From a bacterium (GTDB lineage: Bacteria > Patescibacteriota > Minisyncoccia > Minisyncoccales > CG1-02-41-26), in assembly GCA_043802745.1 (NCBI GenBank), contig JAZDKU010000006.1, positions 1 to 48,531 of the forward strand: 48,531 nucleotides of DNA, given 5' to 3'. A program made the translations under genes and the position numbers. How positions within the stretch are numbered: the stretch's first letter is position 1; the number at the start of each line of letters is the position of its first letter. Shown piece by piece: positions 1-48,531 of the stretch. Under the pieces are notes generated by a model. It was given only the letters and a program-made list of their open reading frames with translations. It did not search any database and had not been told where the DNA came from.

Positions 1-96
1 TTTGGCTTTTTCGGTAAGCATATATGCCCACCTTACCGCGTCTTCATAGAGGTGAAAAGAGCCACGAACACCGTAGAAAAGTCGTTTAATTTGCAT
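1..96 (-). CDS. hypothetical protein, N-terminal fragment (gene runs off the left edge)
   Basis: A reverse-strand ATG at 94-96 opens the frame MQIKRLFYGVRGSFHLYEDAVRWAYMLTEKAK, which is still open at base 1. No motif recognised. Confidence 0.25.
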   Translation of the reverse strand, partial: MQIKRLFYGVRGSFHLYEDAVRWAYMLTEKAK

Positions 97-209
97 TTAC
101 ATTTGGTCTCAAGGAGTCCAATATGTTTCGTGCATTATGCATAGCCTGTATGCAAGCATAAACAAAAGCCCCAATTGACTGGGCAATTGAGGCCAAATTT
201 AAATAAATT

Positions 210-1478
210 TTAGTAATTACAAGCGCACATTCTTTGTATGCTATCAAATAAAGGCTTTTCGCTACAACTATAACCAATTCCTGCTCCCTGATAATGGTAG
301 CAGGTTTTATTTGCCGAATTGTAGTAGGGCACCAACCATCCATTTTCGTAATTACTCAAACATTTTTTGCAATTTGTAAGTTTTTTTCCAATAGTGCAAC
401 TTTCATCATCTTCCCAATCTTCTGAATATTTATCTGCGCAGTCTCCTTTAGTTTTACAAAAATTCTCACAGCTAATTCCAGGACTGGCAAGATACCAACA
501 CCCCAAATTACCCCTATCGCTAAGCAACAAGCCCCTGCATCCTAAACATTTTCCAGCGAAGCATCTTTGTTGCTCCCCGCCTGTCTGGCTTGGACATTTA
601 TACAAACCATCCCCCCACTCTGTATTCACTGCTTGGCAAAATCCATTCTTGCATACTTGGCAAGCGTCACATTCTTCCGAACTAGTGCAAAAGTAATCTG
701 CGACATCAAAAGTATAATCACTCTCAAAACACATTGACTTTTCAAAGACTTCTTCGTTGAACTCACAAATTTGAATTTTATATTTCCCAGAACAAGCATC
801 CTTCGGAACCGCCAAATTTATACGCCCGACGCTCACCTCTGTTTTTTCCGCACCAAATATCTCCTGGCACTGTGGCTTTGTTTCTCCTATATTCTGAGCC
901 ACTGCTTTCACCGATACTTCCCCCTCCAATCCATTTGAGGTCCATTCCACTGGATTTACTTTATCAAACAATATCCCCCAACCCTTTACCCATTGATCTC
1001 CTGCTTGAGGCAAAATAATTTTTGCGCCAATACAAGCACCATCAAGACAACCTTTTTCACATTTAGTAATTTCTGAGCAATATTTATTACCACAACAATA
1101 ATATTCTGCTAACTCTCCGTGAGTACAAATATCTTTAAATGGCTCTTCAATTTTTTTTCCATCTCGTAAAATATCCACTTCCCCTCTTTCATAAATACTT
1201 TTTCCATTATCAGAATCAGTGCAAGTTATAACTGGTCCCTGACTATTATGTAAGCTTTGAGAAAATTGCCTAAAACTATTATATACCTCCTGCCCATTTT
1301 CAATTGAAGTAATTTTTCTATTATTTACTACAGATTTCCACCCAACCAAAATAGCTGCAACTAAAACAAGTAAAAGAAAAATCCAATTTATTTTCCCTTT
1401 TTTTATTAAGATATTTTTTATTTTCATACTAAATTTTAATAAGGCAACCTTCTTTTCAACTAGTCTTTGCTCATCCAT
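210..1478 (-). CDS. cysteine-rich secreted or membrane-anchored protein
   Basis: 422-aa ORF. An N-terminal hydrophobic helix (WIFLLLVLVAAILVGW) is followed by many Cys in CxxC, CC and CxC spacings. An alternative start (M18) lies at 1427. No enzyme motif recognised. Confidence 0.6.
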   Translation of the reverse strand: MDEQRLVEKKVALLKFSMKIKNILIKKGKINWIFLLLVLVAAILVGWKSVVNNRKITSIENGQEVYNSFRQFSQSLHNSQGPVITCTDSDNGKSIYERGEVDILRDGKKIEEPFKDICTHGELAEYYCCGNKYCSEITKCEKGCLDGACIGAKIILPQAGDQWVKGWGILFDKVNPVEWTSNGLEGEVSVKAVAQNIGETKPQCQEIFGAEKTEVSVGRINLAVPKDACSGKYKIQICEFNEEVFEKSMCFESDYTFDVADYFCTSSEECDACQVCKNGFCQAVNTEWGDGLYKCPSQTGGEQQRCFAGKCLGCRGLLLSDRGNLGCWYLASPGISCENFCKTKGDCADKYSEDWEDDESCTIGKKLTNCKKCLSNYENGWLVPYYNSANKTCYHYQGAGIGYSCSEKPLFDSIQRMCACNY

Positions 1479-1483
1479 TTCTA

Positions 1484-1657
1484 CTACTTATTATTTTGCT
1501 TCCCCCTATTTTTTATATGCTCCAAGCGATTCGCTAGGCCAAAACTTCTTGCTTTTATGCTAAGAAGTTTATCAAACCTGCCCTTACTCTCAACCTGGCC
1601 TGTCTCTCCCCTATCTTTTAGTTTTCGCGAAAAATAATTGTTGAAAAATTTTTTCAT
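1484..1657 (-). CDS. small basic hypothetical protein (57 aa)
   Basis: Hand-translated ORF below the track cutoff: MKKFFNNYFSRKLKDRGETGQVESKGRFDKLLSIKARSFGLANRLEHIKNRGKQNNK, ending in TAG at 1484-1486. It fills the otherwise empty spacer between two minus-strand genes. Confidence 0.3.
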   Translation of the reverse strand: MKKFFNNYFSRKLKDRGETGQVESKGRFDKLLSIKARSFGLANRLEHIKNRGKQNNK

Positions 1658-1661
1658 AATT

Positions 1662-2573
1662 TTATGGACTTAAAATTAAACTTTTCCTAATCGCGTCAAA
1701 TTGGGCCAATAAAGCTTGGCGGTTAAATTCCTTAACAGCTCCTTTAGGGTAATTGTCAATATTAGTTGAATGAATAAAGTATCTTAAAGCTACGCAAGGA
1801 TTAGTGCCAGGAATTGCCCAAACAGTTTCTTCATAAAAATTACCAGCCCCTGCTCCCGATGAAGTGGCCACCGAATAAGTGACATCATTGTCAACAACTT
1901 CTGCTAAGCCGTTAACCCGGTATAAAAATAACCTGGCTACGCAGTTTTGCTGGTTGGAAATTAATTCCACAGAAACGCCAGTGTCAAAGCTAGAAAGATT
2001 TGTACCCGTGGCTATTTCTGCTGGAATGGTAAATTTTATTCCGCTAATTTCTTTGCCCAAACCCAAATCTTGATATTGATAAGCCGAGTTAGCTATGTAG
2101 CCTGCGGGATAGCGGATTGAAAACCCGGAAGTTGCATTTGCATAAACTTGAGACAATCCGCCAGAATCCTTAGCCAAAGCTATACAACCCGAATATGTTT
2201 GAACATTATTTTCCATAATAAAAGAGCCGTTGCCCTTGCTCCAAAAAATAACAGCTTCACTGGCTGTGGCATAACGAATACCGCTCCCTGAAATAGTTTG
2301 GGGCAAAGCTAATTGCCTGCCATCGCTTAAAACTATTTTCACACTGCCAGTTGGCGTGGGCATCTCGCCTGGCTGCGCTTGAGGCGCTTTTTCACCTTGA
2401 TAATATTTTGCATTAATAGTTTTCCCATCACTACACAAATAATCAACTTGACTAATAGGGGTGTTGGCTGGAACTACTGGAGCAATTGCGGGTTTTGGCT
2501 GGGCTATTATATAAATCCAAGTCGCAATGCCAAGTATCAAGAGAACAACTACAGCGATATATATTTTTTTCAT
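1662..2573 (-). CDS. membrane-anchored protein with an MliC-like (C-type lysozyme inhibitor) domain
   Basis: N-terminal TM anchor. The segment DYLCSDGKTINAKYY...LSDGRQLALPQTISGSGIRYATASEAVIFWSKGNGSFI...YSGC fits the MliC pattern (Y.C.dG...SASGArY...W.KG...C). Confidence 0.65.
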   Translation of the reverse strand: MKKIYIAVVVLLILGIATWIYIIAQPKPAIAPVVPANTPISQVDYLCSDGKTINAKYYQGEKAPQAQPGEMPTPTGSVKIVLSDGRQLALPQTISGSGIRYATASEAVIFWSKGNGSFIMENNVQTYSGCIALAKDSGGLSQVYANATSGFSIRYPAGYIANSAYQYQDLGLGKEISGIKFTIPAEIATGTNLSSFDTGVSVELISNQQNCVARLFLYRVNGLAEVVDNDVTYSVATSSGAGAGNFYEETVWAIPGTNPCVALRYFIHSTNIDNYPKGAVKEFNRQALLAQFDAIRKSLILSP

Positions 2574-2590
2574 AATACTTATAAATCTTA

Positions 2591-2608
2591 TTGCTATAAT
2601 TATAGCAA
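2591..2608 (-). promoter_or_regulatory. perfect 18-bp palindrome TTGCTATAATTATAGCAA containing an extended -10 (TGCTATAAT)
   Basis: On the minus strand TGnTATAAT ends about 25 nt upstream of the ATG at 2573. No good -35 is present. The palindrome could also serve as an operator. Confidence 0.35.
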
Positions 2609-2680
2609 ATTTTTAGCTTTCTAAAATATCCCGCGCTTCCGCCAGCTTATTCTTATTAGATGTTATAAAGTAAATCATAC

Positions 2681-3061
2681 CTATTTATACTGCTCAATGA
2701 ATTTATCAATGCCCATTTCTTTTATCTTTTGACAATTTTCTAAAAACTGTGGGTTTATTTTTTCGCATTTCTCTATTTTATCACATTCCCAACAACCCAA
2801 AATATTTTTTAGCAAACAACAATTTTTAATAGCGCAAGGCGACTCACCTTGCCTGGCTCGACAAAAAATATGGCACTTCAAGCTAATTAGCTTGTCCATC
2901 TTTTCTTTTAGTCGCGGGTCTTCCTCTAAATACTTCGCTCCCCTGTTTTGAGCTGACTCTAACTCAAAAAGTAATTTTTCAGCTGCTCCTGAAACTTTCA
3001 TCCTATAACACTTGGGGCAATAAAGCCCGCAATATGCAACTAAATCAATTTTTGACTCCAT
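2681..3061 (-). CDS. DUF3795-like Cys-rich protein
   Basis: 126 aa. N-terminal CGLYCPKC plus further CxxC/CxC clusters, as in the DUF3795 family. Confidence 0.55.
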   Translation of the reverse strand: MESKIDLVAYCGLYCPKCYRMKVSGAAEKLLFELESAQNRGAKYLEEDPRLKEKMDKLISLKCHIFCRARQGESPCAIKNCCLLKNILGCWECDKIEKCEKINPQFLENCQKIKEMGIDKFIEQYK

Positions 3062-3064
3062 AAA

Positions 3065-3571
3065 TTAAAATTCTTTAAAAATTCTCTTTCCTTTTGACTT
3101 TCCCATATTTAATAAAACTTTCTTTTTTTCATCAATATAGCAAGCCACTATCTCGCCAATAAAAATAATATGGTCGCCACTATCAACTTTCTTTTTCAGT
3201 TTACACTCAAGGTTTATCGTCGCTCTTTTAATTAATGGCAACTTAACAAATTTAGCTGGCATTGTTTCTATTTTACTTATTTTAAATTTATCAATTTTAC
3301 TACCGCTTACCGAGCCAAAAAATTCTACTTGCTTCTCTAATTCTTTATTAGGAACAGCCACCACAAACTCTTTTGATTGCTCAATTAAACTATGGGTATA
3401 CCCGTGCTTGGACAAAGCAACAGCAAATAAGTATGGCGGTTTCCAGGAGCACCTCATTTTCCATCCTGCAACCATCCCGCTTGGCTTTCCTTTTTTGTCA
3501 GCGGAGATTACAAATACACAGGTTTCGGGCTTAAATTTATCAAATGCTTTTTGGGCTGAAACTTTTTTCAT
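3065..3571 (-). CDS. flavin reductase-like FMN-binding domain protein
   Basis: 168 aa with a split-barrel flavin reductase pattern (PSGMVAGW, EFVVAVP, GDHIIFIGEIVA). The ATG overlaps the upstream gene's TGA (ATGA at 3568-3571). Confidence 0.65.
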   Translation of the reverse strand: MKKVSAQKAFDKFKPETCVFVISADKKGKPSGMVAGWKMRCSWKPPYLFAVALSKHGYTHSLIEQSKEFVVAVPNKELEKQVEFFGSVSGSKIDKFKISKIETMPAKFVKLPLIKRATINLECKLKKKVDSGDHIIFIGEIVACYIDEKKKVLLNMGKSKGKRIFKEF

Positions 3572-4188
3572 ACTTTAAAAATTCTTTTGATATCTTTAAT
3601 GATTTCAGGAAAAGTGCTTTGGCCAAAGTGCCCTTTGTTTTTGAATTCCTTGAAATGGGCGCTTGGCAAGGCCTTTTTGTACTTTTTAAAAGCAGCAAAC
3701 GAAACAACATCGTCGTCTTGGCTGTGATAAAAAAATAACTCTTTTGCTTGATTTTGCAAACCGCTTGAATCTTTTTTTAATTTAAAATCGACTAAAGAAT
3801 GGTGTGGGTCTTTATCGTCATAAGGGGCAGCCACTATAAGGATGGCTAAAATCTTTTTTGGAAATTTATTTTCCGATAAATATTTAACCAAAAAAATACC
3901 TCCCAAAGAATGCCCCACCAGCACAACCTCCCCCTCCAAGAATGGAAATAATTTTTCAAACCAAATTTTCCACTCAACATACTTAGCGTTAGACGGACAT
4001 GGCATTTTCGGCAAAACCACCTCATAACCTTTCCCTAACTTTTCTCCTAGCGATTCTTTCCAACCCATGCCAATTATTTTCTTAAAATCTATTTTATAAT
4101 CAAAGAGAAAAGAAAGATAATCTTTGCGGGTGTTAAAAATATGTCCGCCATGGATAATAATAATTTGTTTTTTCATAGGCTTAATCAA
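3568..4188 (-). CDS. alpha/beta serine hydrolase, YdeN/RBBP9-like
   Basis: 206 aa. GHSLGG nucleophile elbow and downstream Asp/His candidates (SQDDDVV, NKGHF). The size and order fit the YdeN family. Confidence 0.6.
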   Translation of the reverse strand: MIKPMKKQIIIIHGGHIFNTRKDYLSFLFDYKIDFKKIIGMGWKESLGEKLGKGYEVVLPKMPCPSNAKYVEWKIWFEKLFPFLEGEVVLVGHSLGGIFLVKYLSENKFPKKILAILIVAAPYDDKDPHHSLVDFKLKKDSSGLQNQAKELFFYHSQDDDVVSFAAFKKYKKALPSAHFKEFKNKGHFGQSTFPEIIKDIKRIFKV

Positions 4189-4726
4189 AATTATGTGGCT
4201 TTTGAGTGTATTCTTGATTTATTTTATTTACTTCTTCAATTGATAAATTAGCAATAAAGGGAGGGTAAATGCCATTGGAATCCGTAACTTCTTTGCCAAA
4301 CCAGTTTGGAGGGTTAAACTTTTTGCAGATTTCTATGCTGGGAAATTCTACCTCAACCACGTTTAACCCTTTTAAATTTTCTTCGTAAATATCTACTTCA
4401 GCTGTTAGGCCATCAGCTAATAGATAGAAAAACCTTGTTTTAACAACCTTTCTTTTGCTTTCTCCTAATAACTTTGAAAATTCTTGTTTTGATATTTCCC
4501 GAGTTTCTTCTGTGCAATAACCGGTTTCTTGAGAGTTTTTAGCAAAACGTTTTATTGTATACGTGTACACTCCCCCTTTTTCTCTAATGCGGGCATCTTT
4601 TATTTGCGGGTCATTATTTTCAAGATAAGCCTGAATAATTTTAATACTCTCACACCCTCCCAAATCCTCAGGCAAAAAATTAACTAACCAACCAAGCTCC
4701 AGCTCAATTTCTTTTTTATTTTCCAT
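4181..4726 (-). CDS. CYTH domain protein (triphosphate tunnel metalloenzyme)
   Basis: EIELELGWLV start (compare EIERKFLV), ...TYTIKR..., TAEVDIYEENLKGLNVVEVEF, PPNWFGKEVT. These form the canonical CYTH motif series. Confidence 0.7.
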   Translation of the reverse strand: MENKKEIELELGWLVNFLPEDLGGCESIKIIQAYLENNDPQIKDARIREKGGVYTYTIKRFAKNSQETGYCTEETREISKQEFSKLLGESKRKVVKTRFFYLLADGLTAEVDIYEENLKGLNVVEVEFPSIEICKKFNPPNWFGKEVTDSNGIYPPFIANLSIEEVNKINQEYTQKPHNFD

Positions 4727-4735
4727 ATTTTGAAA

Positions 4736-4939
4736 TTATTTTGTAGGCAATGCGATATTTTGCACTCGGCCCACTTGACCGTCGGTTAGGCGCACCTTAA
4801 TGCCGTGGGGATGAAAATTAGAGCTAGTTAAAATATCCGCCACTATTCCGCGGGTAAGCTTTCCAGCTCTTTGGTCTTGTTTTAGCACAATTTCTACCTC
4901 CAAACCAATTTTTATGTCTCCCCTATTTTGCCCATTCAT
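4736..4939 (-). CDS. YwbE-family (DUF2196) small protein
   Basis: GLEVEIVLKQDQRAGKLTRGIVADILTSSNFHPHGIKVRLTDGQVGRVQ matches the YwbE pattern. The start is moved to the ATG at 4939 (MNGQNR), because the longer track ORF overlaps the TspO gene. Confidence 0.7.
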   Translation of the reverse strand: MNGQNRGDIKIGLEVEIVLKQDQRAGKLTRGIVADILTSSNFHPHGIKVRLTDGQVGRVQNIALPTK

Positions 4940-4950
4940 AAAATTAAATA

Positions 4951-5427
4951 TTAAACCATTAAGCGCCAGATAGAAAAATTCAAAAAACCAGCAAATGAAA
5001 CCCATAAAATATAGGGTACCAGCAACCAGGCAGCTGTTTTTGAAATTTTAGCAAAATAAAAAATTGTCATTAAAATAGCAAGCCACAAAACAATTATTTC
5101 CACAAAAGCCAACATGGGATTTTGCATGCCAAAAAACAAAACACTCCACAGAATGTTTAAAGCTAACTGCTGGAAAAAAACTAACACAGCTGTTTTTTTG
5201 CCACCAGCTGACGAATTATTTGAGGACCAAACTAAATACAATGCCACACCCATTAAAAAGAAAAGCGCTGTCCAAACAGGCCCAAATATCCAATTGGGTG
5301 GGTTAAAGCTTGGCTTAGCCAATGTGGCGTACCAAGAACCAATAGCTGGGGTGGTAAAAACTGACCCTATTATCCCCGCCCCCTCACACAAAACAATCGC
5401 CATTAAAAACTTTATTATTTTATTCAT
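4951..5427 (-). CDS. tspO: TspO/MBR tryptophan-rich sensory protein
   Basis: 158 aa with five hydrophobic helices. WYATLAKPSFNPPNWIFGPVWTALFFLMG and the Trp-rich helices are typical of TspO. Confidence 0.85.
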   Translation of the reverse strand: MNKIIKFLMAIVLCEGAGIIGSVFTTPAIGSWYATLAKPSFNPPNWIFGPVWTALFFLMGVALYLVWSSNNSSAGGKKTAVLVFFQQLALNILWSVLFFGMQNPMLAFVEIIVLWLAILMTIFYFAKISKTAAWLLVPYILWVSFAGFLNFSIWRLMV

Positions 5428-5453
5428 ATGTTTTTATTTTATTTATTTTATCA

Positions 5454-5615
5454 CTATTTTTTATTAAAAATAACAGCAAAAATATTTACCAATGGAACAA
5501 AAAATAAAAATATAAAAAGTGGCATATTATCAGTACTATAAACCGCTAAAAAATATACCACAAAACCAATTTGCGCCACACTAAGAAAAATCGCTAAATA
5601 ATTTAAAATTTTCAT
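5454..5615 (-). CDS. small hydrophobic protein (53 aa)
   Basis: Hand-translated: MKILNYLAIFLSVAQIGFVVYFLAVYSTDNMPLFIFLFFVPLVNIFAVIFNKK, ending in TAG at 5454-5456. The ATG sits 2 nt after the conserved hairpin, the same geometry as at 28434. Confidence 0.35.
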   Translation of the reverse strand: MKILNYLAIFLSVAQIGFVVYFLAVYSTDNMPLFIFLFFVPLVNIFAVIFNKK

Positions 5616-5617
5616 GT

Positions 5618-5660
5618 CTTAGAAATCGTTAATAAGCGAAGCGAATTTACGATTTTTTAG
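5618..5660 (-). repeat. conserved hairpin element, copy 1
   Basis: Plus-strand arms are cttagaaatcgt / acgattttttag and the loop is taataagcgaagcgaattt. It overlaps the last codons of the YgjP-like CDS. A second hairpin (5661-5713) containing CCGCCAGCTGGCGG follows it in plus-strand coordinates. Confidence 0.7.
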
Positions 5661-6123
5661 ATCCTGTTAAACGCTCTTCCGCCAGCTGGCGGAAAAAAGC
5701 GTTTAATCGGGATACTCCTTTCTTTAATTCTTTTCGTATTTCTAAATAATCAGGTATCTCCTGCCCCACTAAATTCCAAAATTTTTGGGAGTGGTTAAAC
5801 TCTTTTAAGTGGCATAACTCATGCACAATAATATAGTCAGCCAGCCTTTCAGATATCAAAACAATTTTATAATTAAAATTCAAATTTCCTTTTTTAGAAC
5901 AACTCCCCCACCGAGTTTTCTGATTTTTAATACTTATCTTATTATACTTTAACCCGTAAACTTTATTAAAATGCTCAATCCTATTTTGCGCCAAAGCCAA
6001 GGCCTGCTCCCTGTATTTTAGATAATCTTTTTTGCTCCCTTTTAAAGATACCCGTCGCCAAACCCGCCTTACCCTAAACACATAACTAACCCTCCCTTTT
6101 TGCAACTCAATCTCTTTTTTCAT
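5647..6123 (-). CDS. YgjP-like (DUF45 / SprT-like) zinc metallopeptidase-fold protein
   Basis: HELCHLKEFNHSQKFW (HExxH...H) preceded by TRWGSCS. At 158 aa it is shorter than typical family members. Its C-terminal ~22 codons are encoded by the repeat element. Confidence 0.65.
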   Translation of the reverse strand: MKKEIELQKGRVSYVFRVRRVWRRVSLKGSKKDYLKYREQALALAQNRIEHFNKVYGLKYNKISIKNQKTRWGSCSKKGNLNFNYKIVLISERLADYIIVHELCHLKEFNHSQKFWNLVGQEIPDYLEIRKELKKGVSRLNAFFRQLAEERLTGSKKS

Positions 6124-6463
6124 ATCTCGCTAAAAGCTGGTTCAATTTTTTAACTAGTGATTTGCGCCAATCTTCTTCCAACTGAGCTTTGGCAAGGGCA
6201 ACTAAAACTTTGTCCTCTTGTGATAATTTTAACTTCTCTAATTTTTTGCACTTATCCAAAATCTCAAAATCAACATCAGTTGCTAACACGTATTTTTTCT
6301 TTTCCATTGGGCTAACTTTTATCTGATTATTTAATTTTTTCTTTTTCTCTTCTAGTAGCTTTTGATAGTTTTTATCAACGCTTAAAGCTTCGCGGAGCTT
6401 GCTCCCGCTATATCCTAAGTTTATATAGAAATCCTCAACTTCTTGCATTGATTCTTTTTTCAT
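6107..6463 (-). CDS. hypothetical protein, Lys/Glu-rich, probably helical
   Basis: 118-aa ORF that overlaps the next gene by 17 nt. No motif recognised. Confidence 0.45.
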   Translation of the reverse strand: MKKESMQEVEDFYINLGYSGSKLREALSVDKNYQKLLEEKKKKLNNQIKVSPMEKKKYVLATDVDFEILDKCKKLEKLKLSQEDKVLVALAKAQLEEDWRKSLVKKLNQLLARYEKRD

Positions 6464-6484
6464 AGATAAAACTGCTTTTAAAAT

Positions 6485-6862
6485 CTAAACAACAACTTTG
6501 TCGCTTGGTATGCTGGGTGAGTGTATAGAAATAATTTTTGATGCCTCAAAATATTCCCCCTCAATAACATTGTTCACATCAACAAATAAAAAATCCCCCG
6601 ACTTAAGCGTATTTTCATTGCCATTTACGCTATACTTAGCCATACCCTCTAACAAAATAATAACTTCTACTTTTTCTTGATGATAATGGGCGTTACACAT
6701 ATCCCCCGCATTATGCTCGCAATAAAAAACTTCTACATTCTCTGTTTTTAATGGACTGCCCTCTTCAAAAAAAGAACCCAAAAACCACCCCCTATGATCC
6801 TTGCCAGCCTCAACCCAATTCCCAGCAAAATATTTATTATTTTTAAATTCTAAATTACCCAT
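6485..6862 (-). CDS. cupin domain protein
   Basis: 125 aa. The HYHQEKVEVIILLEG...G...FVD layout resembles the two-motif cupin barrel. Confidence 0.55.
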   Translation of the reverse strand: MGNLEFKNNKYFAGNWVEAGKDHRGWFLGSFFEEGSPLKTENVEVFYCEHNAGDMCNAHYHQEKVEVIILLEGMAKYSVNGNENTLKSGDFLFVDVNNVIEGEYFEASKIISIHSPSIPSDKVVV

Positions 6863-6873
6863 AAAAATTATCT

Positions 6874-7599
6874 TTACCTAATGCCTGTGTCACAAGACAG
6901 GTTAGCCTCAATTACTTTGCCTGGCTCTATGGTTATGTTTTTTGTTTCGCATCTTGGCATAACAGCTCCCCCAACCCCTTGGAGCGCATACTCCCCAGGC
7001 GGGAGCATTATTTTATACTTTCCCTGCTTATCGCTTTCTATAGTGGCAAAAGGCGAACTGTTTGGGCTTCCCACCACAATCACTTGAATTTTAGTGGCAT
7101 AAGGCTTGTCAGCGCATTGGGGGTCGGGCGGATTTTTCATAACTGGGCAAGTGGGCCCAAGTGTAACCACACCCTCAACCCCAGAATCAAAAGGCAAAAT
7201 ACCAGTGCAACGCCAATTTATCTCAGCGGTTTTTGTTTCTTCACTCACCACGCAAGCTGGGTTGCACCCCTCTTTAGTTGCGTTTAGATTAGCATCAAAC
7301 CACCAGGTTTTAGTGCCAGCGTTATAAATGCCAACCGCTAACGCTTCACCACCCTTAATACAGTCCTTTTCAGCAATTAAGCGAGCTTCGGCCTCAGATA
7401 GCAAGCTGTTTATTGCCGGGCAAGGAGCAAACTCACAGTTAGGGCCAGTTCGGCCAACCGCTGAGCCATCTGGACAAAGCATAGCTTCCTCTGTGCAAGC
7501 AACTTGCCCTGGCTCTGGCTGATTAGAAAACTTCAAGCCAAGCAAAACCGCCACAACTAAAATTAGAACAACCGCGCCTATAATAATTATTTTTTTCAT
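6874..7599 (-). CDS. membrane-anchored extracytoplasmic protein with a Cys-rich N-terminal part and a beta-sandwich-like C-terminus
   Basis: The start is set at the MKKIIIIGAVVL signal anchor (7599), which removes the overlap with the upstream gene. The C-terminal DKQGKYKIMLPPGEYAL resembles carboxypeptidase-regulatory-like folds. Confidence 0.5.
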   Translation of the reverse strand: MKKIIIIGAVVLILVVAVLLGLKFSNQPEPGQVACTEEAMLCPDGSAVGRTGPNCEFAPCPAINSLLSEAEARLIAEKDCIKGGEALAVGIYNAGTKTWWFDANLNATKEGCNPACVVSEETKTAEINWRCTGILPFDSGVEGVVTLGPTCPVMKNPPDPQCADKPYATKIQVIVVGSPNSSPFATIESDKQGKYKIMLPPGEYALQGVGGAVMPRCETKNITIEPGKVIEANLSCDTGIR

Positions 7600-7615
7600 A
7601 TTTTTTAAACAGATA

Positions 7616-8602
7616 TTAGTGCTTAACAACTTTCAAAGAAATTGCGCTCTCCCCTGCTGATAATTTTAATTCGCCCCCGATAGGAAAAGTAATTCTAGGG
7701 CAAGTGTGACCAAAATCAACATTAGCCACAATGGGCATGTTGCCTAACTCCTTTTTTGTCTTTATTATTTGCCTTAGTAAATCTTCAGTCATTTTACTGA
7801 CTCTTTGAAATCTGCCCATCACAATGCCTCTCACCCCCTCAAACCCAGGCTGGTGAATAAGCGACTGTAAATCTCTATCAAAAGTATGTGGCAAAGATTC
7901 GTCATCATCTTCCAAGAATAAAATTGATTCTTGTAGATTTGGAAAATATTCCGTACCCTGCAAGAGATTAAGCGTGCAAAGATTGGCTCCCAAAATTGTG
8001 CCAAAGGCCTCCCCCTTATTAATCAACCAAAAACCCTCGCCATCAATCAATGTCCTATCCTCTTGATTCATATACCAAGCATCGTCACTCCATTGTTTGG
8101 CTGGTAAAATATCAAAAGAATCTTCAGCCATTAAACATTTTTTAAAATAATCTAAAGTATAATCAAAATATAGCTTCTCGCCAAAACTTGAATAATGCGG
8201 TCCAGAATAATTAACCAAACCAGTCTTAGTAAAAATAGCGTTATTTAAAGCAGTAATATCCGAATAGCCGCAAAATATTTTTGGATTATTTTTTATTAAC
8301 TCCCAATCCAAATACCTTAATAATTGGTTGCAATTAAATCCTCCGATAACTGTAATAATGGCTTTAATGCTTTTGTCAGCAAAAGCTTCATGCAAATCTT
8401 CAACACGCGATTCAATGCTAGAGGACCTAAAGCTATCTGCTTCTTCAGCATGCTTGCTAAAGCTAAGCTCCAAGCCCAAGTCAGCAAATCTTTGATTGGC
8501 TATTTCTCTAGATTCTTTTGAAATAATGGCCAATGTTCTTGAGGGTGCAACCACTCGCACGCCATCCCCCTTATTTAATTTTTCCGCAAAAATCTTTTTC
8601 AT
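7616..8602 (-). CDS. LD-carboxypeptidase (peptidase S66, LdcA/MccF-like)
   Basis: 328 aa. GDGVRVVAPS, ITVIGGFN and GYSDITAL (nucleophile Ser), plus a C-terminal FGH. This is the S66 family layout. Confidence 0.8.
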   Translation of the reverse strand: MKKIFAEKLNKGDGVRVVAPSRTLAIISKESREIANQRFADLGLELSFSKHAEEADSFRSSSIESRVEDLHEAFADKSIKAIITVIGGFNCNQLLRYLDWELIKNNPKIFCGYSDITALNNAIFTKTGLVNYSGPHYSSFGEKLYFDYTLDYFKKCLMAEDSFDILPAKQWSDDAWYMNQEDRTLIDGEGFWLINKGEAFGTILGANLCTLNLLQGTEYFPNLQESILFLEDDDESLPHTFDRDLQSLIHQPGFEGVRGIVMGRFQRVSKMTEDLLRQIIKTKKELGNMPIVANVDFGHTCPRITFPIGGELKLSAGESAISLKVVKH

Positions 8603-8614
8603 AAATTTATTCTA

Positions 8615-8881
8615 CTAATCAGCAAGCTGAATTACAAGCAATCCATTTTTTTCAATTTCCTCCTTTTGCCCGAAGTCATCAAGTTTAAATTTCAAAATAT
8701 AATCAACCTTTTTCTCAATCTTTCTGCCGGTGTATTCTTTTGTTTGGGGATCCCACTCCTCTAAAATTAAAGTATCCCCCGCTTCAACATCAAAATCAGC
8801 CACTCTTAAATCAAACCTTTTTTTGCCAGTCAATACCAGCTCAAAATACTCGGGCCAAGTTTTCTTTTTAATTATTTTCAT
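8615..8881 (-). CDS. ASCH-like DUF3850 domain protein
   Basis: WPEYFELVLTGKKRFDLRVADFDVEAGDTLILEEWD fits the DUF3850/ASCH pattern. The start is set at MKIIKKK (8881), just after the upstream stop. Confidence 0.55.
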   Translation of the reverse strand: MKIIKKKTWPEYFELVLTGKKRFDLRVADFDVEAGDTLILEEWDPQTKEYTGRKIEKKVDYILKFKLDDFGQKEEIEKNGLLVIQLAD

Positions 8882-8889
8882 ATTTTTAT

Positions 8890-9405
8890 TTATTTTAAAA
8901 ACTTCAAAGGCCAAAAAATAGCTACCCCTCCAGCTGAAGCCAAGGTTCTAACTGAAGATATTCTCCTAACACATCTGTCTGGCTTATCTTGAGAAATTCC
9001 GCTCATAGTCAAAGTGTCGCCATTGGCCATAGGACATTCAAAAGTTTTGTACTCCTCTATTAAATACCTTCCAGCAAAAGCAAGCCCAATTAAAAAATAA
9101 ATAATAACCACCCAAATTAAAATTTTCTTAAACTGTATTTTCATAATTTTTATTCCACTCTCCGCTTCTTTTTCCATTTTATCTAAGCGAGTATAGTAGT
9201 CTGAAATTTCTTTGAGATGCGCCCAAGCAATCTTGCCAGTCTTGGCTTCATCGTCATTGGTCACATTGGTTTGTGGGTCATGAGCTCCATGCTCCAACTC
9301 CACCCCCAACCCCATCCTAAACTCCTCCAAATCGTACTTGGTAAAATCCACCCCAATCCCCTCCCCTATTAATTTTGCCTCCTCTTGCGTAAATTTTTTA
9401 TTCAT
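8890..9405 (-). CDS. DUF5661-like domain fused to a TM helix and a C-terminal extension (paralogue A)
   Basis: The first ~83 aa are about 85% identical to ORF 12170..12424 (FTQEEAK.IG..IGVDF..YDLEEFR.GLGVELEHG...TNVTNDDEA.TGKIAWAHLKEI.DYYTRLDKMEKEAE). A TM helix follows (ILIWVVIIYFLIGLAF). The family name is from memory. Confidence 0.6.
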   Translation of the reverse strand: MNKKFTQEEAKLIGEGIGVDFTKYDLEEFRMGLGVELEHGAHDPQTNVTNDDEAKTGKIAWAHLKEISDYYTRLDKMEKEAESGIKIMKIQFKKILIWVVIIYFLIGLAFAGRYLIEEYKTFECPMANGDTLTMSGISQDKPDRCVRRISSVRTLASAGGVAIFWPLKFLK

Positions 9406-9424
9406 AGTTTTTTCTTTTTCTTAT

Positions 9425-9628
9425 TTAAATGCCTAAGCGAGGGGCGATAAGTTTGTTCCAAAGCGCTATTAAAAGCGGCCACCCAAAAAGAAAAATAGCA
9501 ATAATTCTCAAGCTTATTTTTACCTTTTTTGATTCTTGCTTTTGGGAGATAAAATATAAAATAAGAGCTAAAATCCAAGAGCCAAAAAAAGCTATCGGAT
9601 CAGTTGCTGGCCATCCATTTTCAAACAT
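9425..9628 (-). CDS. small membrane protein (67 aa)
   Basis: Two hydrophobic helices. No motif recognised. Confidence 0.4.
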   Translation of the reverse strand: MFENGWPATDPIAFFGSWILALILYFISQKQESKKVKISLRIIAIFLFGWPLLIALWNKLIAPRLGI

Positions 9629-9692
9629 ATTTTAGTTAATTAAATTATAAATTCACAACGACCTTTTATCCAGACAGATATGATAGCTAGCA

Positions 9693-10091
9693 TTAATTAG
9701 ATTGAAGTAAGTTTTTCATATACTGTTCCGAAGCTGGATTTGGATTGTCTAACCATTGATACTGATTCTTTCGTTGGTCTTGAAGTGCCTTTTCTTTTAG
9801 ATGGCATTTATAGTATTGCAATAAAGTAAATGTGAGGCAAAGAAAAAAAATAACTAACATTACATACCCAACTTTTTTATAACTATTTCTAATCACCATA
9901 ATACTAGAGTAAAAACCAAAAAAGATAAACAAAATAACATTGATTACTCTATACAAACCAAAAAGAGGGCAGAAACTTGATTCTGGCATAAAAGAAATCA
10001 CCAACAACACCCAGATAATAACGAGGGCTGAGACCACCAGAAAGAATTCTCCTTTTTGCTCCTTGTCTTCAAAGGTTATCTTTTTCATCAT
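9693..10091 (-). CDS. membrane protein (132 aa)
   Basis: Three or four hydrophobic helices followed by a polar tail. No motif recognised. Confidence 0.45.
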   Translation of the reverse strand: MMKKITFEDKEQKGEFFLVVSALVIIWVLLVISFMPESSFCPLFGLYRVINVILFIFFGFYSSIMVIRNSYKKVGYVMLVIFFLCLTFTLLQYYKCHLKEKALQDQRKNQYQWLDNPNPASEQYMKNLLQSN

Positions 10092-10131
10092 TTTTGTATT
10101 ATTTTTACTCCCCCCTTGCCTCGCCGTAGCT

Positions 10132-10188
10132 TTAGCGAAGGCAGGTCTCCCTATTCGCCTCCTCCTGCGTAAATTTTTTGTTACTCAT
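10132..10188 (-). pseudogene. 5' remnant of a third DUF5661-like gene
   Basis: ATGAGTAACAAAAAATTTACGCAGGAGGAGGCGAAT encodes MSNKKFTQEEAN, matching the N-termini at 9405 and 12424. The frame then runs into a GC-rich hairpin element and stops after 18 codons. Confidence 0.55.
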
Positions 10189-10253
10189 AAGTTTTATTTT
10201 TTACTTTTTATTTTTTATTTTACCTAACCCCCCTAAAGAAATAAAGCTACCCC

Positions 10254-10574
10254 CTATTTTCTTTTAATCCATTCTTTGCTAATCCACTTTTTGATAATGG
10301 CTTGGTCTAAATCAATATCCATAACCGTGGCAATAGCAAAAACCAAACCAATCACATCCGCCAATTCTTTAGCAAAGCCCTTTTTAGCTTCTTCATCTGA
10401 TAAATACTTTTCTGGCCGGCATCTTTTTTTATAAACCAAATAGGCCTGCATCAACTCGCCAACCTCTTCTCCTATCTTTAAAATTAAGTAGTCGTCATTT
10501 AAAGCGATTTTATCTTTTTCCAAATGCTCTAAAAACACTTGGGCAACTTGTTTTTGTATTTCTTTTAATTCCAT
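10254..10574 (-). CDS. MazG-like nucleotide pyrophosphohydrolase (all-alpha NTP-PPase)
   Basis: KIGEEVGELMQA ... FAKELADVIGLVFAIA gives the EExxE...ExxD helices of the MazG fold. An alternative upstream ATG at 10595 would overlap the Fic/Doc gene by 14 nt. Confidence 0.7.
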   Translation of the reverse strand: MELKEIQKQVAQVFLEHLEKDKIALNDDYLILKIGEEVGELMQAYLVYKKRCRPEKYLSDEEAKKGFAKELADVIGLVFAIATVMDIDLDQAIIKKWISKEWIKRK

Positions 10575-10581
10575 ATTTTTA

Positions 10582-11550
10582 TTATTTTTTCGCAATAAGA
10601 TTTAAAATTAAGCCAATAACTTTATCTTTTTCTTTCGTGTCGCTACAAGCAACAAGAATTGTTAATGCAGTAAGCGCAGAAGGAGTAAGCTTGGATACAT
10701 CTAAAATATTGGCTTGCTTTAAAAACCACACAAAAGCAAATGCTCCACTTCTTTTGTTGCCATCAACAAAAGGGTGATCTTTAATCATAAAATATAGAAG
10801 GTGAGCTGCTTTTTCCTCTGCGCTTTCGTATAGTTCCTTACCGCCAAAAGATTGCATCACATTGCCAATAATTCCTGCCACAAAACCCTCGCTTCTTTCT
10901 TTGCCAAAAATATCAGTTACTTCCGACCTACGCATAAGCTCTTCTTTTAACCCAGCTAAGCTTTTAGAAATTTTTTCTGTTGTTAATAAAACCTTTTTCT
11001 TTGTAAGCTTTCCTTTTGGTAAAACGCCTTTGTCATACGCATCAAGTGATAGCCAAGTATCAGCAAAAAGCGATACAAGTTCAACTGCGTCTTCTGCATC
11101 CACAACAGAGCCAGCTGGCAAAAGTTTTTTAATATCTTCCACCACGCTCAAGAACTGCGCGTAATTTTCCGAAATACGATTTTTATTGACCGCATATCCG
11201 TCAACAATATAACTTCGCAACGTTTTTGTTGCCCATTTTCTAAATTCTATTGCTACTTTTGAGTTTGTCCTATAACCAACTCCTAAAATAACATCCAGCG
11301 AATAGAGGATAATGGGCTTGTCAGAATTTGCAATATGCATTTTTTGCATATTGCTTTTTTTATCAATTTCACCATCCTTAAAAATATTATTAATATGTCG
11401 CGAAATAACCGATTGGTCAACGCCAAAAAGATTAACGATTTGCGCTTGTGTGGCCCATATTGTTTCACGCGAAAAATCCCCCCGAAGCTCAATGGCTCCT
11501 GACTTTGCTTGATAAATCACAACCTGCGATTTTTTATTACTTTTCTTCAT
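10582..11550 (-). CDS. RhuM-family N-terminal domain fused to a Fic/Doc domain (Doc-type motif)
   Basis: The N-terminus (WATQAQIVNLFGVDQSVISRHINNIF...GYRTNSKVAIEFRKWAT) is RhuM-like. The C-terminus carries HPFVDGNKRSG, the Doc-type variant (HxFxDGNKR) of the Fic motif. The ATG overlaps the HIT stop by 4 nt. Confidence 0.75.
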   Translation of the reverse strand: MKKSNKKSQVVIYQAKSGAIELRGDFSRETIWATQAQIVNLFGVDQSVISRHINNIFKDGEIDKKSNMQKMHIANSDKPIILYSLDVILGVGYRTNSKVAIEFRKWATKTLRSYIVDGYAVNKNRISENYAQFLSVVEDIKKLLPAGSVVDAEDAVELVSLFADTWLSLDAYDKGVLPKGKLTKKKVLLTTEKISKSLAGLKEELMRRSEVTDIFGKERSEGFVAGIIGNVMQSFGGKELYESAEEKAAHLLYFMIKDHPFVDGNKRSGAFAFVWFLKQANILDVSKLTPSALTALTILVACSDTKEKDKVIGLILNLIAKK

Positions 11551-11939
11551 TTTCCCCGTCTTTTATTCTCTTCTTGTTTAAAAAAATAACAAATGCCCTT
11601 GCCCACTAACGGCTCGTCGCTAAACCTAGCCACTACATGTAAATGAGCATGAGAAACTCTCTGGCCAGCCACCTCGCCAACGTTCCAACCAATAATAAAC
11701 CCGTCGGGATTTGCTTTGCTTAAAATCTTTTTTGCTTCTAATAAATACTTTCTCATAGACGCCCACTCTTGCTCGTTTATTTCAAAAGGCGTTTCTATAT
11801 GCCTTTTAGTTATTATTAAAACAGCATTTTGTAAAACAGGGTCTATTGATTCCACAATATAGCAAAAATCGTCTTGAGCCAAAACCCCGCCTCTTAATAT
11901 CTTATTTTCCAAACAAAAATTACAATCCTTTATTGCCAT
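11547..11939 (-). CDS. HIT-family (histidine triad) nucleotide hydrolase/transferase
   Basis: SHAHLHVV histidine triad and an N-terminal CNFC. The start is set at the ATG (MAIKDCNFC), because the track ORF begins at a TTG 8 codons upstream. Confidence 0.8.
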   Translation of the reverse strand: MAIKDCNFCLENKILRGGVLAQDDFCYIVESIDPVLQNAVLIITKRHIETPFEINEQEWASMRKYLLEAKKILSKANPDGFIIGWNVGEVAGQRVSHAHLHVVARFSDEPLVGKGICYFFKQEENKRRGK

Positions 11940-12038
11940 AAATTTATTTTTTATTTCCTCCAAAGTTTTTCCTCATAAACCGTGGCTAACCCCATTTCTA
12001 TTTCTCTCCTTATATTGAGTTCTCCACAGATCTCTTGA

Positions 12039-12125
12039 TTGACATGCTATCTTATGTTATATTTAAAGCGTAGGAGCAATCCTACTAATCACGCGGTCCC
12101 GCCTCTGGCGGGATTTTCGCTTTTT
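12039..12125 (+). ncRNA. candidate small RNA unit: promoter-like TTGACA-17-TTTAAA, two hairpins and a U-tract
   Basis: TTGACA at 12039-12044. Hairpin GTAGGA-GCAA-TCCTAC at 12070-12085. Hairpin CCCGCC-TCT-GGCGGG at 12098-12112, followed by ATTTTCGCTTTTT. It lies on the strand opposite to all neighbouring genes. Confidence 0.25.
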
Positions 12126-12169
12126 ATATACACTCTTTTGCGAGTCCTGTTGACACCGAGTGTCAAAAA

Positions 12170-12424
12170 CTACTCCCCTTCCGCTTCTTTTTCCATTTTA
12201 TCTAAGCGAGTGTAGTAATCTGGAATCTCTTTGAGATGGGCCCAGGCAATTTTGCCAGTCATTGCTTCATCGTCATTGGTAACATTGGTTTGTGTGTCGC
12301 AAAGCCCATGCTCCAACTCCACCCCCAAGCCCACCCTAAACTCCTCCAAATCATACACGCCAAAATCCACCCCTATCATATCCCCTATTACTTTCGCCTC
12401 CTCTTGTGTAAATTGTTTTTTCAT
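12170..12424 (-). CDS. DUF5661-like protein (paralogue B, domain only)
   Basis: 84 aa, about 85% identical to the N-terminal domain of 8890..9405. Confidence 0.6.
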   Translation of the reverse strand: MKKQFTQEEAKVIGDMIGVDFGVYDLEEFRVGLGVELEHGLCDTQTNVTNDDEAMTGKIAWAHLKEIPDYYTRLDKMEKEAEGE

Positions 12425-12440
12425 AAATAAAATGTTTTAG

Positions 12441-13004
12441 TTACCGAATAATTCGGCACAAAATTTGTGAAAAATTATAATCTAAAAAAGATGATAGAAG
12501 AATAATAGAACCGACAGCAAATAAAAGTAACATCAAAGAAAAAACTTTGTCTGTATTTTTTAGTCTTTCTTCGAAAATGTCTTCGGCAGCTTGTTCCATC
12601 TCTTTAATTTTGTCTTTTGTATAATGTTCAAAATTGCCCCTTGCAACCTCTAGACCAATTTTCTCCCAATCTTTAATATATTTTTCAATCTTGTTAACAT
12701 ACCCATTATAAATATTTTTTGTATCAGTATAAATCTTTTTCAACCAAAAAATACCTAAAAAAATAACACCAAACAAGAATATCTCGCCAATAAAAAATAA
12801 ATTCCTGTTTATTACGCTTGATATACCGGTAAAGCCAAACCCAGCTACTATCCCCACTACAGTAACAACCCTATAACTCAATTCTAATATTCTGATAAGA
12901 AACTTGTCGTGGTCCTTGACGATTTCTTTCATCGTAGCAAAAGCACTATCTATGTATTCCTGAATCTCTGATATTTTTTGTAAAATTTCTTCTTGTGTTG
13001 GCAT
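12441..13004 (-). CDS. membrane protein with helical cytoplasmic segments
   Basis: The start is set at MPTQEEILQK (13004), which avoids overlap with the 64-aa ORF. There are two central TM helices and one C-terminal TM helix. No motif recognised. Confidence 0.5.
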   Translation of the reverse strand: MPTQEEILQKISEIQEYIDSAFATMKEIVKDHDKFLIRILELSYRVVTVVGIVAGFGFTGISSVINRNLFFIGEIFLFGVIFLGIFWLKKIYTDTKNIYNGYVNKIEKYIKDWEKIGLEVARGNFEHYTKDKIKEMEQAAEDIFEERLKNTDKVFSLMLLLFAVGSIILLSSFLDYNFSQILCRIIR

Positions 13005-13014
13005 TTTCTTAGTT

Positions 13015-13209
13015 TTATTTCCTCCAAGGTTTTTCAAAAAGAATAACAATAATAATTATAGCAAGCAAAAATGCAATAAATATGAGTAAGGGTTTGCTTA
13101 GCGACCAAGTAGTCTTAACCACAAGCACCAATAGAAAATACGCCCCAACAACCGCCGCTTTAATAACCTCCCATATCAACTGCCAAAAATTTATATCAAC
13201 AACCGCCAT
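13015..13209 (-). CDS. small membrane protein (64 aa)
   Basis: Two hydrophobic helices. It lies directly downstream of res. Its C-terminal codons and 3' flank are repeated upstream of the HIT gene. Confidence 0.4.
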   Translation of the reverse strand: MAVVDINFWQLIWEVIKAAVVGAYFLLVLVVKTTWSLSKPLLIFIAFLLAIIIIVILFEKPWRK

Positions 13210-13218
13210 TACTTTTAA

Positions 13219-15510
13219 TTATAATTTCGAAACTTCGTTAATAATATTATCAATATTATTTTTCTCTACCCACATAAAATAATATCCTTTATTGCTCAAT
13301 TTTTGCCACATTTCGCCAGTTGCCTTTTTATAATCCGAATCTTCTGACCCCACCAAATGCTCACCCTTATATTCTAAAATGATATAATTCTCATCCTTTG
13401 TTTTCGCAATAAAATCCGGATAAAATTTTTGCTTTTTACATCCCTGAATAAAAAAACCGCCTATTTCTGGATTACGAAACCACCAATAAATGTTTTCAAG
13501 AGCGTTTAATTTACTCGCTAAATCTAACTCTTCTTTATTCATTTTGCCTGCTTTTTCGTACAGGTGTTTATCAAAGTTATCTGGAGAAACCTGCAGTAAA
13601 CTTATGTTATCGCCTAAATTAAAATTTTCACCATTAGAAACAACTGTCTGACCCTTAATCAACTCTTTAAACTTCTTCTCTGTTAGTTTGTCAACAATTT
13701 CATTAATTTTATTTTCAATAACTTCTTTAATTTGATATTGATGCCTGGCTACCTCGCTAAAAGTATACTGCGTCAATAATTTGTCTAAGATTCTTTTCAA
13801 AAAAACACTCACTTCATCAATAGCAATAAACCCCCGTTGAATTTTTATTCTAAACCAAGATAGTAAGTCATCTTTAGTAAAGTCCTTGCAATGATAGATA
13901 AGCCCCAACTTTCCGGCTGCGTCTCTTATTAACTCGCCTTTGTTGCCAATGTCAATTTTTAAAATTCTGTTATCTTCAACTAATTGAAAATCAACTGTTG
14001 CGTCTTGGTTTTTTAAAATAGCAACATCCCCAATCAAATCTGCCACATAATCTAACTTCCGCAAATTTTCTCCATCTTTAATATTTATAAAAGGAACAAC
14101 AATTTCTTTATCGTCAATTTTTCTTTTATATTCGTTAGCAATAATTGATACTCCATTTGCCATTGGCACAATATCCTCATAGCCATTTTCTTGCAACCCC
14201 TTAATAACCATCTCCGATGTTTGATTGAAATTTTGAGTAGAAGCGAAAATATAAGCGGAATTTAAAGCAGGGTCTTCTTTTTCTTCGGCGTTTGGTAAAC
14301 GCATAATTCGACCAATGGTCTGCTCCACCGATAGTCGCGCGCCTAAATTAGAAACAGACACCAACACATAGGCAAACGGACAATCCCAGCCCTCCCTTAA
14401 AGCATTGACCGTAATAATATAACGAATTGGGCAAGTTTTAGCCAAAAGTGTTTTCATATTTGGCAGTCCTCTCTTTTTTGCTGTTTGAATAGCAATTTGC
14501 TCTTCAGGTATGTTAGCTTCTTGCATTAAAAAATTCTTTATTCTTTCCACATAAACCCTATTGGCATTTTCTATGTCTTGCTCTGCTTGCAAAAGCATGA
14601 TGGGCCTAATATACTCGCCCTTGATTTTCTTGGCTCTTTTATCTAAATCGTTTAATTTTTCAATGCCTTCATAAATCGTTTCTTGCCACGGCGTTTTGTT
14701 AGCTAAATAAATCGGCATTTTTATCATTTTTGCCGCTTTCAATTCTTTGGCTGAAACATTAACTAACACATTACTTTGCCCTTTAGGCGTAGCGGTAAAT
14801 TCTAGAACAAACGACGGATTCAACCCCTTCAACATATCAAAAGAAAGCTCGGTTTGAACATTATGCCCCTCGTCCACAATCACTAACGGATTATGCAATT
14901 TAATAACATTGACTAAAGAATAGATAATTTCGCCTTCTTTATCCTTGTCTAAAAAATCAAAATCGGCACTATCAAGTCCTTCAAAATGTAACATTAAATC
15001 CCCATTATCTTGATACGCTTTAAGCCATTCTTTATCCGTTCGCCTAAAAGCGCCTAGGGTTGAAATAACAATGCAAAGATTATCCGTTAAATCATCTTTC
15101 TTAATCTTTTTGGCTTCGGCCAAATCAAAAACTTTTACCGCATTATTAAATCGTTCGTCCAAAACTTCCCGATAAGGGTGCTTGCGGTCGCGCAAATTGT
15201 TTAATGTCTGCGTTTTGATAGCATCGGACGGCACAAACCACATTGCCAAACCTTTGTCGCTTCTTTCAGCCAAGTAATCTTTAAAAATAATGCCCACAGA
15301 ATGGCTGGCAATCAAGGTTTTACCCCCACCTGTTGGCACTTTTATGCACACAAAAGGGCTTCGGCCAATCTCTGGCACCCAGTTATAATTTTTGTCAGTT
15401 CGTATCATAAAAGCCACCCCCGCCGCTTTTTCAGTGTCATACTTTTTCATTTCTGCTAAATATGTAGTCAACTCATCTAAAACTTTTTGTTGATATTTTT
15501 TTAATTGCAT
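13219..15510 (-). CDS. res: Type III restriction enzyme Res subunit (SF2 helicase plus endonuclease)
   Basis: VPTGGGKT (Walker A), VIVDEGHNV (DEAH-like), later helicase motifs (TVNALREGWD, QTIGRIMR) and a C-terminal PD-(D/E)xK-like YPDF...ILEYKG. The start is set at the ATG (MQLKKYQQ), because the track start at 15552 is a TTG. Confidence 0.85.
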   Translation of the reverse strand: MQLKKYQQKVLDELTTYLAEMKKYDTEKAAGVAFMIRTDKNYNWVPEIGRSPFVCIKVPTGGGKTLIASHSVGIIFKDYLAERSDKGLAMWFVPSDAIKTQTLNNLRDRKHPYREVLDERFNNAVKVFDLAEAKKIKKDDLTDNLCIVISTLGAFRRTDKEWLKAYQDNGDLMLHFEGLDSADFDFLDKDKEGEIIYSLVNVIKLHNPLVIVDEGHNVQTELSFDMLKGLNPSFVLEFTATPKGQSNVLVNVSAKELKAAKMIKMPIYLANKTPWQETIYEGIEKLNDLDKRAKKIKGEYIRPIMLLQAEQDIENANRVYVERIKNFLMQEANIPEEQIAIQTAKKRGLPNMKTLLAKTCPIRYIITVNALREGWDCPFAYVLVSVSNLGARLSVEQTIGRIMRLPNAEEKEDPALNSAYIFASTQNFNQTSEMVIKGLQENGYEDIVPMANGVSIIANEYKRKIDDKEIVVPFINIKDGENLRKLDYVADLIGDVAILKNQDATVDFQLVEDNRILKIDIGNKGELIRDAAGKLGLIYHCKDFTKDDLLSWFRIKIQRGFIAIDEVSVFLKRILDKLLTQYTFSEVARHQYQIKEVIENKINEIVDKLTEKKFKELIKGQTVVSNGENFNLGDNISLLQVSPDNFDKHLYEKAGKMNKEELDLASKLNALENIYWWFRNPEIGGFFIQGCKKQKFYPDFIAKTKDENYIILEYKGEHLVGSEDSDYKKATGEMWQKLSNKGYYFMWVEKNNIDNIINEVSKL

Positions 15511-15516
15511 ACTAGC

Positions 15517-15545
15517 TTGATTTTGATAGAAAAATGAATTATAAT
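15517..15545 (+). promoter_or_regulatory. sigma70-like promoter TTGATT-17-TATAAT facing the plus-strand ORF
   Basis: TTGATT at 15517-15522 and TATAAT at 15540-15545, 28 nt upstream of the ATG at 15573. Confidence 0.45.
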
Positions 15546-15572
15546 TACTCAAATTTAATTAATATTTTACCC

Positions 15573-15947
15573 ATGAAAGAAAATCTTTATCTTACAAAAA
15601 ATACAACCATCAATCACTATTCATTGCCTTATGACGCTCGTGGACTGGTAGTGAACATTTCTTCATATGCTATTAAGGCATTTGACGAAGTAGAAGAAAT
15701 TTGGACCGCTAAACCCATCGACTGGTTAAATTCCGAAGAAAGCTCTTTCCATTCATATTCGGAAGCACAAGACGCGTTTTTAATAAAAACGGATCTTTTC
15801 TTTGAAACATCATTATTGTCCAATGAACCCAATAAGATGTACGCTATCTCATTATCTGTCCTTACATTAACGGTGGATGATACAATTTCTGCTGTTGCAA
15901 ACGCCTTAGAATTTAACAACTACTTTTACCCAATTATTTTGGACTAA
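15573..15947 (+). CDS. hypothetical acidic protein (124 aa) encoded antisense between mod and res
   Basis: This is the only long open frame in the 433-nt mod-res gap. It has AT-rich third positions like the host genes and is preceded by a good promoter. Its stop overlaps the mod stop by 4 nt (convergent). No homology recognised. Confidence 0.45.
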   Translation: MKENLYLTKNTTINHYSLPYDARGLVVNISSYAIKAFDEVEEIWTAKPIDWLNSEESSFHSYSEAQDAFLIKTDLFFETSLLSNEPNKMYAISLSVLTLTVDDTISAVANALEFNNYFYPIILD

Positions 15948-17557
15948 TAAACTTTAACTTGATACGGTATTTGCTTGAAAACTATTTGGTGTTTTTCTAA
16001 AACTTCATCGTCTAATAAGCACTTGTCGGCATAGACAACCTTTTTGCCTACGGTTTTTTTAATTTCTTGTAAAAATTTTCTGTCTAAAATATTTTTGCCA
16101 ATGCCGTTAAAAAGCAAAAAATAATGGCTACTGCCAAATTCACCCAAGTAATTGCCTTTAATGTTTTTCTTTTCCAAATTGGTGCGAGTTTCGGTGAAAT
16201 AAACATATCTTGCCATATCGTCAAAGCTAACTGTTTTATTTATTGCGCCGTCTTTATCAAACAATGGCTCGCCAAGCTCTACGAACTCAAACCCGCCGCC
16301 AAGCCCTGCCACCTTTACCGTTTCCCCACTGCTTTTTTTATACGAATAGCCCTTGACCACTCTTTTTATTCTTTCGGCTGTGATATTTTTGGCAATATTT
16401 TTTTCTAGCTCTACCAAAATAAACTTTCTGTTGCCCCCGTCTTCTCTATTTAAATCTAAAACCGCATGCCCCGTCGTCCCCGACCCCGCAAAAGAATCTA
16501 GAATAATAGAATCCTTTCGACAAGTTAATTCAATTAAATATCGAACCAATAAATACGGTTTAGAATAATTAAAAATTTTTTTGCCAAAAATATTTTCTAA
16601 ATCTTTTGCAGCCATTGTGCTAGAAAACTTATTAATTACACCAAATGGGCGATTGGTTCTTTCTGTAATATTTCCATCATTATCAACATTAAAATATTGT
16701 TTTGTATAAACTGCCCATTTACCATTTTTATCTTTTTTTATTACCACAAAATCATTCTTTAATCCCCAAACGAGTTTCTTTTTTGACCATCTCCAACAGG
16801 CTCTCTTTTCACCATAACTTGGATAAATAAAAGTATTCTCTGGCGACTTTATAGGATAATCCAACGATTTTCCATATTGTATACTTGCACTATTTAATTT
16901 CACTAACTGATATTTTCCTCTCACACTAACCCATTTATCTTTTAAAGAATACCTGTCTTCATCCTCAACCTCAATGCCCTTAATCAGCAACAATTCCTTG
17001 TTTCTTGCATAGGTTAAAATATATTCATGCTTTATTTTAAAGTATTTACTATCTGAACTTCCACCACCCTCTTTATTCTCCCAAACAATTTTCGCAACAA
17101 AATTATCTTCACCAAAAATATCACCCATTAATAATCGTAAATGATGAACCTCGTTATCATTAATACTTATAAAAATAACGCCGTCGTCACTTAATAATTC
17201 CCGCAATAATTTTAACCGCGGATACATCATACAAAGCCACTTATCGTGACGACATAAATCCTCACCTTCGGGACCGACAGTTTTTCTAAACCATTCGGCG
17301 ATTTTCGGCGAATTTACCCTGTCGTTATAAACCCATTTTTCATTGCCAGTATTATAGGGTGGGTCAATATAAATACACTTTATTTTGTTGTAATAAAAAG
17401 GCATCAAGGCCTTTAACGCCTCTAAATTGTCGCCCTCCAAAATTAAATTTTCGCTCTCTCCAAGCGAATAAGTTTTGTTTTTCTTAAGCAACCGAAAAGC
17501 TACATCCTTATCATGATTAACAATTTTCTCTTTTCCTATCCAATTTAATGTGGGCAT
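15944..17557 (-). CDS. mod: Type III restriction-modification DNA methyltransferase (Mod)
   Basis: IYIDPPYNTGNE (motif IV) lies N-terminal to LDSFAGSGTTGHA (motif I), with a long variable region between them. This is the beta-class order typical of Type III Mod. Confidence 0.85.
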   Translation of the reverse strand: MPTLNWIGKEKIVNHDKDVAFRLLKKNKTYSLGESENLILEGDNLEALKALMPFYYNKIKCIYIDPPYNTGNEKWVYNDRVNSPKIAEWFRKTVGPEGEDLCRHDKWLCMMYPRLKLLRELLSDDGVIFISINDNEVHHLRLLMGDIFGEDNFVAKIVWENKEGGGSSDSKYFKIKHEYILTYARNKELLLIKGIEVEDEDRYSLKDKWVSVRGKYQLVKLNSASIQYGKSLDYPIKSPENTFIYPSYGEKRACWRWSKKKLVWGLKNDFVVIKKDKNGKWAVYTKQYFNVDNDGNITERTNRPFGVINKFSSTMAAKDLENIFGKKIFNYSKPYLLVRYLIELTCRKDSIILDSFAGSGTTGHAVLDLNREDGGNRKFILVELEKNIAKNITAERIKRVVKGYSYKKSSGETVKVAGLGGGFEFVELGEPLFDKDGAINKTVSFDDMARYVYFTETRTNLEKKNIKGNYLGEFGSSHYFLLFNGIGKNILDRKFLQEIKKTVGKKVVYADKCLLDDEVLEKHQIVFKQIPYQVKVY

Positions 17558-17572
17558 AAATTATTGTCTGTT

Positions 17573-18211
17573 TTATTTCAGTGTTCCTTCAATCGAGTTT
17601 ATCCTACCACCGAGGTTATTAATTAAATTATTAGTTGTTGTAGTGTAATTACTAAATTTTTCGTTCACCTTTTCGTCGGTCCATTTTTCAAATTCTTCAG
17701 CAAACTCGATATTACTTGGCAATGGATTGAATTTTTTATTTAAACCAAAACCCACCGTAAAAATAGCTAACAAAAATAAAAAACAAATGGCTAATAAAAT
17801 TTCGTCAAAAGAAATTCTTTCCCACCACTTTTTTTTCTCGCTATTCCCTGTTTGTCTACTGCGAAATAATACTATATGAATTAAAACCAAAAATATAATG
17901 AGACAGATCAATATTATCAACAAAACAAGAATCGCAGAAAAAAGATCGGAAATTCTTGCAAAAACTTGTATGCTTGCTGAGATAAAAGTAAAAAGCGATA
18001 TATAGATACCCAGCACCTCAAGGAGTTTAAGTTGCTTGCTTTCCATCTTTTCTTCCATATATCTTTTTAACTCATCAAGCATCTCTGTCCTAAGTTTATC
18101 TGGAATAATATCACCTTGAGAATTAGATGGTAAAATAGTGTCCCCTTCCGTAGTAGTGTTCCCTTCCGTCTGTGTTGTTTCAGATTGAATCTTTTTCTTC
18201 TTAATTGTCAT
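17573..18211 (-). CDS. membrane protein (212 aa): Thr-rich N-terminus, about 3 TM helices, helical C-terminus
   Basis: Hydrophobic segments are GIYISLFTFISASIQVF, AILVLLIILICLIIFLVLIHIVLF and ILLAICFLFLLAIFTVGF. The ATG overlaps the upstream stop by 4 nt. Confidence 0.55.
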   Translation of the reverse strand: MTIKKKKIQSETTQTEGNTTTEGDTILPSNSQGDIIPDKLRTEMLDELKRYMEEKMESKQLKLLEVLGIYISLFTFISASIQVFARISDLFSAILVLLIILICLIIFLVLIHIVLFRSRQTGNSEKKKWWERISFDEILLAICFLFLLAIFTVGFGLNKKFNPLPSNIEFAEEFEKWTDEKVNEKFSNYTTTTNNLINNLGGRINSIEGTLK

Positions 18212-18597
18212 AAAGATTTTACTATCAACTTAATTTCTCCCAATTTTTGCTCGTTGACAAAAATTTTGACTCTATAGTCGTCAGGTTGCTCAAATGGAAT
18301 ATTGAAAAAACGAGATATAAAATTTATCTCGGCTTCATCTCTTGGAACGTCAAAAGAACTTGTATAGTCAGCTATTTTTTCGCCAGTACTTTTCTCTATA
18401 CTCACAACCCCTTTATAATTTCCCATTTTTTCAAAAGTTATATTCGCTACTACAATAATATGGGGGGTAAGTGCTGGGAACTTTTTCGCTGTTAATCTAT
18501 TAAAAATTTTTATAATACATAACTTTCCGCCTTCTTGGGTGGCAAAAGCATCTTCACAAATATGTAAAAAATTTAATTTTATATTTTTATTTGGCAT
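18208..18597 (-). CDS. small soluble hypothetical protein (129 aa), composition suggests beta-rich
   Basis: No catalytic motif. Tightly coupled to the genes on both sides. Confidence 0.5.
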   Translation of the reverse strand: MPNKNIKLNFLHICEDAFATQEGGKLCIIKIFNRLTAKKFPALTPHIIVVANITFEKMGNYKGVVSIEKSTGEKIADYTSSFDVPRDEAEINFISRFFNIPFEQPDDYRVKIFVNEQKLGEIKLIVKSL

Positions 18598-18620
18598 AAT
18601 TTTTAAAAAATTAAATATTT

Positions 18621-19655
18621 TTATTTCCAGCCTTGGCCGATGGGGCGGAAGGCCACTTGTTCTTGGGGTATTTGCATTGGGCCTTGAGGCGTTTGCTGGG
18701 TTACATTTACTTGTTGCTTTTTAAACTCAAGCATAAGTTCAAAGTAATTTGAGAATTTCGCGCTTTCAATAAAAGCAATCTTATAGCCCTTTTTATTTTG
18801 CATGGCATTTTGGCCAAGCTCATTTTCTGGATTCCACAAAACGCCAAGCTCCATCTCTTTAGCGTATTCCTCGTATAATTCCGTCATTGACATGGAAAGC
18901 TCATCCCCTGCCGAGGTTACTGCTTTTAGACCCAAATCATCTTTGGCTTCTTTGCGGCCAATAAAATACTGGTGAGAGTAAAGCTTTTCTGTAAAATAGT
19001 CCACAGCTTTTTCGATTTCGTCTTCTTTCATTGGCGATTTGTGGCTTTTTAGCAATCTCTTGGCTAAAATTCTAATTAAATTATGAGTACGGTTAACATT
19101 GCCCAAAGCTAAGGGGTGAATTTGCGGATTGGCCTCAACGAATTTGCCAAAAATTTTAGCAAGTTCAGCGTCATCTTTTATACCAAATTTATTTTTAGCT
19201 AAATCAAAATAAGCCATAACATCTTCTACGGAGATGGGAATTTTGTTTTGCGGACTTTGTGGGTCCGATGGGTTAAAAACATTAGCAGTTGATGGGTCAA
19301 TTGGGGAAAGTTCTGACAAGTCGCTCATTATAATTTCATCCGCCCCCAAAGAAATCATGGTGGCAGCTGAATGGGCTTTATACGGAATTAAAACTGAAAA
19401 TTTATCGCAGTATTCCCTAATCATTGAAACCAAACGCCATGGCACCATTGTGTCTCCGCCCGATGAATGTAAAAACAAATCAATGTTTTCAGTTTTGCCA
19501 ATGGCCCGCAAATGTTTACTAATTATTGGCACAATATCCATAGCAATTCTAGCTGAGGGAGTACCTGGGGCGCCTTGCCTGTCGCTGGTTAAATAAGTAA
19601 TAACCCGCGAATTTCTTAATTTTTCAATTTTTTGTATAAGTTGTTGTTTATCCAT
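18621..19655 (-). CDS. ClpP/crotonase-fold serine protease of the SDH (serine dehydrogenase proteinase, S49-related) type
   Basis: IDLFLHSSGGDTMVPWRLVSMIREYCDKFSVLIPYKAHSAATMISLGADEIIM...LSPIDPS matches the lhtpGG...AmSagTliaLaADeIvM...iDP pattern of that family. Confidence 0.6.
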   Translation of the reverse strand: MDKQQLIQKIEKLRNSRVITYLTSDRQGAPGTPSARIAMDIVPIISKHLRAIGKTENIDLFLHSSGGDTMVPWRLVSMIREYCDKFSVLIPYKAHSAATMISLGADEIIMSDLSELSPIDPSTANVFNPSDPQSPQNKIPISVEDVMAYFDLAKNKFGIKDDAELAKIFGKFVEANPQIHPLALGNVNRTHNLIRILAKRLLKSHKSPMKEDEIEKAVDYFTEKLYSHQYFIGRKEAKDDLGLKAVTSAGDELSMSMTELYEEYAKEMELGVLWNPENELGQNAMQNKKGYKIAFIESAKFSNYFELMLEFKKQQVNVTQQTPQGPMQIPQEQVAFRPIGQGWK

Positions 19656-19706
19656 ATTTTTATTGTTATTGCTGTTATATTAGCTTATTTACTGCAACTT
19701 TTCAAA

Positions 19707-19756
19707 TTAAAGTTTCTCCAATTCTGTGTATTTAGTGGCGTTGCCTTGGGATTTTT
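19707..19756 (-). repeat. MazG-tail module, copy A (encodes SQGNATKYTELEKL-stop)
   Basis: About 48 nt, roughly 80% identical to 20285-20332 and 21927-21974. Confidence 0.8.
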
Positions 19757-20288
19757 TTATTGTGGCTTTGATGAATGAGTCCTTCTGGGCGGTGTATGTG
19801 TAGCGGTCATTTTTATATTTTTTGGCCAGCTTTTCTTTTAATTCGTTGTACTCTTTAATGGCTTCCTTATGCTTTCGCAAATAATCCCTAAAAAGTACGC
19901 AATCCTTCCACATTCGGCTGTTTAGTTTGGTTATGTGGATATAGTGAGTCCTACTACTTTCGCTACCTTTGGCGAAAAAACGCTGGCCTTTTATCCCCAC
20001 GTTATATTTATACTCATAGCCCAATTGTGTAAGGGCGTCAATGCATTTTTCAGCATTTTTTAAATTTATAACACCAATAGCTATATCAATTATGGGCTTG
20101 GCTTTAGCCCCTGGAATAGAAGTGCTTCCAACATGCTGTATGTCTAAAATATATTTGCCAATTGCCGAGTAAAGAAGTTTTGCCTCTTTTTGATATAACT
20201 TCTGCCATGCGGGATTATAGGGAAGTAACTCAACTTTTTTTCTTTGCAAACCGATAATTTTACGACTTTGAGCGGTTTCCTTTGTCAT
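19707..20288 (-). CDS. GrpB-family nucleotidyltransferase-fold protein
   Basis: VELLPYNPAW and IQHVGSTSIPGAKAKPIIDIAIGV are GrpB hallmarks. The start is set at 20288, giving an ATGA overlap with the AbiEii stop. The C-terminal 15 aa belong to the shared tail module. Confidence 0.8.
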   Translation of the reverse strand: MTKETAQSRKIIGLQRKKVELLPYNPAWQKLYQKEAKLLYSAIGKYILDIQHVGSTSIPGAKAKPIIDIAIGVINLKNAEKCIDALTQLGYEYKYNVGIKGQRFFAKGSESSRTHYIHITKLNSRMWKDCVLFRDYLRKHKEAIKEYNELKEKLAKKYKNDRYTYTAQKDSFIKATIKKSQGNATKYTELEKL

Positions 20289-20332
20289 ATCTTCTCTAAT
20301 TCTGTCCATTTTTTTGCATTGCCTTTGGATTT
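20285..20332 (-). repeat. MazG-tail module, copy B (encodes SKGNAKKWTELEKI-stop)
   Basis: See 21927-21974. Confidence 0.8.
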
Positions 20333-21103
20333 TTTAATTTCATCAAAGGGCAGGCTGTTTATCATTTTTTCAATTTCTTTATCGTCTATAAAGCGAGAAT
20401 AATGTATTTGGTTCATTTCCGCCTCTTTTTGTGTGCCAATGATTGCCCAATTATTTTTAATGCTTGCTTTGGCAATGCTCTGGCGAATCTCTTTTTGTTT
20501 AACATAGCCAACAATTTCATCAAGATTGAGCTGATACTTTTCTAAAATTAAAAACAAATCATAAAAATCACGGTAGCGCGCTCTATCGCTCATAGCGCGA
20601 ATTTTTTCGGCAGCGATTTCTTTAATATCCATAACCTTAACAGAAAAATCAACACCCCAAACATTATCGTATTTTAGCTCTTTTGCTGGCAGTAAAACAT
20701 TTTGCAAATAATCTATTTCCACTTTCAAAAAATTTGGCAAGGCAAGTGGCCCGTTGTACTGCAACTTTTCAATTTTTATGGTGGCAGGGGAAAAATAATC
20801 TTTTTTAATACTTAAATAATCCTCGCCAACAAAAATTTGCCTTGTCTCATCCAAACTAACAGATTTTCGCTTGGATGAAAAATCTAAATCTTCGGAAAAA
20901 CGAAGCTGTTCTAAATAGCAGTGGTATAAAGCAGTGCCACCCTTAAATACCAAATCATTTTTTAAAGCTGATTCAGTGATTATCTTTAAAACTATAGCCA
21001 AAAAATAATCCTTTTCCGCGATATGCAAAGGATATTTTAAGGTCTTTCTGTTTATAATTTCTAATTGCTGCCTACTTATCATATTTGTCAAAATGTTCAT
21101 CAT
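20285..21103 (-). CDS. abiEii: AbiEii/AbiGii-family nucleotidyltransferase toxin
   Basis: EKDYFLAIVL and LVFKGGTALYHCYLEQLRFSEDLDF are AbiEii hallmarks. The start is uncertain (ATGs at 21142, 21103, 21100 and 21082) and overlaps the AbiEi 3' end. Confidence 0.8.
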   Translation of the reverse strand: MMNILTNMISRQQLEIINRKTLKYPLHIAEKDYFLAIVLKIITESALKNDLVFKGGTALYHCYLEQLRFSEDLDFSSKRKSVSLDETRQIFVGEDYLSIKKDYFSPATIKIEKLQYNGPLALPNFLKVEIDYLQNVLLPAKELKYDNVWGVDFSVKVMDIKEIAAEKIRAMSDRARYRDFYDLFLILEKYQLNLDEIVGYVKQKEIRQSIAKASIKNNWAIIGTQKEAEMNQIHYSRFIDDKEIEKMINSLPFDEIKKSKGNAKKWTELEKI

Positions 21104-21863
21104 AATACAAACGCCATTTGGCATTAAATTTTTTATCGCCAAGTAACATCCGATGGGTGCTGTGTTTAATTTTTATAGAATTTTCCGCCAAACGATAAAT
21201 ATCCACAGAGTCAATCTTTAATAAATCAAAAATAAAGCCAAATGTTTTAATGGTTGCTTGGGAAAATTCTTTCAGATATTCAGCTAATCGCGCTAAATCT
21301 AAACTATGCTTATGTTCTGCAAGCTTTTCAATAACCAAATCAACGGCATATTTACTTTTGCGAAAATTAATTATATCAATCAAGGCCTTTTCAGCTGTGG
21401 CAATGCGAGTAGCTTTGTTGTCTATTATTTCTTCCTGAAAGCCAAAGAAAAGCTTTTCTTTAGTTTGGATAAAACTATATTCCGTGTTATTAAGTAAAAC
21501 AGTTTTAAATTTCTTAAGCGAAACAGATATTGTTTTGCCAGCTAACTGGTCAAACATACCATAGTATTGCAAAGCTGATTCAAAAGAAACATAGGAATCT
21601 TTAACCAAAAGCCCAGCTACCGTGTAAAACGACAACGATAAAAACCCCCGATTGCTTAAATCCGAAATAGCGTAAAGCCCATTCTTGATGCGCATAAGCC
21701 AGCCGTTTTTAACCAGTTTGGTAATAAGATTTTTGGTTTGTTGATAATCCCAGCTTTCTTTAGCTTGGCTAAAAATATCTTGGGAAGTTATAATCTGACC
21801 ATGTTTTACTATTAGCTGCTCTAAAAGCTCACTTTGTTTTGTTGATAAAATTGTGTAATTCAT
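21072..21863 (-). CDS. abiEi: AbiEi-like antitoxin / transcriptional regulator
   Basis: N-terminal winged-helix-like region ending in GWLMRIKNGLYAI (compare G.l.rl.rGlY). It is 263 aa long and sits directly upstream of AbiEii. Confidence 0.65.
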   Translation of the reverse strand: MNYTILSTKQSELLEQLIVKHGQIITSQDIFSQAKESWDYQQTKNLITKLVKNGWLMRIKNGLYAISDLSNRGFLSLSFYTVAGLLVKDSYVSFESALQYYGMFDQLAGKTISVSLKKFKTVLLNNTEYSFIQTKEKLFFGFQEEIIDNKATRIATAEKALIDIINFRKSKYAVDLVIEKLAEHKHSLDLARLAEYLKEFSQATIKTFGFIFDLLKIDSVDIYRLAENSIKIKHSTHRMLLGDKKFNAKWRLYYDEHFDKYDK

Positions 21864-21926
21864 ATATTAAAAGTAATCAATGCTTATTACTTCATACACA
21901 TATAATACACTAATATATGCAAATAA

Positions 21927-21974
21927 TCAAAATTTCTCTAATTCTGTGTATTTTTTGGCATTGCCTTTGGATTT
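21927..21974 (-). repeat. MazG-tail module, copy C (native; encodes SKGNAKKYTELEKF-stop)
   Basis: Plus strand: tcaaaatttctctaattctgtgtattttttggcattgcctttggattttt. Confidence 0.8.
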
Positions 21975-22286
21975 TTCAACGGGGTATTTTTGCTCGTTCT
22001 TTATGATTTTTTTGTCTAGGGCATCTAAAATATCAATTTCTAAATCGTGGCTCATTAGCAAAACCCAAAACAAAACATCCGCCAATTCTTCGCCTATTTC
22101 GGCTCTGTTTGTTTGCACATATTTGGCCATTTCTTCGGTGTTTTTCCACTGGAAATGCTCCATCACCTCCCCTGCTTCTAAAACAAGCGAAAGCGACAGG
22201 TCTTTTGGATTGTGAAACTGTTTCCAATCCCGCGCGTCTCGCAAGTCAATTATTCTTTTGGTTAAATTTTCAATGTTGTTGTCCAT
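21927..22286 (-). CDS. MazG-like (dCTPase-type) nucleotide pyrophosphohydrolase
   Basis: LVLEAGEVMEHFQW ... IGEELADVLFWVLLMS ... KNEQKYPVEKSKGNAKKYTEL. Both the EExxE/ExxD helices and the KYP...KKYTEL tail are native to this family. Confidence 0.8.
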   Translation of the reverse strand: MDNNIENLTKRIIDLRDARDWKQFHNPKDLSLSLVLEAGEVMEHFQWKNTEEMAKYVQTNRAEIGEELADVLFWVLLMSHDLEIDILDALDKKIIKNEQKYPVEKSKGNAKKYTELEKF

Positions 22287-22303
22287 AATTTTCTATTTTT
22301 TTG
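22250..22303 (-). repeat. direct repeat: MazG 5' end plus proximal upstream sequence (functional copy)
   Basis: cgcaagtcaattattcttttggttaaattttcaatgttgttgtccata...ttctat is repeated at 23051-23115 with a few mismatches or indels. Confidence 0.8.
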
Positions 22304-22350
22304 CCCTTGACAAACAGGTTTTAAGTTTGCTATTATATAAATACAAATCC

Positions 22351-23031
22351 TCATCGGATGGGTGCTTGCACCGGTTCATGAGGTTTTTTGTTTTTATTGG
22401 TAAAAATCATTGCCTTTGCCTCTTTCCAATTTAGCAACTGTTCGCTGATAATTTTACCCTTGATAAGATTATAAAATTTTTCATTTTTTCCCGTATACTT
22501 CCAAAGTAAACTCCCCGCTACCATATCCGCTGAATTTATCTCGGGATTATCCACGCTACTCAAATGCTTCAAAATAAACGGCTCGCCTAGTAATTCAAGC
22601 AATGTCTCGTTAAATTTTATCAAATCGTCTTTTTGTTGAAAATGCTTATCAAAAATCACTTCTTTAATTTTAACATCTTGATAAAAAACCAAACACTCTT
22701 TTAGTAAAATATAGGCAAGCAAAGCAAAATTATCGGGCGTGTCCTTTATGCTTTGGTTGTTCTTTTCAATAATTAAAGCGAAAATATTTACATCAGCCAA
22801 AGATAGCTCTTTTAGATAAACAGCTTTTGTGCGTTCGCCCGCTTTATAAAATTTAACTTCGGAAACAGCCTTTTCTTTTTTATCACATGCCATGCTCTTT
22901 CTTGCTTTTTTCAACACAGACAAAAGAACTTCTTGGGCATTAACTCCCACAGCAGCCATAATAATCACTTTATCTTTTGGATCAGGTAAAGTTCCCGATT
23001 CGTCTATCAAAATAGAAATTTTTTGGTCCAT
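22351..23031 (-). CDS. DUF3800 domain protein
   Basis: The N-terminal ILIDESGT and the later NSADMVAGSL resemble the DUF3800 pattern. 226 aa. Confidence 0.55.
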   Translation of the reverse strand: MDQKISILIDESGTLPDPKDKVIIMAAVGVNAQEVLLSVLKKARKSMACDKKEKAVSEVKFYKAGERTKAVYLKELSLADVNIFALIIEKNNQSIKDTPDNFALLAYILLKECLVFYQDVKIKEVIFDKHFQQKDDLIKFNETLLELLGEPFILKHLSSVDNPEINSADMVAGSLLWKYTGKNEKFYNLIKGKIISEQLLNWKEAKAMIFTNKNKKPHEPVQAPIR

Positions 23032-23037
23032 AAATTT

Positions 23038-23097
23038 TTATAGTTTATCGCGCAAGTCAATTATTCTTTTGGTTAAATTTTCAATATTGTTGTCCAT
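23038..23097 (-). pseudogene. orphan duplicate of the MazG 5' end (19 codons then stop)
   Basis: It encodes MDNNIENLTKRIIDLRDKL-stop. The first 17 aa are identical to the start of 21927..22286. Confidence 0.75.
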
Positions 23098-23115
23098 ATT
23101 TTTCTATCTTTTACT
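23051..23115 (-). repeat. direct repeat: MazG 5' end (orphan copy)
   Basis: Pairs with 22250-22303. The two copies bracket the DUF3800 gene. Confidence 0.8.
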
Positions 23116-23302
23116 TTTCGCCCTCGCATCTCTAAAAACATCGTCGAAAATTTCGTAGTAGTCAGCGTAAATATACTTCTGGCCATATAGATATAAACAT
23201 ATTACGCGATTTAGTTTATATTATTAGGACCAATATAAACTATTTTTTAGTAGCGATTTTATAGACTTGCTTACAGTTCTTTTCATCACCAATAATCCGC
23301 AT

Positions 23303-23575
23303 TTATTTTTTATTATTTTGCTGGCGAAACCATAGGTTTTTAAAAAATGGAATGGATAGAGTGGACAGAATAAAGCCAACGGTTGGGACAATAGCGCTAA
23401 TAAAAGGCTTGGGGAATTTGGCCACGAAGAAAAACAAAACAATAACAATGTATGTTAAAACAGCGATTAAGATTTTGCGAAACAAGCTGGTTTCCCACGC
23501 TTTATCCGCCTCAACCCGAGCATTGCGCTGTTTAATTTGCTCAATCTCGTTTTTTATCTGTTCTAATTCATCCAT
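23303..23575 (-). CDS. small membrane protein with an N-terminal coiled-coil-like segment (90 aa)
   Basis: MDELEQIKNEIEQIKQRNARVEADKAWE followed by two TM helices. Confidence 0.5.
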   Translation of the reverse strand: MDELEQIKNEIEQIKQRNARVEADKAWETSLFRKILIAVLTYIVIVLFFFVAKFPKPFISAIVPTVGFILSTLSIPFFKNLWFRQQNNKK

Positions 23576-23595
23576 ATTTATTTAATTTGCAGAAA

Positions 23596-26310
23596 TTAAT
23601 TAATTTTTAACAACTCAATCTCAAAAATTAAGGTTGCGTTTGGTGGTATGAGACCTCCGGGGCCAGATCCCTGAACTCCATAGGCAAGTTCTGGGGGTAT
23701 TGTTAATTTTCTTCTTTCTCCTGCTTTCATTCCATAAATCCCTTGATTCCAGCCACTAATTACTTGGCTACCCCCCAAAGTAAACTCGAAGGGTGGTTTG
23801 CCTTGTTCGTTTAAATCAAATACTGTGCCATTTGATGCAAGCTTTCCTGTGTAATAAACTGAAAGCTTGTCTCCACGGCTGGCTGTTATGCCCGAGCCCT
23901 GTTTCAATGTTTCAATCTTTAAAGCCTTTATTATATTAAGACAAGCTTGGTTAGAAGCACTCACTTTTTTATCTGGGGTTTCAATTTTAATTTTATAGCA
24001 CGGATATTTTGTAAGATAATCAATGTTATCAGGAATATTCCATTCAAAAAAATGCTCGTCAGGGTCATTCCAGGATACTCCATAAGTAGACGGGCCATTA
24101 TATCTTGACTTTGAGTCAATATTGGTGGCAATAGAATAGCCATCAGAAGAACCCTCGAAAGACATTGGCAAAGAAGCCTGGTTGTATCCAATTAAAAAGA
24201 TATTTACCTTTTCTATGGCCTTTGCTACCCATAAAATTGTTGTTGAATTGCCAATATTGAATTTTTGTCCTTCTGTGGGAGAAATAGCATTTATGTAAGG
24301 TTTGATACAGACTCCGTTCTCGCAAGCTTGTGGACATTTGTATTGCTCCATGCCAACAGGATTTTTAAGATTGCCTGTTTTATAATATTCCATTAATATG
24401 CCCCTGTCCTCTTCTTTGCCAGTAAAATCATACAAACACTTATCCTCCATACCTGGCATATCTTTAACCGTTTTACCATTTACCATAATACCAGAAGATT
24501 CTTTGGTGTATACAACCGTACCCTTTATAAAATAATTTTTTCCTGAATCTGATTCGGTAAACAAGCCTGTTCCAGAGCTAAGCTTGGCGTAAACAGGTTC
24601 GCTCCAATCACTACAAATTCTCAAAGCCTTGTCGCGACAGGACTTAACAGCAAAAGTATAGTAATTATTCCATTGCATTTTACCCACTGGCCCGCCCATC
24701 ATTGTTTTCTCATAGGGGCTGACTGTGCCCCAAGTAAGAAAATCCTTTTCATCCTTGCCAATAATCTTCTTCTCTCCTTCCCAAATTCCCATAAAAGCAA
24801 TGCCAGTAAAAAACATTGAAGAAGATGAGTTATCTAAAAGTATGGCCGGAGCAATAGTATGGATTTTTGAATTATTGGCTGGGTAGATAATTTTGGGGGG
24901 CATTGGAGCGAGGATGTCAGCTATGGTTTGGAATTCTGTTGGCGCTTGAATATCTAGGGGCCTATCAAAATCTGAAAGGTTTATATCCGCCATTACGTTC
25001 ATAGTCGTGCTTGCTTCGCTATAATTTTTAAAATTTAGTTCTTTGTTAAATTTAAAACGGTAAACAAACTCGTCTTTTTGGCCAATCCATACATCAGCCG
25101 TAATTTCGCCAACTTGCCCGAAAAAGTCGTCTAAACTTTTGCTAAATTCTTTCTTGCCAGCTTCTTCTCGGTCTTGCTGGCTAATTTCAGCTGTAGGTGG
25201 GCAAATAAAGGTTTTGCCATCACAATAGCCAGCTATTTGAGGATTTTTACTTATGTTTGCCTTACCCGTGCTATCAGTACAATAATAGTAGCCCTCAACA
25301 GTCAAAGGGCTGAAAGAGCAATAGCTTTCTCGATTAGTAAAAATAATGGGCATAACCCCAGCATGCTTTTCAATTTCTTTACAAAGAACAACGGCATCTT
25401 GTGTGGAGCAAGAAAAATCCTTGTAGCTACCAGTATCGGAGTCGATATAAACAGCTACAGTGCGCATTTGAGACATAGCGGAAATAATCCTGCTTTCTTT
25501 GGCTCGACCCGTAGCCGAAGGAAAGCTTGATAATAGCGCCAATGGGGATAAAATGCTACTTATTGAAGAAGTAGAATGTTCGATATTAAAATCTAAAATA
25601 AACTTTTTAACCTCGGGCGCATTAAGAGCTAAAATATAATGATATGTTTTTTGGCCATTAATATTTTCATCTGCTAACTTATTTTTAATAGTGAAAAAAC
25701 TTCCACTTTTGATAAATTGGGCTACTTTTTCATAGCTTTCTTTTGATTTTGCAATATTATTATCAAGCTCTGCATTAAACTCTGATGTGTCTGTTGCATC
25801 CATATCCTCTCCCAACATACCGCCAAAGGCGCTTGAAAAAGAGTCTTTGGACAGCCCAACCCATTTATTTTTTACTTTATCAATGTTAATGCCGACATAA
25901 GAAAGAACTTTTTCTTCTTCAATAAAGCTAGGTATCCTAGTTATTTTTAAATAACCCTCTTCCCCTATTTTTTTAACCTCTCCAGCTATTGGATATTCTT
26001 TGCCTTTTACTGATGTATTTATATCAAAAGCAGAATTAAACTTTATTTTTTGCGGATCAGTTTTATTGTTATCATGAGTAATGGTTGCTTTTAGATTAAA
26101 ATCTTTCTGAGTAAATTCAAAATTTGAATTAATTTTAAGCGCTTTTAGCCCCCATGTTTTGATTAAAGCTTTTTGAACCAACTCCTTGGCATTAGATTGA
26201 AAGGGATTCCACGCTGGATTCCATACTTTGCTATAAAGCAACCCTCCGCTTACCACAGACAATGCTATGAGAACTCCTACTGCTACAATAAAAATTTTAG
26301 CCTGATTCAT
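23596..26310 (-). CDS. large membrane-anchored multidomain protein with an internal pilin-like segment and a C-terminal FKBP-type peptidyl-prolyl isomerase domain
   Basis: N-terminal anchor (IFIVAVGVLIALSVV). The internal segment GRAKESRIISAMSQMRTVAVYIDSDTGSYKDFSC...YYYCTDSTGKA resembles a type IV pilin-like globular domain. The C-terminus GDKLSVYYTGKL.NGTVFD...FEFTLGGSQVISGWNQGIYGMKAGERRKLTIPPELAYG is FKBP_C. Confidence 0.7.
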   Translation of the reverse strand: MNQAKIFIVAVGVLIALSVVSGGLLYSKVWNPAWNPFQSNAKELVQKALIKTWGLKALKINSNFEFTQKDFNLKATITHDNNKTDPQKIKFNSAFDINTSVKGKEYPIAGEVKKIGEEGYLKITRIPSFIEEEKVLSYVGINIDKVKNKWVGLSKDSFSSAFGGMLGEDMDATDTSEFNAELDNNIAKSKESYEKVAQFIKSGSFFTIKNKLADENINGQKTYHYILALNAPEVKKFILDFNIEHSTSSISSILSPLALLSSFPSATGRAKESRIISAMSQMRTVAVYIDSDTGSYKDFSCSTQDAVVLCKEIEKHAGVMPIIFTNRESYCSFSPLTVEGYYYCTDSTGKANISKNPQIAGYCDGKTFICPPTAEISQQDREEAGKKEFSKSLDDFFGQVGEITADVWIGQKDEFVYRFKFNKELNFKNYSEASTTMNVMADINLSDFDRPLDIQAPTEFQTIADILAPMPPKIIYPANNSKIHTIAPAILLDNSSSSMFFTGIAFMGIWEGEKKIIGKDEKDFLTWGTVSPYEKTMMGGPVGKMQWNNYYTFAVKSCRDKALRICSDWSEPVYAKLSSGTGLFTESDSGKNYFIKGTVVYTKESSGIMVNGKTVKDMPGMEDKCLYDFTGKEEDRGILMEYYKTGNLKNPVGMEQYKCPQACENGVCIKPYINAISPTEGQKFNIGNSTTILWVAKAIEKVNIFLIGYNQASLPMSFEGSSDGYSIATNIDSKSRYNGPSTYGVSWNDPDEHFFEWNIPDNIDYLTKYPCYKIKIETPDKKVSASNQACLNIIKALKIETLKQGSGITASRGDKLSVYYTGKLASNGTVFDLNEQGKPPFEFTLGGSQVISGWNQGIYGMKAGERRKLTIPPELAYGVQGSGPGGLIPPNATLIFEIELLKIN

Positions 26311-26368
26311 ATAAATTTAATATTATTTTATTATTTATATATCTTATACTTTATTTGCTAAAAGTTAA

Positions 26369-26415
26369 AGAAAAAGCAAACCCCCCACCATCCGCCAGTT
26401 GGCGGAGGCAGGGGG
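26369..26415 (-). terminator. rho-independent terminator-like hairpin
   Basis: On the minus strand: CCCCCTGCCTCCGCC-AACT-GGCGGATGGTGGGGGG followed by TTTGCTTTTTCTTT. It contains CCGCCAGTTGGCGG. Confidence 0.55.
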
Positions 26416-26440
26416 TGCTTGTTTGCCCTACTTACTACAC

Positions 26441-26788
26441 TTACTTACCCTTCTTAACTGTTAAAAGAGGGGTGAGAATTATTAATAAATAGCCAACCAT
26501 CACATTCCAATCACCAAATATACTGGTGGTGGTGAATTTAACTGTAATAAGATAATCCAAGGCTAAAACAATAGCGGCCCAGATAAGGCCAACAGAAATA
26601 GCCATTATTTGCGAGCTTGGCTTAAAGTTTTTAGCTAGCAAAAGAGTGATGATAAAAACCGCCAATACTGTGCTAATTTTAACTACTGCGTCAGTTAATG
26701 GTATTTTAAAAGCAATAAAGGGTGAAACAACCACAAAGGCTACTACCCAGATTAAAATACCAAAACCAATAATTTTTAAAGGATTCAT
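26441..26788 (-). CDS. small integral membrane protein (115 aa, about 4 TM)
   Basis: Hydrophobic throughout. No motif recognised. Confidence 0.5.
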   Translation of the reverse strand: MNPLKIIGFGILIWVVAFVVVSPFIAFKIPLTDAVVKISTVLAVFIITLLLAKNFKPSSQIMAISVGLIWAAIVLALDYLITVKFTTTSIFGDWNVMVGYLLIILTPLLTVKKGK

Positions 26789-26793
26789 TGTTT

Positions 26794-27468
26794 TTATTTT
26801 AATTTTTCTTTAAGGTTTTCTAGGGTTTCTTTGGCCATATCTTTACCCCCTATGCCAAAGGCCAACCCCCCGGCAATGACTATTAAGGCTACCACGCCCG
26901 TGACCAGTATCTGGATTATTTCTGGAGCAATGCCTAATTGCCCTAAAATTGCCAGCAAAGCAAAAATCCAAATAGCCCATTTAACAATAGCGCCAACCAT
27001 TCCCACATACTTAACATTCATTTTGCCAACAAAAGCTTTCATCATTTTCCCCAAAAATTCAGAGGCAATAACAGCCACAATAAATATAGCCACCGAGATG
27101 ACCACATTTGGCAACCAATCAACAATTCCGCCTAAAAACCCAGCAAACTGATTCATACCTAAAATTTCCACCGCCACTGATAAGAAAACAATTATTAAAA
27201 TCCATTTAATTAAAGCGCCGACAAATTCAGACATTTCCATTTTAAAGTCTGCTTTTTCCATAGCTTCTTGCCATTTAGCTTTGACAAAGATGGAGTCAAA
27301 TTTTGCTTTCTTTAAAACCATTGTTAAAAGCTTTCCAACCCAAACAGCAATAAGCCAGCCAATTATAAAGATAATGGCTGCGCCAATTAGCTTTGGCACA
27401 AAACTCGCAATACCTCCCCAAAAACTTTGTAAAGCGCCCAAAGTTACAGTTGACCAATCTTGTATCAT
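26794..27468 (-). CDS. membrane protein with repeated conserved-TM-helix segments (MscS-N-terminal-like)
   Basis: Repeated pattern (FLGGIVDWLPNVVISVAIFIVAVIA, FVPKLIGAAIIFIIGWLIAVWV) as in the conserved TM helix repeat family. Confidence 0.5.
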   Translation of the reverse strand: MIQDWSTVTLGALQSFWGGIASFVPKLIGAAIIFIIGWLIAVWVGKLLTMVLKKAKFDSIFVKAKWQEAMEKADFKMEMSEFVGALIKWILIIVFLSVAVEILGMNQFAGFLGGIVDWLPNVVISVAIFIVAVIASEFLGKMMKAFVGKMNVKYVGMVGAIVKWAIWIFALLAILGQLGIAPEIIQILVTGVVALIVIAGGLAFGIGGKDMAKETLENLKEKLK

Positions 27469-27570
27469 AAATTTTTAAATTTTATTTTAAATTTACGACC
27501 TTTTCAATTTATTTATTATAGCCAATCCCCTACTACTTTGGCAGAGGTAAAGCTATTTAGTTGTGGATAA

Positions 27571-28434
27571 CTATGGTTGGAAGAGTTCTTCGGGGATAAA
27601 CTTAACTTCGCTAACTTCGGGAAATTGCTTGGCTGTGGCTTCGATTTGATTCCACAGTATACTCACACGACAAGACCCCCCGCCTGTTTTATTATTAGGA
27701 TCGTTAAAATCTAAAGTTAAAACTTTGTTATTTAAAGATGCTCCTTGTAAAACAAAACCAGGTAAAGGATACTCGGTGGTAATACCCTGGGCCTTTTCTT
27801 GACTAGTTAGCTCGCCTTTTAATAACAACTTAATAGCGTCTTGGATAGGCGTTTGTGTGAGGGGAATTTGCCTTTCCACCCCCACCAATCCCTTTTCTGA
27901 ACAAGCAATATTGTCTAAATTAGGATTATAATAATAAAGCTTTATGTCTCTCTGCTCTAAGCTTGCTGAAGGATTTTGCAAAACAACAGGTATGCGGATT
28001 TCTTTTTCGTTTTCGGGCAAACCCGAGGGGTTATCGTTCATTAAGACCAAAATAGCTGGCTGGGTGGTGGTGGCAATTTTAAAATTTAAAATTGATTTAA
28101 AGGGCACAAAATTTTCCACCATCCAATCCCCCTGCGCCTGAGCAAAAGTTGAAGTAATCGTATTGCCAGATAAGTCTAGTAAAGCCACGGGAAATGTAGC
28201 TTCAAAATACCAACCGCCTCTCGCTTGGCCTGTTATAGTAAACGGGCTTTGGATAACTTGATTTGGGTTTGGGCTGTCCACTTTAATTAAATCGCTATAT
28301 TGATTGGCTAAAGTTGTGGTAGTATTTGGATTTGGCACAACAACTTCTTCTTTATCTTGCTTTTGCGAAAACAAAAACCATGCCAAAGCCCCAACCACAG
28401 CAACTAACAAAATTACAATAAGTATTTTTTTCAT
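27571..28434 (-). CDS. secreted Gmad2 Ig-like plus GerMN domain protein
   Basis: Signal anchor. PFTITGQARGGWYFEATFPVALLD (Gmad2-like). The C-terminal KLYYYN...CSEKGLVGVERQIP...AIKLLLKG...LTLDF is GerMN-like. Confidence 0.6.
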   Translation of the reverse strand: MKKILIVILLVAVVGALAWFLFSQKQDKEEVVVPNPNTTTTLANQYSDLIKVDSPNPNQVIQSPFTITGQARGGWYFEATFPVALLDLSGNTITSTFAQAQGDWMVENFVPFKSILNFKIATTTQPAILVLMNDNPSGLPENEKEIRIPVVLQNPSASLEQRDIKLYYYNPNLDNIACSEKGLVGVERQIPLTQTPIQDAIKLLLKGELTSQEKAQGITTEYPLPGFVLQGASLNNKVLTLDFNDPNNKTGGGSCRVSILWNQIEATAKQFPEVSEVKFIPEELFQP

Positions 28435-28436
28435 AT

Positions 28437-28479
28437 GTTAGAAATCGTTAATGAGTGAAACGAATTTACGAGTTCTTAC
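28437..28479 (-). repeat. conserved hairpin element, copy 2
   Basis: Arms are gttagaaatcgt / acgagttcttac and the loop is taatgagtgaaacgaattt. On the transcribed strand it ends 2 nt before the ATG at 28434. A second hairpin is at 28480-28520. Confidence 0.7.
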
Positions 28480-28530
28480 ACCCCGTTAAACGCGACCTCA
28501 AGGAGCTGTTTAACTGGGGTATTCTTAATT

Positions 28531-29853
28531 CTACTTTTTTAATTGAGATTTGTAAACGCTAGAGCGCCCGCCATAGCCAGCCAATAAAACGCTATACTCT
28601 GGCACTTTGAAAACTTGCAAGCGATTGTCTAAAAAATCAGAAAAAACCATTTGCTGGCCATTGGGTGAAACAGCCAAAGCTGTTGGCTGGTTGCCTCCAA
28701 CAATGGCGTCCAGCATATTGCCAGTTTGCGTGTCAAACAATAAAACACTCCCCCATTCCGGACCCGGAATATAATAATTTTCCGCAGTGGCATTGACTCC
28801 GCGACACGAAACAAACAAAACTTTTTTATCTGGACTTAGGGCTATGGTATTTGGGTTTGTGTCTGTGGTGGCGAATTTCTTAACTTGGTCCGTGGCTAAA
28901 TCAACTTGCATAATAGACATTTTTCCCATATCAGAAACATAGAGCACTCCCCTATTTTCATCTCCCACAATATGGCGCATAGCTCCATTGCTTTTGTAAA
29001 TAACTTTTCCTTGGCCTGTTTTTAAATCTACTTTTTGGATTTCGCCCTTATCAAAACCAGCCACATATAAAAAGTTTCCGTCTTTGGTGGCATACATTCC
29101 TCGCGGAGTTTTTACGGTTGGTATTTGGCGGATTGTTTTACCTGTTTCAATATCAATTTCTGTGACAGTGTTGCCCACCCAATTAGAAGCAAACAAACTT
29201 TGCCCATCGCTTGAAAAATCAAGTTCTTTTGTCCAGTTGCCTTTGGTGTCAAAAACCTGCAAAACTTTTTTTGTGGCTGTGTCTATTTCAAAAACTTGGG
29301 CTGTTTCCATTTGGCTCACATAGGCTTTTGAGCCGTCTTTAGCAAAAATCATTTCCACTCCCCCGCCGTTTGCCAAGTTAATATTAGCAATATTTTTGCC
29401 TGTGCCAGCGTCAAACACAGCCACACCTCGCGATTTATTTAAAAGCAAAGTAGCCCAAATTTCTTGGCCGTTTGGGCTAAAAGAGGCGCCCTTGGGAGCT
29501 GGCACCGAATTTATATTAAATAAGTGATGCACTAGTTGCCCTGGTAAATCAGCTAAGTTACTTTTAATATTATTAACTAAGGGCGCTGAAGTTGTTGCTT
29601 GCACTGAGCCTGCCGAAGTGCTTGTCGAATCCGTCGAAGTGGCTTGCCCTGCTTGCCCGCCGAAGTCTTGACGAAGGCGAGAGCTTGTCGAAGTGGCTTG
29701 CCCTGAGCGAGTGGAGCGAGCCGAAGGGTTTGTTATGGCAAAATTCGCGCTTGATAGCTCCTCAAGCCTTTCTTTATTTTTTGAAAAATATAAAAAAAAT
29801 CCACTTGCCAACAAACAAGCTACTAGAATTATAATAAATAACCTTTTTATCAT
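28531..29853 (-). CDS. YncE/YVTN-type beta-propeller repeat protein with a low-complexity GC-rich N-terminal linker
   Basis: Repeated G..P.g.a.spdG..lyV-type blades (FSPNGQEIWAT, AKDGSKAYVS, SSDGQSLFAS, TKDGNFLYVA, SPDKKVLFVS, SPNGQQMVFS). The N-terminal anchor is followed by an STRSGQATSTSS...GGQAGQATST linker. Confidence 0.7.
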   Translation of the reverse strand: MIKRLFIIILVACLLASGFFLYFSKNKERLEELSSANFAITNPSARSTRSGQATSTSSRLRQDFGGQAGQATSTDSTSTSAGSVQATTSAPLVNNIKSNLADLPGQLVHHLFNINSVPAPKGASFSPNGQEIWATLLLNKSRGVAVFDAGTGKNIANINLANGGGVEMIFAKDGSKAYVSQMETAQVFEIDTATKKVLQVFDTKGNWTKELDFSSDGQSLFASNWVGNTVTEIDIETGKTIRQIPTVKTPRGMYATKDGNFLYVAGFDKGEIQKVDLKTGQGKVIYKSNGAMRHIVGDENRGVLYVSDMGKMSIMQVDLATDQVKKFATTDTNPNTIALSPDKKVLFVSCRGVNATAENYYIPGPEWGSVLLFDTQTGNMLDAIVGGNQPTALAVSPNGQQMVFSDFLDNRLQVFKVPEYSVLLAGYGGRSSVYKSQLKK

Positions 29854-29946
29854 ATTTACTTATAATAATATTTTATTTCATAAAATAAAACCGCCCAACC
29901 AGTACACAATGACTGGTTGGGGGAATTTAAAAAAACAGGTCATCCT

Positions 29947-30852
29947 CTACCCTTCAGAAATACTCTTGCCCTCGTTTAACCATTTAATAAGCTCGGCTGA
30001 AGCGACTTCGACTACACCTCTGGCATTGACAATACCATATGCCATAGCATTTATAGCCAAACATAAACCTTCTTTTTCTTTTGTTGAGTTTACCTCAAGC
30101 TCCCTTTTTTTTAATGCGATAAAAAAACTGTAAAGCATTTGAACTGGAAATACTGCTTCGTCTGACCCGACCCTATATTCATAGCAAAATTTAATCGTCT
30201 TTTTGAGAAATTCCTGCGCCCTATCTACTGCTTGCTTATGGGGACTAAAACACATACTCACTTGAAATTCAAGTATAGATACAATTTGAGAAGGCAAAAC
30301 TAACCAGTTATCCAATAAATACCAAAACTTTTCAATAGTATAAACCTGATTATCTCCGGCTCTTTTATCCATTACTTTCCTTGTTTCGTTCCATCCAATT
30401 AAAGGATCCTTTTGTGGAGCCTGATTGCAAGTTTTTGCAATATCAAAAAGTAAATTAATATAACCACCAATGTCAGAGCTCTTCTCTTCCGCTATCTTGC
30501 CAATAACGAAAACCAGATCCTCTAAATCCACAAACGGATTCTGTTGACCTGCCCTACTAAGAGCTTTAGCCACCAAAAATGAATTTGTTTTTGCACTTTT
30601 TGGTAATCGTATTAGCTCAGCACAGATATCTCCTGCCAAAGTTGAATCGAGCTTTCCTGAAAGGTTACTACTATGAAAATTACCCTTAAACAATTCCTCT
30701 AAGAATACAGCGACTCTTTTACTAAACCTACTTTCGAATCCTTCAAACATTCTCAATCCTCCATTTTTTCTGCCTCTCAACAGAAAAAAATTCTTATTCC
30801 TCTCGGAACAAGCTGTTATAATTGCTTCTCTTGAAGCATTTTTATAGAACAC
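29947..30852 (-). CDS. hypothetical soluble protein (301 aa)
   Basis: Long ORF with no TM helix and no recognised motif. An alternative start (MFEGFES) lies at 30750. Confidence 0.5.
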   Translation of the reverse strand: MFYKNASREAIITACSERNKNFFLLRGRKNGGLRMFEGFESRFSKRVAVFLEELFKGNFHSSNLSGKLDSTLAGDICAELIRLPKSAKTNSFLVAKALSRAGQQNPFVDLEDLVFVIGKIAEEKSSDIGGYINLLFDIAKTCNQAPQKDPLIGWNETRKVMDKRAGDNQVYTIEKFWYLLDNWLVLPSQIVSILEFQVSMCFSPHKQAVDRAQEFLKKTIKFCYEYRVGSDEAVFPVQMLYSFFIALKKRELEVNSTKEKEGLCLAINAMAYGIVNARGVVEVASAELIKWLNEGKSISEG

Positions 30853-30875
30853 GCCCTAAAATTAGCATGGCCAGG

Positions 30876-30911
30876 CCAAAAAAACAAGCCCCGAGCTAAC
30901 TGGTTCGGGGC
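30876..30911 (-). terminator. rho-independent terminator after the SPFH gene
   Basis: On the minus strand: GCCCCGA-loop-TCGGGGC followed by TTGTTTTTTTGG. Confidence 0.6.
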
Positions 30912-30929
30912 GGTAAAATTAAAGTTTTA

Positions 30930-31727
30930 TTATTTTACTTCGGGGAATTTTTTGCCATATCTTTCAAAGGCTCGCAAAACTTCTAAAGGCATTGCAAAAA
31001 CTATAGTATTTGACTGATCCGATGAAATATCATTTATGCTTTGCAAGGTTCGCAAGTGCAAAGCGCCATCAGAGGATGTGAGTATTTGAGCGGCTTTAGC
31101 TAAGTTTTCAGCAGCCACTAATTCGGCTTCGGCCCTAATAATTATAGATCGCTTTTCTCTTTCTGCCTCGGCCTGCTTGCCAATAACCCTTTTCATTTCT
31201 TCGGGCAAAACAATATCTTTTAACTCCACACTTAAAACTTTGATACCCCAAGGGTCAGAAGCAAGGTCAATAATATTTCTTATGCTCTCTGAAACCCTGT
31301 CTCTTTGGGAAAGCAAGTCGTCTAAATCAACTTGGCCAACCGCATTTCTCATAGTTGTTTGCGCTAATTGTGAAACAGCGTAGAAAAAATCTTCAACCTC
31401 TAAAATCGCTTTTTCGGCCTCTTTAACTTTATAATAAATAACCGCGTTAACAGCCACCGAAATATTATCTTTGGTAATAGCTTCTTGGTTTGGCACATCA
31501 ACCGCTTTTACTCTTAAATCAACTTTTCTGTATGACTGGAATATTGGGAAAACCAATCTCCAGCCTGGCTCCATTGTGCCTGTGTACTTGCCAAGCAAAA
31601 ACTTAATACCTTTTTGGTATTGGTTAATTTGCTTGATAGAAATGAGGATTATAAAAACTATAACCCCCGCGACCCACAAAATTATATTGACCATATGTTT
31701 TATTTGATTTAGCAAGGTACCAAGCAT
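30930..31727 (-). CDS. SPFH/Band-7 (stomatin/slipin-like) protein
   Basis: TM anchor, then VDLRV...VPNQEAITKDNISVAVNAVIYYKV...AQTTMRNAVG...LSVELKDI and a coiled AEAEREKR tail. This is the canonical SPFH series. Confidence 0.85.
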   Translation of the reverse strand: MLGTLLNQIKHMVNIILWVAGVIVFIILISIKQINQYQKGIKFLLGKYTGTMEPGWRLVFPIFQSYRKVDLRVKAVDVPNQEAITKDNISVAVNAVIYYKVKEAEKAILEVEDFFYAVSQLAQTTMRNAVGQVDLDDLLSQRDRVSESIRNIIDLASDPWGIKVLSVELKDIVLPEEMKRVIGKQAEAEREKRSIIIRAEAELVAAENLAKAAQILTSSDGALHLRTLQSINDISSDQSNTIVFAMPLEVLRAFERYGKKFPEVK

Positions 31728-31776
31728 GATTTTGGTAAATCACATGCTGGGCATAACCTTGCTTTAATTTAATTTT

Positions 31777-32319
31777 TTATAACCCAGATTGGCTGTCTTC
31801 AATTGGGTTTTCTTTTATTTTTTGCAATAAAATAGCTTTAAGGGCTTGGGCGCTAGCTTTTTTCAATCCCTGGAGATTTACTTTATTTCCCGAATATCCC
31901 AAATTATCATTTTGCCCGTAAGGAGCCGACTTTGAGCCATAGCTTTTTTTCCACCAGCGGGTTTTGCTGCCACCGCCTGCTTGCGCGGCGTTCTCAATTT
32001 TCAAAGAGGCAAGTCCAAAAATTCTATCAAAAACATCTTGCTTCACAAAAATATTCTGTATTACACCATAGGGTAAATTTCTTTGATTTTTTGATATAAC
32101 ACCTTGCTTGATGTGAAAATATTTGTCATCTAGGGAATAGTGAAAATTTGCTCGAATCAAAGGATTGGCAATTAACATTATGATAAAAGCTAAAACAAGA
32201 TATGGGAAGTAGTATCCAAAAATTATGGCTATTATATTTATCAAAAGTATAATGATTGGCCACTTAAAAATCCAAAGAATTGTTATGGGATAATCTTTTT
32301 CTGTAATAATATTTTCCAT
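31777..32319 (-). CDS. bPH_2 (YdbS/YdbT-like) membrane protein
   Basis: Two TM helices, then YFHIKQGVISKNQRNLPYGVIQNIFVKQDVFDRIFGLASLKIE (bacterial PH domain pattern). Confidence 0.7.
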   Translation of the reverse strand: MENIITEKDYPITILWIFKWPIIILLINIIAIIFGYYFPYLVLAFIIMLIANPLIRANFHYSLDDKYFHIKQGVISKNQRNLPYGVIQNIFVKQDVFDRIFGLASLKIENAAQAGGGSKTRWWKKSYGSKSAPYGQNDNLGYSGNKVNLQGLKKASAQALKAILLQKIKENPIEDSQSGL

Positions 32320-32324
32320 ATATT

Positions 32325-32858
32325 TTATTGATTTTGATTCTTATTTTTACTAATTTTTTGTTGCACTGTTTCAAGCAACATTTTTCTTAAGCCATCGGCT
32401 ACTGACTTCTCAACGCCATCTATATGGGCCTCCATGCCTGAAGAAATTGTGGCGCTAGATAAATGAACATCATAAAGGCCAAAAATTCTATCTAATAAAT
32501 CTTGGTCAACATAAATATCTTGAATACGCTCGTATGGGATAGTAATTTCTTTTGGCGTAATTGGACCTTTTTTAATTTGGATAAAATCTGGGGTTAAATC
32601 ATAAAAATAAACAGCATAATACCATCGCTGATAAAGATAAACCGCTAAAATTATGAGAAATAATAAAATAAAAATTCCAAGAGTGGCAATAATAAACCAA
32701 CCGCCAATTTTACTATTGGTGCTTGAAACAAAAGTAAAAACTCCCCAAATAATGAGCAGTAAGATCGCCCAAACTAAGGTGCCCATAACTGTTTTCTTTA
32801 AGACCTTTTTTGTGCTTAAGGGAAATTTATCCCTTGTTTCACTTTGCGCTATTTTCAT
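32325..32858 (-). CDS. bPH_2 (YdbS/YdbT-like) membrane protein
   Basis: Two TM helices, then FIQIKKGPITPKEITIPYERIQDIYVDQDLLDRIFGLYDVHLSS. Confidence 0.7.
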   Translation of the reverse strand: MKIAQSETRDKFPLSTKKVLKKTVMGTLVWAILLLIIWGVFTFVSSTNSKIGGWFIIATLGIFILLFLIILAVYLYQRWYYAVYFYDLTPDFIQIKKGPITPKEITIPYERIQDIYVDQDLLDRIFGLYDVHLSSATISSGMEAHIDGVEKSVADGLRKMLLETVQQKISKNKNQNQ

Positions 32859-32875
32859 ATGATTTATTTATTTTT

Positions 32876-33466
32876 TTATTTAAACTTAAGAGATAATAAC
32901 ATCTGGTGAAAAAGATCCAGTAGCTCTTTTTTATCTAACTGTTGATCTAACCCCAACCATATTTCAAAAACTGATCTTCTTTGATAATCTACAAAATAAA
33001 CATTCTGGTAGAAAAACTTTTTCCCTGAAAAAGGTAAAACTTTTTGGGCAACATAAACTTTTTGCCCACACATATCATACTCTTTTGCCTTAAGTTTTTC
33101 TTCAAAAAAACGGCTTACTTGCCCGCTACTTATAACTTCATCAATGCTCTCTCCGCTTCCTGGAGCGATATACCTATTGCTTGGATGAAGAGTCATTATA
33201 ACAAAAGCATAGAAATTTCTAGTTGTAGGAATGAGCATCTTTACATCTCCCCCATCTTCTTGATAATCAAGTACCCAATTCTGAGGATACTTTATTTGAA
33301 AATTATGAGTTGGATGGTCAAAAGTTTTCCAGCTATCGTTTGACTCCCTAGAAGCACAGTCAATAACAAAAAGATTACTATTAGAGTGGCTGCGAAAAAT
33401 AAAAAGCCCAGAAATAATCAAACATAAAATTACACCAATAATAATTAAAGTAGTGTTTTTGTTCAT
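32876..33466 (-). CDS. membrane-anchored hypothetical protein (196 aa)
   Basis: The start is set at the ATG at 33464-33466 (MNKNTTLIIIGVILCL), because the longer track ORF reads through two tRNA genes. The ATG lies 2 nt after the tRNA-Ala 3' end. Confidence 0.55.
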   Translation of the reverse strand: MNKNTTLIIIGVILCLIISGLFIFRSHSNSNLFVIDCASRESNDSWKTFDHPTHNFQIKYPQNWVLDYQEDGGDVKMLIPTTRNFYAFVIMTLHPSNRYIAPGSGESIDEVISSGQVSRFFEEKLKAKEYDMCGQKVYVAQKVLPFSGKKFFYQNVYFVDYQRRSVFEIWLGLDQQLDKKELLDLFHQMLLSLKFK

Positions 33467-33468
33467 AG

Positions 33469-33541
33469 TGGACCCGAGCGGATTCGGACCGCTGACCTCC
33501 TCATTGCAAATGAGGCGCTCTACCAACTGAGCCACGGGCCC
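33469..33541 (-). tRNA. tRNA-Ala (anticodon UGC)
   Basis: GGGCCCGTGGCTCAGTTGGTAGAGCGCCTCATTTGCAATGAGGAGGTCAGCGGTCCGAATCCGCTCGGGTCCA folds as a cloverleaf with the G3:U70 identity pair. No CCA is encoded. The T-loop reads TCCGAAT (C at position 55), which is unusual. Confidence 0.9.
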
Positions 33542-33556
33542 GTGTGGGCTTTCTTG

Positions 33557-33630
33557 TGGGCGTGCGTGGATTCGAACCACGGACCTTCGCTTTATCAGAG
33601 CGACGCTCCAACCAACTGAGCTACACGCCC
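33557..33630 (-). tRNA. tRNA-Ile (anticodon GAU)
   Basis: GGGCGTGTAGCTCAGTTGGTTGGAGCGTCGCTCTGATAAAGCGAAGGTCCGTGGTTCGAATCCACGCACGCCCA has a perfect 7-bp acceptor stem and a CTGATAA anticodon loop. No CCA is encoded. Confidence 0.9.
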
Positions 33631-33673
33631 ATTAGAATAACTTAATGAGTGAAACGAATTTAGTTATTCTTAT
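33631..33673 (-). repeat. conserved hairpin element, copy 3 (abuts G1 of tRNA-Ile)
   Basis: Arms are attagaataact / agttattcttat (11 of 12 positions paired) and the loop is taatgagtgaaacgaattt, identical to copy 2. A GC-rich hairpin lies at 33674-33705 (flanking, upstream in the transcript). Confidence 0.75.
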
Positions 33674-33714
33674 GTCCCGCCGAAGCCTTGGCGTAGGCGG
33701 ACTACTTTGTTCTC

Positions 33715-33743
33715 ATAATACCAAACAATTAAAAATAACTCAA
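33715..33743 (-). promoter_or_regulatory. sigma70-like promoter TTGAGT-17-(TGg)TATTAT upstream of the tRNA-Ile/tRNA-Ala unit
   Basis: On the minus strand: TTGAGT (33743-33738), a 17-nt spacer ending in TGG, and TATTAT (33720-33715). Confidence 0.4.
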
Positions 33744-33773
33744 ACCCCCACACCAAAAACATTGGTGTGGGGG
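33731..33773 (-). terminator. terminator-like hairpin between the 16S gene and the tRNAs
   Basis: Perfect 10-bp stem CCCCCACACC/GGTGTGGGGG (33745-33754 / 33764-33773), followed on the minus strand by TTTGAGTTATTTTT. Confidence 0.4.
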
Positions 33774-33774
33774 T

Positions 33775-33797
33775 GAACAAAAGCAAAATAAGACGAG
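33775..33797 (-). other. 3' strand of the 16S processing stem
   Basis: Pairs with 37079-37101 over 22 bp including one G:U (leader AAACAAAAGUAAAAUAAGACGAG, trailer CUCGUCUUAUUUUGCUUUUGUUC). Confidence 0.7.
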
Positions 33798-33928
33798 CCT
33801 AGGCCGATATTTTGGGCTGTTCGGCCAATACCCGTAAAGTTAAAAATAGAATTCTCAATTTTCAACCTTCATCGACAAAATTAGAATAGAAATGATCCAT
33901 CGACAGCTTCCGCTACCGATGCCTTGTT

Positions 33929-34709
33929 CATGTGTTTTCTCTATATCGCTATAGGGCATGGACTATATCATCACCCTGTTTTTCAGAATACTTATTTTTC
34001 TTGGATGCCACGAACCAATTTTATCAATAAATAATTTTTGGGACTTTGCCAAAATATAAATTCTCCAATAATTTGGATCAATCTTATAACTTGGATTATG
34101 AATTTTGCCTGTTTGAATTCCTAAATCATCTAAAATAAATTTTATCTTCTCAATTTTCGCTTTATCTTTTTGCGTTAATTGAATGTAAAACCTATCTTTT
34201 TTGTTATGAGGAATTCCTCCTTCAGCGTCAAAAAATCCTCTAATGTAAGCTGTTTTTTCTTCTTGCGTTTTTAAATTTTCAGGATTAAATTGAAAATCTA
34301 AAAATTTTGCTAAGGTTTCCAAAACATAAACATCTCTTGTTTTTCCCTCTTTATAAATCCAAGAGGAAAAACCGATTTGTTTTAAAAATTCTCTCAAAAT
34401 CTTTAGCCAATCATCGCCTTTTTGAGAAATTCTAAATCTTCCATTAGAACTAAAAGTTCCATCGTGTATAGCACCGAGAAAGTAAGCCATTATAACTTTC
34501 CGAAAATCAGGGGCTCGGCGTGTAGTCTCTGAGGGGTTAATCCCGATTTTATCGGGACAACTTCCCTGCTGATGATCTGCACCAGAAGCATTTTTACTCA
34601 TAATATAATTATATCACAAGTAGCTCTGGATACTCAGGGATTCCAGCATATAGCCAAGTTTTTCTTAAAAGGTTTCCCTTTTAGGTCGCAACAAACTCTT
34701 TTCGAGTTC
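33929..34709 (-). mobile_element. 16S insertion 2 (intron-like, about 781 nt) in the 1492-region GAAGTCGT/AACAAGG
   Basis: The conserved AAGTCGTAACAAGG is split. The junction is ambiguous by 4 nt because GAAC occurs at both ends. It carries a LAGLIDADG ORF. Confidence 0.75.
33963..34601 (-). CDS. LAGLIDADG homing endonuclease (two-motif type)
   Basis: YFLGAIHDGTF and YIRGFFDAEGGI are two LAGLIDADG-like motifs about 90 aa apart. The true start may be the internal MAYFLG (34490). Confidence 0.7.
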   Translation of the reverse strand: MSKNASGADHQQGSCPDKIGINPSETTRRAPDFRKVIMAYFLGAIHDGTFSSNGRFRISQKGDDWLKILREFLKQIGFSSWIYKEGKTRDVYVLETLAKFLDFQFNPENLKTQEEKTAYIRGFFDAEGGIPHNKKDRFYIQLTQKDKAKIEKIKFILDDLGIQTGKIHNPSYKIDPNYWRIYILAKSQKLFIDKIGSWHPRKISILKNRVMI

Positions 34710-34798
34710 ACGACTTCATCCTGATCATTGAACCCGCCGTAGAACCATAAAAATGGCGCTTTGGGCGTTCCCAACTTTCCTGATGTGACGGGCGGTAT

Positions 34799-35719
34799 TG
34801 GGATCAAAAACATTTTATTGTCCCACACCACTGGGCAAACGGTTTTCCCGTACCCTAGCGGTTTCCAACCGATGTTTCTTGCCTAAAACTCTCATTGCCT
34901 CTTGTAGCTTCTTGATTTCATTAACGCCTTTTATGGTAAGATGTTGTCTCTTTTTTCTTTTTTCCACAATTTTCTTAAAAAGACGGAACCGTTTTGCCTG
35001 TTTGGCCTGTAATGGATTCTTTTCAAAAAACGGAATAAGAATTTCTGAAATTTCATCAAACCTGCTTACTTTGAATTTAACATGAGGATACCAACCGTAT
35101 CGCTCATATTTGCATTCATAAATTTTACCGCAACCAATAGTTTCTTTTATCCTGTGTAGAATTTCCTTGTCGTCATCTCTGAGTTCAATGGAAAATTCCG
35201 GACGAACCAAAACTTTGTTTTTCATGCAGTCGTCTTTATAAATACTAACCCAAAAACTTCCTTCGCCGTCAACGAAACCAGCCACATATTGAGGATGGAG
35301 TTTTTTGATCGGTTGAATTCGTTCCTTCCTCGCCCTAGGGCGAGTACTATGAACTCTGCTGACTTCTTGCAATTGCATAAAATTTAAATTGCTTTAAACT
35401 CTTTTACTGGTGTGGGCTAGCCACAGTTTAATTTTAAACTTTCCAGTAACAAATGCAAGATCTCGCTGGGTCACTAAACAAACTTTCTTCTCTATCTCGA
35501 TGCTTCTACATTTAACAAGATATAATTTAAGGATAGCTTCTCCATGTACTCGCAGGATCGCCATCTTGTTAAACCACAACAAACATTCAAGCTAAAGAAT
35601 GCTACTTTCGCCCTTCATCTTGCCCCTCACGAGACAAAACTGCGATTTCGCTTTTGGAAATCCTTAATTTCCCAAGTTGGATTTTAACCAACTAATTTGA
35701 GTAGCTGCCAGCCACCCGA
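34799..35719 (-). mobile_element. 16S insertion 1 (intron-like, about 921 nt) in the 1391-region TTGTAC/A(C>T)ACCGCCCGTC
   Basis: CCTTGTAC at 35727-35720 is followed by non-rRNA sequence, and ATACCGCCCGTCAC resumes at 34798. It carries a LAGLIDADG ORF. Confidence 0.75.
34815..35378 (-). CDS. LAGLIDADG homing endonuclease (single clear motif)
   Basis: YVAGFVDGEGSFWVSI motif. 187 aa, basic termini. Confidence 0.75.
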   Translation of the reverse strand: MQLQEVSRVHSTRPRARKERIQPIKKLHPQYVAGFVDGEGSFWVSIYKDDCMKNKVLVRPEFSIELRDDDKEILHRIKETIGCGKIYECKYERYGWYPHVKFKVSRFDEISEILIPFFEKNPLQAKQAKRFRLFKKIVEKRKKRQHLTIKGVNEIKKLQEAMRVLGKKHRLETARVRENRLPSGVGQ

Positions 35720-36804
35720 GTACAAGGTCCAGTGACATATTCATCGCCGCATAGCTGATCGGCGATTACTAGCGATTCCAACTTCATGAGGTCGAGTTGC
35801 AGACCTCAATCCGAACTGAGACCGGTTTTGATGGGATTGGCTTCACCTTGCGGTTTCGCAGCCCATTGTACCGGCCATTGTATCACGTGTGCGGCCCAAG
35901 GCATAAAGGCCATGCTGATTTGGCGTCATCCTCATCTTCCTCCACATTAACTGCGGCAGTCCCCCATGACAAATAAAACATAGGGTAAGGGTTGCGCAGG
36001 TTTCCCAATTTAATGGAGCACCTCACGGCACCTGCTGACGACAACCAGGCAGCACCTGTACTAACGGTCTTGCGAGGGCTCGAGTTTCTCCGAGCTTTCC
36101 ATTAGCATGTCAAGCCTTGGTAAGGTTTTCGCTTATCGTCGAATTAAGCCACGTGATCCACCGCTTGTGTAGACCCCCGTCTATTCCTTTGAGTTTCACT
36201 GTTGCCAGTGTACTTCCCAGGCGGGATACTTAACGCGTTAGCTTCACCAGTGGAAGGGTCGATACTTCCACCAATCAGTATCCATCGTTTACAGCGTGGA
36301 GTACAAGGGTATCTAATCCTTTTCCATGCCCACGCTTTCGTCAATCAGCGACAGAGTTGCCCTAGTAAGCTGCCTTCGCTTTTGGTGTTCCATACGATAT
36401 CAACGGATTTCACCCCTACACCGTATGTTCCGCTTACTTCTAGCACCCTCAAGTTTGGAAGTATCTCCAATGAACTTAAAGTTGAGCTCTAAGATTTTAT
36501 CAAAGACTTTCCGAACCGCCTTAAGACTCTTTACGCCCAGTGAATCCGGATAACGCTTGAAGGTCACGTATTACCGCTGCTGCTGGCACGTGATTAGCCC
36601 CTTCTTATTCATAGGGTACTGTCAATAACTTCATCCCCTATAAAAGCGGTTTACAACCCTAAGGTCTTCTTCCCGCACGCGACGTCGCTCCATCAGGCTT
36701 TCGCCCATTGTGGAAGATTCTCGACTGCAGCCTCCCGTAGGAGTATGGCCCGTGTCTCAGTGCCATCGTTGGGGAACACGCTCTCACGCCCCCTACCCGT
36801 CATC

Positions 36805-36847
<43 letters not shown>

Positions 36848-37078
36848 GACCCATCCCAAAACGGATTGCTCCTTTACCCAAAACATTACTGCCTTGGGAC
36901 TATTGGGAATTAGTTCACCTTTCGATGAATTATGCCCAATTTTGGGGTTGGTTATCTGCGTATTACTAACTCGTTCGCCACTGCCACCTTGCGGTGGCCG
37001 TTTGACTTGCATGCCTTATCCACGTCGCCAGCGTTCATCCTGAGCTAGGATCAAACTCTCAAAAAAAATTGAAATAGA

Positions 37079-37101
37079 CTCGTCTTATTTTACTTTTGTT
37101 T
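37079..37101 (-). other. 5' strand of the 16S processing stem
   Basis: Complementary to 33775-33797. See that feature. Confidence 0.7.
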
Positions 37102-37204
37102 GGCTTTTGTTTTTTTGCAATCAGTTGCAAAAATCATTATTAAAAAAATAAGAACAAACCAACTCTCTCATTGGTCGCATTTTCAATTTTACTTATTTAA
37201 TTTC

Positions 37205-37525
37205 CTATGTCAATAGCACGCCAAGTAGCGCTGATACTACGTTCGTAGCTAGGGAAAAAATAATGGCTTTTTTTGTATTTTTTACCACAAAATACCAGGC
37301 AATAATTTCCCCCACCACAACAAGTAGTTCAATAGCAACAAACGGCAAATGATGAATAAAAAGATAATAAGCCCAAGGATGAGTTATTAAATTAATAACA
37401 ATACTTGCAAAAACTAACTTGGCCTTTCTTGTTAAAAATGAGATTATTAACCCCTCAATAATAAAAGTTGCTACTAGTGAAAAAAGATAAGGGTTAGTTT
37501 GAATCAGGGAGCTTAACATTGTCAT
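37205..37525 (-). CDS. small integral membrane protein (106 aa)
   Basis: Three or four TM helices. It overlaps the upstream gene by 32 nt. Confidence 0.45.
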   Translation of the reverse strand: MTMLSSLIQTNPYLFSLVATFIIEGLIISFLTRKAKLVFASIVINLITHPWAYYLFIHHLPFVAIELLVVVGEIIAWYFVVKNTKKAIIFSLATNVVSALLGVLLT

Positions 37526-38354
37526 TTACTTTTGCTAATGATTTTCGCTTGCCAATCAATAAACCCAAAACAAAGATAAAAATTATCAATGAGATATAAG
37601 AGAAAATCTTCCAAGTTGTGTTCAATGAATTATTCAATGGCGCTTCCGGTATTAGAATTGGCAATGGTTTTGGGTTTTTAGGTAAGGATGTTGTCGATGT
37701 TACTTGTACTACTAACGGCTTTTCCTCAAGTGGCGGAATATCAGAAAGCGTGTTGTTTTTCGTAAGACTCGCCTTAAATGCTTTGGCTTCTGGTGAGTCC
37801 AAATCATAACGAAGAATCGGCTCTGAAACGCTCATCAGTAGTTTCTTACTCTGCTTATCCACGCCCTGAAATGTAACTATATAATCTTTGCGAACAACCA
37901 GGCTTGATTCATCCACTATCACTACTTCGTCTCCGTGGGGAAGAATTGCATCAGTTGGGTAAGAATTCAAAAAAGCACTTGAAGTACAGCTAATAGAATA
38001 CCAGTTTCCATAATCACTTAATTCCGACGACAGGCTAATATCAGAAGTATATTCTCTGCTAATTGCAAACGGGTAGGTATAATAATTACCATGCGACTCA
38101 AAACCAAAATCAAATCCGTCATTAATCAGATGAAAGTTTGTCCCTCCCATTGGCTTGTTTATGGAACATTCGGGATACCAAGGTTGAGCGATAATATAAT
38201 CTTTAACCATATCCCAACCTTGAAACTTCACAAGCACACCAACTCCCTTTTGGCCAGGTGCTAAAACATCAGCAGAAACTGGCGTAGTTTTAAATAAACC
38301 TAAGGTCGCGAAAATAGAAACGAAAAACACGAGAGCGCATATTTTTTTAAACAT
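37494..38354 (-). CDS. secreted protein with a C-terminal TM anchor (286 aa)
   Basis: Signal peptide (ALVFFVSIFATLGLF..VSA) and a C-terminal helix (IFSYISLIIFIFVLGLLIG). No motif recognised. Confidence 0.55.
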   Translation of the reverse strand: MFKKICALVFFVSIFATLGLFKTTPVSADVLAPGQKGVGVLVKFQGWDMVKDYIIAQPWYPECSINKPMGGTNFHLINDGFDFGFESHGNYYTYPFAISREYTSDISLSSELSDYGNWYSISCTSSAFLNSYPTDAILPHGDEVVIVDESSLVVRKDYIVTFQGVDKQSKKLLMSVSEPILRYDLDSPEAKAFKASLTKNNTLSDIPPLEEKPLVVQVTSTTSLPKNPKPLPILIPEAPLNNSLNTTWKIFSYISLIIFIFVLGLLIGKRKSLAKVNDNVKLPDSN

Positions 38355-38383
38355 AATTTTAATTTTATTTATCTTAACTTTAT

Positions 38384-39157
38384 TTATAGCTCAATACCAG
38401 CGGGGCAGTGGTCGGAGCCGAGAATGCTGGGTAGAATAAACGCGGATTTTAATTTAGGGTTTAGGTTTTTGGAAATAAAAGCATAATCAATCCGCCAGCC
38501 AACATTATTGGCTCTCGCATTGGCAAACGGCCGCCACCAAGTGTAGTGTCCGCCCTGTTTATTAAAAATTCTAAAAGTGTCCACAAAACCTACTTCCAAA
38601 AGATTAGTAATTTTTTGCCTTTCCTCTTTAGTAAAGCCCACATTTTTCTCATTGGCTTTTGGCCTAGCAATATCCAGCTCGGTATGGGCCACATTAAAGT
38701 CCCCTACTAAAATAATTTTCTCTCCCCTATCCAAATCCTTTTTTAAATAAGCAGTTAAATGGTCATAGGCTTTTAACTTTAAACCAAAAGCCTCTTGTGA
38801 TCTGCCCCCGTTCACAAAATAAAAATTGTAAAGAGTAAATCCGCCAGCTGGCGGATTAAATTTTAATTTTAACACTCTCCCCTCTTTATCAAACTCAGCC
38901 AAGCCAATTTTATTGTCCACATCAAGAGGTTTTTCTTTGCAATACACAGCCACGCCTGAATATCCAGCTTTGTCCGCGGAATTATAATAGGACAAATACT
39001 GGGACATATATGGCATGTCTTTAGGAATATGCTCTGTCCCAGCTTTTATTTCTTGCAAACACAAAATGTCCGGGCTTTCTTTTTCCACAAAACTTTTCAA
39101 AGCCCCTTTTTTATGCACTGCCCTTATCCCATTTATATTCCAAGTAATAATTTTCAT
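38384..39157 (-). CDS. xth: exodeoxyribonuclease III (AP endonuclease)
   Basis: MKIITWNINGIRA, ILCLQEIK, GYSGVAVY, LVGDFNVAH, WWRPFANARANNVGWRIDY and GSDHCP form the full ExoIII motif series. The CDS contains the 20-bp palindrome encoding NPPAGG. Confidence 0.9.
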   Translation of the reverse strand: MKIITWNINGIRAVHKKGALKSFVEKESPDILCLQEIKAGTEHIPKDMPYMSQYLSYYNSADKAGYSGVAVYCKEKPLDVDNKIGLAEFDKEGRVLKLKFNPPAGGFTLYNFYFVNGGRSQEAFGLKLKAYDHLTAYLKKDLDRGEKIILVGDFNVAHTELDIARPKANEKNVGFTKEERQKITNLLEVGFVDTFRIFNKQGGHYTWWRPFANARANNVGWRIDYAFISKNLNPKLKSAFILPSILGSDHCPAGIEL

Positions 39158-39159
39158 TA

Positions 39160-39708
39160 TTATTTTTTATTTAAAATTTCTTGCATTAAGTCTCCGTATT
39201 TTTTATTGGTTATTTCGCTTTCTGGGGCAATTTTTCCTAATAAGCTCAAGCATTCTTGTTTGGCTGGCTCTGTTTCGTCCTGGTTAATAACTGCTTTTTC
39301 AATTTCAATAAAACTGCCTAATTGCTCAACATCATCCAAGCAAATTTCAAAACCATTTAAAGAATAAACTTCTCTTTGCTTATTAACAAAAAAAGCTTGC
39401 TTAAATCCTAGTTTTTCAAAAAATCTCAAGCCTTCTTCCATATTGTCTAAGTTTGCTTTTATCTCAATACCAGCCCCTTTATTTCTTGATATTTCTTTAA
39501 ACTCAAGCCAAATGTTTTGGTCAATCTGCCTTATTCTGGCTGACAAGCCTCCTTCAATAATCATTTTATTTTCATCTAAAAACATTTCATGGCCAAAAAT
39601 TCTATCTTCTTGGTGAACTGACTTTTTTAAAACAGCGCCAATTTCTTTTAGCTTGTTTTGCGTGTCTGCTTTATTATTGATTTTTGCCCTTATTTCAACT
39701 TCAATCAT
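39160..39708 (-). CDS. CYTH domain protein, CyaB-like (class IV adenylate cyclase / triphosphatase)
   Basis: MIEVEIRAKI start, ...SARIRQ..., LEFKE, GIEIKANL and GSFIEIEKAV form the CYTH/CyaB motif series. The start is set at 39708, immediately after the HD gene stop. Confidence 0.7.
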   Translation of the reverse strand: MIEVEIRAKINNKADTQNKLKEIGAVLKKSVHQEDRIFGHEMFLDENKMIIEGGLSARIRQIDQNIWLEFKEISRNKGAGIEIKANLDNMEEGLRFFEKLGFKQAFFVNKQREVYSLNGFEICLDDVEQLGSFIEIEKAVINQDETEPAKQECLSLLGKIAPESEITNKKYGDLMQEILNKK

Positions 39709-40337
39709 ATAGCTTCGTATTCTTTTTTCCACAAAATTCCGCCTTTTTTAAATCCAGCTTTTAAATTAAGTTTAATTTGCAAAAGTAGCTCCCCTAGAGC
39801 TGGAAAATTTTTAACTGATTCATCCGCATAGCCAACAATCAATTCTGGTTTGTCAAAGTATTTATAACCAACCTCACTCAAAAAAGCTAGCGTTTCTAGT
39901 TTATTTATTGCTTTCACAAATTTAGCTTCTTTGGTGGTTGCTTTGTTGTATTCTGTCCATAACTTAAAAACTTCCGCTCCACTTTTTAAGGGCAGCGCTT
40001 TTTGTATTCTCTTAATGGCTCTTTGCTCTCTTTCTTGCTTGGATTTTTCTGAAACTTTTTTTTGGGCAATTAAAACATAGTCAATGTTGCCAACAATACT
40101 TTCAACAATATCGTGAACCAAAGCCATTTTCAAAACTCTCTCTTTATTTAACCTTAAGCCAAACTCGTTAATTATTAAAAAACTCATAAAAGCAGCGCGC
40201 CACGAATGCTCTGCGGCAGAATCTTTGGGCATACCAGCTGTTTCGCTAAACCGCAAAGCAGTTTTCATTTTCCCGGCTTGGCGCAAAAACCCAACAAACT
40301 TTTTTATATTTTTCATAGTTTTAACTTTAAAACTCAA
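39705..40337 (-). CDS. HD-domain phosphohydrolase, YfbR-like (HD_3)
   Basis: SAAEHSWRAAFMSFLI and ALVHDIVESIVGNID match the ..aEHS.. / ..HD..E..tGD.. pattern of YfbR-type 5'-nucleotidases. Confidence 0.65.
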   Translation of the reverse strand: MSFKVKTMKNIKKFVGFLRQAGKMKTALRFSETAGMPKDSAAEHSWRAAFMSFLIINEFGLRLNKERVLKMALVHDIVESIVGNIDYVLIAQKKVSEKSKQEREQRAIKRIQKALPLKSGAEVFKLWTEYNKATTKEAKFVKAINKLETLAFLSEVGYKYFDKPELIVGYADESVKNFPALGELLLQIKLNLKAGFKKGGILWKKEYEAI

Positions 40338-40656
40338 TTTTCCAGTTGTTTCGGGGGGTGAATTTTTTACCCGTAGGCCTGGCTTGTTTTATTTTGCCAA
40401 TAATAAAAGAGTGGCAAGTTTTATTTCGTGAGCCAACAGTGTAAGCATTAAAAATATGGCCTGGGCTTAGCAAATCCTCTCCCCAAACCAAATGCTCCCC
40501 TTCTGGGCCCACATCCGTGGCTAAAGAATACGGCTCAACTTCTCGCCAGCCTGCTTTTTTATGCTCGGTTTTGGGATAGTAAATCTCAACTGTTTCCCTC
40601 TTTTGAGCAGCTTTGGCAATGACAAATAAAATTTTCCGAAAATCCATTATTTCCAT
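40327..40656 (-). CDS. WYL-like domain protein (109 aa)
   Basis: VEIYYPKTEHKKAGWREVEPYSLA...HLVWGEDL...FNAYTVGSRNKTCHSFIIGKIKQARPTGKKFTPR follows the WYL-domain pattern (R.v.Py.l ... r.F.l.rI ... F.pr). No HTH is attached. Confidence 0.45.
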   Translation of the reverse strand: MEIMDFRKILFVIAKAAQKRETVEIYYPKTEHKKAGWREVEPYSLATDVGPEGEHLVWGEDLLSPGHIFNAYTVGSRNKTCHSFIIGKIKQARPTGKKFTPRNNWKIEF

Positions 40657-40720
40657 ATTTTTATTCTACCACTTACTTTATTTTCAAGCAAAACCATGCC
40701 TTTACATAAAGCTACGGCAG

Positions 40721-40746
40721 ATAAAACAAAAACGCCCTTGCGGACG
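40721..40746 (-). terminator. rho-independent terminator
   Basis: On the minus strand: CGTCC-GCAA-GGGCG followed by TTTTTGTTTTAT. Confidence 0.55.
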
Positions 40747-40760
40747 TTAAGTTGACTCAT

Positions 40761-41039
40761 TTATATTAAATAGACAAATGCGAGGGCAAAAGCAATCTGA
40801 AGTAAAGGTAATAAAAAAACTAGCCTAAAAAATAATTTGTCCTTTTTATCTAACTTTCTAAACCGCACTATAAAGGTAATAATGTAGGCAAGAAAAAATA
40901 GAATAGAAAAAACTATAAATGGCCAAAAGACCAAAATGAAAAATATGTCGTCGTACTGAATACCCCAAACAGTAAACCATAGACAAAAAGAAACTAACAA
41001 AAAAGTAATTACACTAAAAAATTTAAAAGAAATAATCAT
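40761..41039 (-). CDS. small integral membrane protein (92 aa)
   Basis: Three TM helices. The ATG lies 7 nt after the encoded CCA of tRNA-Thr. Confidence 0.45.
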   Translation of the reverse strand: MIISFKFFSVITFLLVSFCLWFTVWGIQYDDIFFILVFWPFIVFSILFFLAYIITFIVRFRKLDKKDKLFFRLVFLLPLLQIAFALAFVYLI

Positions 41040-41046
41040 ATATTAT

Positions 41047-41121
41047 TGGAGCCGAGAAGAGGAGTCGAACCCCCAACCTTCGCTTTACAAAAGCGTTGCT
41101 CTGCCATTGAGCTATCTCGGC
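41047..41121 (-). tRNA. tRNA-Thr (anticodon UGU), CCA encoded
   Basis: GCCGAGATAGCTCAATGGCAGAGCAACGCTTTTGTAAAGCGAAGGTTGGGGGTTCGACTCCTCTTCTCGGCTCCA has a perfect acceptor stem and a TTTGTAA anticodon loop. The T-stem has two G:U pairs. Confidence 0.8.
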
Positions 41122-41129
41122 AGAGCAAA

Positions 41130-41525
41130 TTACTCTGCTTTTTTCTTTCTGATTCTTATTTTTTTGATTAACGGAAATTTATGGGTTTCTACTTTTTGCC
41201 AGTAATCCCCTTCTTGATGAATTTTCTCTACTTTTTCTATTTCTTCTTGGGTATGAGTAATAATCCTGTTGGCAAAAATTGTTTTAAACCGCCCGCCTGT
41301 TTTTACCATTGCAACTCCTACAACCCCTACTCCCCTACTATGCAAAACCGCCTGGCCTATTTGAGTGGTTTTTTGCAGTAAATTATGCTTTATCGGCTGT
41401 GATGTTTCTAAGACCTGCTCGGCTTGCTCTGGTAAGCTTGCCAAAACAGAAATCTTTCTAAAAACCAAAAAACCTAAGCCAATAAAACTTGCGATAAAAA
41501 TTATTAAGGCAATTATGTTTGCCAT
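41130..41525 (-). CDS. membrane-anchored hypothetical protein (131 aa)
   Basis: N-terminal TM helix and a basic C-terminus. No motif recognised. Confidence 0.45.
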   Translation of the reverse strand: MANIIALIIFIASFIGLGFLVFRKISVLASLPEQAEQVLETSQPIKHNLLQKTTQIGQAVLHSRGVGVVGVAMVKTGGRFKTIFANRIITHTQEEIEKVEKIHQEGDYWQKVETHKFPLIKKIRIRKKKAE

Positions 41526-41527
41526 TG

Positions 41528-42112
41528 CTATATTTCAAAGCGGGCAAATTTGCCCACTGTTATGTTTTCGCCTATTTTAGCCCGCACTTCGGTGATTAAG
41601 TCCTGAATTGTTTTTGAAGTATCTTTTACCCAAGGCTGATTTAATAAAGAAACGTCTGTTTTATATTTCTTTACCCTGCCCTCAACGATTTGGTCAATAA
41701 TATTTTGAGGTTTATTGGCGCCTTCAAATTGCTTTAAACAAATTTTTATTTCAGTGTCTATAAGCTCTTGTGGGATATCTTCTGGCCTAACAAATAATGG
41801 CCTAGTGGCTGCCCCTTGCAAGGCAATCTCATGAGCTAGCTTTTTAAACTCATCGGATTTTGCCACAAAATCGCTTTCGCAAAGCAACTCAAGCATAACC
41901 CCAATTTTACCATTCATGTGAATATAAGCCTCAACAATACCTTTTGACATTGTTCGCTCGCTCCTGCCTTTAATCATTTCTTGGCCCTTTTCCCGCAAAA
42001 TTTCTTTGGCTCTTTTTATATCCCATTTGGATTCATCGAGCGCTTTTTTGCATTCCATCATAGAAATGCCTGTTTCCTCTCTTAGTTTTTTAAGTTCTTC
42101 AATATTTTCCAT
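41528..42112 (-). CDS. tsf: translation elongation factor Ts (short form)
   Basis: LKKLREETGISMMECKKALDES.WDIKRAKEILREKG is the N-terminal UBA-like domain, followed by the EF-Ts core. The start is set at MENIEEL (42112). Confidence 0.85.
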   Translation of the reverse strand: MENIEELKKLREETGISMMECKKALDESKWDIKRAKEILREKGQEMIKGRSERTMSKGIVEAYIHMNGKIGVMLELLCESDFVAKSDEFKKLAHEIALQGAATRPLFVRPEDIPQELIDTEIKICLKQFEGANKPQNIIDQIVEGRVKKYKTDVSLLNQPWVKDTSKTIQDLITEVRAKIGENITVGKFARFEI

Positions 42113-42124
42113 AAAATTTACTCG

Positions 42125-42170
42125 TTCCGACCCCACTCCTCGGCCCGCAAGCCGAGGGGTGGGGTCGGAA
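42125..42170 (-). repeat. GC-rich 20-bp-stem hairpin, copy 1
   Basis: ttccgaccccactcctcggc-ccgcaa-gccgaggggtggggtcggaa fills the rpsB-tsf spacer. It lies 3 nt after the rpsB stop and 12 nt before the tsf ATG. Confidence 0.8.
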
Positions 42171-42173
42171 ACA

Positions 42174-42908
42174 CTAAGTTTTCCATATTTCTTTCACTTT
42201 ATCTAAAATAAACTTCACTGAATTAATTGCGTCATCATTAGCTGGAATTGGATAATCAACCAGCAATGGATCAGCATTTGTATCGACAATAGCGATTGTT
42301 TTGATGCCTTTAACCCTTGCCTCTTTTAAGCATAGCTTGTCTTTTATTAAATCGCAAATAAACACAACGTCAGGCAGTTTTTCCATTTTTACCAATCCTT
42401 CAAATTTACTTCGCAAATCATTGAGCTCTTTTTCTTTATCAACCTGCTCTTTTTTGGTGTACTTTTCCCAAAGGCCTTCATTTTTTTGCTTTAATAAATC
42501 TTTATAATAATTTACTCTTTTAACAATAACAGAAAAATTAGTAAAAGTTCCCCCAAGCCATCGGTTGTTCACATAAGCAACATCAGCCTCATCAGCTATT
42601 TCTTTGACTAAATTAGCTAAAGGAATTTTTGTGCCGCAAATCAATATCGTACCCTTATTTTTTAGCAAACTCTCAAGATAATCCAAAGCAACTCTCAAAT
42701 GCCGGGCGGTTTGCTCTAAATCAACCACATGCACCGTATTTCTCACACCCATAACATAATCTTTCATTCTTGGGTGAAGCTTTGAGGTGCGATGGCCCAT
42801 GTGCATGCCTGTGGCCATCATTTCGTCAGTGTCAAAACCGTGAGTAGACACTGTGGGCTCCTCTAATTCTTCTATTTCATCAATTGTTTCATCTTTATGT
42901 TTTGCCAT
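42174..42908 (-). CDS. rpsB: 30S ribosomal protein S2
   Basis: GMHMGHRTSKLHPRMKDYV.GVRN.VHVVDLEQT, ILICGTK and VDTNADP form the S2 motif series, with an acidic N-terminal extension of about 30 aa. Confidence 0.9.
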   Translation of the reverse strand: MAKHKDETIDEIEELEEPTVSTHGFDTDEMMATGMHMGHRTSKLHPRMKDYVMGVRNTVHVVDLEQTARHLRVALDYLESLLKNKGTILICGTKIPLANLVKEIADEADVAYVNNRWLGGTFTNFSVIVKRVNYYKDLLKQKNEGLWEKYTKKEQVDKEKELNDLRSKFEGLVKMEKLPDVVFICDLIKDKLCLKEARVKGIKTIAIVDTNADPLLVDYPIPANDDAINSVKFILDKVKEIWKT

Positions 42909-42913
42909 GGAAA

Positions 42914-43162
42914 TTATTTATCCTTAGTTGCTTTCTTAACCTTTTTAGGCTTGGTTTCTACTTTTTTTGCCAATCTCTTTTTAAATTTATCTACTCGCCC
43001 AGCCGTGTCAATAACCTTTTCTTTGCCAGTATAAAAAGGATGGCATTTAAAACAAACTTCGGTTTCGATCATTTCCTTGGTTGAGCCAATTTCAAAATTC
43101 TGCCCGCAAGAGCAGTTAACCTTAGAGCTCGAATAATACTTAGGGTGTATATCTTTTTTCAT
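42914..43162 (-). CDS. rpmE: 50S ribosomal protein L31
   Basis: [10 protein letters not shown]...CSCG...[13 protein letters not shown], plus a Lys-rich tail. Confidence 0.9.
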
Positions 43163-43186
43163 AAAACAAATTATTTTGGATGCCTG

Positions 43187-43225
43187 CCCCGTAGCGTCCC
43201 GAGTTTACGAGGGACTGCTATGGGG
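43187..43225. other. GC-rich hairpin in the divergent rpmE/prfA spacer
   Basis: ccccgtagcgtccc-gagtttacga-gggactgctatgggg, about 14 bp with one bulge and a G:U pair. Confidence 0.5.
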
Positions 43226-43292
43226 TATGTCTGCTTTCATATTTTCGTGTTATATTATAAAATAACATAAATAAAAAAAAAATACAAGCGCT

Positions 43293-44027
43293 ATGACAGA
43301 ATCAATAATTATAGAAATAAGAGCTGGAGCTGGGGGCGAAGAGGCCGCTATTTTTGCCCAGGACCTTTATAATATGTACGCAAAATATGCAAATTCTCAA
43401 AACTGGAAGCAAATGGTTTTGGATTCAAGCCCCACGGAAATCGGGGGCATTAAGCAAATAATTTTTGAAATTAAGGGCGAGGGCGTTTTGGCTAAATTAA
43501 AAAATGAAGGCGGGGTGCATAGAGTTCAACGAGTACCCAAGACGGAAAAAAGCAATCGCATTCACACCTCCACCGCCTCGGTGGCGGTGCTAGAAAAGCC
43601 AGCTGAATCAGATGTTAGCATTAACCCATCGGACTTAAAATTTGATTTCTTTAAGGCTTCAGGAGCCGGGGGCCAAAATGTTAATAAACGCCAAACCGCT
43701 ATTAGAATAACCCATGTGCCAACTGGCCTAATAGTGGCCTCACAAGTTGAACGAGGGCTTGAGGAAAACAGAAGAGCCGCCATGTTGATTTTGCAAGCCA
43801 AGCTTTTTGAACAACAAAGATTAAAAGCCGACAGCGCTCTTACTCAAGAAAGGCGAGCGCAAATTGGCACAGGAGACCGCTCAGAAAAAATTCGCACCTA
43901 TAATTTCCCACAAGACAGAATAACCGACCATAGAGCTGAAAAGTCTTGGCACAATATTGAAAAAATAATGAACGGCCACCTCGAAAAAATCACCGACTAT
44001 TTGCAAGAAAACTTAAAAGTCGAGTAA
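43293..44027 (+). CDS. prfA: class-I peptide chain release factor, RF1-type (PxT = PKT), lacking N-terminal domain 1
   Basis: IEIRAGAGGEEAAIFA, GGVHRVQRVPKTEKSNRIHTSTASVAVL, SGAGGQNVNK (GGQ) and RTYNFPQDRITDHR are present. The alignment starts at about residue 105 of E. coli RF1. An in-frame TAA at 43272-43274 precludes any upstream extension. Confidence 0.75.
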   Translation: MTESIIIEIRAGAGGEEAAIFAQDLYNMYAKYANSQNWKQMVLDSSPTEIGGIKQIIFEIKGEGVLAKLKNEGGVHRVQRVPKTEKSNRIHTSTASVAVLEKPAESDVSINPSDLKFDFFKASGAGGQNVNKRQTAIRITHVPTGLIVASQVERGLEENRRAAMLILQAKLFEQQRLKADSALTQERRAQIGTGDRSEKIRTYNFPQDRITDHRAEKSWHNIEKIMNGHLEKITDYLQENLKVE

Positions 44028-44049
44028 AGTTAAAAATAAACAAAAAATA

Positions 44050-44754
44050 ATGCAAAAAACTTTAATTATAGTTCTGCTCGTAGCCGTAATAGCTTTAGCT
44101 GGAGTTATAGTTTATCAAAAACTAACTCCAACAGAAACAACTCCGATAGTCGTCAACCAACCCGTCGCAAATCAGCCCGTTGCCAACCAACCCGAAACTA
44201 ATCAACCAAAAATTAATTGTCTTAAAGAGGGCGAGATGGGAGTGGACTCAACGCCACCCCTTGGTTGTTGTTCTGGGCTAAAATTTATTCCGGTTGATGT
44301 TGCCTGGAACGATGACTCTATTGATGAATCCTGTAAAAAACGTGCTTTAAATGAAGCGCAAGCTATTATTTGCACTGCTTGTGGCAATGGCGTTTGTGGC
44401 ACAGGAGAAAACCAATGCAACTGCCCCGCGGATTGCAAAACGGTTACTATTAAAGTAGCAATTGACGCTAAAACATTTGATCTTGCTAATAAATTTTTCA
44501 ATGCAAGATATATTGATAATAAAAATAACATAGTTGTTAGGTATACCGAATCTACAAAATTTTATAGCATAACTGGTGGCATGTCTGGCATGGAAACTCT
44601 ACCCTCTGTTACAGCTAATGATTTTTACTCTAATTTAGACAAATTTCTTTCGCCAAATAATTGGATTACGGGTCTTGGAGGATTTACAGTTATTGGTATT
44701 ATGGAAAAAGAAAATATCATAAAAGCCGAAGAAGTGTTTTACCTTGTTCAATAA
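44050..44754 (+). CDS. secreted Cys-rich protein with a tandem NQP(V/E)A repeat
   Basis: Signal anchor, then VNQPVANQPVANQPETNQPK (15-nt tandem repeats around 44155-44210), then a Cys-rich block (CTACGNGVCGTGENQCNCPADC). Confidence 0.6.
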   Translation: MQKTLIIVLLVAVIALAGVIVYQKLTPTETTPIVVNQPVANQPVANQPETNQPKINCLKEGEMGVDSTPPLGCCSGLKFIPVDVAWNDDSIDESCKKRALNEAQAIICTACGNGVCGTGENQCNCPADCKTVTIKVAIDAKTFDLANKFFNARYIDNKNNIVVRYTESTKFYSITGGMSGMETLPSVTANDFYSNLDKFLSPNNWITGLGGFTVIGIMEKENIIKAEEVFYLVQ

Positions 44755-44770
44755 ATTCTTTTCGACAAAC

Positions 44771-44800
44771 AAAAAATCTCTTGTAAAAAAGAGGTTTTTT
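44771..44800. terminator. bidirectional terminator between convergent genes
   Basis: AAAAAATCTCTT-GTAAAA-AAGAGGTTTTTT forms a stem flanked by an A-run and a T-run. Confidence 0.6.
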
Positions 44801-44823
44801 GTTTAGAAGATAAAAATATTAAA

Positions 44824-46278
44824 TTAGAATATTAAGTCTTGGCAGGAGTCGCTCATAGAGCCGTTGTCGATGTAGCCCTGCATGCATTCGGCTGCCTTCA
44901 TCACTGGCACACCATAATTTTTTCTAGCAAAAGAAGAAGTAGTGCCACTGAAATATCTCTGGGCTGCAATAATTTCTTTTTCATATGTTTTAGCTCCAGC
45001 TCCATTATCCTTAAGCAAAAGAGCGTTAGCTAAAAAAGCATCTCTAACATTCCAAGGATTAGCTGGAGCGCTTCCTGAAGCTTGGGCTATTTTATCAGCA
45101 TACTTCGCCCAAGTCGAAGGTATAAATTGAGCTGGGCCCATAGCTCCTCCCCAGCCAATATACTCTCCCCCTGAAATCATGCAGCAAGAAACTGGCGTAG
45201 AAAAAGCGTCTGTTTTTAATTTGCCTGCTTTGCTTAGACTAGTCACTAAGTCTAAAAACTTTGGCACATCTCTGCTTGGGCTCATTGTTTTTAAAGCTTT
45301 GTTGCCTGATTTTATATAAATTCCCTCGCCCGTGGCTGTATCTTTTAAAAAGCACCCTCCCTGCACCTTGCCAATTCTTGTTTCTTGCCACAAAATACCC
45401 AGAGAAAACGCGGCCCTTATACCAGTTTGGCTGGCTATGGTTTTAGCTAAAGCTACTGCATCCTCAAATTTAATGCCTCCGTCAGGTACTTCTAATAATT
45501 GAAAAAGCATACTGCCGATTTTGCTGGCCTTATCTTTAGCATCTTTTTGCTCGGCGAGATATTTTTGGTATTCTTTTTCGGTCATCTTCAAAAAGTCTTC
45601 CTGCTTTGTTTTTTGCTTGGCAGAATCGCTTTTTTGTAAATTCTGTAAAGCAATCGTGCTTTCTAGGGCTTTTTTCTCTCCGTCCATGGCTGATTTTTGG
45701 GTTTCAAGATTTGTTTTTAAGCCTTTTATTTCCCCTAATAAATCTTGAATACTCATATTTAAATTTTCCAAAGCTACTAAATTATCAAAAAAAGCCGAGA
45801 GCGATTTTTCGCCAAGCAAAACCTCCACCACTGATTTGTGGTCTTCTTCATATCTTAATTGCAAAGTTAAAGCTAACCTTTCTTGATTAGTTAAAATCTG
45901 GCCTTGGGTTTGATTAATAGATTTTTCTGTGCTTTTTATTTGAAAGCTCAAATCCTTAACCATTATATTTGACTGGGAAATTTTATAATCAAGACTTTTA
46001 ATCTTGCTTTTTAAAGTGGCTATTTCATTGGATAAAGTTTTTTTATCGCCAGCTGTTTTTTTAATATCTCCTTCTAATTGAGTGCTTTTTTCTTCGTAAT
46101 ATACTTTGCATTTTTCCAACAAGGCCTGGAATTGCTCTTTTGGCAACGATTTTTCGCCCTGCTCAATCTTTTCCCAAGCGCATTCGCCATCATCTTGGGC
46201 TGACACACCTAACCCTAAAATAAAAAAACTCGCCAAAATAGCGATAATAAAAAATACTTTTTTATTAAATAAAAACAT
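44824..46278 (-). CDS. membrane-anchored coiled-coil protein with a C-terminal lytic transglycosylase (SLT_2/MltB-like) domain
   Basis: The start is set at MFLFNKKVFFIIAIL (46278), 4 nt after the L25 stop. A long heptad-rich middle region is followed by GILWQETR and GAMGPAQFIPSTWAKY...NPWNVRDAFLANALLL. Confidence 0.7.
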   Translation of the reverse strand: MFLFNKKVFFIIAILASFFILGLGVSAQDDGECAWEKIEQGEKSLPKEQFQALLEKCKVYYEEKSTQLEGDIKKTAGDKKTLSNEIATLKSKIKSLDYKISQSNIMVKDLSFQIKSTEKSINQTQGQILTNQERLALTLQLRYEEDHKSVVEVLLGEKSLSAFFDNLVALENLNMSIQDLLGEIKGLKTNLETQKSAMDGEKKALESTIALQNLQKSDSAKQKTKQEDFLKMTEKEYQKYLAEQKDAKDKASKIGSMLFQLLEVPDGGIKFEDAVALAKTIASQTGIRAAFSLGILWQETRIGKVQGGCFLKDTATGEGIYIKSGNKALKTMSPSRDVPKFLDLVTSLSKAGKLKTDAFSTPVSCCMISGGEYIGWGGAMGPAQFIPSTWAKYADKIAQASGSAPANPWNVRDAFLANALLLKDNGAGAKTYEKEIIAAQRYFSGTTSSFARKNYGVPVMKAAECMQGYIDNGSMSDSCQDLIF

Positions 46279-46282
46279 AAAA

Positions 46283-46930
46283 TTACTTTTCTTCTTTTTC
46301 TTCGTCTTTCTTTTCCTCCAAATTTTCCACGCTCGTTCCGTCCTCACCCCCTTCTACTTCTGGTGCTTTCATCTCTTTTTCCTCTCTTGGCAAGGCCACG
46401 TGAGCCACAATATCATCTGGATGATGGCCAACAACCTCTATAGCGCTTGGCAAAGTTAAATCTTTAACCAAAACTCTATCTTCTAAAGTTTTTAGAACAG
46501 AAATATCAATAATTATTTCTTTTGGCAAATCCTTGGCTAGGCCCTTAACTTTAATTTCTTTTAATTCTTTTATTAAAATACCACCACCCGTCTTAACAGC
46601 CTCTGATTCGCCCTCAAAAACCAGCTCAATTTCAGCCTCAATCTTTTTCTTGCTTGAAGGGTGGAAAAAATCAATATGGATAATTTTGCCACTAACCATA
46701 TCTTTGGAAATTTGATGGAGCAAAACATCTGTTTTTTTGCCATCAATGTCCAAAGCAATAATTGAAGTTTCGCCTGCGTCTTTTAAAGTTTTTTCTAACT
46801 CTTTTTGGCTAACTTTTACTAAAGCATTTTTTATGCCTTCCCCATACAAAACTCCAGGCAAAACTCCGGCTTTGCGAAGCACCTCATTTTTCTCTTTTTT
46901 ACCTCTAATTGTAGCGGTTAGTGAAGTCAT
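46283..46930 (-). CDS. rplY: 50S ribosomal protein L25 / general stress protein Ctc
   Basis: LTATIRGKKEKNEVLRKAGVLPGVLYG is the N-terminus, followed by a two-domain Ctc form and an acidic tail. Confidence 0.85.
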   Translation of the reverse strand: MTSLTATIRGKKEKNEVLRKAGVLPGVLYGEGIKNALVKVSQKELEKTLKDAGETSIIALDIDGKKTDVLLHQISKDMVSGKIIHIDFFHPSSKKKIEAEIELVFEGESEAVKTGGGILIKELKEIKVKGLAKDLPKEIIIDISVLKTLEDRVLVKDLTLPSAIEVVGHHPDDIVAHVALPREEKEMKAPEVEGGEDGTSVENLEEKKDEEKEEK

Positions 46931-46938
46931 AAAGTTAG

Positions 46939-46982
46939 TCCGACCCCGCCCCTCTGCTTGCGGGCAGAGGAGTGGGGTCGGA
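46939..46982 (-). repeat. GC-rich 19-bp-stem hairpin, copy 2 (inverted relative to copy 1)
   Basis: tccgaccccgcccctctgc-ttgcgg-gcagaggagtggggtcgga. It lies 6 nt after the ferredoxin stop and 8 nt before the rplY ATG. Confidence 0.8.
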
Positions 46983-46988
46983 TTTGTG

Positions 46989-47198
46989 TTAATTGTTAAT
47001 TGTTATGCATTGCGTTGGGCAAGTGTCTGCTGCCAATTGAGCGCAACCAATTTCTTTAATTTCTAATTCCTGGCCATCAGGAGATCCTACTAAGGTTGTC
47101 TTGTTTTCATCTCCAACCCCAAAAAATCTACCGCACAAAGCCCAGCAAGTTCCACAACCAATACATTTTGATTTGTCTAATAATATTTTCATACTCAA
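46989..47198 (-). CDS. small ferredoxin (single 4Fe-4S cluster type)
   Basis: CIGCGTCWALC plus a distal C...CP. 69 aa. Confidence 0.65.
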   Translation of the reverse strand: MSMKILLDKSKCIGCGTCWALCGRFFGVGDENKTTLVGSPDGQELEIKEIGCAQLAADTCPTQCITINN

Positions 47199-48148
47199 TA
47201 CGCTCTTTCTTTAGTGATGTCAATTTTTGGCAAAATCTTCAGCTCTGAACTACCCAGCAATCCAATTTTTGCCCCCTTTTGGCTGATGTTCTTAGCTGAA
47301 TTAAGCATAGCCAATTGAATAGCATATTCTATATTATTTTCTTTTAAAAGTCCACCCATAAACCCACTAGCAAAGCTGTCCCCTGCTCCAGTTTTGTCTA
47401 CTTCAACCACCTTATAAATCCCAGCTTTATAAAAATATTCGCCATCAAAAACCAAACAGCCCTTTTCGCCTTGAGTAATAACAATAGTACCCGAGCAAAA
47501 ATTGCGGATTGTTTTGGCTATTTCTTCTATTGAGCTTTCTGGCTTTTTCGCTAAAATGCCGGCTTCTTCTTTATTTAAAAACAAAATATCAACCTTACTT
47601 AGAGCTTCTTGAAAAGATTGTTCGCTTTTTTCTATTTGCTCAATACTTGGATTAACCGCAATTTTTATGTCATTTTTTTTAGCAAAATCAATAAACCCAA
47701 AAAAAAGCTCGGCTGTTTTTTCATAAAATGGCGCTAAATAAAACCACTTGGCTTTTTGAATCTTTTTTAAGTTTAATTCTGATTCTAATAAAAAGTGGCA
47801 TGCGCCTTTATAAATTAAAATTGTTCGGTCTTTTCCAGATGAAAGAACATAAGAAACAGCTGTAGGCATGGCTTTATCTTTTAAACAAAGACTTGTGTTT
47901 ACTTTGAACCTTTTTAAATCAGCTAAAGCAAACTCTCCAGATAAATCATTGCCCACTTTCCCGCAATAAGCTGTTTTAAAGCCTAAATTTGCCAGGCCGC
48001 AAGCAACATTTGTGGCTCCGCCTCCGGTAAAATATTGCACTTCATCAATTAAAATTTTAGCTCCCGATGATTGGCAAAGACTTTTACCTTCGGGCAGTTC
48101 TAAAAATATATCTTGAGTGGCTGAGCCAAATGTAATTACATCAAACAT
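47195..48148 (-). CDS. PfkB-family carbohydrate/nucleoside kinase (ribokinase-like)
   Basis: N-terminal GGGATNVA and C-terminal DKTGAGDSFASGF (the PfkB signature). Confidence 0.8.
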   Translation of the reverse strand: MFDVITFGSATQDIFLELPEGKSLCQSSGAKILIDEVQYFTGGGATNVACGLANLGFKTAYCGKVGNDLSGEFALADLKRFKVNTSLCLKDKAMPTAVSYVLSSGKDRTILIYKGACHFLLESELNLKKIQKAKWFYLAPFYEKTAELFFGFIDFAKKNDIKIAVNPSIEQIEKSEQSFQEALSKVDILFLNKEEAGILAKKPESSIEEIAKTIRNFCSGTIVITQGEKGCLVFDGEYFYKAGIYKVVEVDKTGAGDSFASGFMGGLLKENNIEYAIQLAMLNSAKNISQKGAKIGLLGSSELKILPKIDITKERAY

Positions 48149-48386
48149 TTTGTTTTTCTGTTTTAATTAATTGAACGCCGATTGAACTAATTTTTCCGCA
48201 GGCCAAAATTAATATAGCCATAAAGATTGACCAGGCAGTTAAATTTAAAATTTTATTCATTGATTCAGCCGACATTAAATTACCTAGCTGGCTTTGCATT
48301 AAAGCATTTATTTGGCTTTGCATTTGCTGGTCAGCGCCAGATATTTTTGGCAATTCAATTTTAGCATTTGGGGTAGTTTTAAACAA
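48141..48386 (-). CDS. small membrane protein (81 aa or shorter)
   Basis: One TM helix (WSIFMAILILACG). The 5' part overlaps the transposase-fragment frame, so a later ATG may be the true start. Confidence 0.3.
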   Translation of the reverse strand: MFKTTPNAKIELPKISGADQQMQSQINALMQSQLGNLMSAESMNKILNLTAWSIFMAILILACGKISSIGVQLIKTEKQNV

Positions 48387-48531
48387 ATCTGTGTATAATG
48401 CAACCCAATTTTGGACTCTTCGGACATTTTAAATATTGTTTGCGACTGTTGCCAATTCATAATGAATTGTATCGGAGAAAGTTTGTTTTGGAAAGCGTGA
48501 TGAACCCTTAAAGTATTGTAGAAAATCAAGT
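48308..48531 (-). CDS. C-terminal fragment of a DDE (rve/integrase-core) transposase, continuing beyond the right edge
   Basis: FYNTLRVHHAFQNKLSPIQF resembles the conserved FYN..RPH.aL....P..f end of the rve domain. The frame is open at the window edge. Confidence 0.45.
   Translation of the reverse strand, partial: LIFYNTLRVHHAFQNKLSPIQFIMNWQQSQTIFKMSEESKIGLHYTQICLKLPQMLKLNCQKYLALTSKCKAK

What the first reader, a model, noticed from the sequence alone, without database searches (positions are those of the whole stretch)
19707..21974. Three consecutive, unrelated genes end in the same ~48-nt in-frame module encoding (S)(K/Q)GNA(K/T)K(Y/W)TELEK(F/I/L)-stop
The three C-termini are:
- MazG-like (21927..22286): KYPVEKSKGNAKKYTELEKF
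- AbiEii (20285..): IKKSKGNAKKWTELEKI
- GrpB (19707..): IKKSQGNATKYTELEKL

The DNA is about 80% identical over ~48 nt. The KYP...KKYTEL tail is native to dCTPase-type MazG proteins but foreign to the AbiEii and GrpB families.

Two hypotheses follow:
- Cassettes (AbiEi-AbiEii, GrpB) were inserted serially into the 3' end of MazG, each regenerating the target. The module would then act as an att-like or recombination site.
- The peptide is a shared functional tag, such as a degron or docking motif. A ClpP-fold protease gene lies immediately downstream, at 18621..19655.

The reading frame is preserved in all three copies, which an untranslated att scar would not require.
Basis: partly seen in the sequence, partly recalled or inferred. 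Interest (0 to 1): 0.75.

Follow-up and report, generated by a model that had tools for sequence, protein, structure and literature searches.

The report
MazG gene-end repeats bounding defence cassettes
The shared "tail" is the last ~50 bases of a MazG-like gene, copied as DNA to the 3' boundaries of neighbouring toxin-antitoxin/defence gene cassettes in a hypervariable island of a Patescibacteria (CPR) genome; it is a recombination footprint, not a protein tag.

Summary
Three ~50-nt copies (75-87% identical) end the MazG-like, AbiEii and GrpB genes in frame; none occurred in 100 shuffles.

The tail is native to MazG-like proteins. Canonical AbiEii (~251 aa) and GrpB (~178 aa) lack it; only their closest relatives carry it.

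In six related CPR assemblies the same module (T) occurs about 25 times, together with copies of the MazG 5' end (H) and its upstream region. These pieces sit between different cassettes: AbiE, GrpB, DUF3800, Fic, TPR, RadC, RM and others. T is often frameshifted, internally deleted or untranslated, has no fold, and shows no link to the SDH/ClpP-like protease.

Its left junction always falls in a Lys-codon A-run, which accounts for much of the frame preservation. Within this window H also flanks DUF3800, and a DUF5661 gene head is repeated around two further cassettes, so the process is not T-specific. No recombinase is encoded anywhere in the window.

Best reading: cassettes were gained and shuffled by recombination that duplicates neighbouring gene ends ("insertion with long target duplication"), followed by microhomology deletions. 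The serial-insertion idea is partly right. The degron idea is not supported. An integron-like system acting in trans is not excluded.

The parts
21927..21979 (-). T1: module at the native 3' end of the MazG-like gene (EKSKGNAKKYTELEKF*). Its stop codon TGA lies inside the promoter-like -35 box (TTGATT-17-TATTAT) of the AbiE unit.
20285..20337 (-). T2: module fused in frame to the AbiEii 3' end at an A-run. Its stop overlaps the GrpB start (ATATGA). It is the TGG ('W') variant, the same variant seen after AbiEii in L001, L002, L025 and L054.
19707..19759 (-). T3: module fused in frame to the GrpB 3' end at an A-run. It shares the derived TCC-CAA (S-Q) with the GrpB-linked copy in L054 and is followed by the conserved leader of the SDH protease gene.
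21927..22286 (-). MazG-like NTP pyrophosphohydrolase (119 aa), the source of the H and T sequences.
21072..21863 (-). AbiEi antitoxin gene. With AbiEii and the leader at 21864-21926 it forms the AbiE unit, which recurs in the window, L001, L002, L025 and L178.
20285..21082 (-). AbiEii toxin gene (265 aa as called in the database). The last 16 codons (KKSKGNAKKWTELEKI) come from T2.
19707..20288 (-). GrpB gene (start MTKETAQ...). The last ~17 codons are T3.
22237..22301 (-). H: the 5' end of MazG (ribosome-site region plus 17 codons); one arm of the 65-nt direct repeat around DUF3800.
   Evidence: (D3)
23048..23112 (-). H copy (94% identical), giving a 19-codon stub ORF MDNNIENLTKRIIDLRDKL* (23038-23097) immediately upstream of DUF3800.
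   Evidence: (D3)
22351..23031 (-). DUF3800 gene, the cassette bracketed by the two H copies.
22302..22350 (-). P element: the MazG upstream region (…TAGCAAACTTAAAACCTGTTTGTCAAGGGC plus an A-run; promoter-like TTGTCA-17-AATTAT). In L025, L001 and L176 it recurs joined directly to T, or in L176 to a T remnant.
18621..19706 (-). SDH/ClpP-like protease gene and its leader (19656-19706). The same leader and gene follow a T in L002. Not functionally tied to the tail.
12180..12425 (-). Second case of the same architecture: a 246-nt copy (87%) of the DUF5661 gene head (84-aa ORF 12170-12424), upstream of the HIT / Fic-RhuM / MazG-like-2 genes.
10154..10206 (-). Short (53-nt) third copy of the DUF5661 head, between the MazG-like-2 gene and DUF6688.
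8890..9406 (-). Full DUF5661 gene, whose head is the repeated sequence.

Best explanation
The three modules are DNA copies of the last ~45-50 nt of the MazG-like gene (T). They mark the 3' boundaries of gene cassettes in a hypervariable toxin-antitoxin/defence island of a Patescibacteria chromosome. In the window the island lies between the MS-channel gene and the YgjP-like gene.

**How it most likely arose and works**
1. Cassettes were gained next to or inside the strongly conserved MazG gene. The recombination involved duplicates the neighbouring gene end: 'insertion with long target duplication', meaning single-crossover or unequal recombination on short homology with the other joint at a microhomology.
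2. Redundant MazG copies were then eroded by deletions between A-runs. This left isolated T, H, P-T and H-T 'mini-MazG' remnants.
3. Each cassette now carries a T at its 3' end (AbiEi-AbiEii·T, GrpB·T). These units are inherited and re-assorted among related genomes, with T (and H) probably serving as short portable homology.
4. The in-frame fusions are largely a by-product. T begins with GAA AAA|TCC. AbiEii and GrpB natively end in Lys-Lys codons (…AAA AAA|TAA, …AAA AAA|GCC), so joints in phase-matched A-runs keep the frame. There may also be weak selection to end upstream translation right at the next start, as in the ATGA overlap with GrpB.
5. No recombinase is encoded locally.

**Shown:** the repeats, their origin in MazG, their recurrence at cassette boundaries in relatives, frame loss, A-run junctions, absence of structure, absence of a local recombinase, and parallel duplications of other gene ends.

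**Inferred:** the recombination pathway, the order of events, and the role of T as homology for exchange.
For: **Origin in MazG.** The tail is conserved in 120 MazG-like homologues. It is absent from typical AbiEii and GrpB, whose median lengths are 252 and 178 aa.

**Recurrence at boundaries.** A profile search finds about 25 T copies in related loci (Wrc [the window, reverse-complemented], L001, L002, L025, L052, L054, L076/L126, L174), plus H copies. Arrangements include:
- L025: P·T | AbiE·T | BRO-like | H-filler-T | orf255 | P·T | DUF3800 | H·T | hsdM
- L054: AbiEii·T | TPR | H·T·GrpB·T | orf178 | T | RadC
- L052: H·T | Fic | MazG·T
- L001: H stub | NYN-S49 | 3' half of T | AbiE·T | H-filler-T | LexA-like

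**Same chromosomal site.** The window and L001 share both flanks (Band_7/Gmad2/MS channel and YgjP/MliC) but differ in island content.

**DNA level, not peptide level.**
- A 1-nt deletion frameshifts T after AbiEii in L001 and L054.
- The tails of P0009 and P0015 match T read in the +1 frame.
- T is untranslated at L025:89 and L054:3328, with half copies at L001:6093 and in L002.
- L176 and P0122 show internal deletions; GN->PP and other non-conservative changes occur.

**Junctions.** Every left junction falls in an A-run. Right-end variants travel with the downstream unit: NNTTGA|TTATTT before AbiE in four loci, ATATGA before GrpB in two.

**Not T-specific.** A 65-nt H repeat surrounds DUF3800. 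The DUF5661 head is repeated three times around two more cassette groups.

**No structure, no recombinase.** Single-strand DNA folding of T and of H·T gives z-scores near 0. No integrase or transposase is found among the window ORFs of at least 100 aa that were scanned, nor in the Pfam listings of related loci.

**Precedent.** RM systems flanked by repeats longer than 30 bp (for example 46 bp) that overlap 3' gene ends, without mobility genes, mostly in naturally competent species (PMC2853133).
Against: - No strictly isogenic 'empty site' was recovered. The comparisons are between genomes only 78-89% identical at the DNA level in shared segments, so the order of events is inferred.
- T copies are now 75-95% identical, too diverged for efficient RecA recombination today.
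- Ten of 14 full non-MazG T copies, including all three independent H|T junction types, are read in the MazG frame. This exceeds the one-third expected by chance and is only partly explained by A-run phasing.
- T copies far outnumber full MazG genes in these loci. In relatives T is followed by a conserved TAAAGAGTATAAT(5-8 nt)ATG element in front of many unrelated genes. This looks more like a dedicated junction element than a random remnant.
- A recombinase acting in trans cannot be excluded from one 48-kb window and partial contigs.
Confidence: 0.6

Rival explanations
1. T, or T plus the downstream TAAAGAGTATAAT...ATG element seen in relatives, is the recombination site of an integron-like or accretion-type cassette system. 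A site-specific recombinase encoded elsewhere (chromosome, plasmid or phage) captures and shuffles ORF-sized cassettes, each carrying its site at the 3' end.
For: - Arrays of same-orientation cassettes are separated by one ~45-70-nt element, with 3-5 copies in L025 and L054.
- T travels with the upstream gene, as attC does. All five AbiEii-linked copies are the TGG variant, whatever lies downstream.
- The boundary is sharp, right after GAGAAA.
- T copies outnumber full MazG genes.
- The same cassette (AbiE) sits in different neighbourhoods.
Against: - No recombinase is found in the window or in any related locus (and the locus tables).
- T lacks dyad symmetry and any stable single-strand fold.
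- Left junctions lie at A-run microhomologies, and truncated copies are variable.
- Other, unrelated sequences (H, the DUF5661 head, a 120-nt hp85+T repeat in L002) are duplicated around cassettes in the same way.
- T was not found in IMG/VR contigs.
- AbiE homologues at 85% DNA identity (L178) and 79% protein identity (L185) lack T on both sides.
Confidence: 0.17
2. T persists because it is an expression signal. Its 3' half plus the following -10 box would form a promoter for (leaderless) transcription of the next gene, and its stop codon would place translation termination next to the downstream start (coupling). Selection for these signals, not the mechanism of recombination, would explain why MazG heads and tails survive deletions and stay in frame.
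For: - In relatives, T is followed by TAAAGAGTATAAT with the ATG only 5-8 nt after the -10 box, in front of at least 8 different genes.
- TGGACA in T lies 18-19 nt upstream of that -10 box (one search reports TGGACA-18-TATTAT at L025 4326-4355).
- In the window, the T1 stop lies within TTGATT-17-TATTAT of AbiE, and T3 is directly followed by TTGAAA-17-TAATAT.
- The GrpB ATG overlaps the T stop in the window and in L054.
- All three H|T mini-ORF junction types are in frame.
Against: - Promoter-like hits are no more frequent than in shuffles in the window (20 found against 18.8 expected).
- The spacing to TGGACA is usually 19 nt, which is suboptimal.
- None of the three window copies carries the -10 element.
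- This explains retention, not how the copies arose, so it complements the best explanation rather than replacing it.
- No transcript data exist.
Confidence: 0.15
3. The peptide (S)KGNAKK(Y/W)TELEK is a shared functional tag (degron or docking motif), for example for the adjacent SDH/ClpP-like protease, selected at the protein level on three different proteins.
For: - All three window copies are in frame, with Y/W and F/I/L replacements that look conservative.
- Third codon positions change most among non-MazG copies (25 against 15 and 12).
- Most full copies in relatives are translated in the MazG frame.
Against: - Frameshifted, other-frame, internally deleted and untranslated copies exist in close relatives.
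- Non-conservative changes occur: GN->PP, K->Q, K->T, T->K.
- Y/W is a polymorphism already present among bona fide MazG alleles (P0242 has W), so the third-position excess can be inherited from MazG.
- The last residue is set by the downstream DNA and is P, A, S, V or absent elsewhere.
- Typical AbiEii and GrpB proteins lack the tail.
- An SDH-type protease is absent from the sequenced parts of most T-bearing loci, and here it is just the next unit after a T.
- DNA identity of 75-95%, including silent sites, indicates common descent, not convergence.
Confidence: 0.05
4. Assembly artefact or chance: strain-mixture contigs joined falsely at a shared repeat, or a fortuitous low-complexity match.
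For: In the Gribaldobacteria MAG a contig begins inside a T copy (L076) and a T lies near the end of the L126 stretch, showing that T can fragment assemblies.
Against: - The copies differ at 13-25% of positions, and the longest shared exact blocks are 14-19 nt, too short to mis-join contigs.
- The same architecture appears in independent assemblies from NCBI, JGI, ENA and Logan.
- Zero hits in 100 shuffles.
Confidence: 0.02

Closest known systems
Insertion with long target duplication of restriction-modification/defence genes (Kobayashi group; Furuta et al. 2010, PMC2853133)
   Same: - Defence-type genes with no mobility gene, flanked by direct repeats much longer than transposon target duplications (>30 bp, typically ~46 bp up to several hundred).
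- The repeats are often the 3' end of a neighbouring gene.
- Repeat length is variable; seen mostly in naturally competent species.
- Here the repeats are 45-50 nt (T), 65 nt (H), 53-246 nt (DUF5661 head) and ~120 nt (L002).
   Different: - Here several cassettes in a row share the same repeat.
- The repeat has spread or been retained as about 25 copies across related genomes.
- It is fused to the cassette ORFs.
- The target gene has decayed to mini-gene remnants.
- The cargo is toxin-antitoxin or small defence-island genes in a CPR bacterium.
- No isogenic empty site was available.
Tandem accretion of integrative elements at an att site in the 3' end of a gene (ICE/IME/CIME arrays; tRNA-proximal islands and tycheposons of Prochlorococcus) - from my own knowledge
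   Same: - Arrays of cargo modules separated by repeated copies of the target gene's 3' end.
- The gene is regenerated at one side.
- Recombinase-less modules sit between repeats.
   Different: - Those systems depend on a tyrosine or serine integrase present in at least one element, with a defined core.
- None is found here.
- 5' gene ends and other genes are duplicated here too.
Integron gene cassettes with attC sites
   Same: - Same-orientation, mostly single-gene cassettes.
- A short site at each cassette's 3' end travels with it.
- Cargo is rich in toxin-antitoxin and defence genes.
   Different: - No IntI or attI.
- T has no imperfect-palindrome hairpin.
- T is a fragment of a protein-coding gene.
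- Junctions fall at A-run microhomologies.
C-terminal degradation tags (ssrA-type or intrinsic degrons recognised by Clp proteases)
   Same: A short C-terminal peptide shared by unrelated proteins, next to a Clp-fold protease gene.
   Different: - The peptide is not conserved independently of the DNA.
- The frame is lost in relatives.
- The tail does not co-occur with the protease.

Membership tests
Insertion with long target duplication (criteria of Furuta et al. 2010) | Inserted genes flanked by direct repeats longer than 30 bp | tested here: met
   - T repeats of about 50 nt flank AbiE and GrpB.
- H repeats of 65 nt flank DUF3800.
- The DUF5661 head is repeated at 53-246 nt.

Insertion with long target duplication (criteria of Furuta et al. 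2010) | The repeated sequence is single-copy at the uninterrupted site of a related genome | tested here: inconclusive
   - L050 and L174 have MazG with one H and one T.
- L002 has a T followed directly by the SDH leader, with no GrpB.
- L054 has H·T directly before GrpB, with no AbiE between.

These genomes are only 78-89% identical at the DNA level in shared segments, so they are not isogenic.
Insertion with long target duplication (criteria of Furuta et al. 2010) | No integrase, transposase or other mobility gene in or next to the insert; insert shorter than 20 kb | tested here: met
   - Pfam scans of the window ORFs of at least 100 aa that were tested found only LAGLIDADG endonucleases, located in the rRNA intron region.
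- Inserts are 0.6-3 kb.
Integron cassette array | Adjacent IntI-type tyrosine recombinase and attI | tested here: not met
   No Phage_integrase-type hit in the window or in the Pfam tables of related loci.
Integron cassette array | attC: imperfect inverted repeats that fold as a single-strand hairpin | tested here: not met
   Single-strand DNA folds of T1-T3 and of an H·T unit give z-scores from +0.8 to -0.4 relative to shuffles.
Accretion of integrative elements (ICE/IME/CIME) at a gene 3' end | att direct repeats at every element boundary, derived from the target gene's 3' end | tested here: met
Accretion of integrative elements (ICE/IME/CIME) at a gene 3' end | At least one element of the array, or the genome, encodes the cognate integrase; crossover occurs at a fixed core | tested here: inconclusive
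   - No integrase is found locally.
- Whole genomes were not available.
- Truncated copies and left junctions vary, while the right boundary after GAGAAA is fairly constant.
Protein-level C-terminal tag / degron | Peptide conserved under purifying selection on each carrier, independent of DNA ancestry | tested here: not met
   - Frameshifts, other-frame reading, internal deletions, untranslated copies and non-conservative substitutions occur.
- The codon-position tally alone is not decisive.
Protein-level C-terminal tag / degron | Co-occurrence of tagged proteins with the cognate protease | tested here: not met
   The sequenced parts of L001, L025, L052 and L054 carry T-ended ORFs but no SDH-type protease. 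L001 has an unrelated S49 peptidase.
MazG-like NTP pyrophosphohydrolase (PF12643) | C-terminal KYP..K.KG...KYxEL motif is part of the family domain | tested here: met
   - The Pfam match covers residues 33-116 of 119.
- The motif is present in the 120 homologues inspected.

The most novel reading that the evidence does not exclude
T, together with the conserved TAAAGAGTATAAT(5-8 nt)ATG element that follows it in relatives, is a dedicated ~70-nt junction element of an integron-like cassette array in Patescibacteria. The element would be exapted from the end of a housekeeping-type MazG gene. It would supply the stop for the upstream ORF, a promoter for leaderless expression of the downstream ORF, and the site at which ORF-precise defence or toxin-antitoxin cassettes are captured and shuffled. 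Capture would use either an unidentified trans-acting recombinase or the cell's competence and recombination machinery.
Probability: 0.17. Interest if true: 0.8.

Novelty: new variant of a known kind. Interest (0 to 1): 0.5.

Why it matters
CPR/Patescibacteria have tiny genomes, are thought to take up foreign DNA routinely, and have few recognised mobile elements. How their defence islands turn over is poorly understood.

This locus shows a concrete, repeatable architecture. Small toxin-antitoxin and defence cassettes are delimited by duplicated ends of neighbouring genes, above all a very conserved MazG gene. There is no local recombinase, and the same cassettes are re-assorted among related genomes.

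If general, this would extend the 'insertion with long target duplication' route, described for RM systems in competent bacteria, to other defence genes and to CPR. It would also give a simple sequence signature (repeated gene ends, mini-gene remnants) for finding cassette boundaries and new defence genes in uncultivated lineages.

There is a practical caution too: identical C-terminal peptides on neighbouring unrelated proteins can be recombination scars rather than functional tags.

Tried and rejected
- **Metagenome-wide DNA scan** for the 3' half of T. 45 of 46 loci were chance matches; only L025 was real.
- **GTDB genome scan** for the 5' half of T. Only one related genome turned up, a Candidatus Gribaldobacteria MAG (L076/L126).
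- **IMG/VR scans** for T and for T plus the -10 element: chance hits only.
- **Exact look-up of the window's MazG protein**: not on record. Contig look-ups were then exhausted, so no isogenic empty site could be sought.
- **Exact look-up of the mini-MazG peptides**: only the L001 one is in the collection, on one contig.
- **Rfam**: nothing at T, H or the L002 hairpin element, and no hit at all in 17-27 kb of the window even at E<=1.
- **Secondary structure of T** as an attC-like site: rejected.
- **dN/dS-style codon-position tally**: third positions are enriched. This can be inherited from MazG alleles, so it does not discriminate between readings.
- **Nearest-neighbour analysis of T copies**: copies flanking one cassette are generally not each other's closest relatives. 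I therefore dropped the idea of recent in-situ duplication in this genome. I also dropped my earlier assumption that T3 is 'the original' MazG end.
- **Cassette versus flank divergence as a test for horizontal transfer**: the AbiE unit is 89% identical and the flanks 80-88%, which is not decisive.
- **dif/Xer-like or palindromic core in T**: by eye, only GGCAATGCC in two copies; most copies read GGCAACGCC. Not pursued.
- **Literature searches** for CPR integrons or cassette systems found nothing relevant.

Full report
**1.

All genes in this part of the window are on the minus strand. In gene order they are as follows:
- a 19-codon stub at 23038-23097;
- DUF3800 (23031-22351);
- MazG-like PF12643 (22286-21927);
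- AbiEi (21863-21072);
- AbiEii (21082-20285);
- GrpB (20288-19707);
- SDH/ClpP-like protease PF01972 (19655-18621);
- DUF6941, a membrane protein, and a Type III RM system.

The repeat finder reports three copies of a 53-nt sequence at 21927-21979, 20285-20337 and 19707-19759, at 87% and 75% identity to the middle copy. A degenerate 41-nt pattern covering the three copies hits three times in the window and never in 100 shuffles. Similarity begins at an A-run, (G/A)AAAAATCC, and ends at the stop codon. The flanks are unrelated. All three copies are read in the same frame.

I call this module T.

**2. Whose tail is it?**

The 120 best MazG-like homologues, nearly all 115-119 aa Patescibacteria proteins, carry ...KYPVEK(S/A)KG..(K)KY(T/N)(E/K)L, often followed by EKx. 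The Pfam model covers it. T is therefore the native MazG 3' end.

AbiEii homologues typically end ...LPF(D/T)EIKK* or ...LPFDAIDK* at about 251 aa. GrpB homologues typically end ...FIxGIIKKAEKG* at about 178 aa. Only the closest relatives (78-94% identity) carry T-derived tails, and these are irregular:

| Protein | Family | C-terminal tail | Reading |
|---|---|---|---|
| P0002 | AbiEii | EKSKGNAKSGQN* | T with a 1-nt deletion |
| P0009 | AbiEii | KNPKATPKK... | matches T read in the +1 frame |
| P0015 | AbiEii | ...KNPKATLKSGQN* | matches T read in the +1 frame |
| P0007 | AbiEii | ...LSAKKHTESEKI | diverged, in frame |
| P0121 | GrpB | KKSQPPAKKWKELEK | in frame, GN->PP |
| P0122 | GrpB | KKSEAKHTELEKI | internal deletion |
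| P0123 | GrpB | KKS\|TELEKY + read-through | internal deletion, stop lost |

**3. Related loci show what T is**

Contigs encoding these relatives were fetched from NCBI, JGI, ENA and Logan assemblies. One real hit from each of two DNA scans was added. They were mapped with blastn-short and an nhmmer profile of T.

About 25 T copies occur in these related loci. With them come copies of the first ~50-65 nt of MazG (H) and of the MazG upstream region (P...TAGCAAAYTTAAAA..GTTTGTCAAGGGC plus an A-run). Arrangements:

| Locus | Arrangement |
|---|---|
| L025 | P·T \| AbiEi-AbiEii·T \| BRO-like \| H'-filler-T \| orf255 \| P·T \| DUF3800 \| H·T \| hsdM |
| L054 | AbiEii·T \| TPR \| H·T fused to the GrpB start \| GrpB·T \| orf178 \| T \| RadC |
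| L052 and the Gribaldobacteria MAG | H·T \| Fic \| full MazG·T \| SocA-Panacea/PemK |
| L001 | H stub \| NYN, S49 peptidase \| 3' half of T \| AbiE·T (frameshifted) \| H-filler-T (a 45-aa 'mini-MazG' ORF) \| LexA-like, RM... |
| L002 | MazG start stub + S49 3' remnant + an 85-nt hairpin element + 3' half of T \| AbiE with its own stop \| filler + 5' half of T + the same hairpin element + 3' half of T \| SDH protease |

L050 and L174 have a plain Fic-MazG-helicase arrangement, with one H and one T.

The window and L001 share both flanks: 16S/tRNAs/Band_7/Gmad2/MS channel on one side and YgjP/MliC on the other. Their content between those flanks differs. This is therefore one chromosomal hotspot with variable cargo of toxin-antitoxin and defence genes.

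**4. DNA scar or peptide?**

Several lines point to DNA:
- T is frameshifted after AbiEii in L001 and L054. It is untranslated at L025:89 and L054:3328, halved at L001:6093, split by an insertion in L002, and internally deleted in L176.
- Non-MazG copies carry GN->PP, K->Q, K->T and T->K.
- The Y/W difference that looked like conservative protein evolution is a polymorphism among genuine MazG alleles.
- The last residue is set by whatever DNA follows. TTT-TGA is part of the AbiE promoter-like -35 box (TTGATT-17-TATTAT). ATA-TGA overlaps the GrpB start. Elsewhere the residue is P, A, S, V or absent.
- The protease is not a partner. Its conserved leader also follows a T in L002, and no SDH-type protease appears in the sequenced parts of L001, L025, L052 and L054.

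A codon-position tally shows third positions changing most: 25 changes against 15 at first and 12 at second positions, with 19 synonymous and 23 non-synonymous codon differences. Such variation can be inherited from MazG alleles, so I do not count it either way.

**5. How the junctions look**

Every left junction of T lies in an A-run. The partners natively end in A-runs:
- AbiEii: ...GAA ATT AAA AAA TAA (compare L178 and L002);
- GrpB: ...ATA AAA AAA GCC (compare L175);
- P: ...GGGCAAAAAAA.

T itself begins GAA AAA TCC. In all of these the run ends at a codon boundary, so a joint guided by the run keeps the frame.

The explanation is not complete. Ten of 14 full non-MazG copies, and all three independent H|T junction types, are in frame. 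Some selection may act, for example to end upstream translation right before the next start, as in the ATGA overlap with GrpB.

The right end of T varies with the downstream unit: NNTTGA|TTATTT before AbiE in four loci, ATATGA before GrpB in two. The bulk of T, including the Y/W site, goes with the upstream gene: all five AbiEii-linked copies are the TGG type. A 'cassette' is thus leader plus gene(s) plus T.

In relatives T is usually followed by TAAAGAGTATAAT, then 5-8 nt, then ATG, in front of many unrelated genes. This motif is absent from the window.

**6. Not specific to T**

In the window, a 65-nt copy of the MazG head (94% identical) lies upstream of DUF3800, so DUF3800 is bracketed by H repeats.

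Ten kilobases away, the head of a DUF5661 gene occurs three times: 9161-9406, 12180-12425 (246 nt, 87%) and 10154-10206. These copies bracket {HIT, Fic/RhuM, a second MazG-like gene} and {DUF6688}. In L002 the repeat around AbiE is about 120 nt (hairpin element plus half of T).

Variable-length duplications of whatever gene end is adjacent argue against a recombinase that recognises T. T and H·T have no single-strand structure. No integrase, transposase or resolvase is found among the window ORFs scanned or in the Pfam tables of the related loci. T is absent from IMG/VR.

**7. Mechanism proposed**

The pattern matches 'insertion with long target duplication', described for RM systems. There, inserts without mobility genes are flanked by repeats longer than 30 bp (for example 46 bp), often overlapping a gene's 3' end, mostly in naturally competent bacteria (PMC2853133).

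I propose the following, which is inferred rather than shown:
- Cassettes enter or move by recombination anchored on short homology in the very conserved MazG gene, with the other joint at a microhomology. This duplicates the anchor.
- L052 (H·T | Fic | MazG, compared with Fic | MazG in L050 and L174) shows that whole MazG units were duplicated and then lost their interior.
- L001 shows a MazG interior replaced by NYN-S49 between an H stub and the 3' half of T.
- Further A-run deletions fused T to AbiEii and GrpB.

T copies are old or exchanged, not recent. Nearest relatives of most copies lie in other genomes. The AbiEii·T and GrpB·T fusions each appear to have arisen once and travelled with their cassette. 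The window's three copies are therefore an assembly of T-ended cassettes, not three fresh insertions into this MazG.

**8. What remains open**

- No isogenic empty site could be obtained.
- T copies greatly outnumber full MazG genes.
- The conserved T plus -10 element in relatives looks like a purpose-built junction.

An integron-like system with a trans-acting recombinase is not excluded (about 0.17). Retention of T as an expression signal is also not excluded, and may well act together with the recombination explanation. The tag/degron reading is unlikely (about 0.05). An assembly artefact is very unlikely, since the copies are diverged and independent assemblies agree.

**9. Verdict**

The serial-insertion interpretation is partly supported, and the degron interpretation is not supported.

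The feature is a new variant of a known kind: long direct repeats of a neighbouring gene's end delimiting mobile defence cassettes. Here it is multiplied into arrays and fused to the cassette ORFs in a CPR lineage related to a Candidatus Gribaldobacteria MAG.

Interest is moderate (0.5). It would be considerably higher if T plus the -10 element proved to be a dedicated cassette-capture site.

Noticed in passing
window 8890-9406, 10154-10206, 12170-12425 (minus strand): The 5' part of a DUF5661 gene is present three times: the full gene, a 53-nt stub, and a 246-nt copy (87%) forming an 84-aa ORF. The copies bracket HIT / Fic-RhuM / PRA-PH (a second MazG-like gene) and DUF6688. This is the same 'duplicated gene end around cassettes' architecture as at MazG.
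   Followed up: partly
window 10254-11550 (minus strand); also L050, L052, L174, L178: Fic-family genes sit directly upstream of a MazG-type pyrophosphohydrolase, both in the window (Fic/RhuM + PRA-PH) and in relatives (Fic + MazG-like, stop/start nearly abutting). This may be a conserved two-gene module (toxin plus NTP-PPase). In L178 Fic is followed by AbiE with no MazG.
   Followed up: no
L002 7098-7175 and 8888-8965: An ~85-nt element with two strong hairpins (…TTTTTACGGTCGCCTAAGGCGACCTAAAATCCCCGTTTA.A.CATAATATGCTT.AAACCC). Single-strand fold z-scores are -4.7 and -6.4. It is inserted in the middle of T on both sides of the AbiE unit. It has no Rfam match and was not seen in the other loci.
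   Followed up: partly
L025 1-53 (minus strand): Match to the Rfam DUF3800-II RNA motif (45.8 bits against a gathering score of 43.2), cut by the contig end, in an island that also carries a DUF3800 gene. No such match lies near the window's DUF3800 gene.
   Followed up: partly
L001 7747-7776; L025 1775-1795, 2515-2535, 3442-3461, 4346-4364; L054 959-982, 2771-2791, 3368-3395; L175 ~7950-7974; L176 ~9985-10003 and ~10960-10984: A conserved junction motif TAAAGAGTATAAT with the start codon only 5-8 nt after the -10-like box, in front of many unrelated genes. This suggests leaderless transcripts. The motif is absent from the window (no GAGTATAAT before any ATG).
   Followed up: partly
window 33630-37066 (minus strand): A 16S rRNA gene (35676-37066) is followed by a group-II-intron D1-D4 match (35322-35403) and two LAGLIDADG endonuclease ORFs (34815-35378, 33963-34601), before the sequence that in L001 directly adjoins the 16S 3' end and the two tRNAs. 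This looks like an intron/homing-endonuclease insertion near the 3' end of the rRNA gene, as often reported for CPR.
   Followed up: no
L001 7774-7911; L025 2382-2516 and 4242-4346; L052 5035-5139; L054 2094-2198: Open 'mini-MazG' ORFs of 34-45 aa (MazG N-terminal ~12-19 residues joined to the C-terminal ~17), with three different junction types, all in frame. It is unknown whether these are translated peptides with a role or merely tolerated remnants.
   Followed up: partly
window 18208-19655 and 13219-17557 (minus strand): The SDH/ClpP-like protease is followed by a DUF6941 protein and a membrane protein, possibly an uncharacterised three-gene unit with no PADLOC match. A complete Type III RM system (mod 15944-17557, res 13219-15552) follows.
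   Followed up: no
L175 7880-7975; proteins P0008, P0010, P0012, P0014: A second, unrelated family of extensions on close AbiEii homologues (…PTSKLTRRAQAKKY*, …SPTPKILRRV*, …LSTRRAKARRC*). In L175 it lies between AbiEii and GrpB where the window has T. This may be another junction sequence read in different frames.
   Followed up: no

Follow-up and report, generated by a model that had tools for sequence, protein, structure and literature searches.

A compact cassette of a DUF3800 gene and a predicted convergent small RNA, bracketed by a duplicated MazG gene end

The MazG locus and the limits of the cassette

How can a cassette lie within a gene, after codon 17, and leave that gene whole? The question is raised by a locus in a groundwater Patescibacteria genome, contained in a stretch of 48,531 nucleotides that was analysed in full (the window). 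The insertion target, a MazG-like nucleotide pyrophosphohydrolase gene on the minus strand (21927-22286, 119 aa; Pfam MazG-like E 2.7e-19, with the match extending to residue 116 of 119), owes its completeness to a duplicate of its 5' region that lies 3' of the cassette. Among 7999 MazG homologues scored, the best 120 are at least 72% identical, and an exact-sequence look-up with the MazG and DUF3800 proteins of the window returned no match.

Two near-identical repeats at 22250-22303 and 23051-23115, proposed from the sequence in an earlier reading of this DNA (the original prediction), were confirmed, and these coordinates lie inside or close to the refined limits. The segments 22237-22301 and 23048-23112 form a direct repeat of 65 nt with 61 identical positions and a spacing of 811, which grows to 22237-22307 and 23048-23124 (71 and 77 nt) when a 6-nt indel is allowed. 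The window contains exactly two copies of its 47-nt core (from the ATG to TTGCG), with none expected from 100 shuffles. Both copies are on the minus strand. The proximal (downstream) copy (22237-22307) runs on into the intact MazG gene, as predicted, and the distal (upstream) copy (23048-23124) begins approximately 27 nt before the ATG and extends to codon 17. The distal copy retains its ATG (23097) and 17 identical codons, after which come two further codons and a TAA (23038-23040), again in agreement with the prediction. The translation of this mini-ORF of 19 codons plus stop (23038-23097, minus strand) is MDNNIENLTKRIIDLRDKL, and its stop lies 6 nt 5' of the DUF3800 ATG. Only two coding differences, both synonymous, separate the two copies in the window, too few to decide their origin. 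An ORF fragment just upstream of the distal copy, ending in YADYYEIFDDVFRDARAKSKR and a stop codon (~23113-23200), is not a Fic remnant and found no identification among the fetched loci.

The inserted cassette between the copies (22307-23047, minus strand, ~740 bp) is delimited by shared homology. The same ~735 bp occur at 84-92% identity in at least seven other genomic contexts (L008, L039, L040/41, L042, L119 and the X2/X3 contigs), and across contexts the homology is limited by ...TTGTCAA(G/T) on one side and, at the opposite side, by a point no more than ~18 nt ahead of the ATG. Towards L008, L039, L040/41, L042 and L119 it runs from window position 23032-23049 to 22306/22307 and then ends. 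The right end of the cassette reads ...TTTGTCAA, its left end precedes the DUF3800 ATG by 1-18 nt, and in X3 rec 18 position 22307 is joined to an unrelated flank. Judged by these comparisons, 22307-23047 is a discrete unit with independently defined boundaries. Since both repeat copies abut these boundaries, the originally proposed cassette insertion with target duplication is supported and fits the geometry; the size given for the duplication, 55-65 bp, has to be corrected to 71-77 bp. Most copies of this cassette subtype (L008, L039, L040-42, L119) have short, imperfect or no flanking repeats, so a long duplication is not obligatory.

The DUF3800 protein and its antisense RNA

The DUF3800-family CDS (22351-23031, minus strand) encodes a protein of 226 aa. 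The PF12686 profile matches it with 19.6 bits (E 0.0016), below the 21-bit gathering cutoff, over profile positions 4-147 of 149; homologues of 43-63% identity bear PF12686. In the N-terminal D-E(-S-G) motif, D10, E11 and G13 are invariant in 43 sequences. With an AlphaFold model of the protein (pLDDT 87.5), Foldseek retrieved RNase HII/HIII/H2 as the best PDB folds (E 1.5e-5), and the modelled protein is of RNase H2-like fold. Motif and RNase H-like fold agree with published descriptions (PMC10910872, PMC7736814). According to published associations, the DUF3800 domain is found in type VII retrons and adjoining Cas12a2/a3 and Cas13, and PADLOC returned a weak match of the window protein to the candidate PDC-M04A (E 0.0036).

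The DUF3800 CDS had been taken to be the only content of the interval between the repeats. This did not hold: the interval also contains a predicted plus-strand sRNA gene, convergent with DUF3800 and equipped with a promoter and a terminator. Its sigma-70-type promoter (22307-22336, plus strand) consists of TTGACA, 18 nt and TATTAT with a TG, which corresponds to 11 of 12 consensus matches and scores best in the region. No sequence of the cassette lies further out than the -35 box, and the same promoter layout is present in most of 73 related sequences. The predicted RNA (22343-22395, plus strand; ~48 nt from a putative start) comprises a hairpin (22349-22383) with the conserved core UGGAUGG-GYGC-UUG-GCRC-CGGUUC, followed by a U-run terminator, and lies antisense to the final ~13 DUF3800 codons. 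The fold has a free energy of -22.8 kcal/mol (z -5.05). In an alignment of 51 sequences, the inner helix is 98.8% paired with three compensatory pairs, and all six pairs of the outer helix covary, a score attained by none of 500 shuffles. Promoter, covarying hairpin and U-run are conserved across the 73 related sequences, and the predicted gene has the generic features of a structured sRNA, namely its own promoter, covarying helices and an intrinsic terminator.

The Rfam DUF3800 RNA families gave no match in the window at E up to 1, nor on 131 nt at E up to 10, and none reached the gathering score in 17 related loci. In L007, DUF3800-II was found with 56.5 bits at the same antisense 3' position. 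Across Rfam as a whole, the window RNA has no match at any threshold; weak hits to the entries RefA9 and mir-2002 were attributed to chance.

A promoter for DUF3800 is not visible within the cassette. The MazG remnant upstream would supply transcription and, via its 19-codon mini-ORF, ribosomes; translational and transcriptional delivery to DUF3800 by this mini-ORF is probable, by a coupling that we infer. MazG itself would be expressed from the duplicated leader, possibly aided by the TATA-rich region of the sRNA promoter. Most likely, the DUF3800-sRNA module would act as a pair of nuclease and RNA in a toxin-antitoxin or defence role, a reading that draws on the gene layout, the weak PDC-M04A match and the published retron and CRISPR associations.

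Related loci and the origin of the duplication

A flanking direct repeat above the 99th percentile of a mismatched-locus control is present in 26 of 57 unique related loci, a count that includes L017, whose 133-nt repeat was rejected as a bracket and is the variable/template repeat pair of a diversity-generating retroelement. By BLAST, flanking repeats of at least 40 bits were detected at 28 of 106 loci versus 8 of 92 control ORFs, at least four of these eight being DUF3800-like genes themselves. The repeats are 23-209 nt long and 86-100% identical, and some contexts are without any. They derive from different local target genes, such as atpG, an SDH-type protease, a membrane protein and others, and several targets have their own GTCAA at the repeat edge. 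The proposed search for the repeat around other cargo was positive in that, at many loci, cargo of this kind lies between repeats that come from other targets. In the window as well as in L007, L061, L066, L030 and L070, the direct repeat of a gene end is found on both sides and the target is intact.

In the target's frame, the copies of curated cases differ by ~25 synonymous to 7 non-synonymous changes, totals that were counted by hand and include frames read manually at some loci (L061, L068). The copies in L007 show 5 synonymous changes to 0, including a Ser AGC/TCC switch, those of atpG in L061 show Leu CTT/TTA and Arg CGT/AGA, and those in L066 show 4 synonymous changes to 1 non-synonymous. 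In L070, the first ~31 codons of one gene are present four times and separate three different DUF3800 cassettes, with 28 synonymous to 14 non-synonymous pairwise differences among the copies and with the same duplication end point for all three cassettes. Because the differences are mainly synonymous, the two copies appear to be functional alleles and not a gene with a decaying duplicate.

A mirrored pattern had been noted at the 3' end of MazG and is indeed present: a 53-nt repeat (R3) closes MazG, AbiEii and GrpB, all on the minus strand. The first copy (21927-21979) is the native MazG tail, ending in KSKGNAKKYTELEKF and the stop codon. The second (20285-20337) is fused in frame to the end of AbiEii and bounds an AbiEi/AbiEii cassette (20338-21926), and the third (19707-19759) is fused in frame to the end of GrpB, where the Pfam GrpB match stops at residue 185 of 200. 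An allele without the AbiE cassette is found in X3, with a joint from 20315 to 21958 and 19 nt shared, and in L039 the same AbiE block comes after another R3.

As a whole explanation, we favour with modest confidence a horizontally mobile two-gene cassette that is a nuclease-plus-RNA module and whose duplication arose by homology-anchored recombination. The cassette would travel linked to a short piece of an adjoining gene, as a circle or a linear fragment, and the incoming piece would recombine with its resident homologue by Campbell-type or homology-facilitated illegitimate integration, so that the resident gene end and the incoming one would remain as direct repeats of each other. Subsequent recombination between the repeats would delete, swap or stack cassettes. 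Homology-anchored recombination appears more likely than a staggered transposase cut, since the copies look like functional alleles with mostly synonymous differences, the length of the duplication is variable and other cargo in the window is bracketed likewise. It is further supported by the absence of transposases, integrases and recombinases from 20 window ORFs scanned with Pfam and of terminal inverted repeats between 22307-22330 and 23025-23047. The original prediction had offered recombination between MazG paralogues as its second alternative, and the recombinational origin favoured here comes close to it.

True transposition is clearly less probable. A cassette-linked enzyme, either DUF3800 itself, possibly with its sRNA, or a trans factor, would recognise the ends and nick the target 23-209 nt apart, and gap repair would duplicate the interval; the copies would diverge later, or the intact copy would be replaced by other alleles via homologous recombination. 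In at least eight contexts the cassette has the same sharp ends, and the repeat copies abut them exactly. Sharp ends in every context, with no DNA of a previous context carried along, favour a precise end-recognising enzyme over generalised recombination. Transposition would also agree with the single end point of the three L070 cassettes, with the GTCAA-like sequence at the repeat edges of several targets and with TGCGAG, which is present at both edges of the duplicated MazG segment. The shared L070 end point and GTCAA hint at site specificity, and the hints of a site-specific core, GTCAA or TGCGAG, are genuine but not numerous enough to amount to a test. The RNase H-like fold class, to which DUF3800 belongs, also includes many transposases, although the nearest folds of DUF3800 are RNase HII/H2 and not DDE transposases. 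Moreover, the duplication has no fixed length and is absent in some contexts, the cassette is without terminal inverted repeats, and the copies differ mainly at synonymous sites, including multi-nucleotide switches, which a non-functional remnant would not preserve.

It is doubtful that the DUF3800 gene and its sRNA constitute an autonomous mobile element of a new kind, which would insert at the ends of transcribed genes with long and variable duplications. The protein, perhaps together with the RNA, would then recognise the ...TTGTCAA end, and the target gene would stay functional. If true, this would also explain the at least twelve unrelated RNA motifs beside DUF3800 genes.

Slightly less probable still is an origin without insertion, in which DUF3800 once lay between two full MazG paralogues and the upstream MazG was deleted down to its first 17 codons. 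MazG is a recurrent module partner, as in the Fic-MazG modules of L001, L003-6 and window positions 10254-11550, and upstream MazG relics in which the 5' end continues in frame into the 3' tail (L003-6, X1-X4 contigs) indicate that MazG copies upstream of cargo do shrink internally. However, the remnant in the window stops 1-16 nt from the independently defined left end of the cassette, which a random deletion would rarely hit, and the repeat begins exactly at the right end. The same bracket also occurs with single-copy genes such as atpG, for which a second full copy is unlikely.

The proposed check for MazG without DUF3800 was positive: the Fic-MazG loci L001 and L003-6 encode a MazG protein of 90-92% identity. 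A DUF3800 allele without the distal remnant occurs in X2/X3, with a joint from 23036 to 23302. The metagenome comparison was made with contigs of related strains, no sequencing run holding more than ~21% of the region's words. The junction between remnant and DUF3800 is contained in X1 rec 8 (22887-23092) and X4 rec 27 (22806-23102) at 97% identity, and the boundary between cassette end and MazG is spanned by X1 rec 4, X4 rec 24, X2 rec 9 and X3 rec 16. An assembly artefact, i.e., a chimeric or collapsed repeat from co-assembled strains with different MazG contexts, as considered in the original prediction, is very improbable and largely refuted: although the region varies between strains and breaks in the Logan contigs fall at 22233, 22307 and 22352, both junctions are present in independent assemblies, the first in two studies, and the same architecture is seen in unrelated assemblies (L007, L061, L066, L070 and others).

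Comparison with known systems

DUF3800 genes with the associated RNA motifs DUF3800-I to -XI were described by Weinberg et al. in 2017 (PMC5737381). As in the window, the gene lies beside a structured, conserved RNA with a Rho-independent terminator at its end, but the window RNA matches none of the Rfam DUF3800 models. For these motifs, the paper proposes no function and reports neither a fixed-end unit of gene and RNA nor flanking target duplications (PMC5737381). In this locus and its relatives, DUF3800 gene and RNA form one compact fixed-end unit that moves among numerous sites of the chromosome, where the end of a gene is often duplicated, and the gene-end duplications of related cassettes point to a mode of movement not described so far. 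Since 2017, DUF3800 genes and the eleven orphan RNA motifs beside them have posed a puzzle; here the RNA is predicted to be transcribed antisense to the gene and towards it, between a promoter and a terminator of its own. This turns a vague gene-RNA association into testable questions: whether the module serves as a toxin-antitoxin or defence system, whether it mobilises itself, and whether host recombination or a new insertion chemistry is involved. It also shows how the variable islands of small Patescibacteria genomes expand while genes, the essential atpG included, stay undamaged.

Some integrative elements, such as phage 21 and e14 in icd and islands in tRNA genes, carry a replacement end of their target gene. 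The cassette resembles them in its insertion within a gene, in the gene end that is directly repeated at either side and in the intact gene; in both cases the element-side copy differs silently, and tandem stacking at one target is comparable to L070. Unlike these elements, the cassette comprises only 0.74 kb, closely related cassettes use many different targets, and an integrase is present neither in the cassette nor in the scanned window ORFs. An element-encoded site-specific recombinase, as in Campbell-type integration, was likewise not found in the cassette.

Homology-facilitated illegitimate recombination occurs during natural transformation and anchors one side by homology, while the other is joined at little or no homology. 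Its outcomes similarly vary among duplication, replacement and deletion, and this variability would explain the alleles with and without the remnant (joint 23036 to 23302). It predicts, however, neither invariant cassette ends nor the reuse of an end point by different cassettes.

Integron cassettes are small, mostly promoterless single-gene units, arranged head to tail in one orientation with repeated sites between them. Gain and loss by recombination at the separating repeats would be common to both systems. In the present case, however, the repeats are pieces of local target genes that vary by locus, an attC-type site is missing, and the 20 window ORFs include no IntI. Insertion sequences differ by their terminal inverted repeats and their initially identical target duplications of fixed length. 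Transposase Pfam families are absent from the window ORFs scanned, and DUF3800 is RNase H-like but closest to RNase H2.

In type I toxin-antitoxin systems such as par/fst and txpA/ratA, convergent transcripts overlap, and type III systems are protein-RNA pairs. As in these systems, the protein gene and a small RNA gene, the latter with a predicted promoter of its own, run towards each other into a shared hairpin terminator, in a compact unit that moves horizontally. By contrast, the protein is an RNase H-like protein of 226 aa instead of a small membrane peptide, and the RNA core is conserved beyond the needs of antisense pairing alone.

The DUF3800 cassette and its flanking repeats

G+C content (~35%), the genes present and the names of the most similar database proteins assign the window to groundwater Patescibacteria, and its minus strand carries every gene of this region. 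In transcription order, the gene of a 904-aa FKBP-fusion protein is followed by the 90-aa membrane-protein gene (23575-23303), a 19-codon MazG relic, the DUF3800 gene (23031-22351), MazG (22286-21927), AbiEi, AbiEii, GrpB and an SDH-type ClpP-like protease. The original prediction that direct repeats of the MazG 5' end bracket the DUF3800 gene is borne out: 61 of 65 positions are identical between 22237-22301 and 23048-23112 (similarity extends to 22237-22307 versus 23048-23124 when a 6-nt indel is allowed), and the 47-nt repeat core occurs twice against 0 expected. The distal copy encodes MDNNIENLTKRIIDLRDKL, with its stop codon 6 nt upstream of the DUF3800 ATG.

Approximately 735 bp of the cassette recur with 84-92% nucleotide identity in the related loci L008, L039, L040/41, L042 and L119, each with a different neighbourhood. 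In all of them, homology to the window begins at 23032-23049 and stops at 22306/22307, which on the gene strand lies directly 3' of ...TTTGTCAA(G/T). Contigs of two metagenome runs, X2 and X3, have the cassette start fused to the 90-aa gene's stop codon (23036->23302). Two further X3 contigs join an unrelated flank to the cassette end at 22307 (record 18) and a different, L007-like cassette end to the same MazG 5' piece (record 17). Both window repeat copies therefore touch independently defined cassette ends, giving the order target piece, cassette, and target piece running into the gene. The cassette is compact with fixed ends and is placed immediately 3' of a resident gene's start signals or, in L007, just past a stop. 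The interrupted gene end is repeated on the far side of the cassette, which keeps the resident gene intact. None of the 20 window ORFs scanned matches an integrase or transposase family, the cassette contains no terminal inverted repeats, and promoter-like sequence is missing from the stretch that separates its left end from the DUF3800 ATG. We file the DUF3800-sRNA unit as a putative small mobile cassette with a target-restoring duplication; in the literature searched, no paper on DUF3800 genes as mobile cassettes or on these duplications turned up.

A set of 111 loci, each encoding a relative of the window DUF3800 protein, was fetched, and the 350 nt upstream were searched against the 450 nt downstream for the best direct repeat. 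Repeats of at least 40 bits flank 28 of 106 DUF3800 loci versus 8 of 92 similar-size control ORFs from the same loci, at least four of those eight controls being DUF3800-like genes too, with the same TATA...TTGTCAA motif behind them. In a null model that took the upstream and downstream flanks from different loci, the 99th percentile is surpassed by 26 of 57 unique loci (median score 23 versus 16). Flanking repeats are a property of the DUF3800 cassette family. L017, counted among the 26, is a false positive: its repeat is a retroelement pair rather than a bracket. This 133-nt repeat (3632-3764 and 4946-5078) has a DUF3800-sRNA cassette between the copies, and each difference changes an upstream-copy codon to Asn AAC downstream, the pattern of the variable and template repeats of a diversity-generating retroelement.

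Repeat length ranges from 23 to 209 nt, and the repeat sequences are locus-specific. They correspond to the 5' end of atpG (L061/L011), of a membrane-protein gene (L066, L068, L070) or of a gene whose product starts ...KIKIGVIGGSGL (L030), to the final ~100 nt of an SDH protease gene (L007, a ~101-nt duplication), and to intergenic, terminator-bearing sequence (L096). The bracketed DUF3800 gene of L007 is followed by a MazG 93% identical to that of the window. L070 (1965-4526) contains three DUF3800 cassettes of different subfamilies. The first ~31 codons of one gene occur four times and separate these cassettes, each time with the start codon embedded in the (A/G)TGTCAA cassette-end motif. 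Tandem arrays also occur in L066, L068 and L117 (74-1952), the last with three copies of a 72-75-nt terminator-bearing repeat enclosing two DUF3800-like genes.

The predicted small-RNA gene and the DUF3800 protein

The cassette cargo comprises a protein gene and a predicted small-RNA gene. The outermost cassette sequence is a plus-strand promoter, TTGACA (22307-22312), an 18-nt spacer and TG-TATTAT (to 22336), which scores 11/12 and is the top site in the region. A hairpin (22349-22383; -22.8 kcal/mol, z -5.05) starts ~7 nt past this promoter and is followed by UUUUUUGUUUUU. The sRNA is antisense to the final ~13 codons of DUF3800, and both genes converge on one hairpin. The layout of promoter, sequence-variable stem, core, closing stem and U-run is kept in 73 non-identical related sequences, with the conserved core UGGAUGG-GYGC-UUG-GCRC-CGGUUC. 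Pair counts on 51 sequences, with shuffled and slid controls, show 98.8% pairing in the inner helix, where three pairs have compensatory changes, and covariation at all six pairs of the outer helix. Double-change cells number 126 versus 47.7 in shuffles, none of 500 shuffles reaching as high, and the slid controls collapse.

No Rfam family matches the window's sRNA. In L007, a 189-aa DUF3800 gene of a different subfamily has the Rfam motif DUF3800-II (1492-1559, minus strand, 56.5 bits) placed likewise, antisense at its 3' end, with the window's promoter arrangement and ...TTGTCAAG end. DUF3800 genes have been associated with eleven dissimilar RNA motifs, left unexplained (Weinberg et al., PMC5737381), and the layouts in the window and L007 fit this association. 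The DUF3800 protein falls slightly under the Pfam threshold and its homologues above it; its model is confident (pLDDT 87.5), with RNase HII, HIII and H2 as best PDB matches, and published predictions agree with an RNase H-like fold (PMC10910872, PMC7736814).

Origin of the duplication

Most differences between repeat copies are silent when read in the target gene's frame. Synonymous to non-synonymous counts are 5:0 in L007 (including Ser AGC/TCC and TAA/TAG), 4:1 in L066, 7:3 in L068 (read by hand; non-synonymous changes conservative), 3:0 in L061 (with Leu CTT/TTA and Arg CGT/AGA further upstream, the peptide being identical), 3:2 in L032, 1:1 in L030 and 2:0 in the window, in total ~25:7 over the curated loci; the four L070 copies give 28:14 pairwise. 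By a rough estimate, a dead remnant decaying in place would show a silent share of only ~40%. The observed share is far higher, which argues that each copy evolved within a working gene. The copies would then be two functional alleles, the window alone having too few differences to decide, and the gene end may have come with the cassette from another lineage, or the intact copy may have been exchanged later.

With moderate confidence, we regard a recombinational origin as most likely, in which a cassette-linked gene piece would recombine with the resident homologue; later recombination between repeats could delete or stack cassettes. DUF3800 would be expressed from the signals of the resident gene, in the window via the 19-codon relic. 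Three kinds of allele fit this picture: the 90-aa gene joined to DUF3800 without the relic (23036->23302), MazG-GrpB without AbiE (20315->21958, crossover within the 3' repeat), and Fic-MazG without DUF3800 (L001, L003-6, L121, L123). Duplication by staggered-cut transposition is considered less likely. Three features fit recombination less well and would suit an end-specific insertion enzyme: the cassette ends are sharp with no previous flank carried along, three different cassettes in L070 have one end point in common, and repeat edges bear GTCAA or TGCGAG. An assembly artefact, which would have refuted the original prediction, is very unlikely, since contigs of two independent groundwater studies contain the relic-DUF3800 junction (X1, 22887-23092; X4, 22806-23102) and the cassette end-MazG junction lies on contigs of X1 (22249-22396), X4 (22249-22373) and X2/X3 (22105-22352).

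Among the closest descriptions, the DUF3800-RNA associations of Weinberg et al. have the same components, with mobility not described. The footprint is that of integrative elements restoring a gene into which they have inserted, but these encode an integrase. Homology-facilitated illegitimate recombination has the same variable outcomes but does not predict fixed ends. Integron cassettes stack alike but use different sites, and convergent type I toxin-antitoxin loci share the layout but encode another kind of protein.

Further repeats, relics and an insertion hotspot

A 53-nt repeat (19707-19759, 20285-20337, 21927-21979; 75-87% identity to the 20285-20337 copy) makes up the final ~16 codons of MazG, AbiEii and GrpB, in frame in all three (...KSKGNAKKYTELEKF and stop); of the three, MazG alone has it natively. 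The stop of AbiEii overlaps a GrpB ATG (ATGA). The X3 allele lacking AbiEi/AbiEii has 19 nt shared at its joint, and L039 carries another copy of the tail followed by the same AbiE block. In 'mini-MazG' relics, this tail follows the MazG 5' repeat almost without a gap, e.g., MDNNIKELTKRIIDLRDAQKKSKGNAKKWTELEK and stop, and is in frame in both junction variants translated. The relics occur in L003 (5036-5140, upstream of Fic), L004-L006 and X1-X4 contigs where window 22236/22249/22224 is linked to 20333/20335; in X1 and X4 they directly follow the end of the DUF3800 cassette.

The window MazG belongs to a very large, very conserved family: each of the 7999 candidates scored passes E 0.001, and the top 120 clusters, which come from many Patescibacteria lineages, show 72-95% identity over 115-149 aa. 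The 90-aa gene (23303-23575) is a conserved anchor in the window, L001 and L119-L127, its downstream neighbour being Fic(-MazG), a restriction-modification system, DUF3800 or the window arrangement. The gene marks a hotspot of insertion; L119 differs in having its DUF3800 cassette upstream of the 90-aa gene.

The same bracket pattern with cargo other than DUF3800 is formed by a DUF5661-like gene start (MNKKFTQEEA...) at 9161-9426, 10154-10206 and 12180-12445, i.e., two full genes (246 nt shared, 87%) and one 11-codon relic, bracketing HIT, RhuM/Fic and a second MazG-like gene, then two small membrane genes. A 48-66-nt sequence (TTAGAAATCGTTAATGAGTGAAACGAATTTACGA...) occurs at 5609-5674, 28428-28493 and 33632-33679 (77-85% identity), one copy directly adjoining tRNA-Ile. 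A 44-nt perfect-stem palindrome (TCCGACCCCACTCCTCGGCC...GGTCGGA) at 42126-42169 and 46939-46982 (80% identity) is G+C-rich, which is unusual for a 35% G+C genome.

Follow-up and report, generated by a model that had tools for sequence, protein, structure and literature searches.

The question raised by this locus is why a 43-nt hairpin should lie directly against the first base of a tRNA gene and, at two other places in the same 48,531-nt stretch of bacterial DNA (the whole of which was analysed and is referred to here as the window), just 2 nt before a start codon. The hairpin, which we call hairpin B, is a minus-strand element with three copies in the window, and its coordinates, arms and loops as given in the original prediction proved exact on re-checking, as did the gaps of 0 nt to G1 of tRNA-Ile and 2 nt to the two ATG codons, all on the minus strand. 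The GC-containing hairpin noticed directly 5′ of every copy was likewise present in 3/3 cases on the minus strand, and B was found to be one half of a two-hairpin repeat of ~85–95 nt, A-B, in which A is the GC-rich hairpin directly 5′ of B. The features of the three copies are as follows.

5618..5660, minus strand: hairpin B of copy 1 (60.3 bits), ending 2 nt before the ATG of a 53-aa ORF (5454–5615)
5661..5713, minus strand: hairpin A of copy 1 (ATCCCGATTAAACGC...GCGTTTAACAGGAT), translated within the tail of the YgjP-like ORF 5647–6123
28437..28479, minus strand: hairpin B of copy 2 (64.4 bits), ending 2 nt before the ATG of a Gmad2/Germane-domain gene (27571–28434)
28480..28520, minus strand: hairpin A of copy 2 (ACCCCAGTTAAAC...GTTTAACGGGGT)
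28528..28556, minus strand: promoter-like site of copy 2 (TTTACA-17-TAGAAT), inside the end of a beta-propeller gene and 7 nt before hairpin A
33556..33630, minus strand: tRNA-Ile(GAT), immediately 3′ of copy 3
33631..33673, minus strand: hairpin B of copy 3 (63.3 bits), its last base adjoining G1 of tRNA-Ile
33674..33702, minus strand: hairpin A of copy 3 (GTCCGCCTACGCCAAGGCTTCGGCGGGAC)
33715..33743, minus strand: σ70-like promoter of copy 3 (TTGAGT-17-(TG)TATTAT), ending 12 nt upstream of hairpin A

Since tRNA-Ile occupies positions 33556–33630 on the minus strand, copy 3 adjoins its G1 with no gap. The stem of this copy consists of 12 bp with an A.A mismatch, around a core of U-AAAUUC-GUUUCAC-UCAUUA-A. 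The centre of the hairpin had been described as a near-invariant 19-nt loop; it is indeed near-identical between the copies, but it is itself folded, with an AAU/AUU helix, a 2x2 UC/UC internal loop, two GY/RC pairs and a UUC triloop, and the C-G to U-A difference in this loop between window copies is compensatory. Four compensated changes had also been proposed for the inner stem of copy 3, three of which are Watson-Crick swaps, whereas the fourth replaces a pyrimidine-pyrimidine mismatch of copies 1 and 2 by a pair. The loop pattern has three exact matches in the window versus 0.25 expected by chance; a fourth site matches it with 3 mismatches but is without arms. From 57 family members a covariance model (R1) was derived, which recovered exactly these three copies in the window, each on the minus strand, with scores of 60–64 bits and E-values of about 1e-14, the next match having an E-value of only 0.1. 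Almost all long ORFs of the window are also on the minus strand, which is the leading strand according to GC skew.

The hairpin had no match in Rfam at the gathering score, either in the whole window or in 20 related loci (loci outside the window are given here by L number), and a search of the copy-2 region at E≤10 returned nothing except a spurious rRNA match; ARAGORN and Rfam gave no indication that the element is tRNA-like. The core sequence was absent from the literature searched, using both strands and the DNA and RNA alphabets, and general literature searches on CPR hairpins and anti-Shine-Dalgarno sequences turned up nothing relevant. In a genome scan that used TTAGAA plus the loop as its anchor, true copies were confined to Patescibacteria MAGs, with six copies in E14 bin.214, four in Paceibacterota STD1_120, and one each in KatS3mg092, a Roizmanbacteria MAG and a MAG labelled Gammaproteobacteria; E. 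coli had no match to the element. A metagenome scan with the loop alone detected at least 120 loci, with chance matches roughly estimated at ~7, and as the loop was fixed in this search, its invariance across those matches is by construction. In the unselected metagenome matches listed, the flanking 12-mers formed a mean of 7.0/12 Watson-Crick pairs compared to 4.06 for permuted partners, and at least 8 pairs in 45/100 cases versus 3.9 expected. By these searches, hairpin B belongs to a large and undescribed family.

It had been suggested that a larger alignment would tell whether compensatory substitutions are genuine, and covariation in the family is strong, with 37 distinct inner stems among the metagenome matches listed. 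A selected alignment displayed double-sided changes at 12/17 pairs, a signal that was gone when the partners were slid, and at least one compensatory change was found between orthologous copies (L005 versus L019). Variants of B include AACTCGCTTCGCTCGA and AAATTCATTTCATTCATTA, and some members carry apical insertions, with a 15-nt stem insertion in some and an insertion of ~170 nt in one. Because such variants exist, the truly conserved part is U-AAAUUC (5′ side) together with UCAUUA-A (3′ side), in a helix with variable lower and upper stems. A viral origin was rejected, as there were only 2 matches in IMG/VR, and matches on plasmids of Acinetobacter, Legionella and Klebsiella have only an 18-nt core in common with the element. 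One of the plasmid loci, Acinetobacter baumannii plasmid pTS9900 (L145, 1380–1550), contains, in the region from the replication iterons to mobA, clustered motifs of the TTCGCT(T)ACGCTCA type, with an exact match to the 18-nt core and a hairpin with two such motifs in its loop.

The second component, hairpin A, was also found outside the window. The hairpin A of copy 2 recurs with compensatory variants in several MAG and metagenome loci, and in L024 a different B is preceded by a near-identical version of the copy-3 hairpin A. Promoter-like sites in which both hexamers are present were located just upstream of A in copy 2, copy 3 and L117, the latter with TTGACA-17-TATACT upstream of the cassette, and −10-like hexamers precede A in most other copies. 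In copy 2, hairpin A starts at about the +1 position predicted from the promoter. The order in copy 3 on the minus strand is 16S gene, strong hairpin with a U-rich tail, promoter, A, B and tRNA-Ile, and because the promoter is situated 12 nt upstream of A, the A-B element is predicted to form the 5′ leader of a separate tRNA-Ile/tRNA-Ala transcript. No suitably placed promoter was recognised inside B itself, where the −10 slot, 6–8 nt before the first flanking base, is occupied by the covarying inner 3′ arm, and none of the three window copies contains a terminator-like site, for which a GC-rich hairpin with a U tract within 0–2 nt was required. A σ28 reading of B (TAAA-N15-CGAT) was rejected because the CGAT is part of the covarying inner stem, and a resemblance of the loop to a T7-like phage-type promoter (11/18) was judged to be due to chance. 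The possibility of an rrn boxA was dismissed as well (GCUCAUUAAC versus GCUCUUUAAC, 9/12), as the segment is partly paired, occurs before unrelated mRNAs and is reversed after tRNAs.

Copy 1 differs in its upstream neighbour, a YgjP-like (M48-type) metallopeptidase ORF (5647–6123, minus strand), whose C-terminal tail of 23 residues (GVSRLNAFFRQLAEERLTGSKKS) is encoded by hairpin A together with the 5′ part of B. This tail is missing in all homologues examined, which end 5–9 residues after ELKK; the window ORF runs on for 23 residues across A, and its stop codon is provided by the loop of B. Judged by these homologues, the YgjP-like gene has had its end displaced by copy 1. Among the relatives compared, no clean empty site corresponding to copy 1 was found, because the downstream synteny differs.

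In the window's clade, the position of the element relative to the start of the gene or RNA behind it follows a rule. In gene-proximal copies of the window's Paceibacteria-like clade, the ATG follows B at an offset of 0 nt (13 cases), 2 nt (12 cases) or 4 nt (3 cases), with no equivalent peak in the reverse orientation in the same clade, and the first base after B was a purine in 34/34 copies. A gap of 0 nt to G1 was seen in three independent cases, namely the tRNA-Ile of the window, a tRNA-Asp (L083) and a tmRNA (L003), the tmRNA being confirmed by Rfam at 7390–7775 and directly preceded by the element at 7776–7818. Within the window's clade, the proposed check on strand and distance therefore came out in favour of a single orientation with ATG offsets of 0, 2 or 4 nt, whereas outside this clade antisense copies were present at tRNA 3′ ends. 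In lineages with Shine-Dalgarno pairing, a GGAGG sequence is located 0–4 nt after B. The hairpin base is not always the RNA start, since in L077, which represents another lineage, the start codon is within the 3′ arm of B, and in L109 the 3′ arm overlaps positions 1–4 of a tRNA. The genes downstream of the element are functionally unrelated, and include L33-like, L10-like and SerRS-like genes as well as tRNA and tmRNA.

The original prediction had raised the possibility of an organism without a Shine-Dalgarno system, and this is in agreement with the 16S rRNA, which is missing the anti-Shine-Dalgarno core. The 3′ end of the 16S gene (33880–33905, minus strand) reads GGATCATTTCTATTCTAA (in shorter or other renderings GGAUCAUUUCUA and GGATCATTTCTA), and since CCUCC is not part of this sequence, the core has apparently been deleted. 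Upstream of the window genes the sequence is A/T-rich and without GGAGG. The UUUCUAA of the 3′ arm was considered as a mimic of the 16S 3′ tail, but the similarity is probably a coincidence, as the same arm is found in lineages with a canonical GGAGG. The 16S gene itself (37066 to about 33888, minus strand) is interrupted by two insertions with LAGLIDADG ORFs (34815–35378 and 33963–34601). The Rfam 16S alignment spans only 35676–37066; an Rfam match to group-II-D1D4-1 was present at 35322–35403 inside the first insertion, and the 16S leader is able to pair with the trailer.

Tracing of Gmad2 orthologues in related loci provided a direct comparison of sites with and without the element. The spacing between the beta-propeller and Gmad2 genes is 9 nt in L150 and L153 (TAGAATTAACTTATG) versus 96 nt in the window, where the difference corresponds exactly to A plus B. 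The promoter-like TTTACA-17-TAGAAT/TAAAAT is kept in the window, L150 and L153 (2466–2503 in both L150 and L153), where it overlaps the final codons of the beta-propeller gene in all three, and its −10 hexamer ends 6 nt before the ATG in L150 and L153 versus 7 nt before hairpin A in the window. The 6-nt spacing to the ATG suggests that, in the window's clade, the Gmad2/Germane gene is transcribed without a leader. Where the Gmad2 gene is instead paired with Band_7, the site is empty in L149 and L158 and filled in L152, and the element-free orthologues have the gene 2–9 nt from its upstream neighbour. The filled site of L152 (2238–2500) contains A plus a B with an apical insert of ~170 nt between AAATTCATT and TTCATTA, consisting of further hairpins with no obvious ORF, and this B still ends directly at the ATG. 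The closest relative, L157 (protein 90% identical), has only the 5′ arm of B next to an intact gene and hence appears to carry a truncated B, although this sits 33 nt from the contig end and could be an assembly artefact. Alignment of these loci shows A-B to be an insertion that is missing at orthologous sites.

No clear target-site duplication was found in the filled/empty alignment or in the flanks of other copies; the alignment permits a TAA or AT repeat at one site, and the other copies were without matching flanks. There was no conserved left-flank target either, as ACCCCAG-type copies were flanked by GAAT, GAAC, GTAG, GTCT, TTTG and ACAA. The right junction of the element is far tighter than the left. 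Simple neutral insertion in a short spacer leaves this partly unexplained, as it does the purine rule and the conservation of the internal-loop core in different phyla.

Several further arrangements are typical of repeats. Tandem A-B-A-B-A-B arrays with a period of 84–86 nt precede one gene in L004 and L005, inverted B-A-B arrangements are located between divergent genes in L015, L001 and L007, and many short contigs among the metagenome matches listed end inside the element. In a contig of 62% GC (L035, 2700–2997), of which the Crp-like protein is closest to that of a Xanthobacteraceae MAG, two A-B units lie between the Crp-like gene and a convergent tRNA-Arg, adjoining its CCA end. The GC-rich contigs L062, L090, L132 and L070 likewise have A-B arrays antisense against the CCA end of tRNA-Arg or tRNA-Glu, with A hairpins that end in GCGCCA (tRNA sense), like the tRNA itself, and one of the antisense copies at tRNA 3′ ends involves a 3′-half tRNA fragment. 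Patescibacteria and an alphaproteobacterium-like contig have the core of the internal loop in common, and this suggests that a factor interacting with it is conserved as well. A direct repeat of ~75 nt, comprising the 5′ part of a tRNA-Trp and its upstream region, flanks an A-B element in L037 (3480–3760), and suggests duplication or rearrangement at that insertion site. No transposase or recombinase was linked to the element in the window and 155 loci, and tblastn with the TnpA proteins of IS200 and IS608 gave nothing in the 915 kb of flanks of these loci, RAYTs being divergent; no candidate parent IS element was seen in the sequence examined.

Whether the stems are maintained at the level of RNA or DNA was assessed from their mismatches. 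If selection acted on the forward-strand RNA, the stem mismatches would be expected to include far more G:U than A:C. There was no such excess, with 29 G:U(T) versus 26 A:C, and the reverse strand folds more stably than the forward strand in 23/25 B hairpins and 19/25 A hairpins. The stem complementarity is therefore maintained symmetrically, which is unlike a forward-strand RNA under selection and is expected for a DNA palindrome, for example one kept by template switching or DNA-level mobilisation, while the RNA hairpin may still matter. The centre of the reverse strand reads UGA-GCGAAGC-GAA, with tandem G.A pairs and a GAA triloop; a comparison of this (UGA/GAA) with hammerhead-like or K-turn structures was rejected, as only the tandem G.A pairs are common to them, with no three-way junction and no 3-nt bulge.

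On balance, and if only just, we consider it probable that A-B is a dispersed, insertion-polymorphic REP/BIME- or MITE-like cassette, which is co-transcribed as a 5′ leader between the promoter and the first RNA base. The locus comparisons show the element downstream of promoter-like sites, and show it to vary by apparent truncation, apical insertion and tandem or inverted duplication. In this Paceibacteria-type lineage the cassette would insert in one orientation between the −10 box and the first base of a functional RNA, this base being either the ATG of otherwise leaderless mRNAs or G1 of a tRNA or tmRNA. A-B would then be transcribed as a 5′-terminal double-hairpin leader, from which RNase P would free the tRNA and tmRNA precursors, while insertion before ATG codons would be tolerated because translation starts without Shine-Dalgarno pairing. 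Orientation and position could result from target preference, from purging of harmful insertions or from both, and the 5′ end may be incidentally stabilised. The MITE-like repeat had been listed among the alternatives in the original prediction, and fits best, with presence/absence polymorphism observed at orthologous sites; of the structured RNA or processing signal proposed there, the hairpin, the covariation and, in the window's clade, the strand-specific fixed distance were all found, but an essential signal is not supported, as there are orthologues that do without the element.

The same arrangement might also be read as RNA punctuation, with an endonuclease cutting at the 3′ base of B to leave a 5′-terminal AUG or the mature end of a tRNA or tmRNA, in which case the cassette could insert harmlessly at transcription starts, like a self-removing element. 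The ending of B at 0, 2 or 4 nt before ATG and at 0 nt before G1 of tRNA-Ile, tRNA-Asp and tmRNA would fit such cleavage, as would the constant purine after B, the leaderless promoter layout of element-free orthologues and the combination of a 16S rRNA without CCUCC with window genes without Shine-Dalgarno motifs, and the conserved internal loop between variable helices resembles a recognition motif. However, most genes in the window have no element and yet must be translated, orthologues manage without it, one close relative appears to have a broken B, and RNase P requires no such signal; the start codon in the 3′ arm of L077, the arm over tRNA positions 1–4 in L109, the antisense elements at tRNA 3′ ends in other lineages and the absence of a G:U excess in the stems also argue against cleavage, which we consider unlikely. 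If this reading were true, it would represent a new bacterial route to leaderless mRNAs. Its combination with mobility, in which a mobile 5′ leader targets the first transcribed base and is then cut off the RNA at the base of B, restoring the 5′-terminal AUG or the tRNA or tmRNA end, strikes us as distinctly unlikely; were it correct, the self-removed leader would be a bacterial analogue of mitochondrial punctuation, spreading harmlessly among leaderless transcription units in a lineage without anti-Shine-Dalgarno sequence.

A cis-regulatory RNA, in which a protein bound to the AAAUUC/UCAUUA loop gates the start codon or Shine-Dalgarno sequence, or in which the hairpins block 5′-dependent RNases, would be compatible with a location immediately before ATG, or before GGAGG in Shine-Dalgarno lineages, and with the presence of the element before highly expressed genes (L33-, L10- and SerRS-like genes, tRNA and tmRNA). 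It could also accommodate the start of the copy-2 hairpin A at about the predicted +1 and a second family of GC hairpins 8–13 nt before ATG codons (42126–42169 and 46939–46982), but the functionally unrelated downstream genes, the fact that tRNA and tmRNA are not translated, the polymorphism at orthologous sites, stem mismatches without strand asymmetry and the failure to find a candidate binding protein make it quite improbable. The strand symmetry of stem upkeep, the better folding of the reverse strand and the partial dyad symmetry of the core are in line with a signal in the DNA, such as a promoter, an operator for a dimeric protein, or a directional insulator or terminator that would stop antisense transcription through a reverse-complement GC hairpin followed by U-rich sequence. 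TAAATT is the only TAnnnT hexamer in B and has a purine 7 nt downstream, but it has no −35 or extended −10 partner, while good σ70-like promoters are found upstream of A and none within B. With no terminator-like site at the three window copies, and with arms that covary in a way not expected of conserved operator half-sites, a DNA signal of this kind is very improbable. A parS half-site (GTTTCAC) was also considered, and rejected because it is found only in a minority variant of the loop.

Returning to the cassette, the element is, as far as its sequence and distribution can tell, a dispersed palindromic repeat with an unusual and precise tie to the base at which transcription units begin. 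The general view is that small-genome Patescibacteria hold little repetitive or mobile DNA, yet a compact two-hairpin repeat of this type would be able to colonise the handful of nucleotides that separate a promoter from a leaderless gene, tRNA or tmRNA. The R1 model may serve as a sequence handle for the starts of transcription units in uncultured lineages, and the natural pairs of filled and empty sites offer a way to see how leaderless genes tolerate a structured leader of 90 nt. The AAAUUC/UCAUUA internal-loop motif is apparently common to at least one alphaproteobacterium-like contig.

The window contains two other repeats. The second hairpin repeat (42126–42169 and 46939–46982) is a 44-nt GC-rich palindrome (TCCGACCCC...GGGGTCGGA), of which the two copies are 80% identical and are located 8–13 nt upstream of an ATG, with spacers (ACGAGTAAATTTT and CTAACTTT) that resemble fragments of B; these copies may be decayed A-B cassettes or hairpins that stabilise the 5′ terminus. 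A direct repeat of 246 nt (87% identity, 9161–9406 and 12180–12425) covers the starts of two ORFs, of which 8890–9405 encodes a DUF5661 protein and the other is 12170–12424.

Comparison with known systems brought out partial similarities to several of them. The punctuation of mitochondrial transcripts by tRNAs is relevant for the cleavage reading only, and is alike in that a structured element adjoins a leaderless mRNA without Shine-Dalgarno pairing; however, the element described here is not tRNA-like, is present at few genes and is missing in orthologues. Integron attC sites have an R″ (RYYYAAC) at the 5′ side, an R′ (GTTRRRY) at the 3′ side and a variable centre, and form cassette arrays beside intI. 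They were rejected as a model because the core-like GTTAGAA is on the strand opposite to the genes, conservation is seen in the centre with variation in the arms, and the copies are 5 and 23 kb apart.

The PATEs derived from IS200/IS605 elements are similarly very small, with a hairpin near each end and strand-specific insertion, and make no target duplication, of which no clear case was seen here either. In contrast to PATEs, A and B are unrelated to each other, there is no conserved tetranucleotide at the left flank, and no Y1 transposase was found in the 915 kb of flanks. The Correia elements (CREE/NEMIS) of Neisseria and the ERIC/IRU sequences of enterobacteria, which are MITE-like repeats, are also small, palindromic, non-coding insertions which are polymorphic between strains, are often located just upstream of genes and are transcribed into a hairpin, and some Correia elements are cut by RNase III, which alters transcript stability. 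Those elements are 100–150 bp in size, with conserved terminal inverted repeats and a TA duplication, whereas the unit described here consists of the 43-nt B and an unrelated hairpin A, with no evident duplication and with terminal arms that vary around a conserved centre.

A further parallel is with the REP/BIME sequences of Proteobacteria, which are mobilised by RAYTs and are likewise short (~35–43 nt), imperfect, extragenic palindromes in multiple copies, to which the element corresponds with three copies in 48.5 kb, at least 120 metagenome loci and an intergenic location in the window. Both form mosaics with other motifs, inverted pairs and tandem arrays, both are co-transcribed with neighbouring genes, and in both the family is common within a genome while the stems differ between lineages. 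There are differences, as no RAYT gene was found in the sequence searched here and there is no GTAG at the foot, the copies of the window's clade beginning with NTAAG and those of other lineages having unrelated feet. The conserved part is the centre of the hairpin and not its foot, and rather than being located in 3′ untranslated regions, the copies of the window's lineage are positioned at 5′ ends, adjoining start codons or G1.
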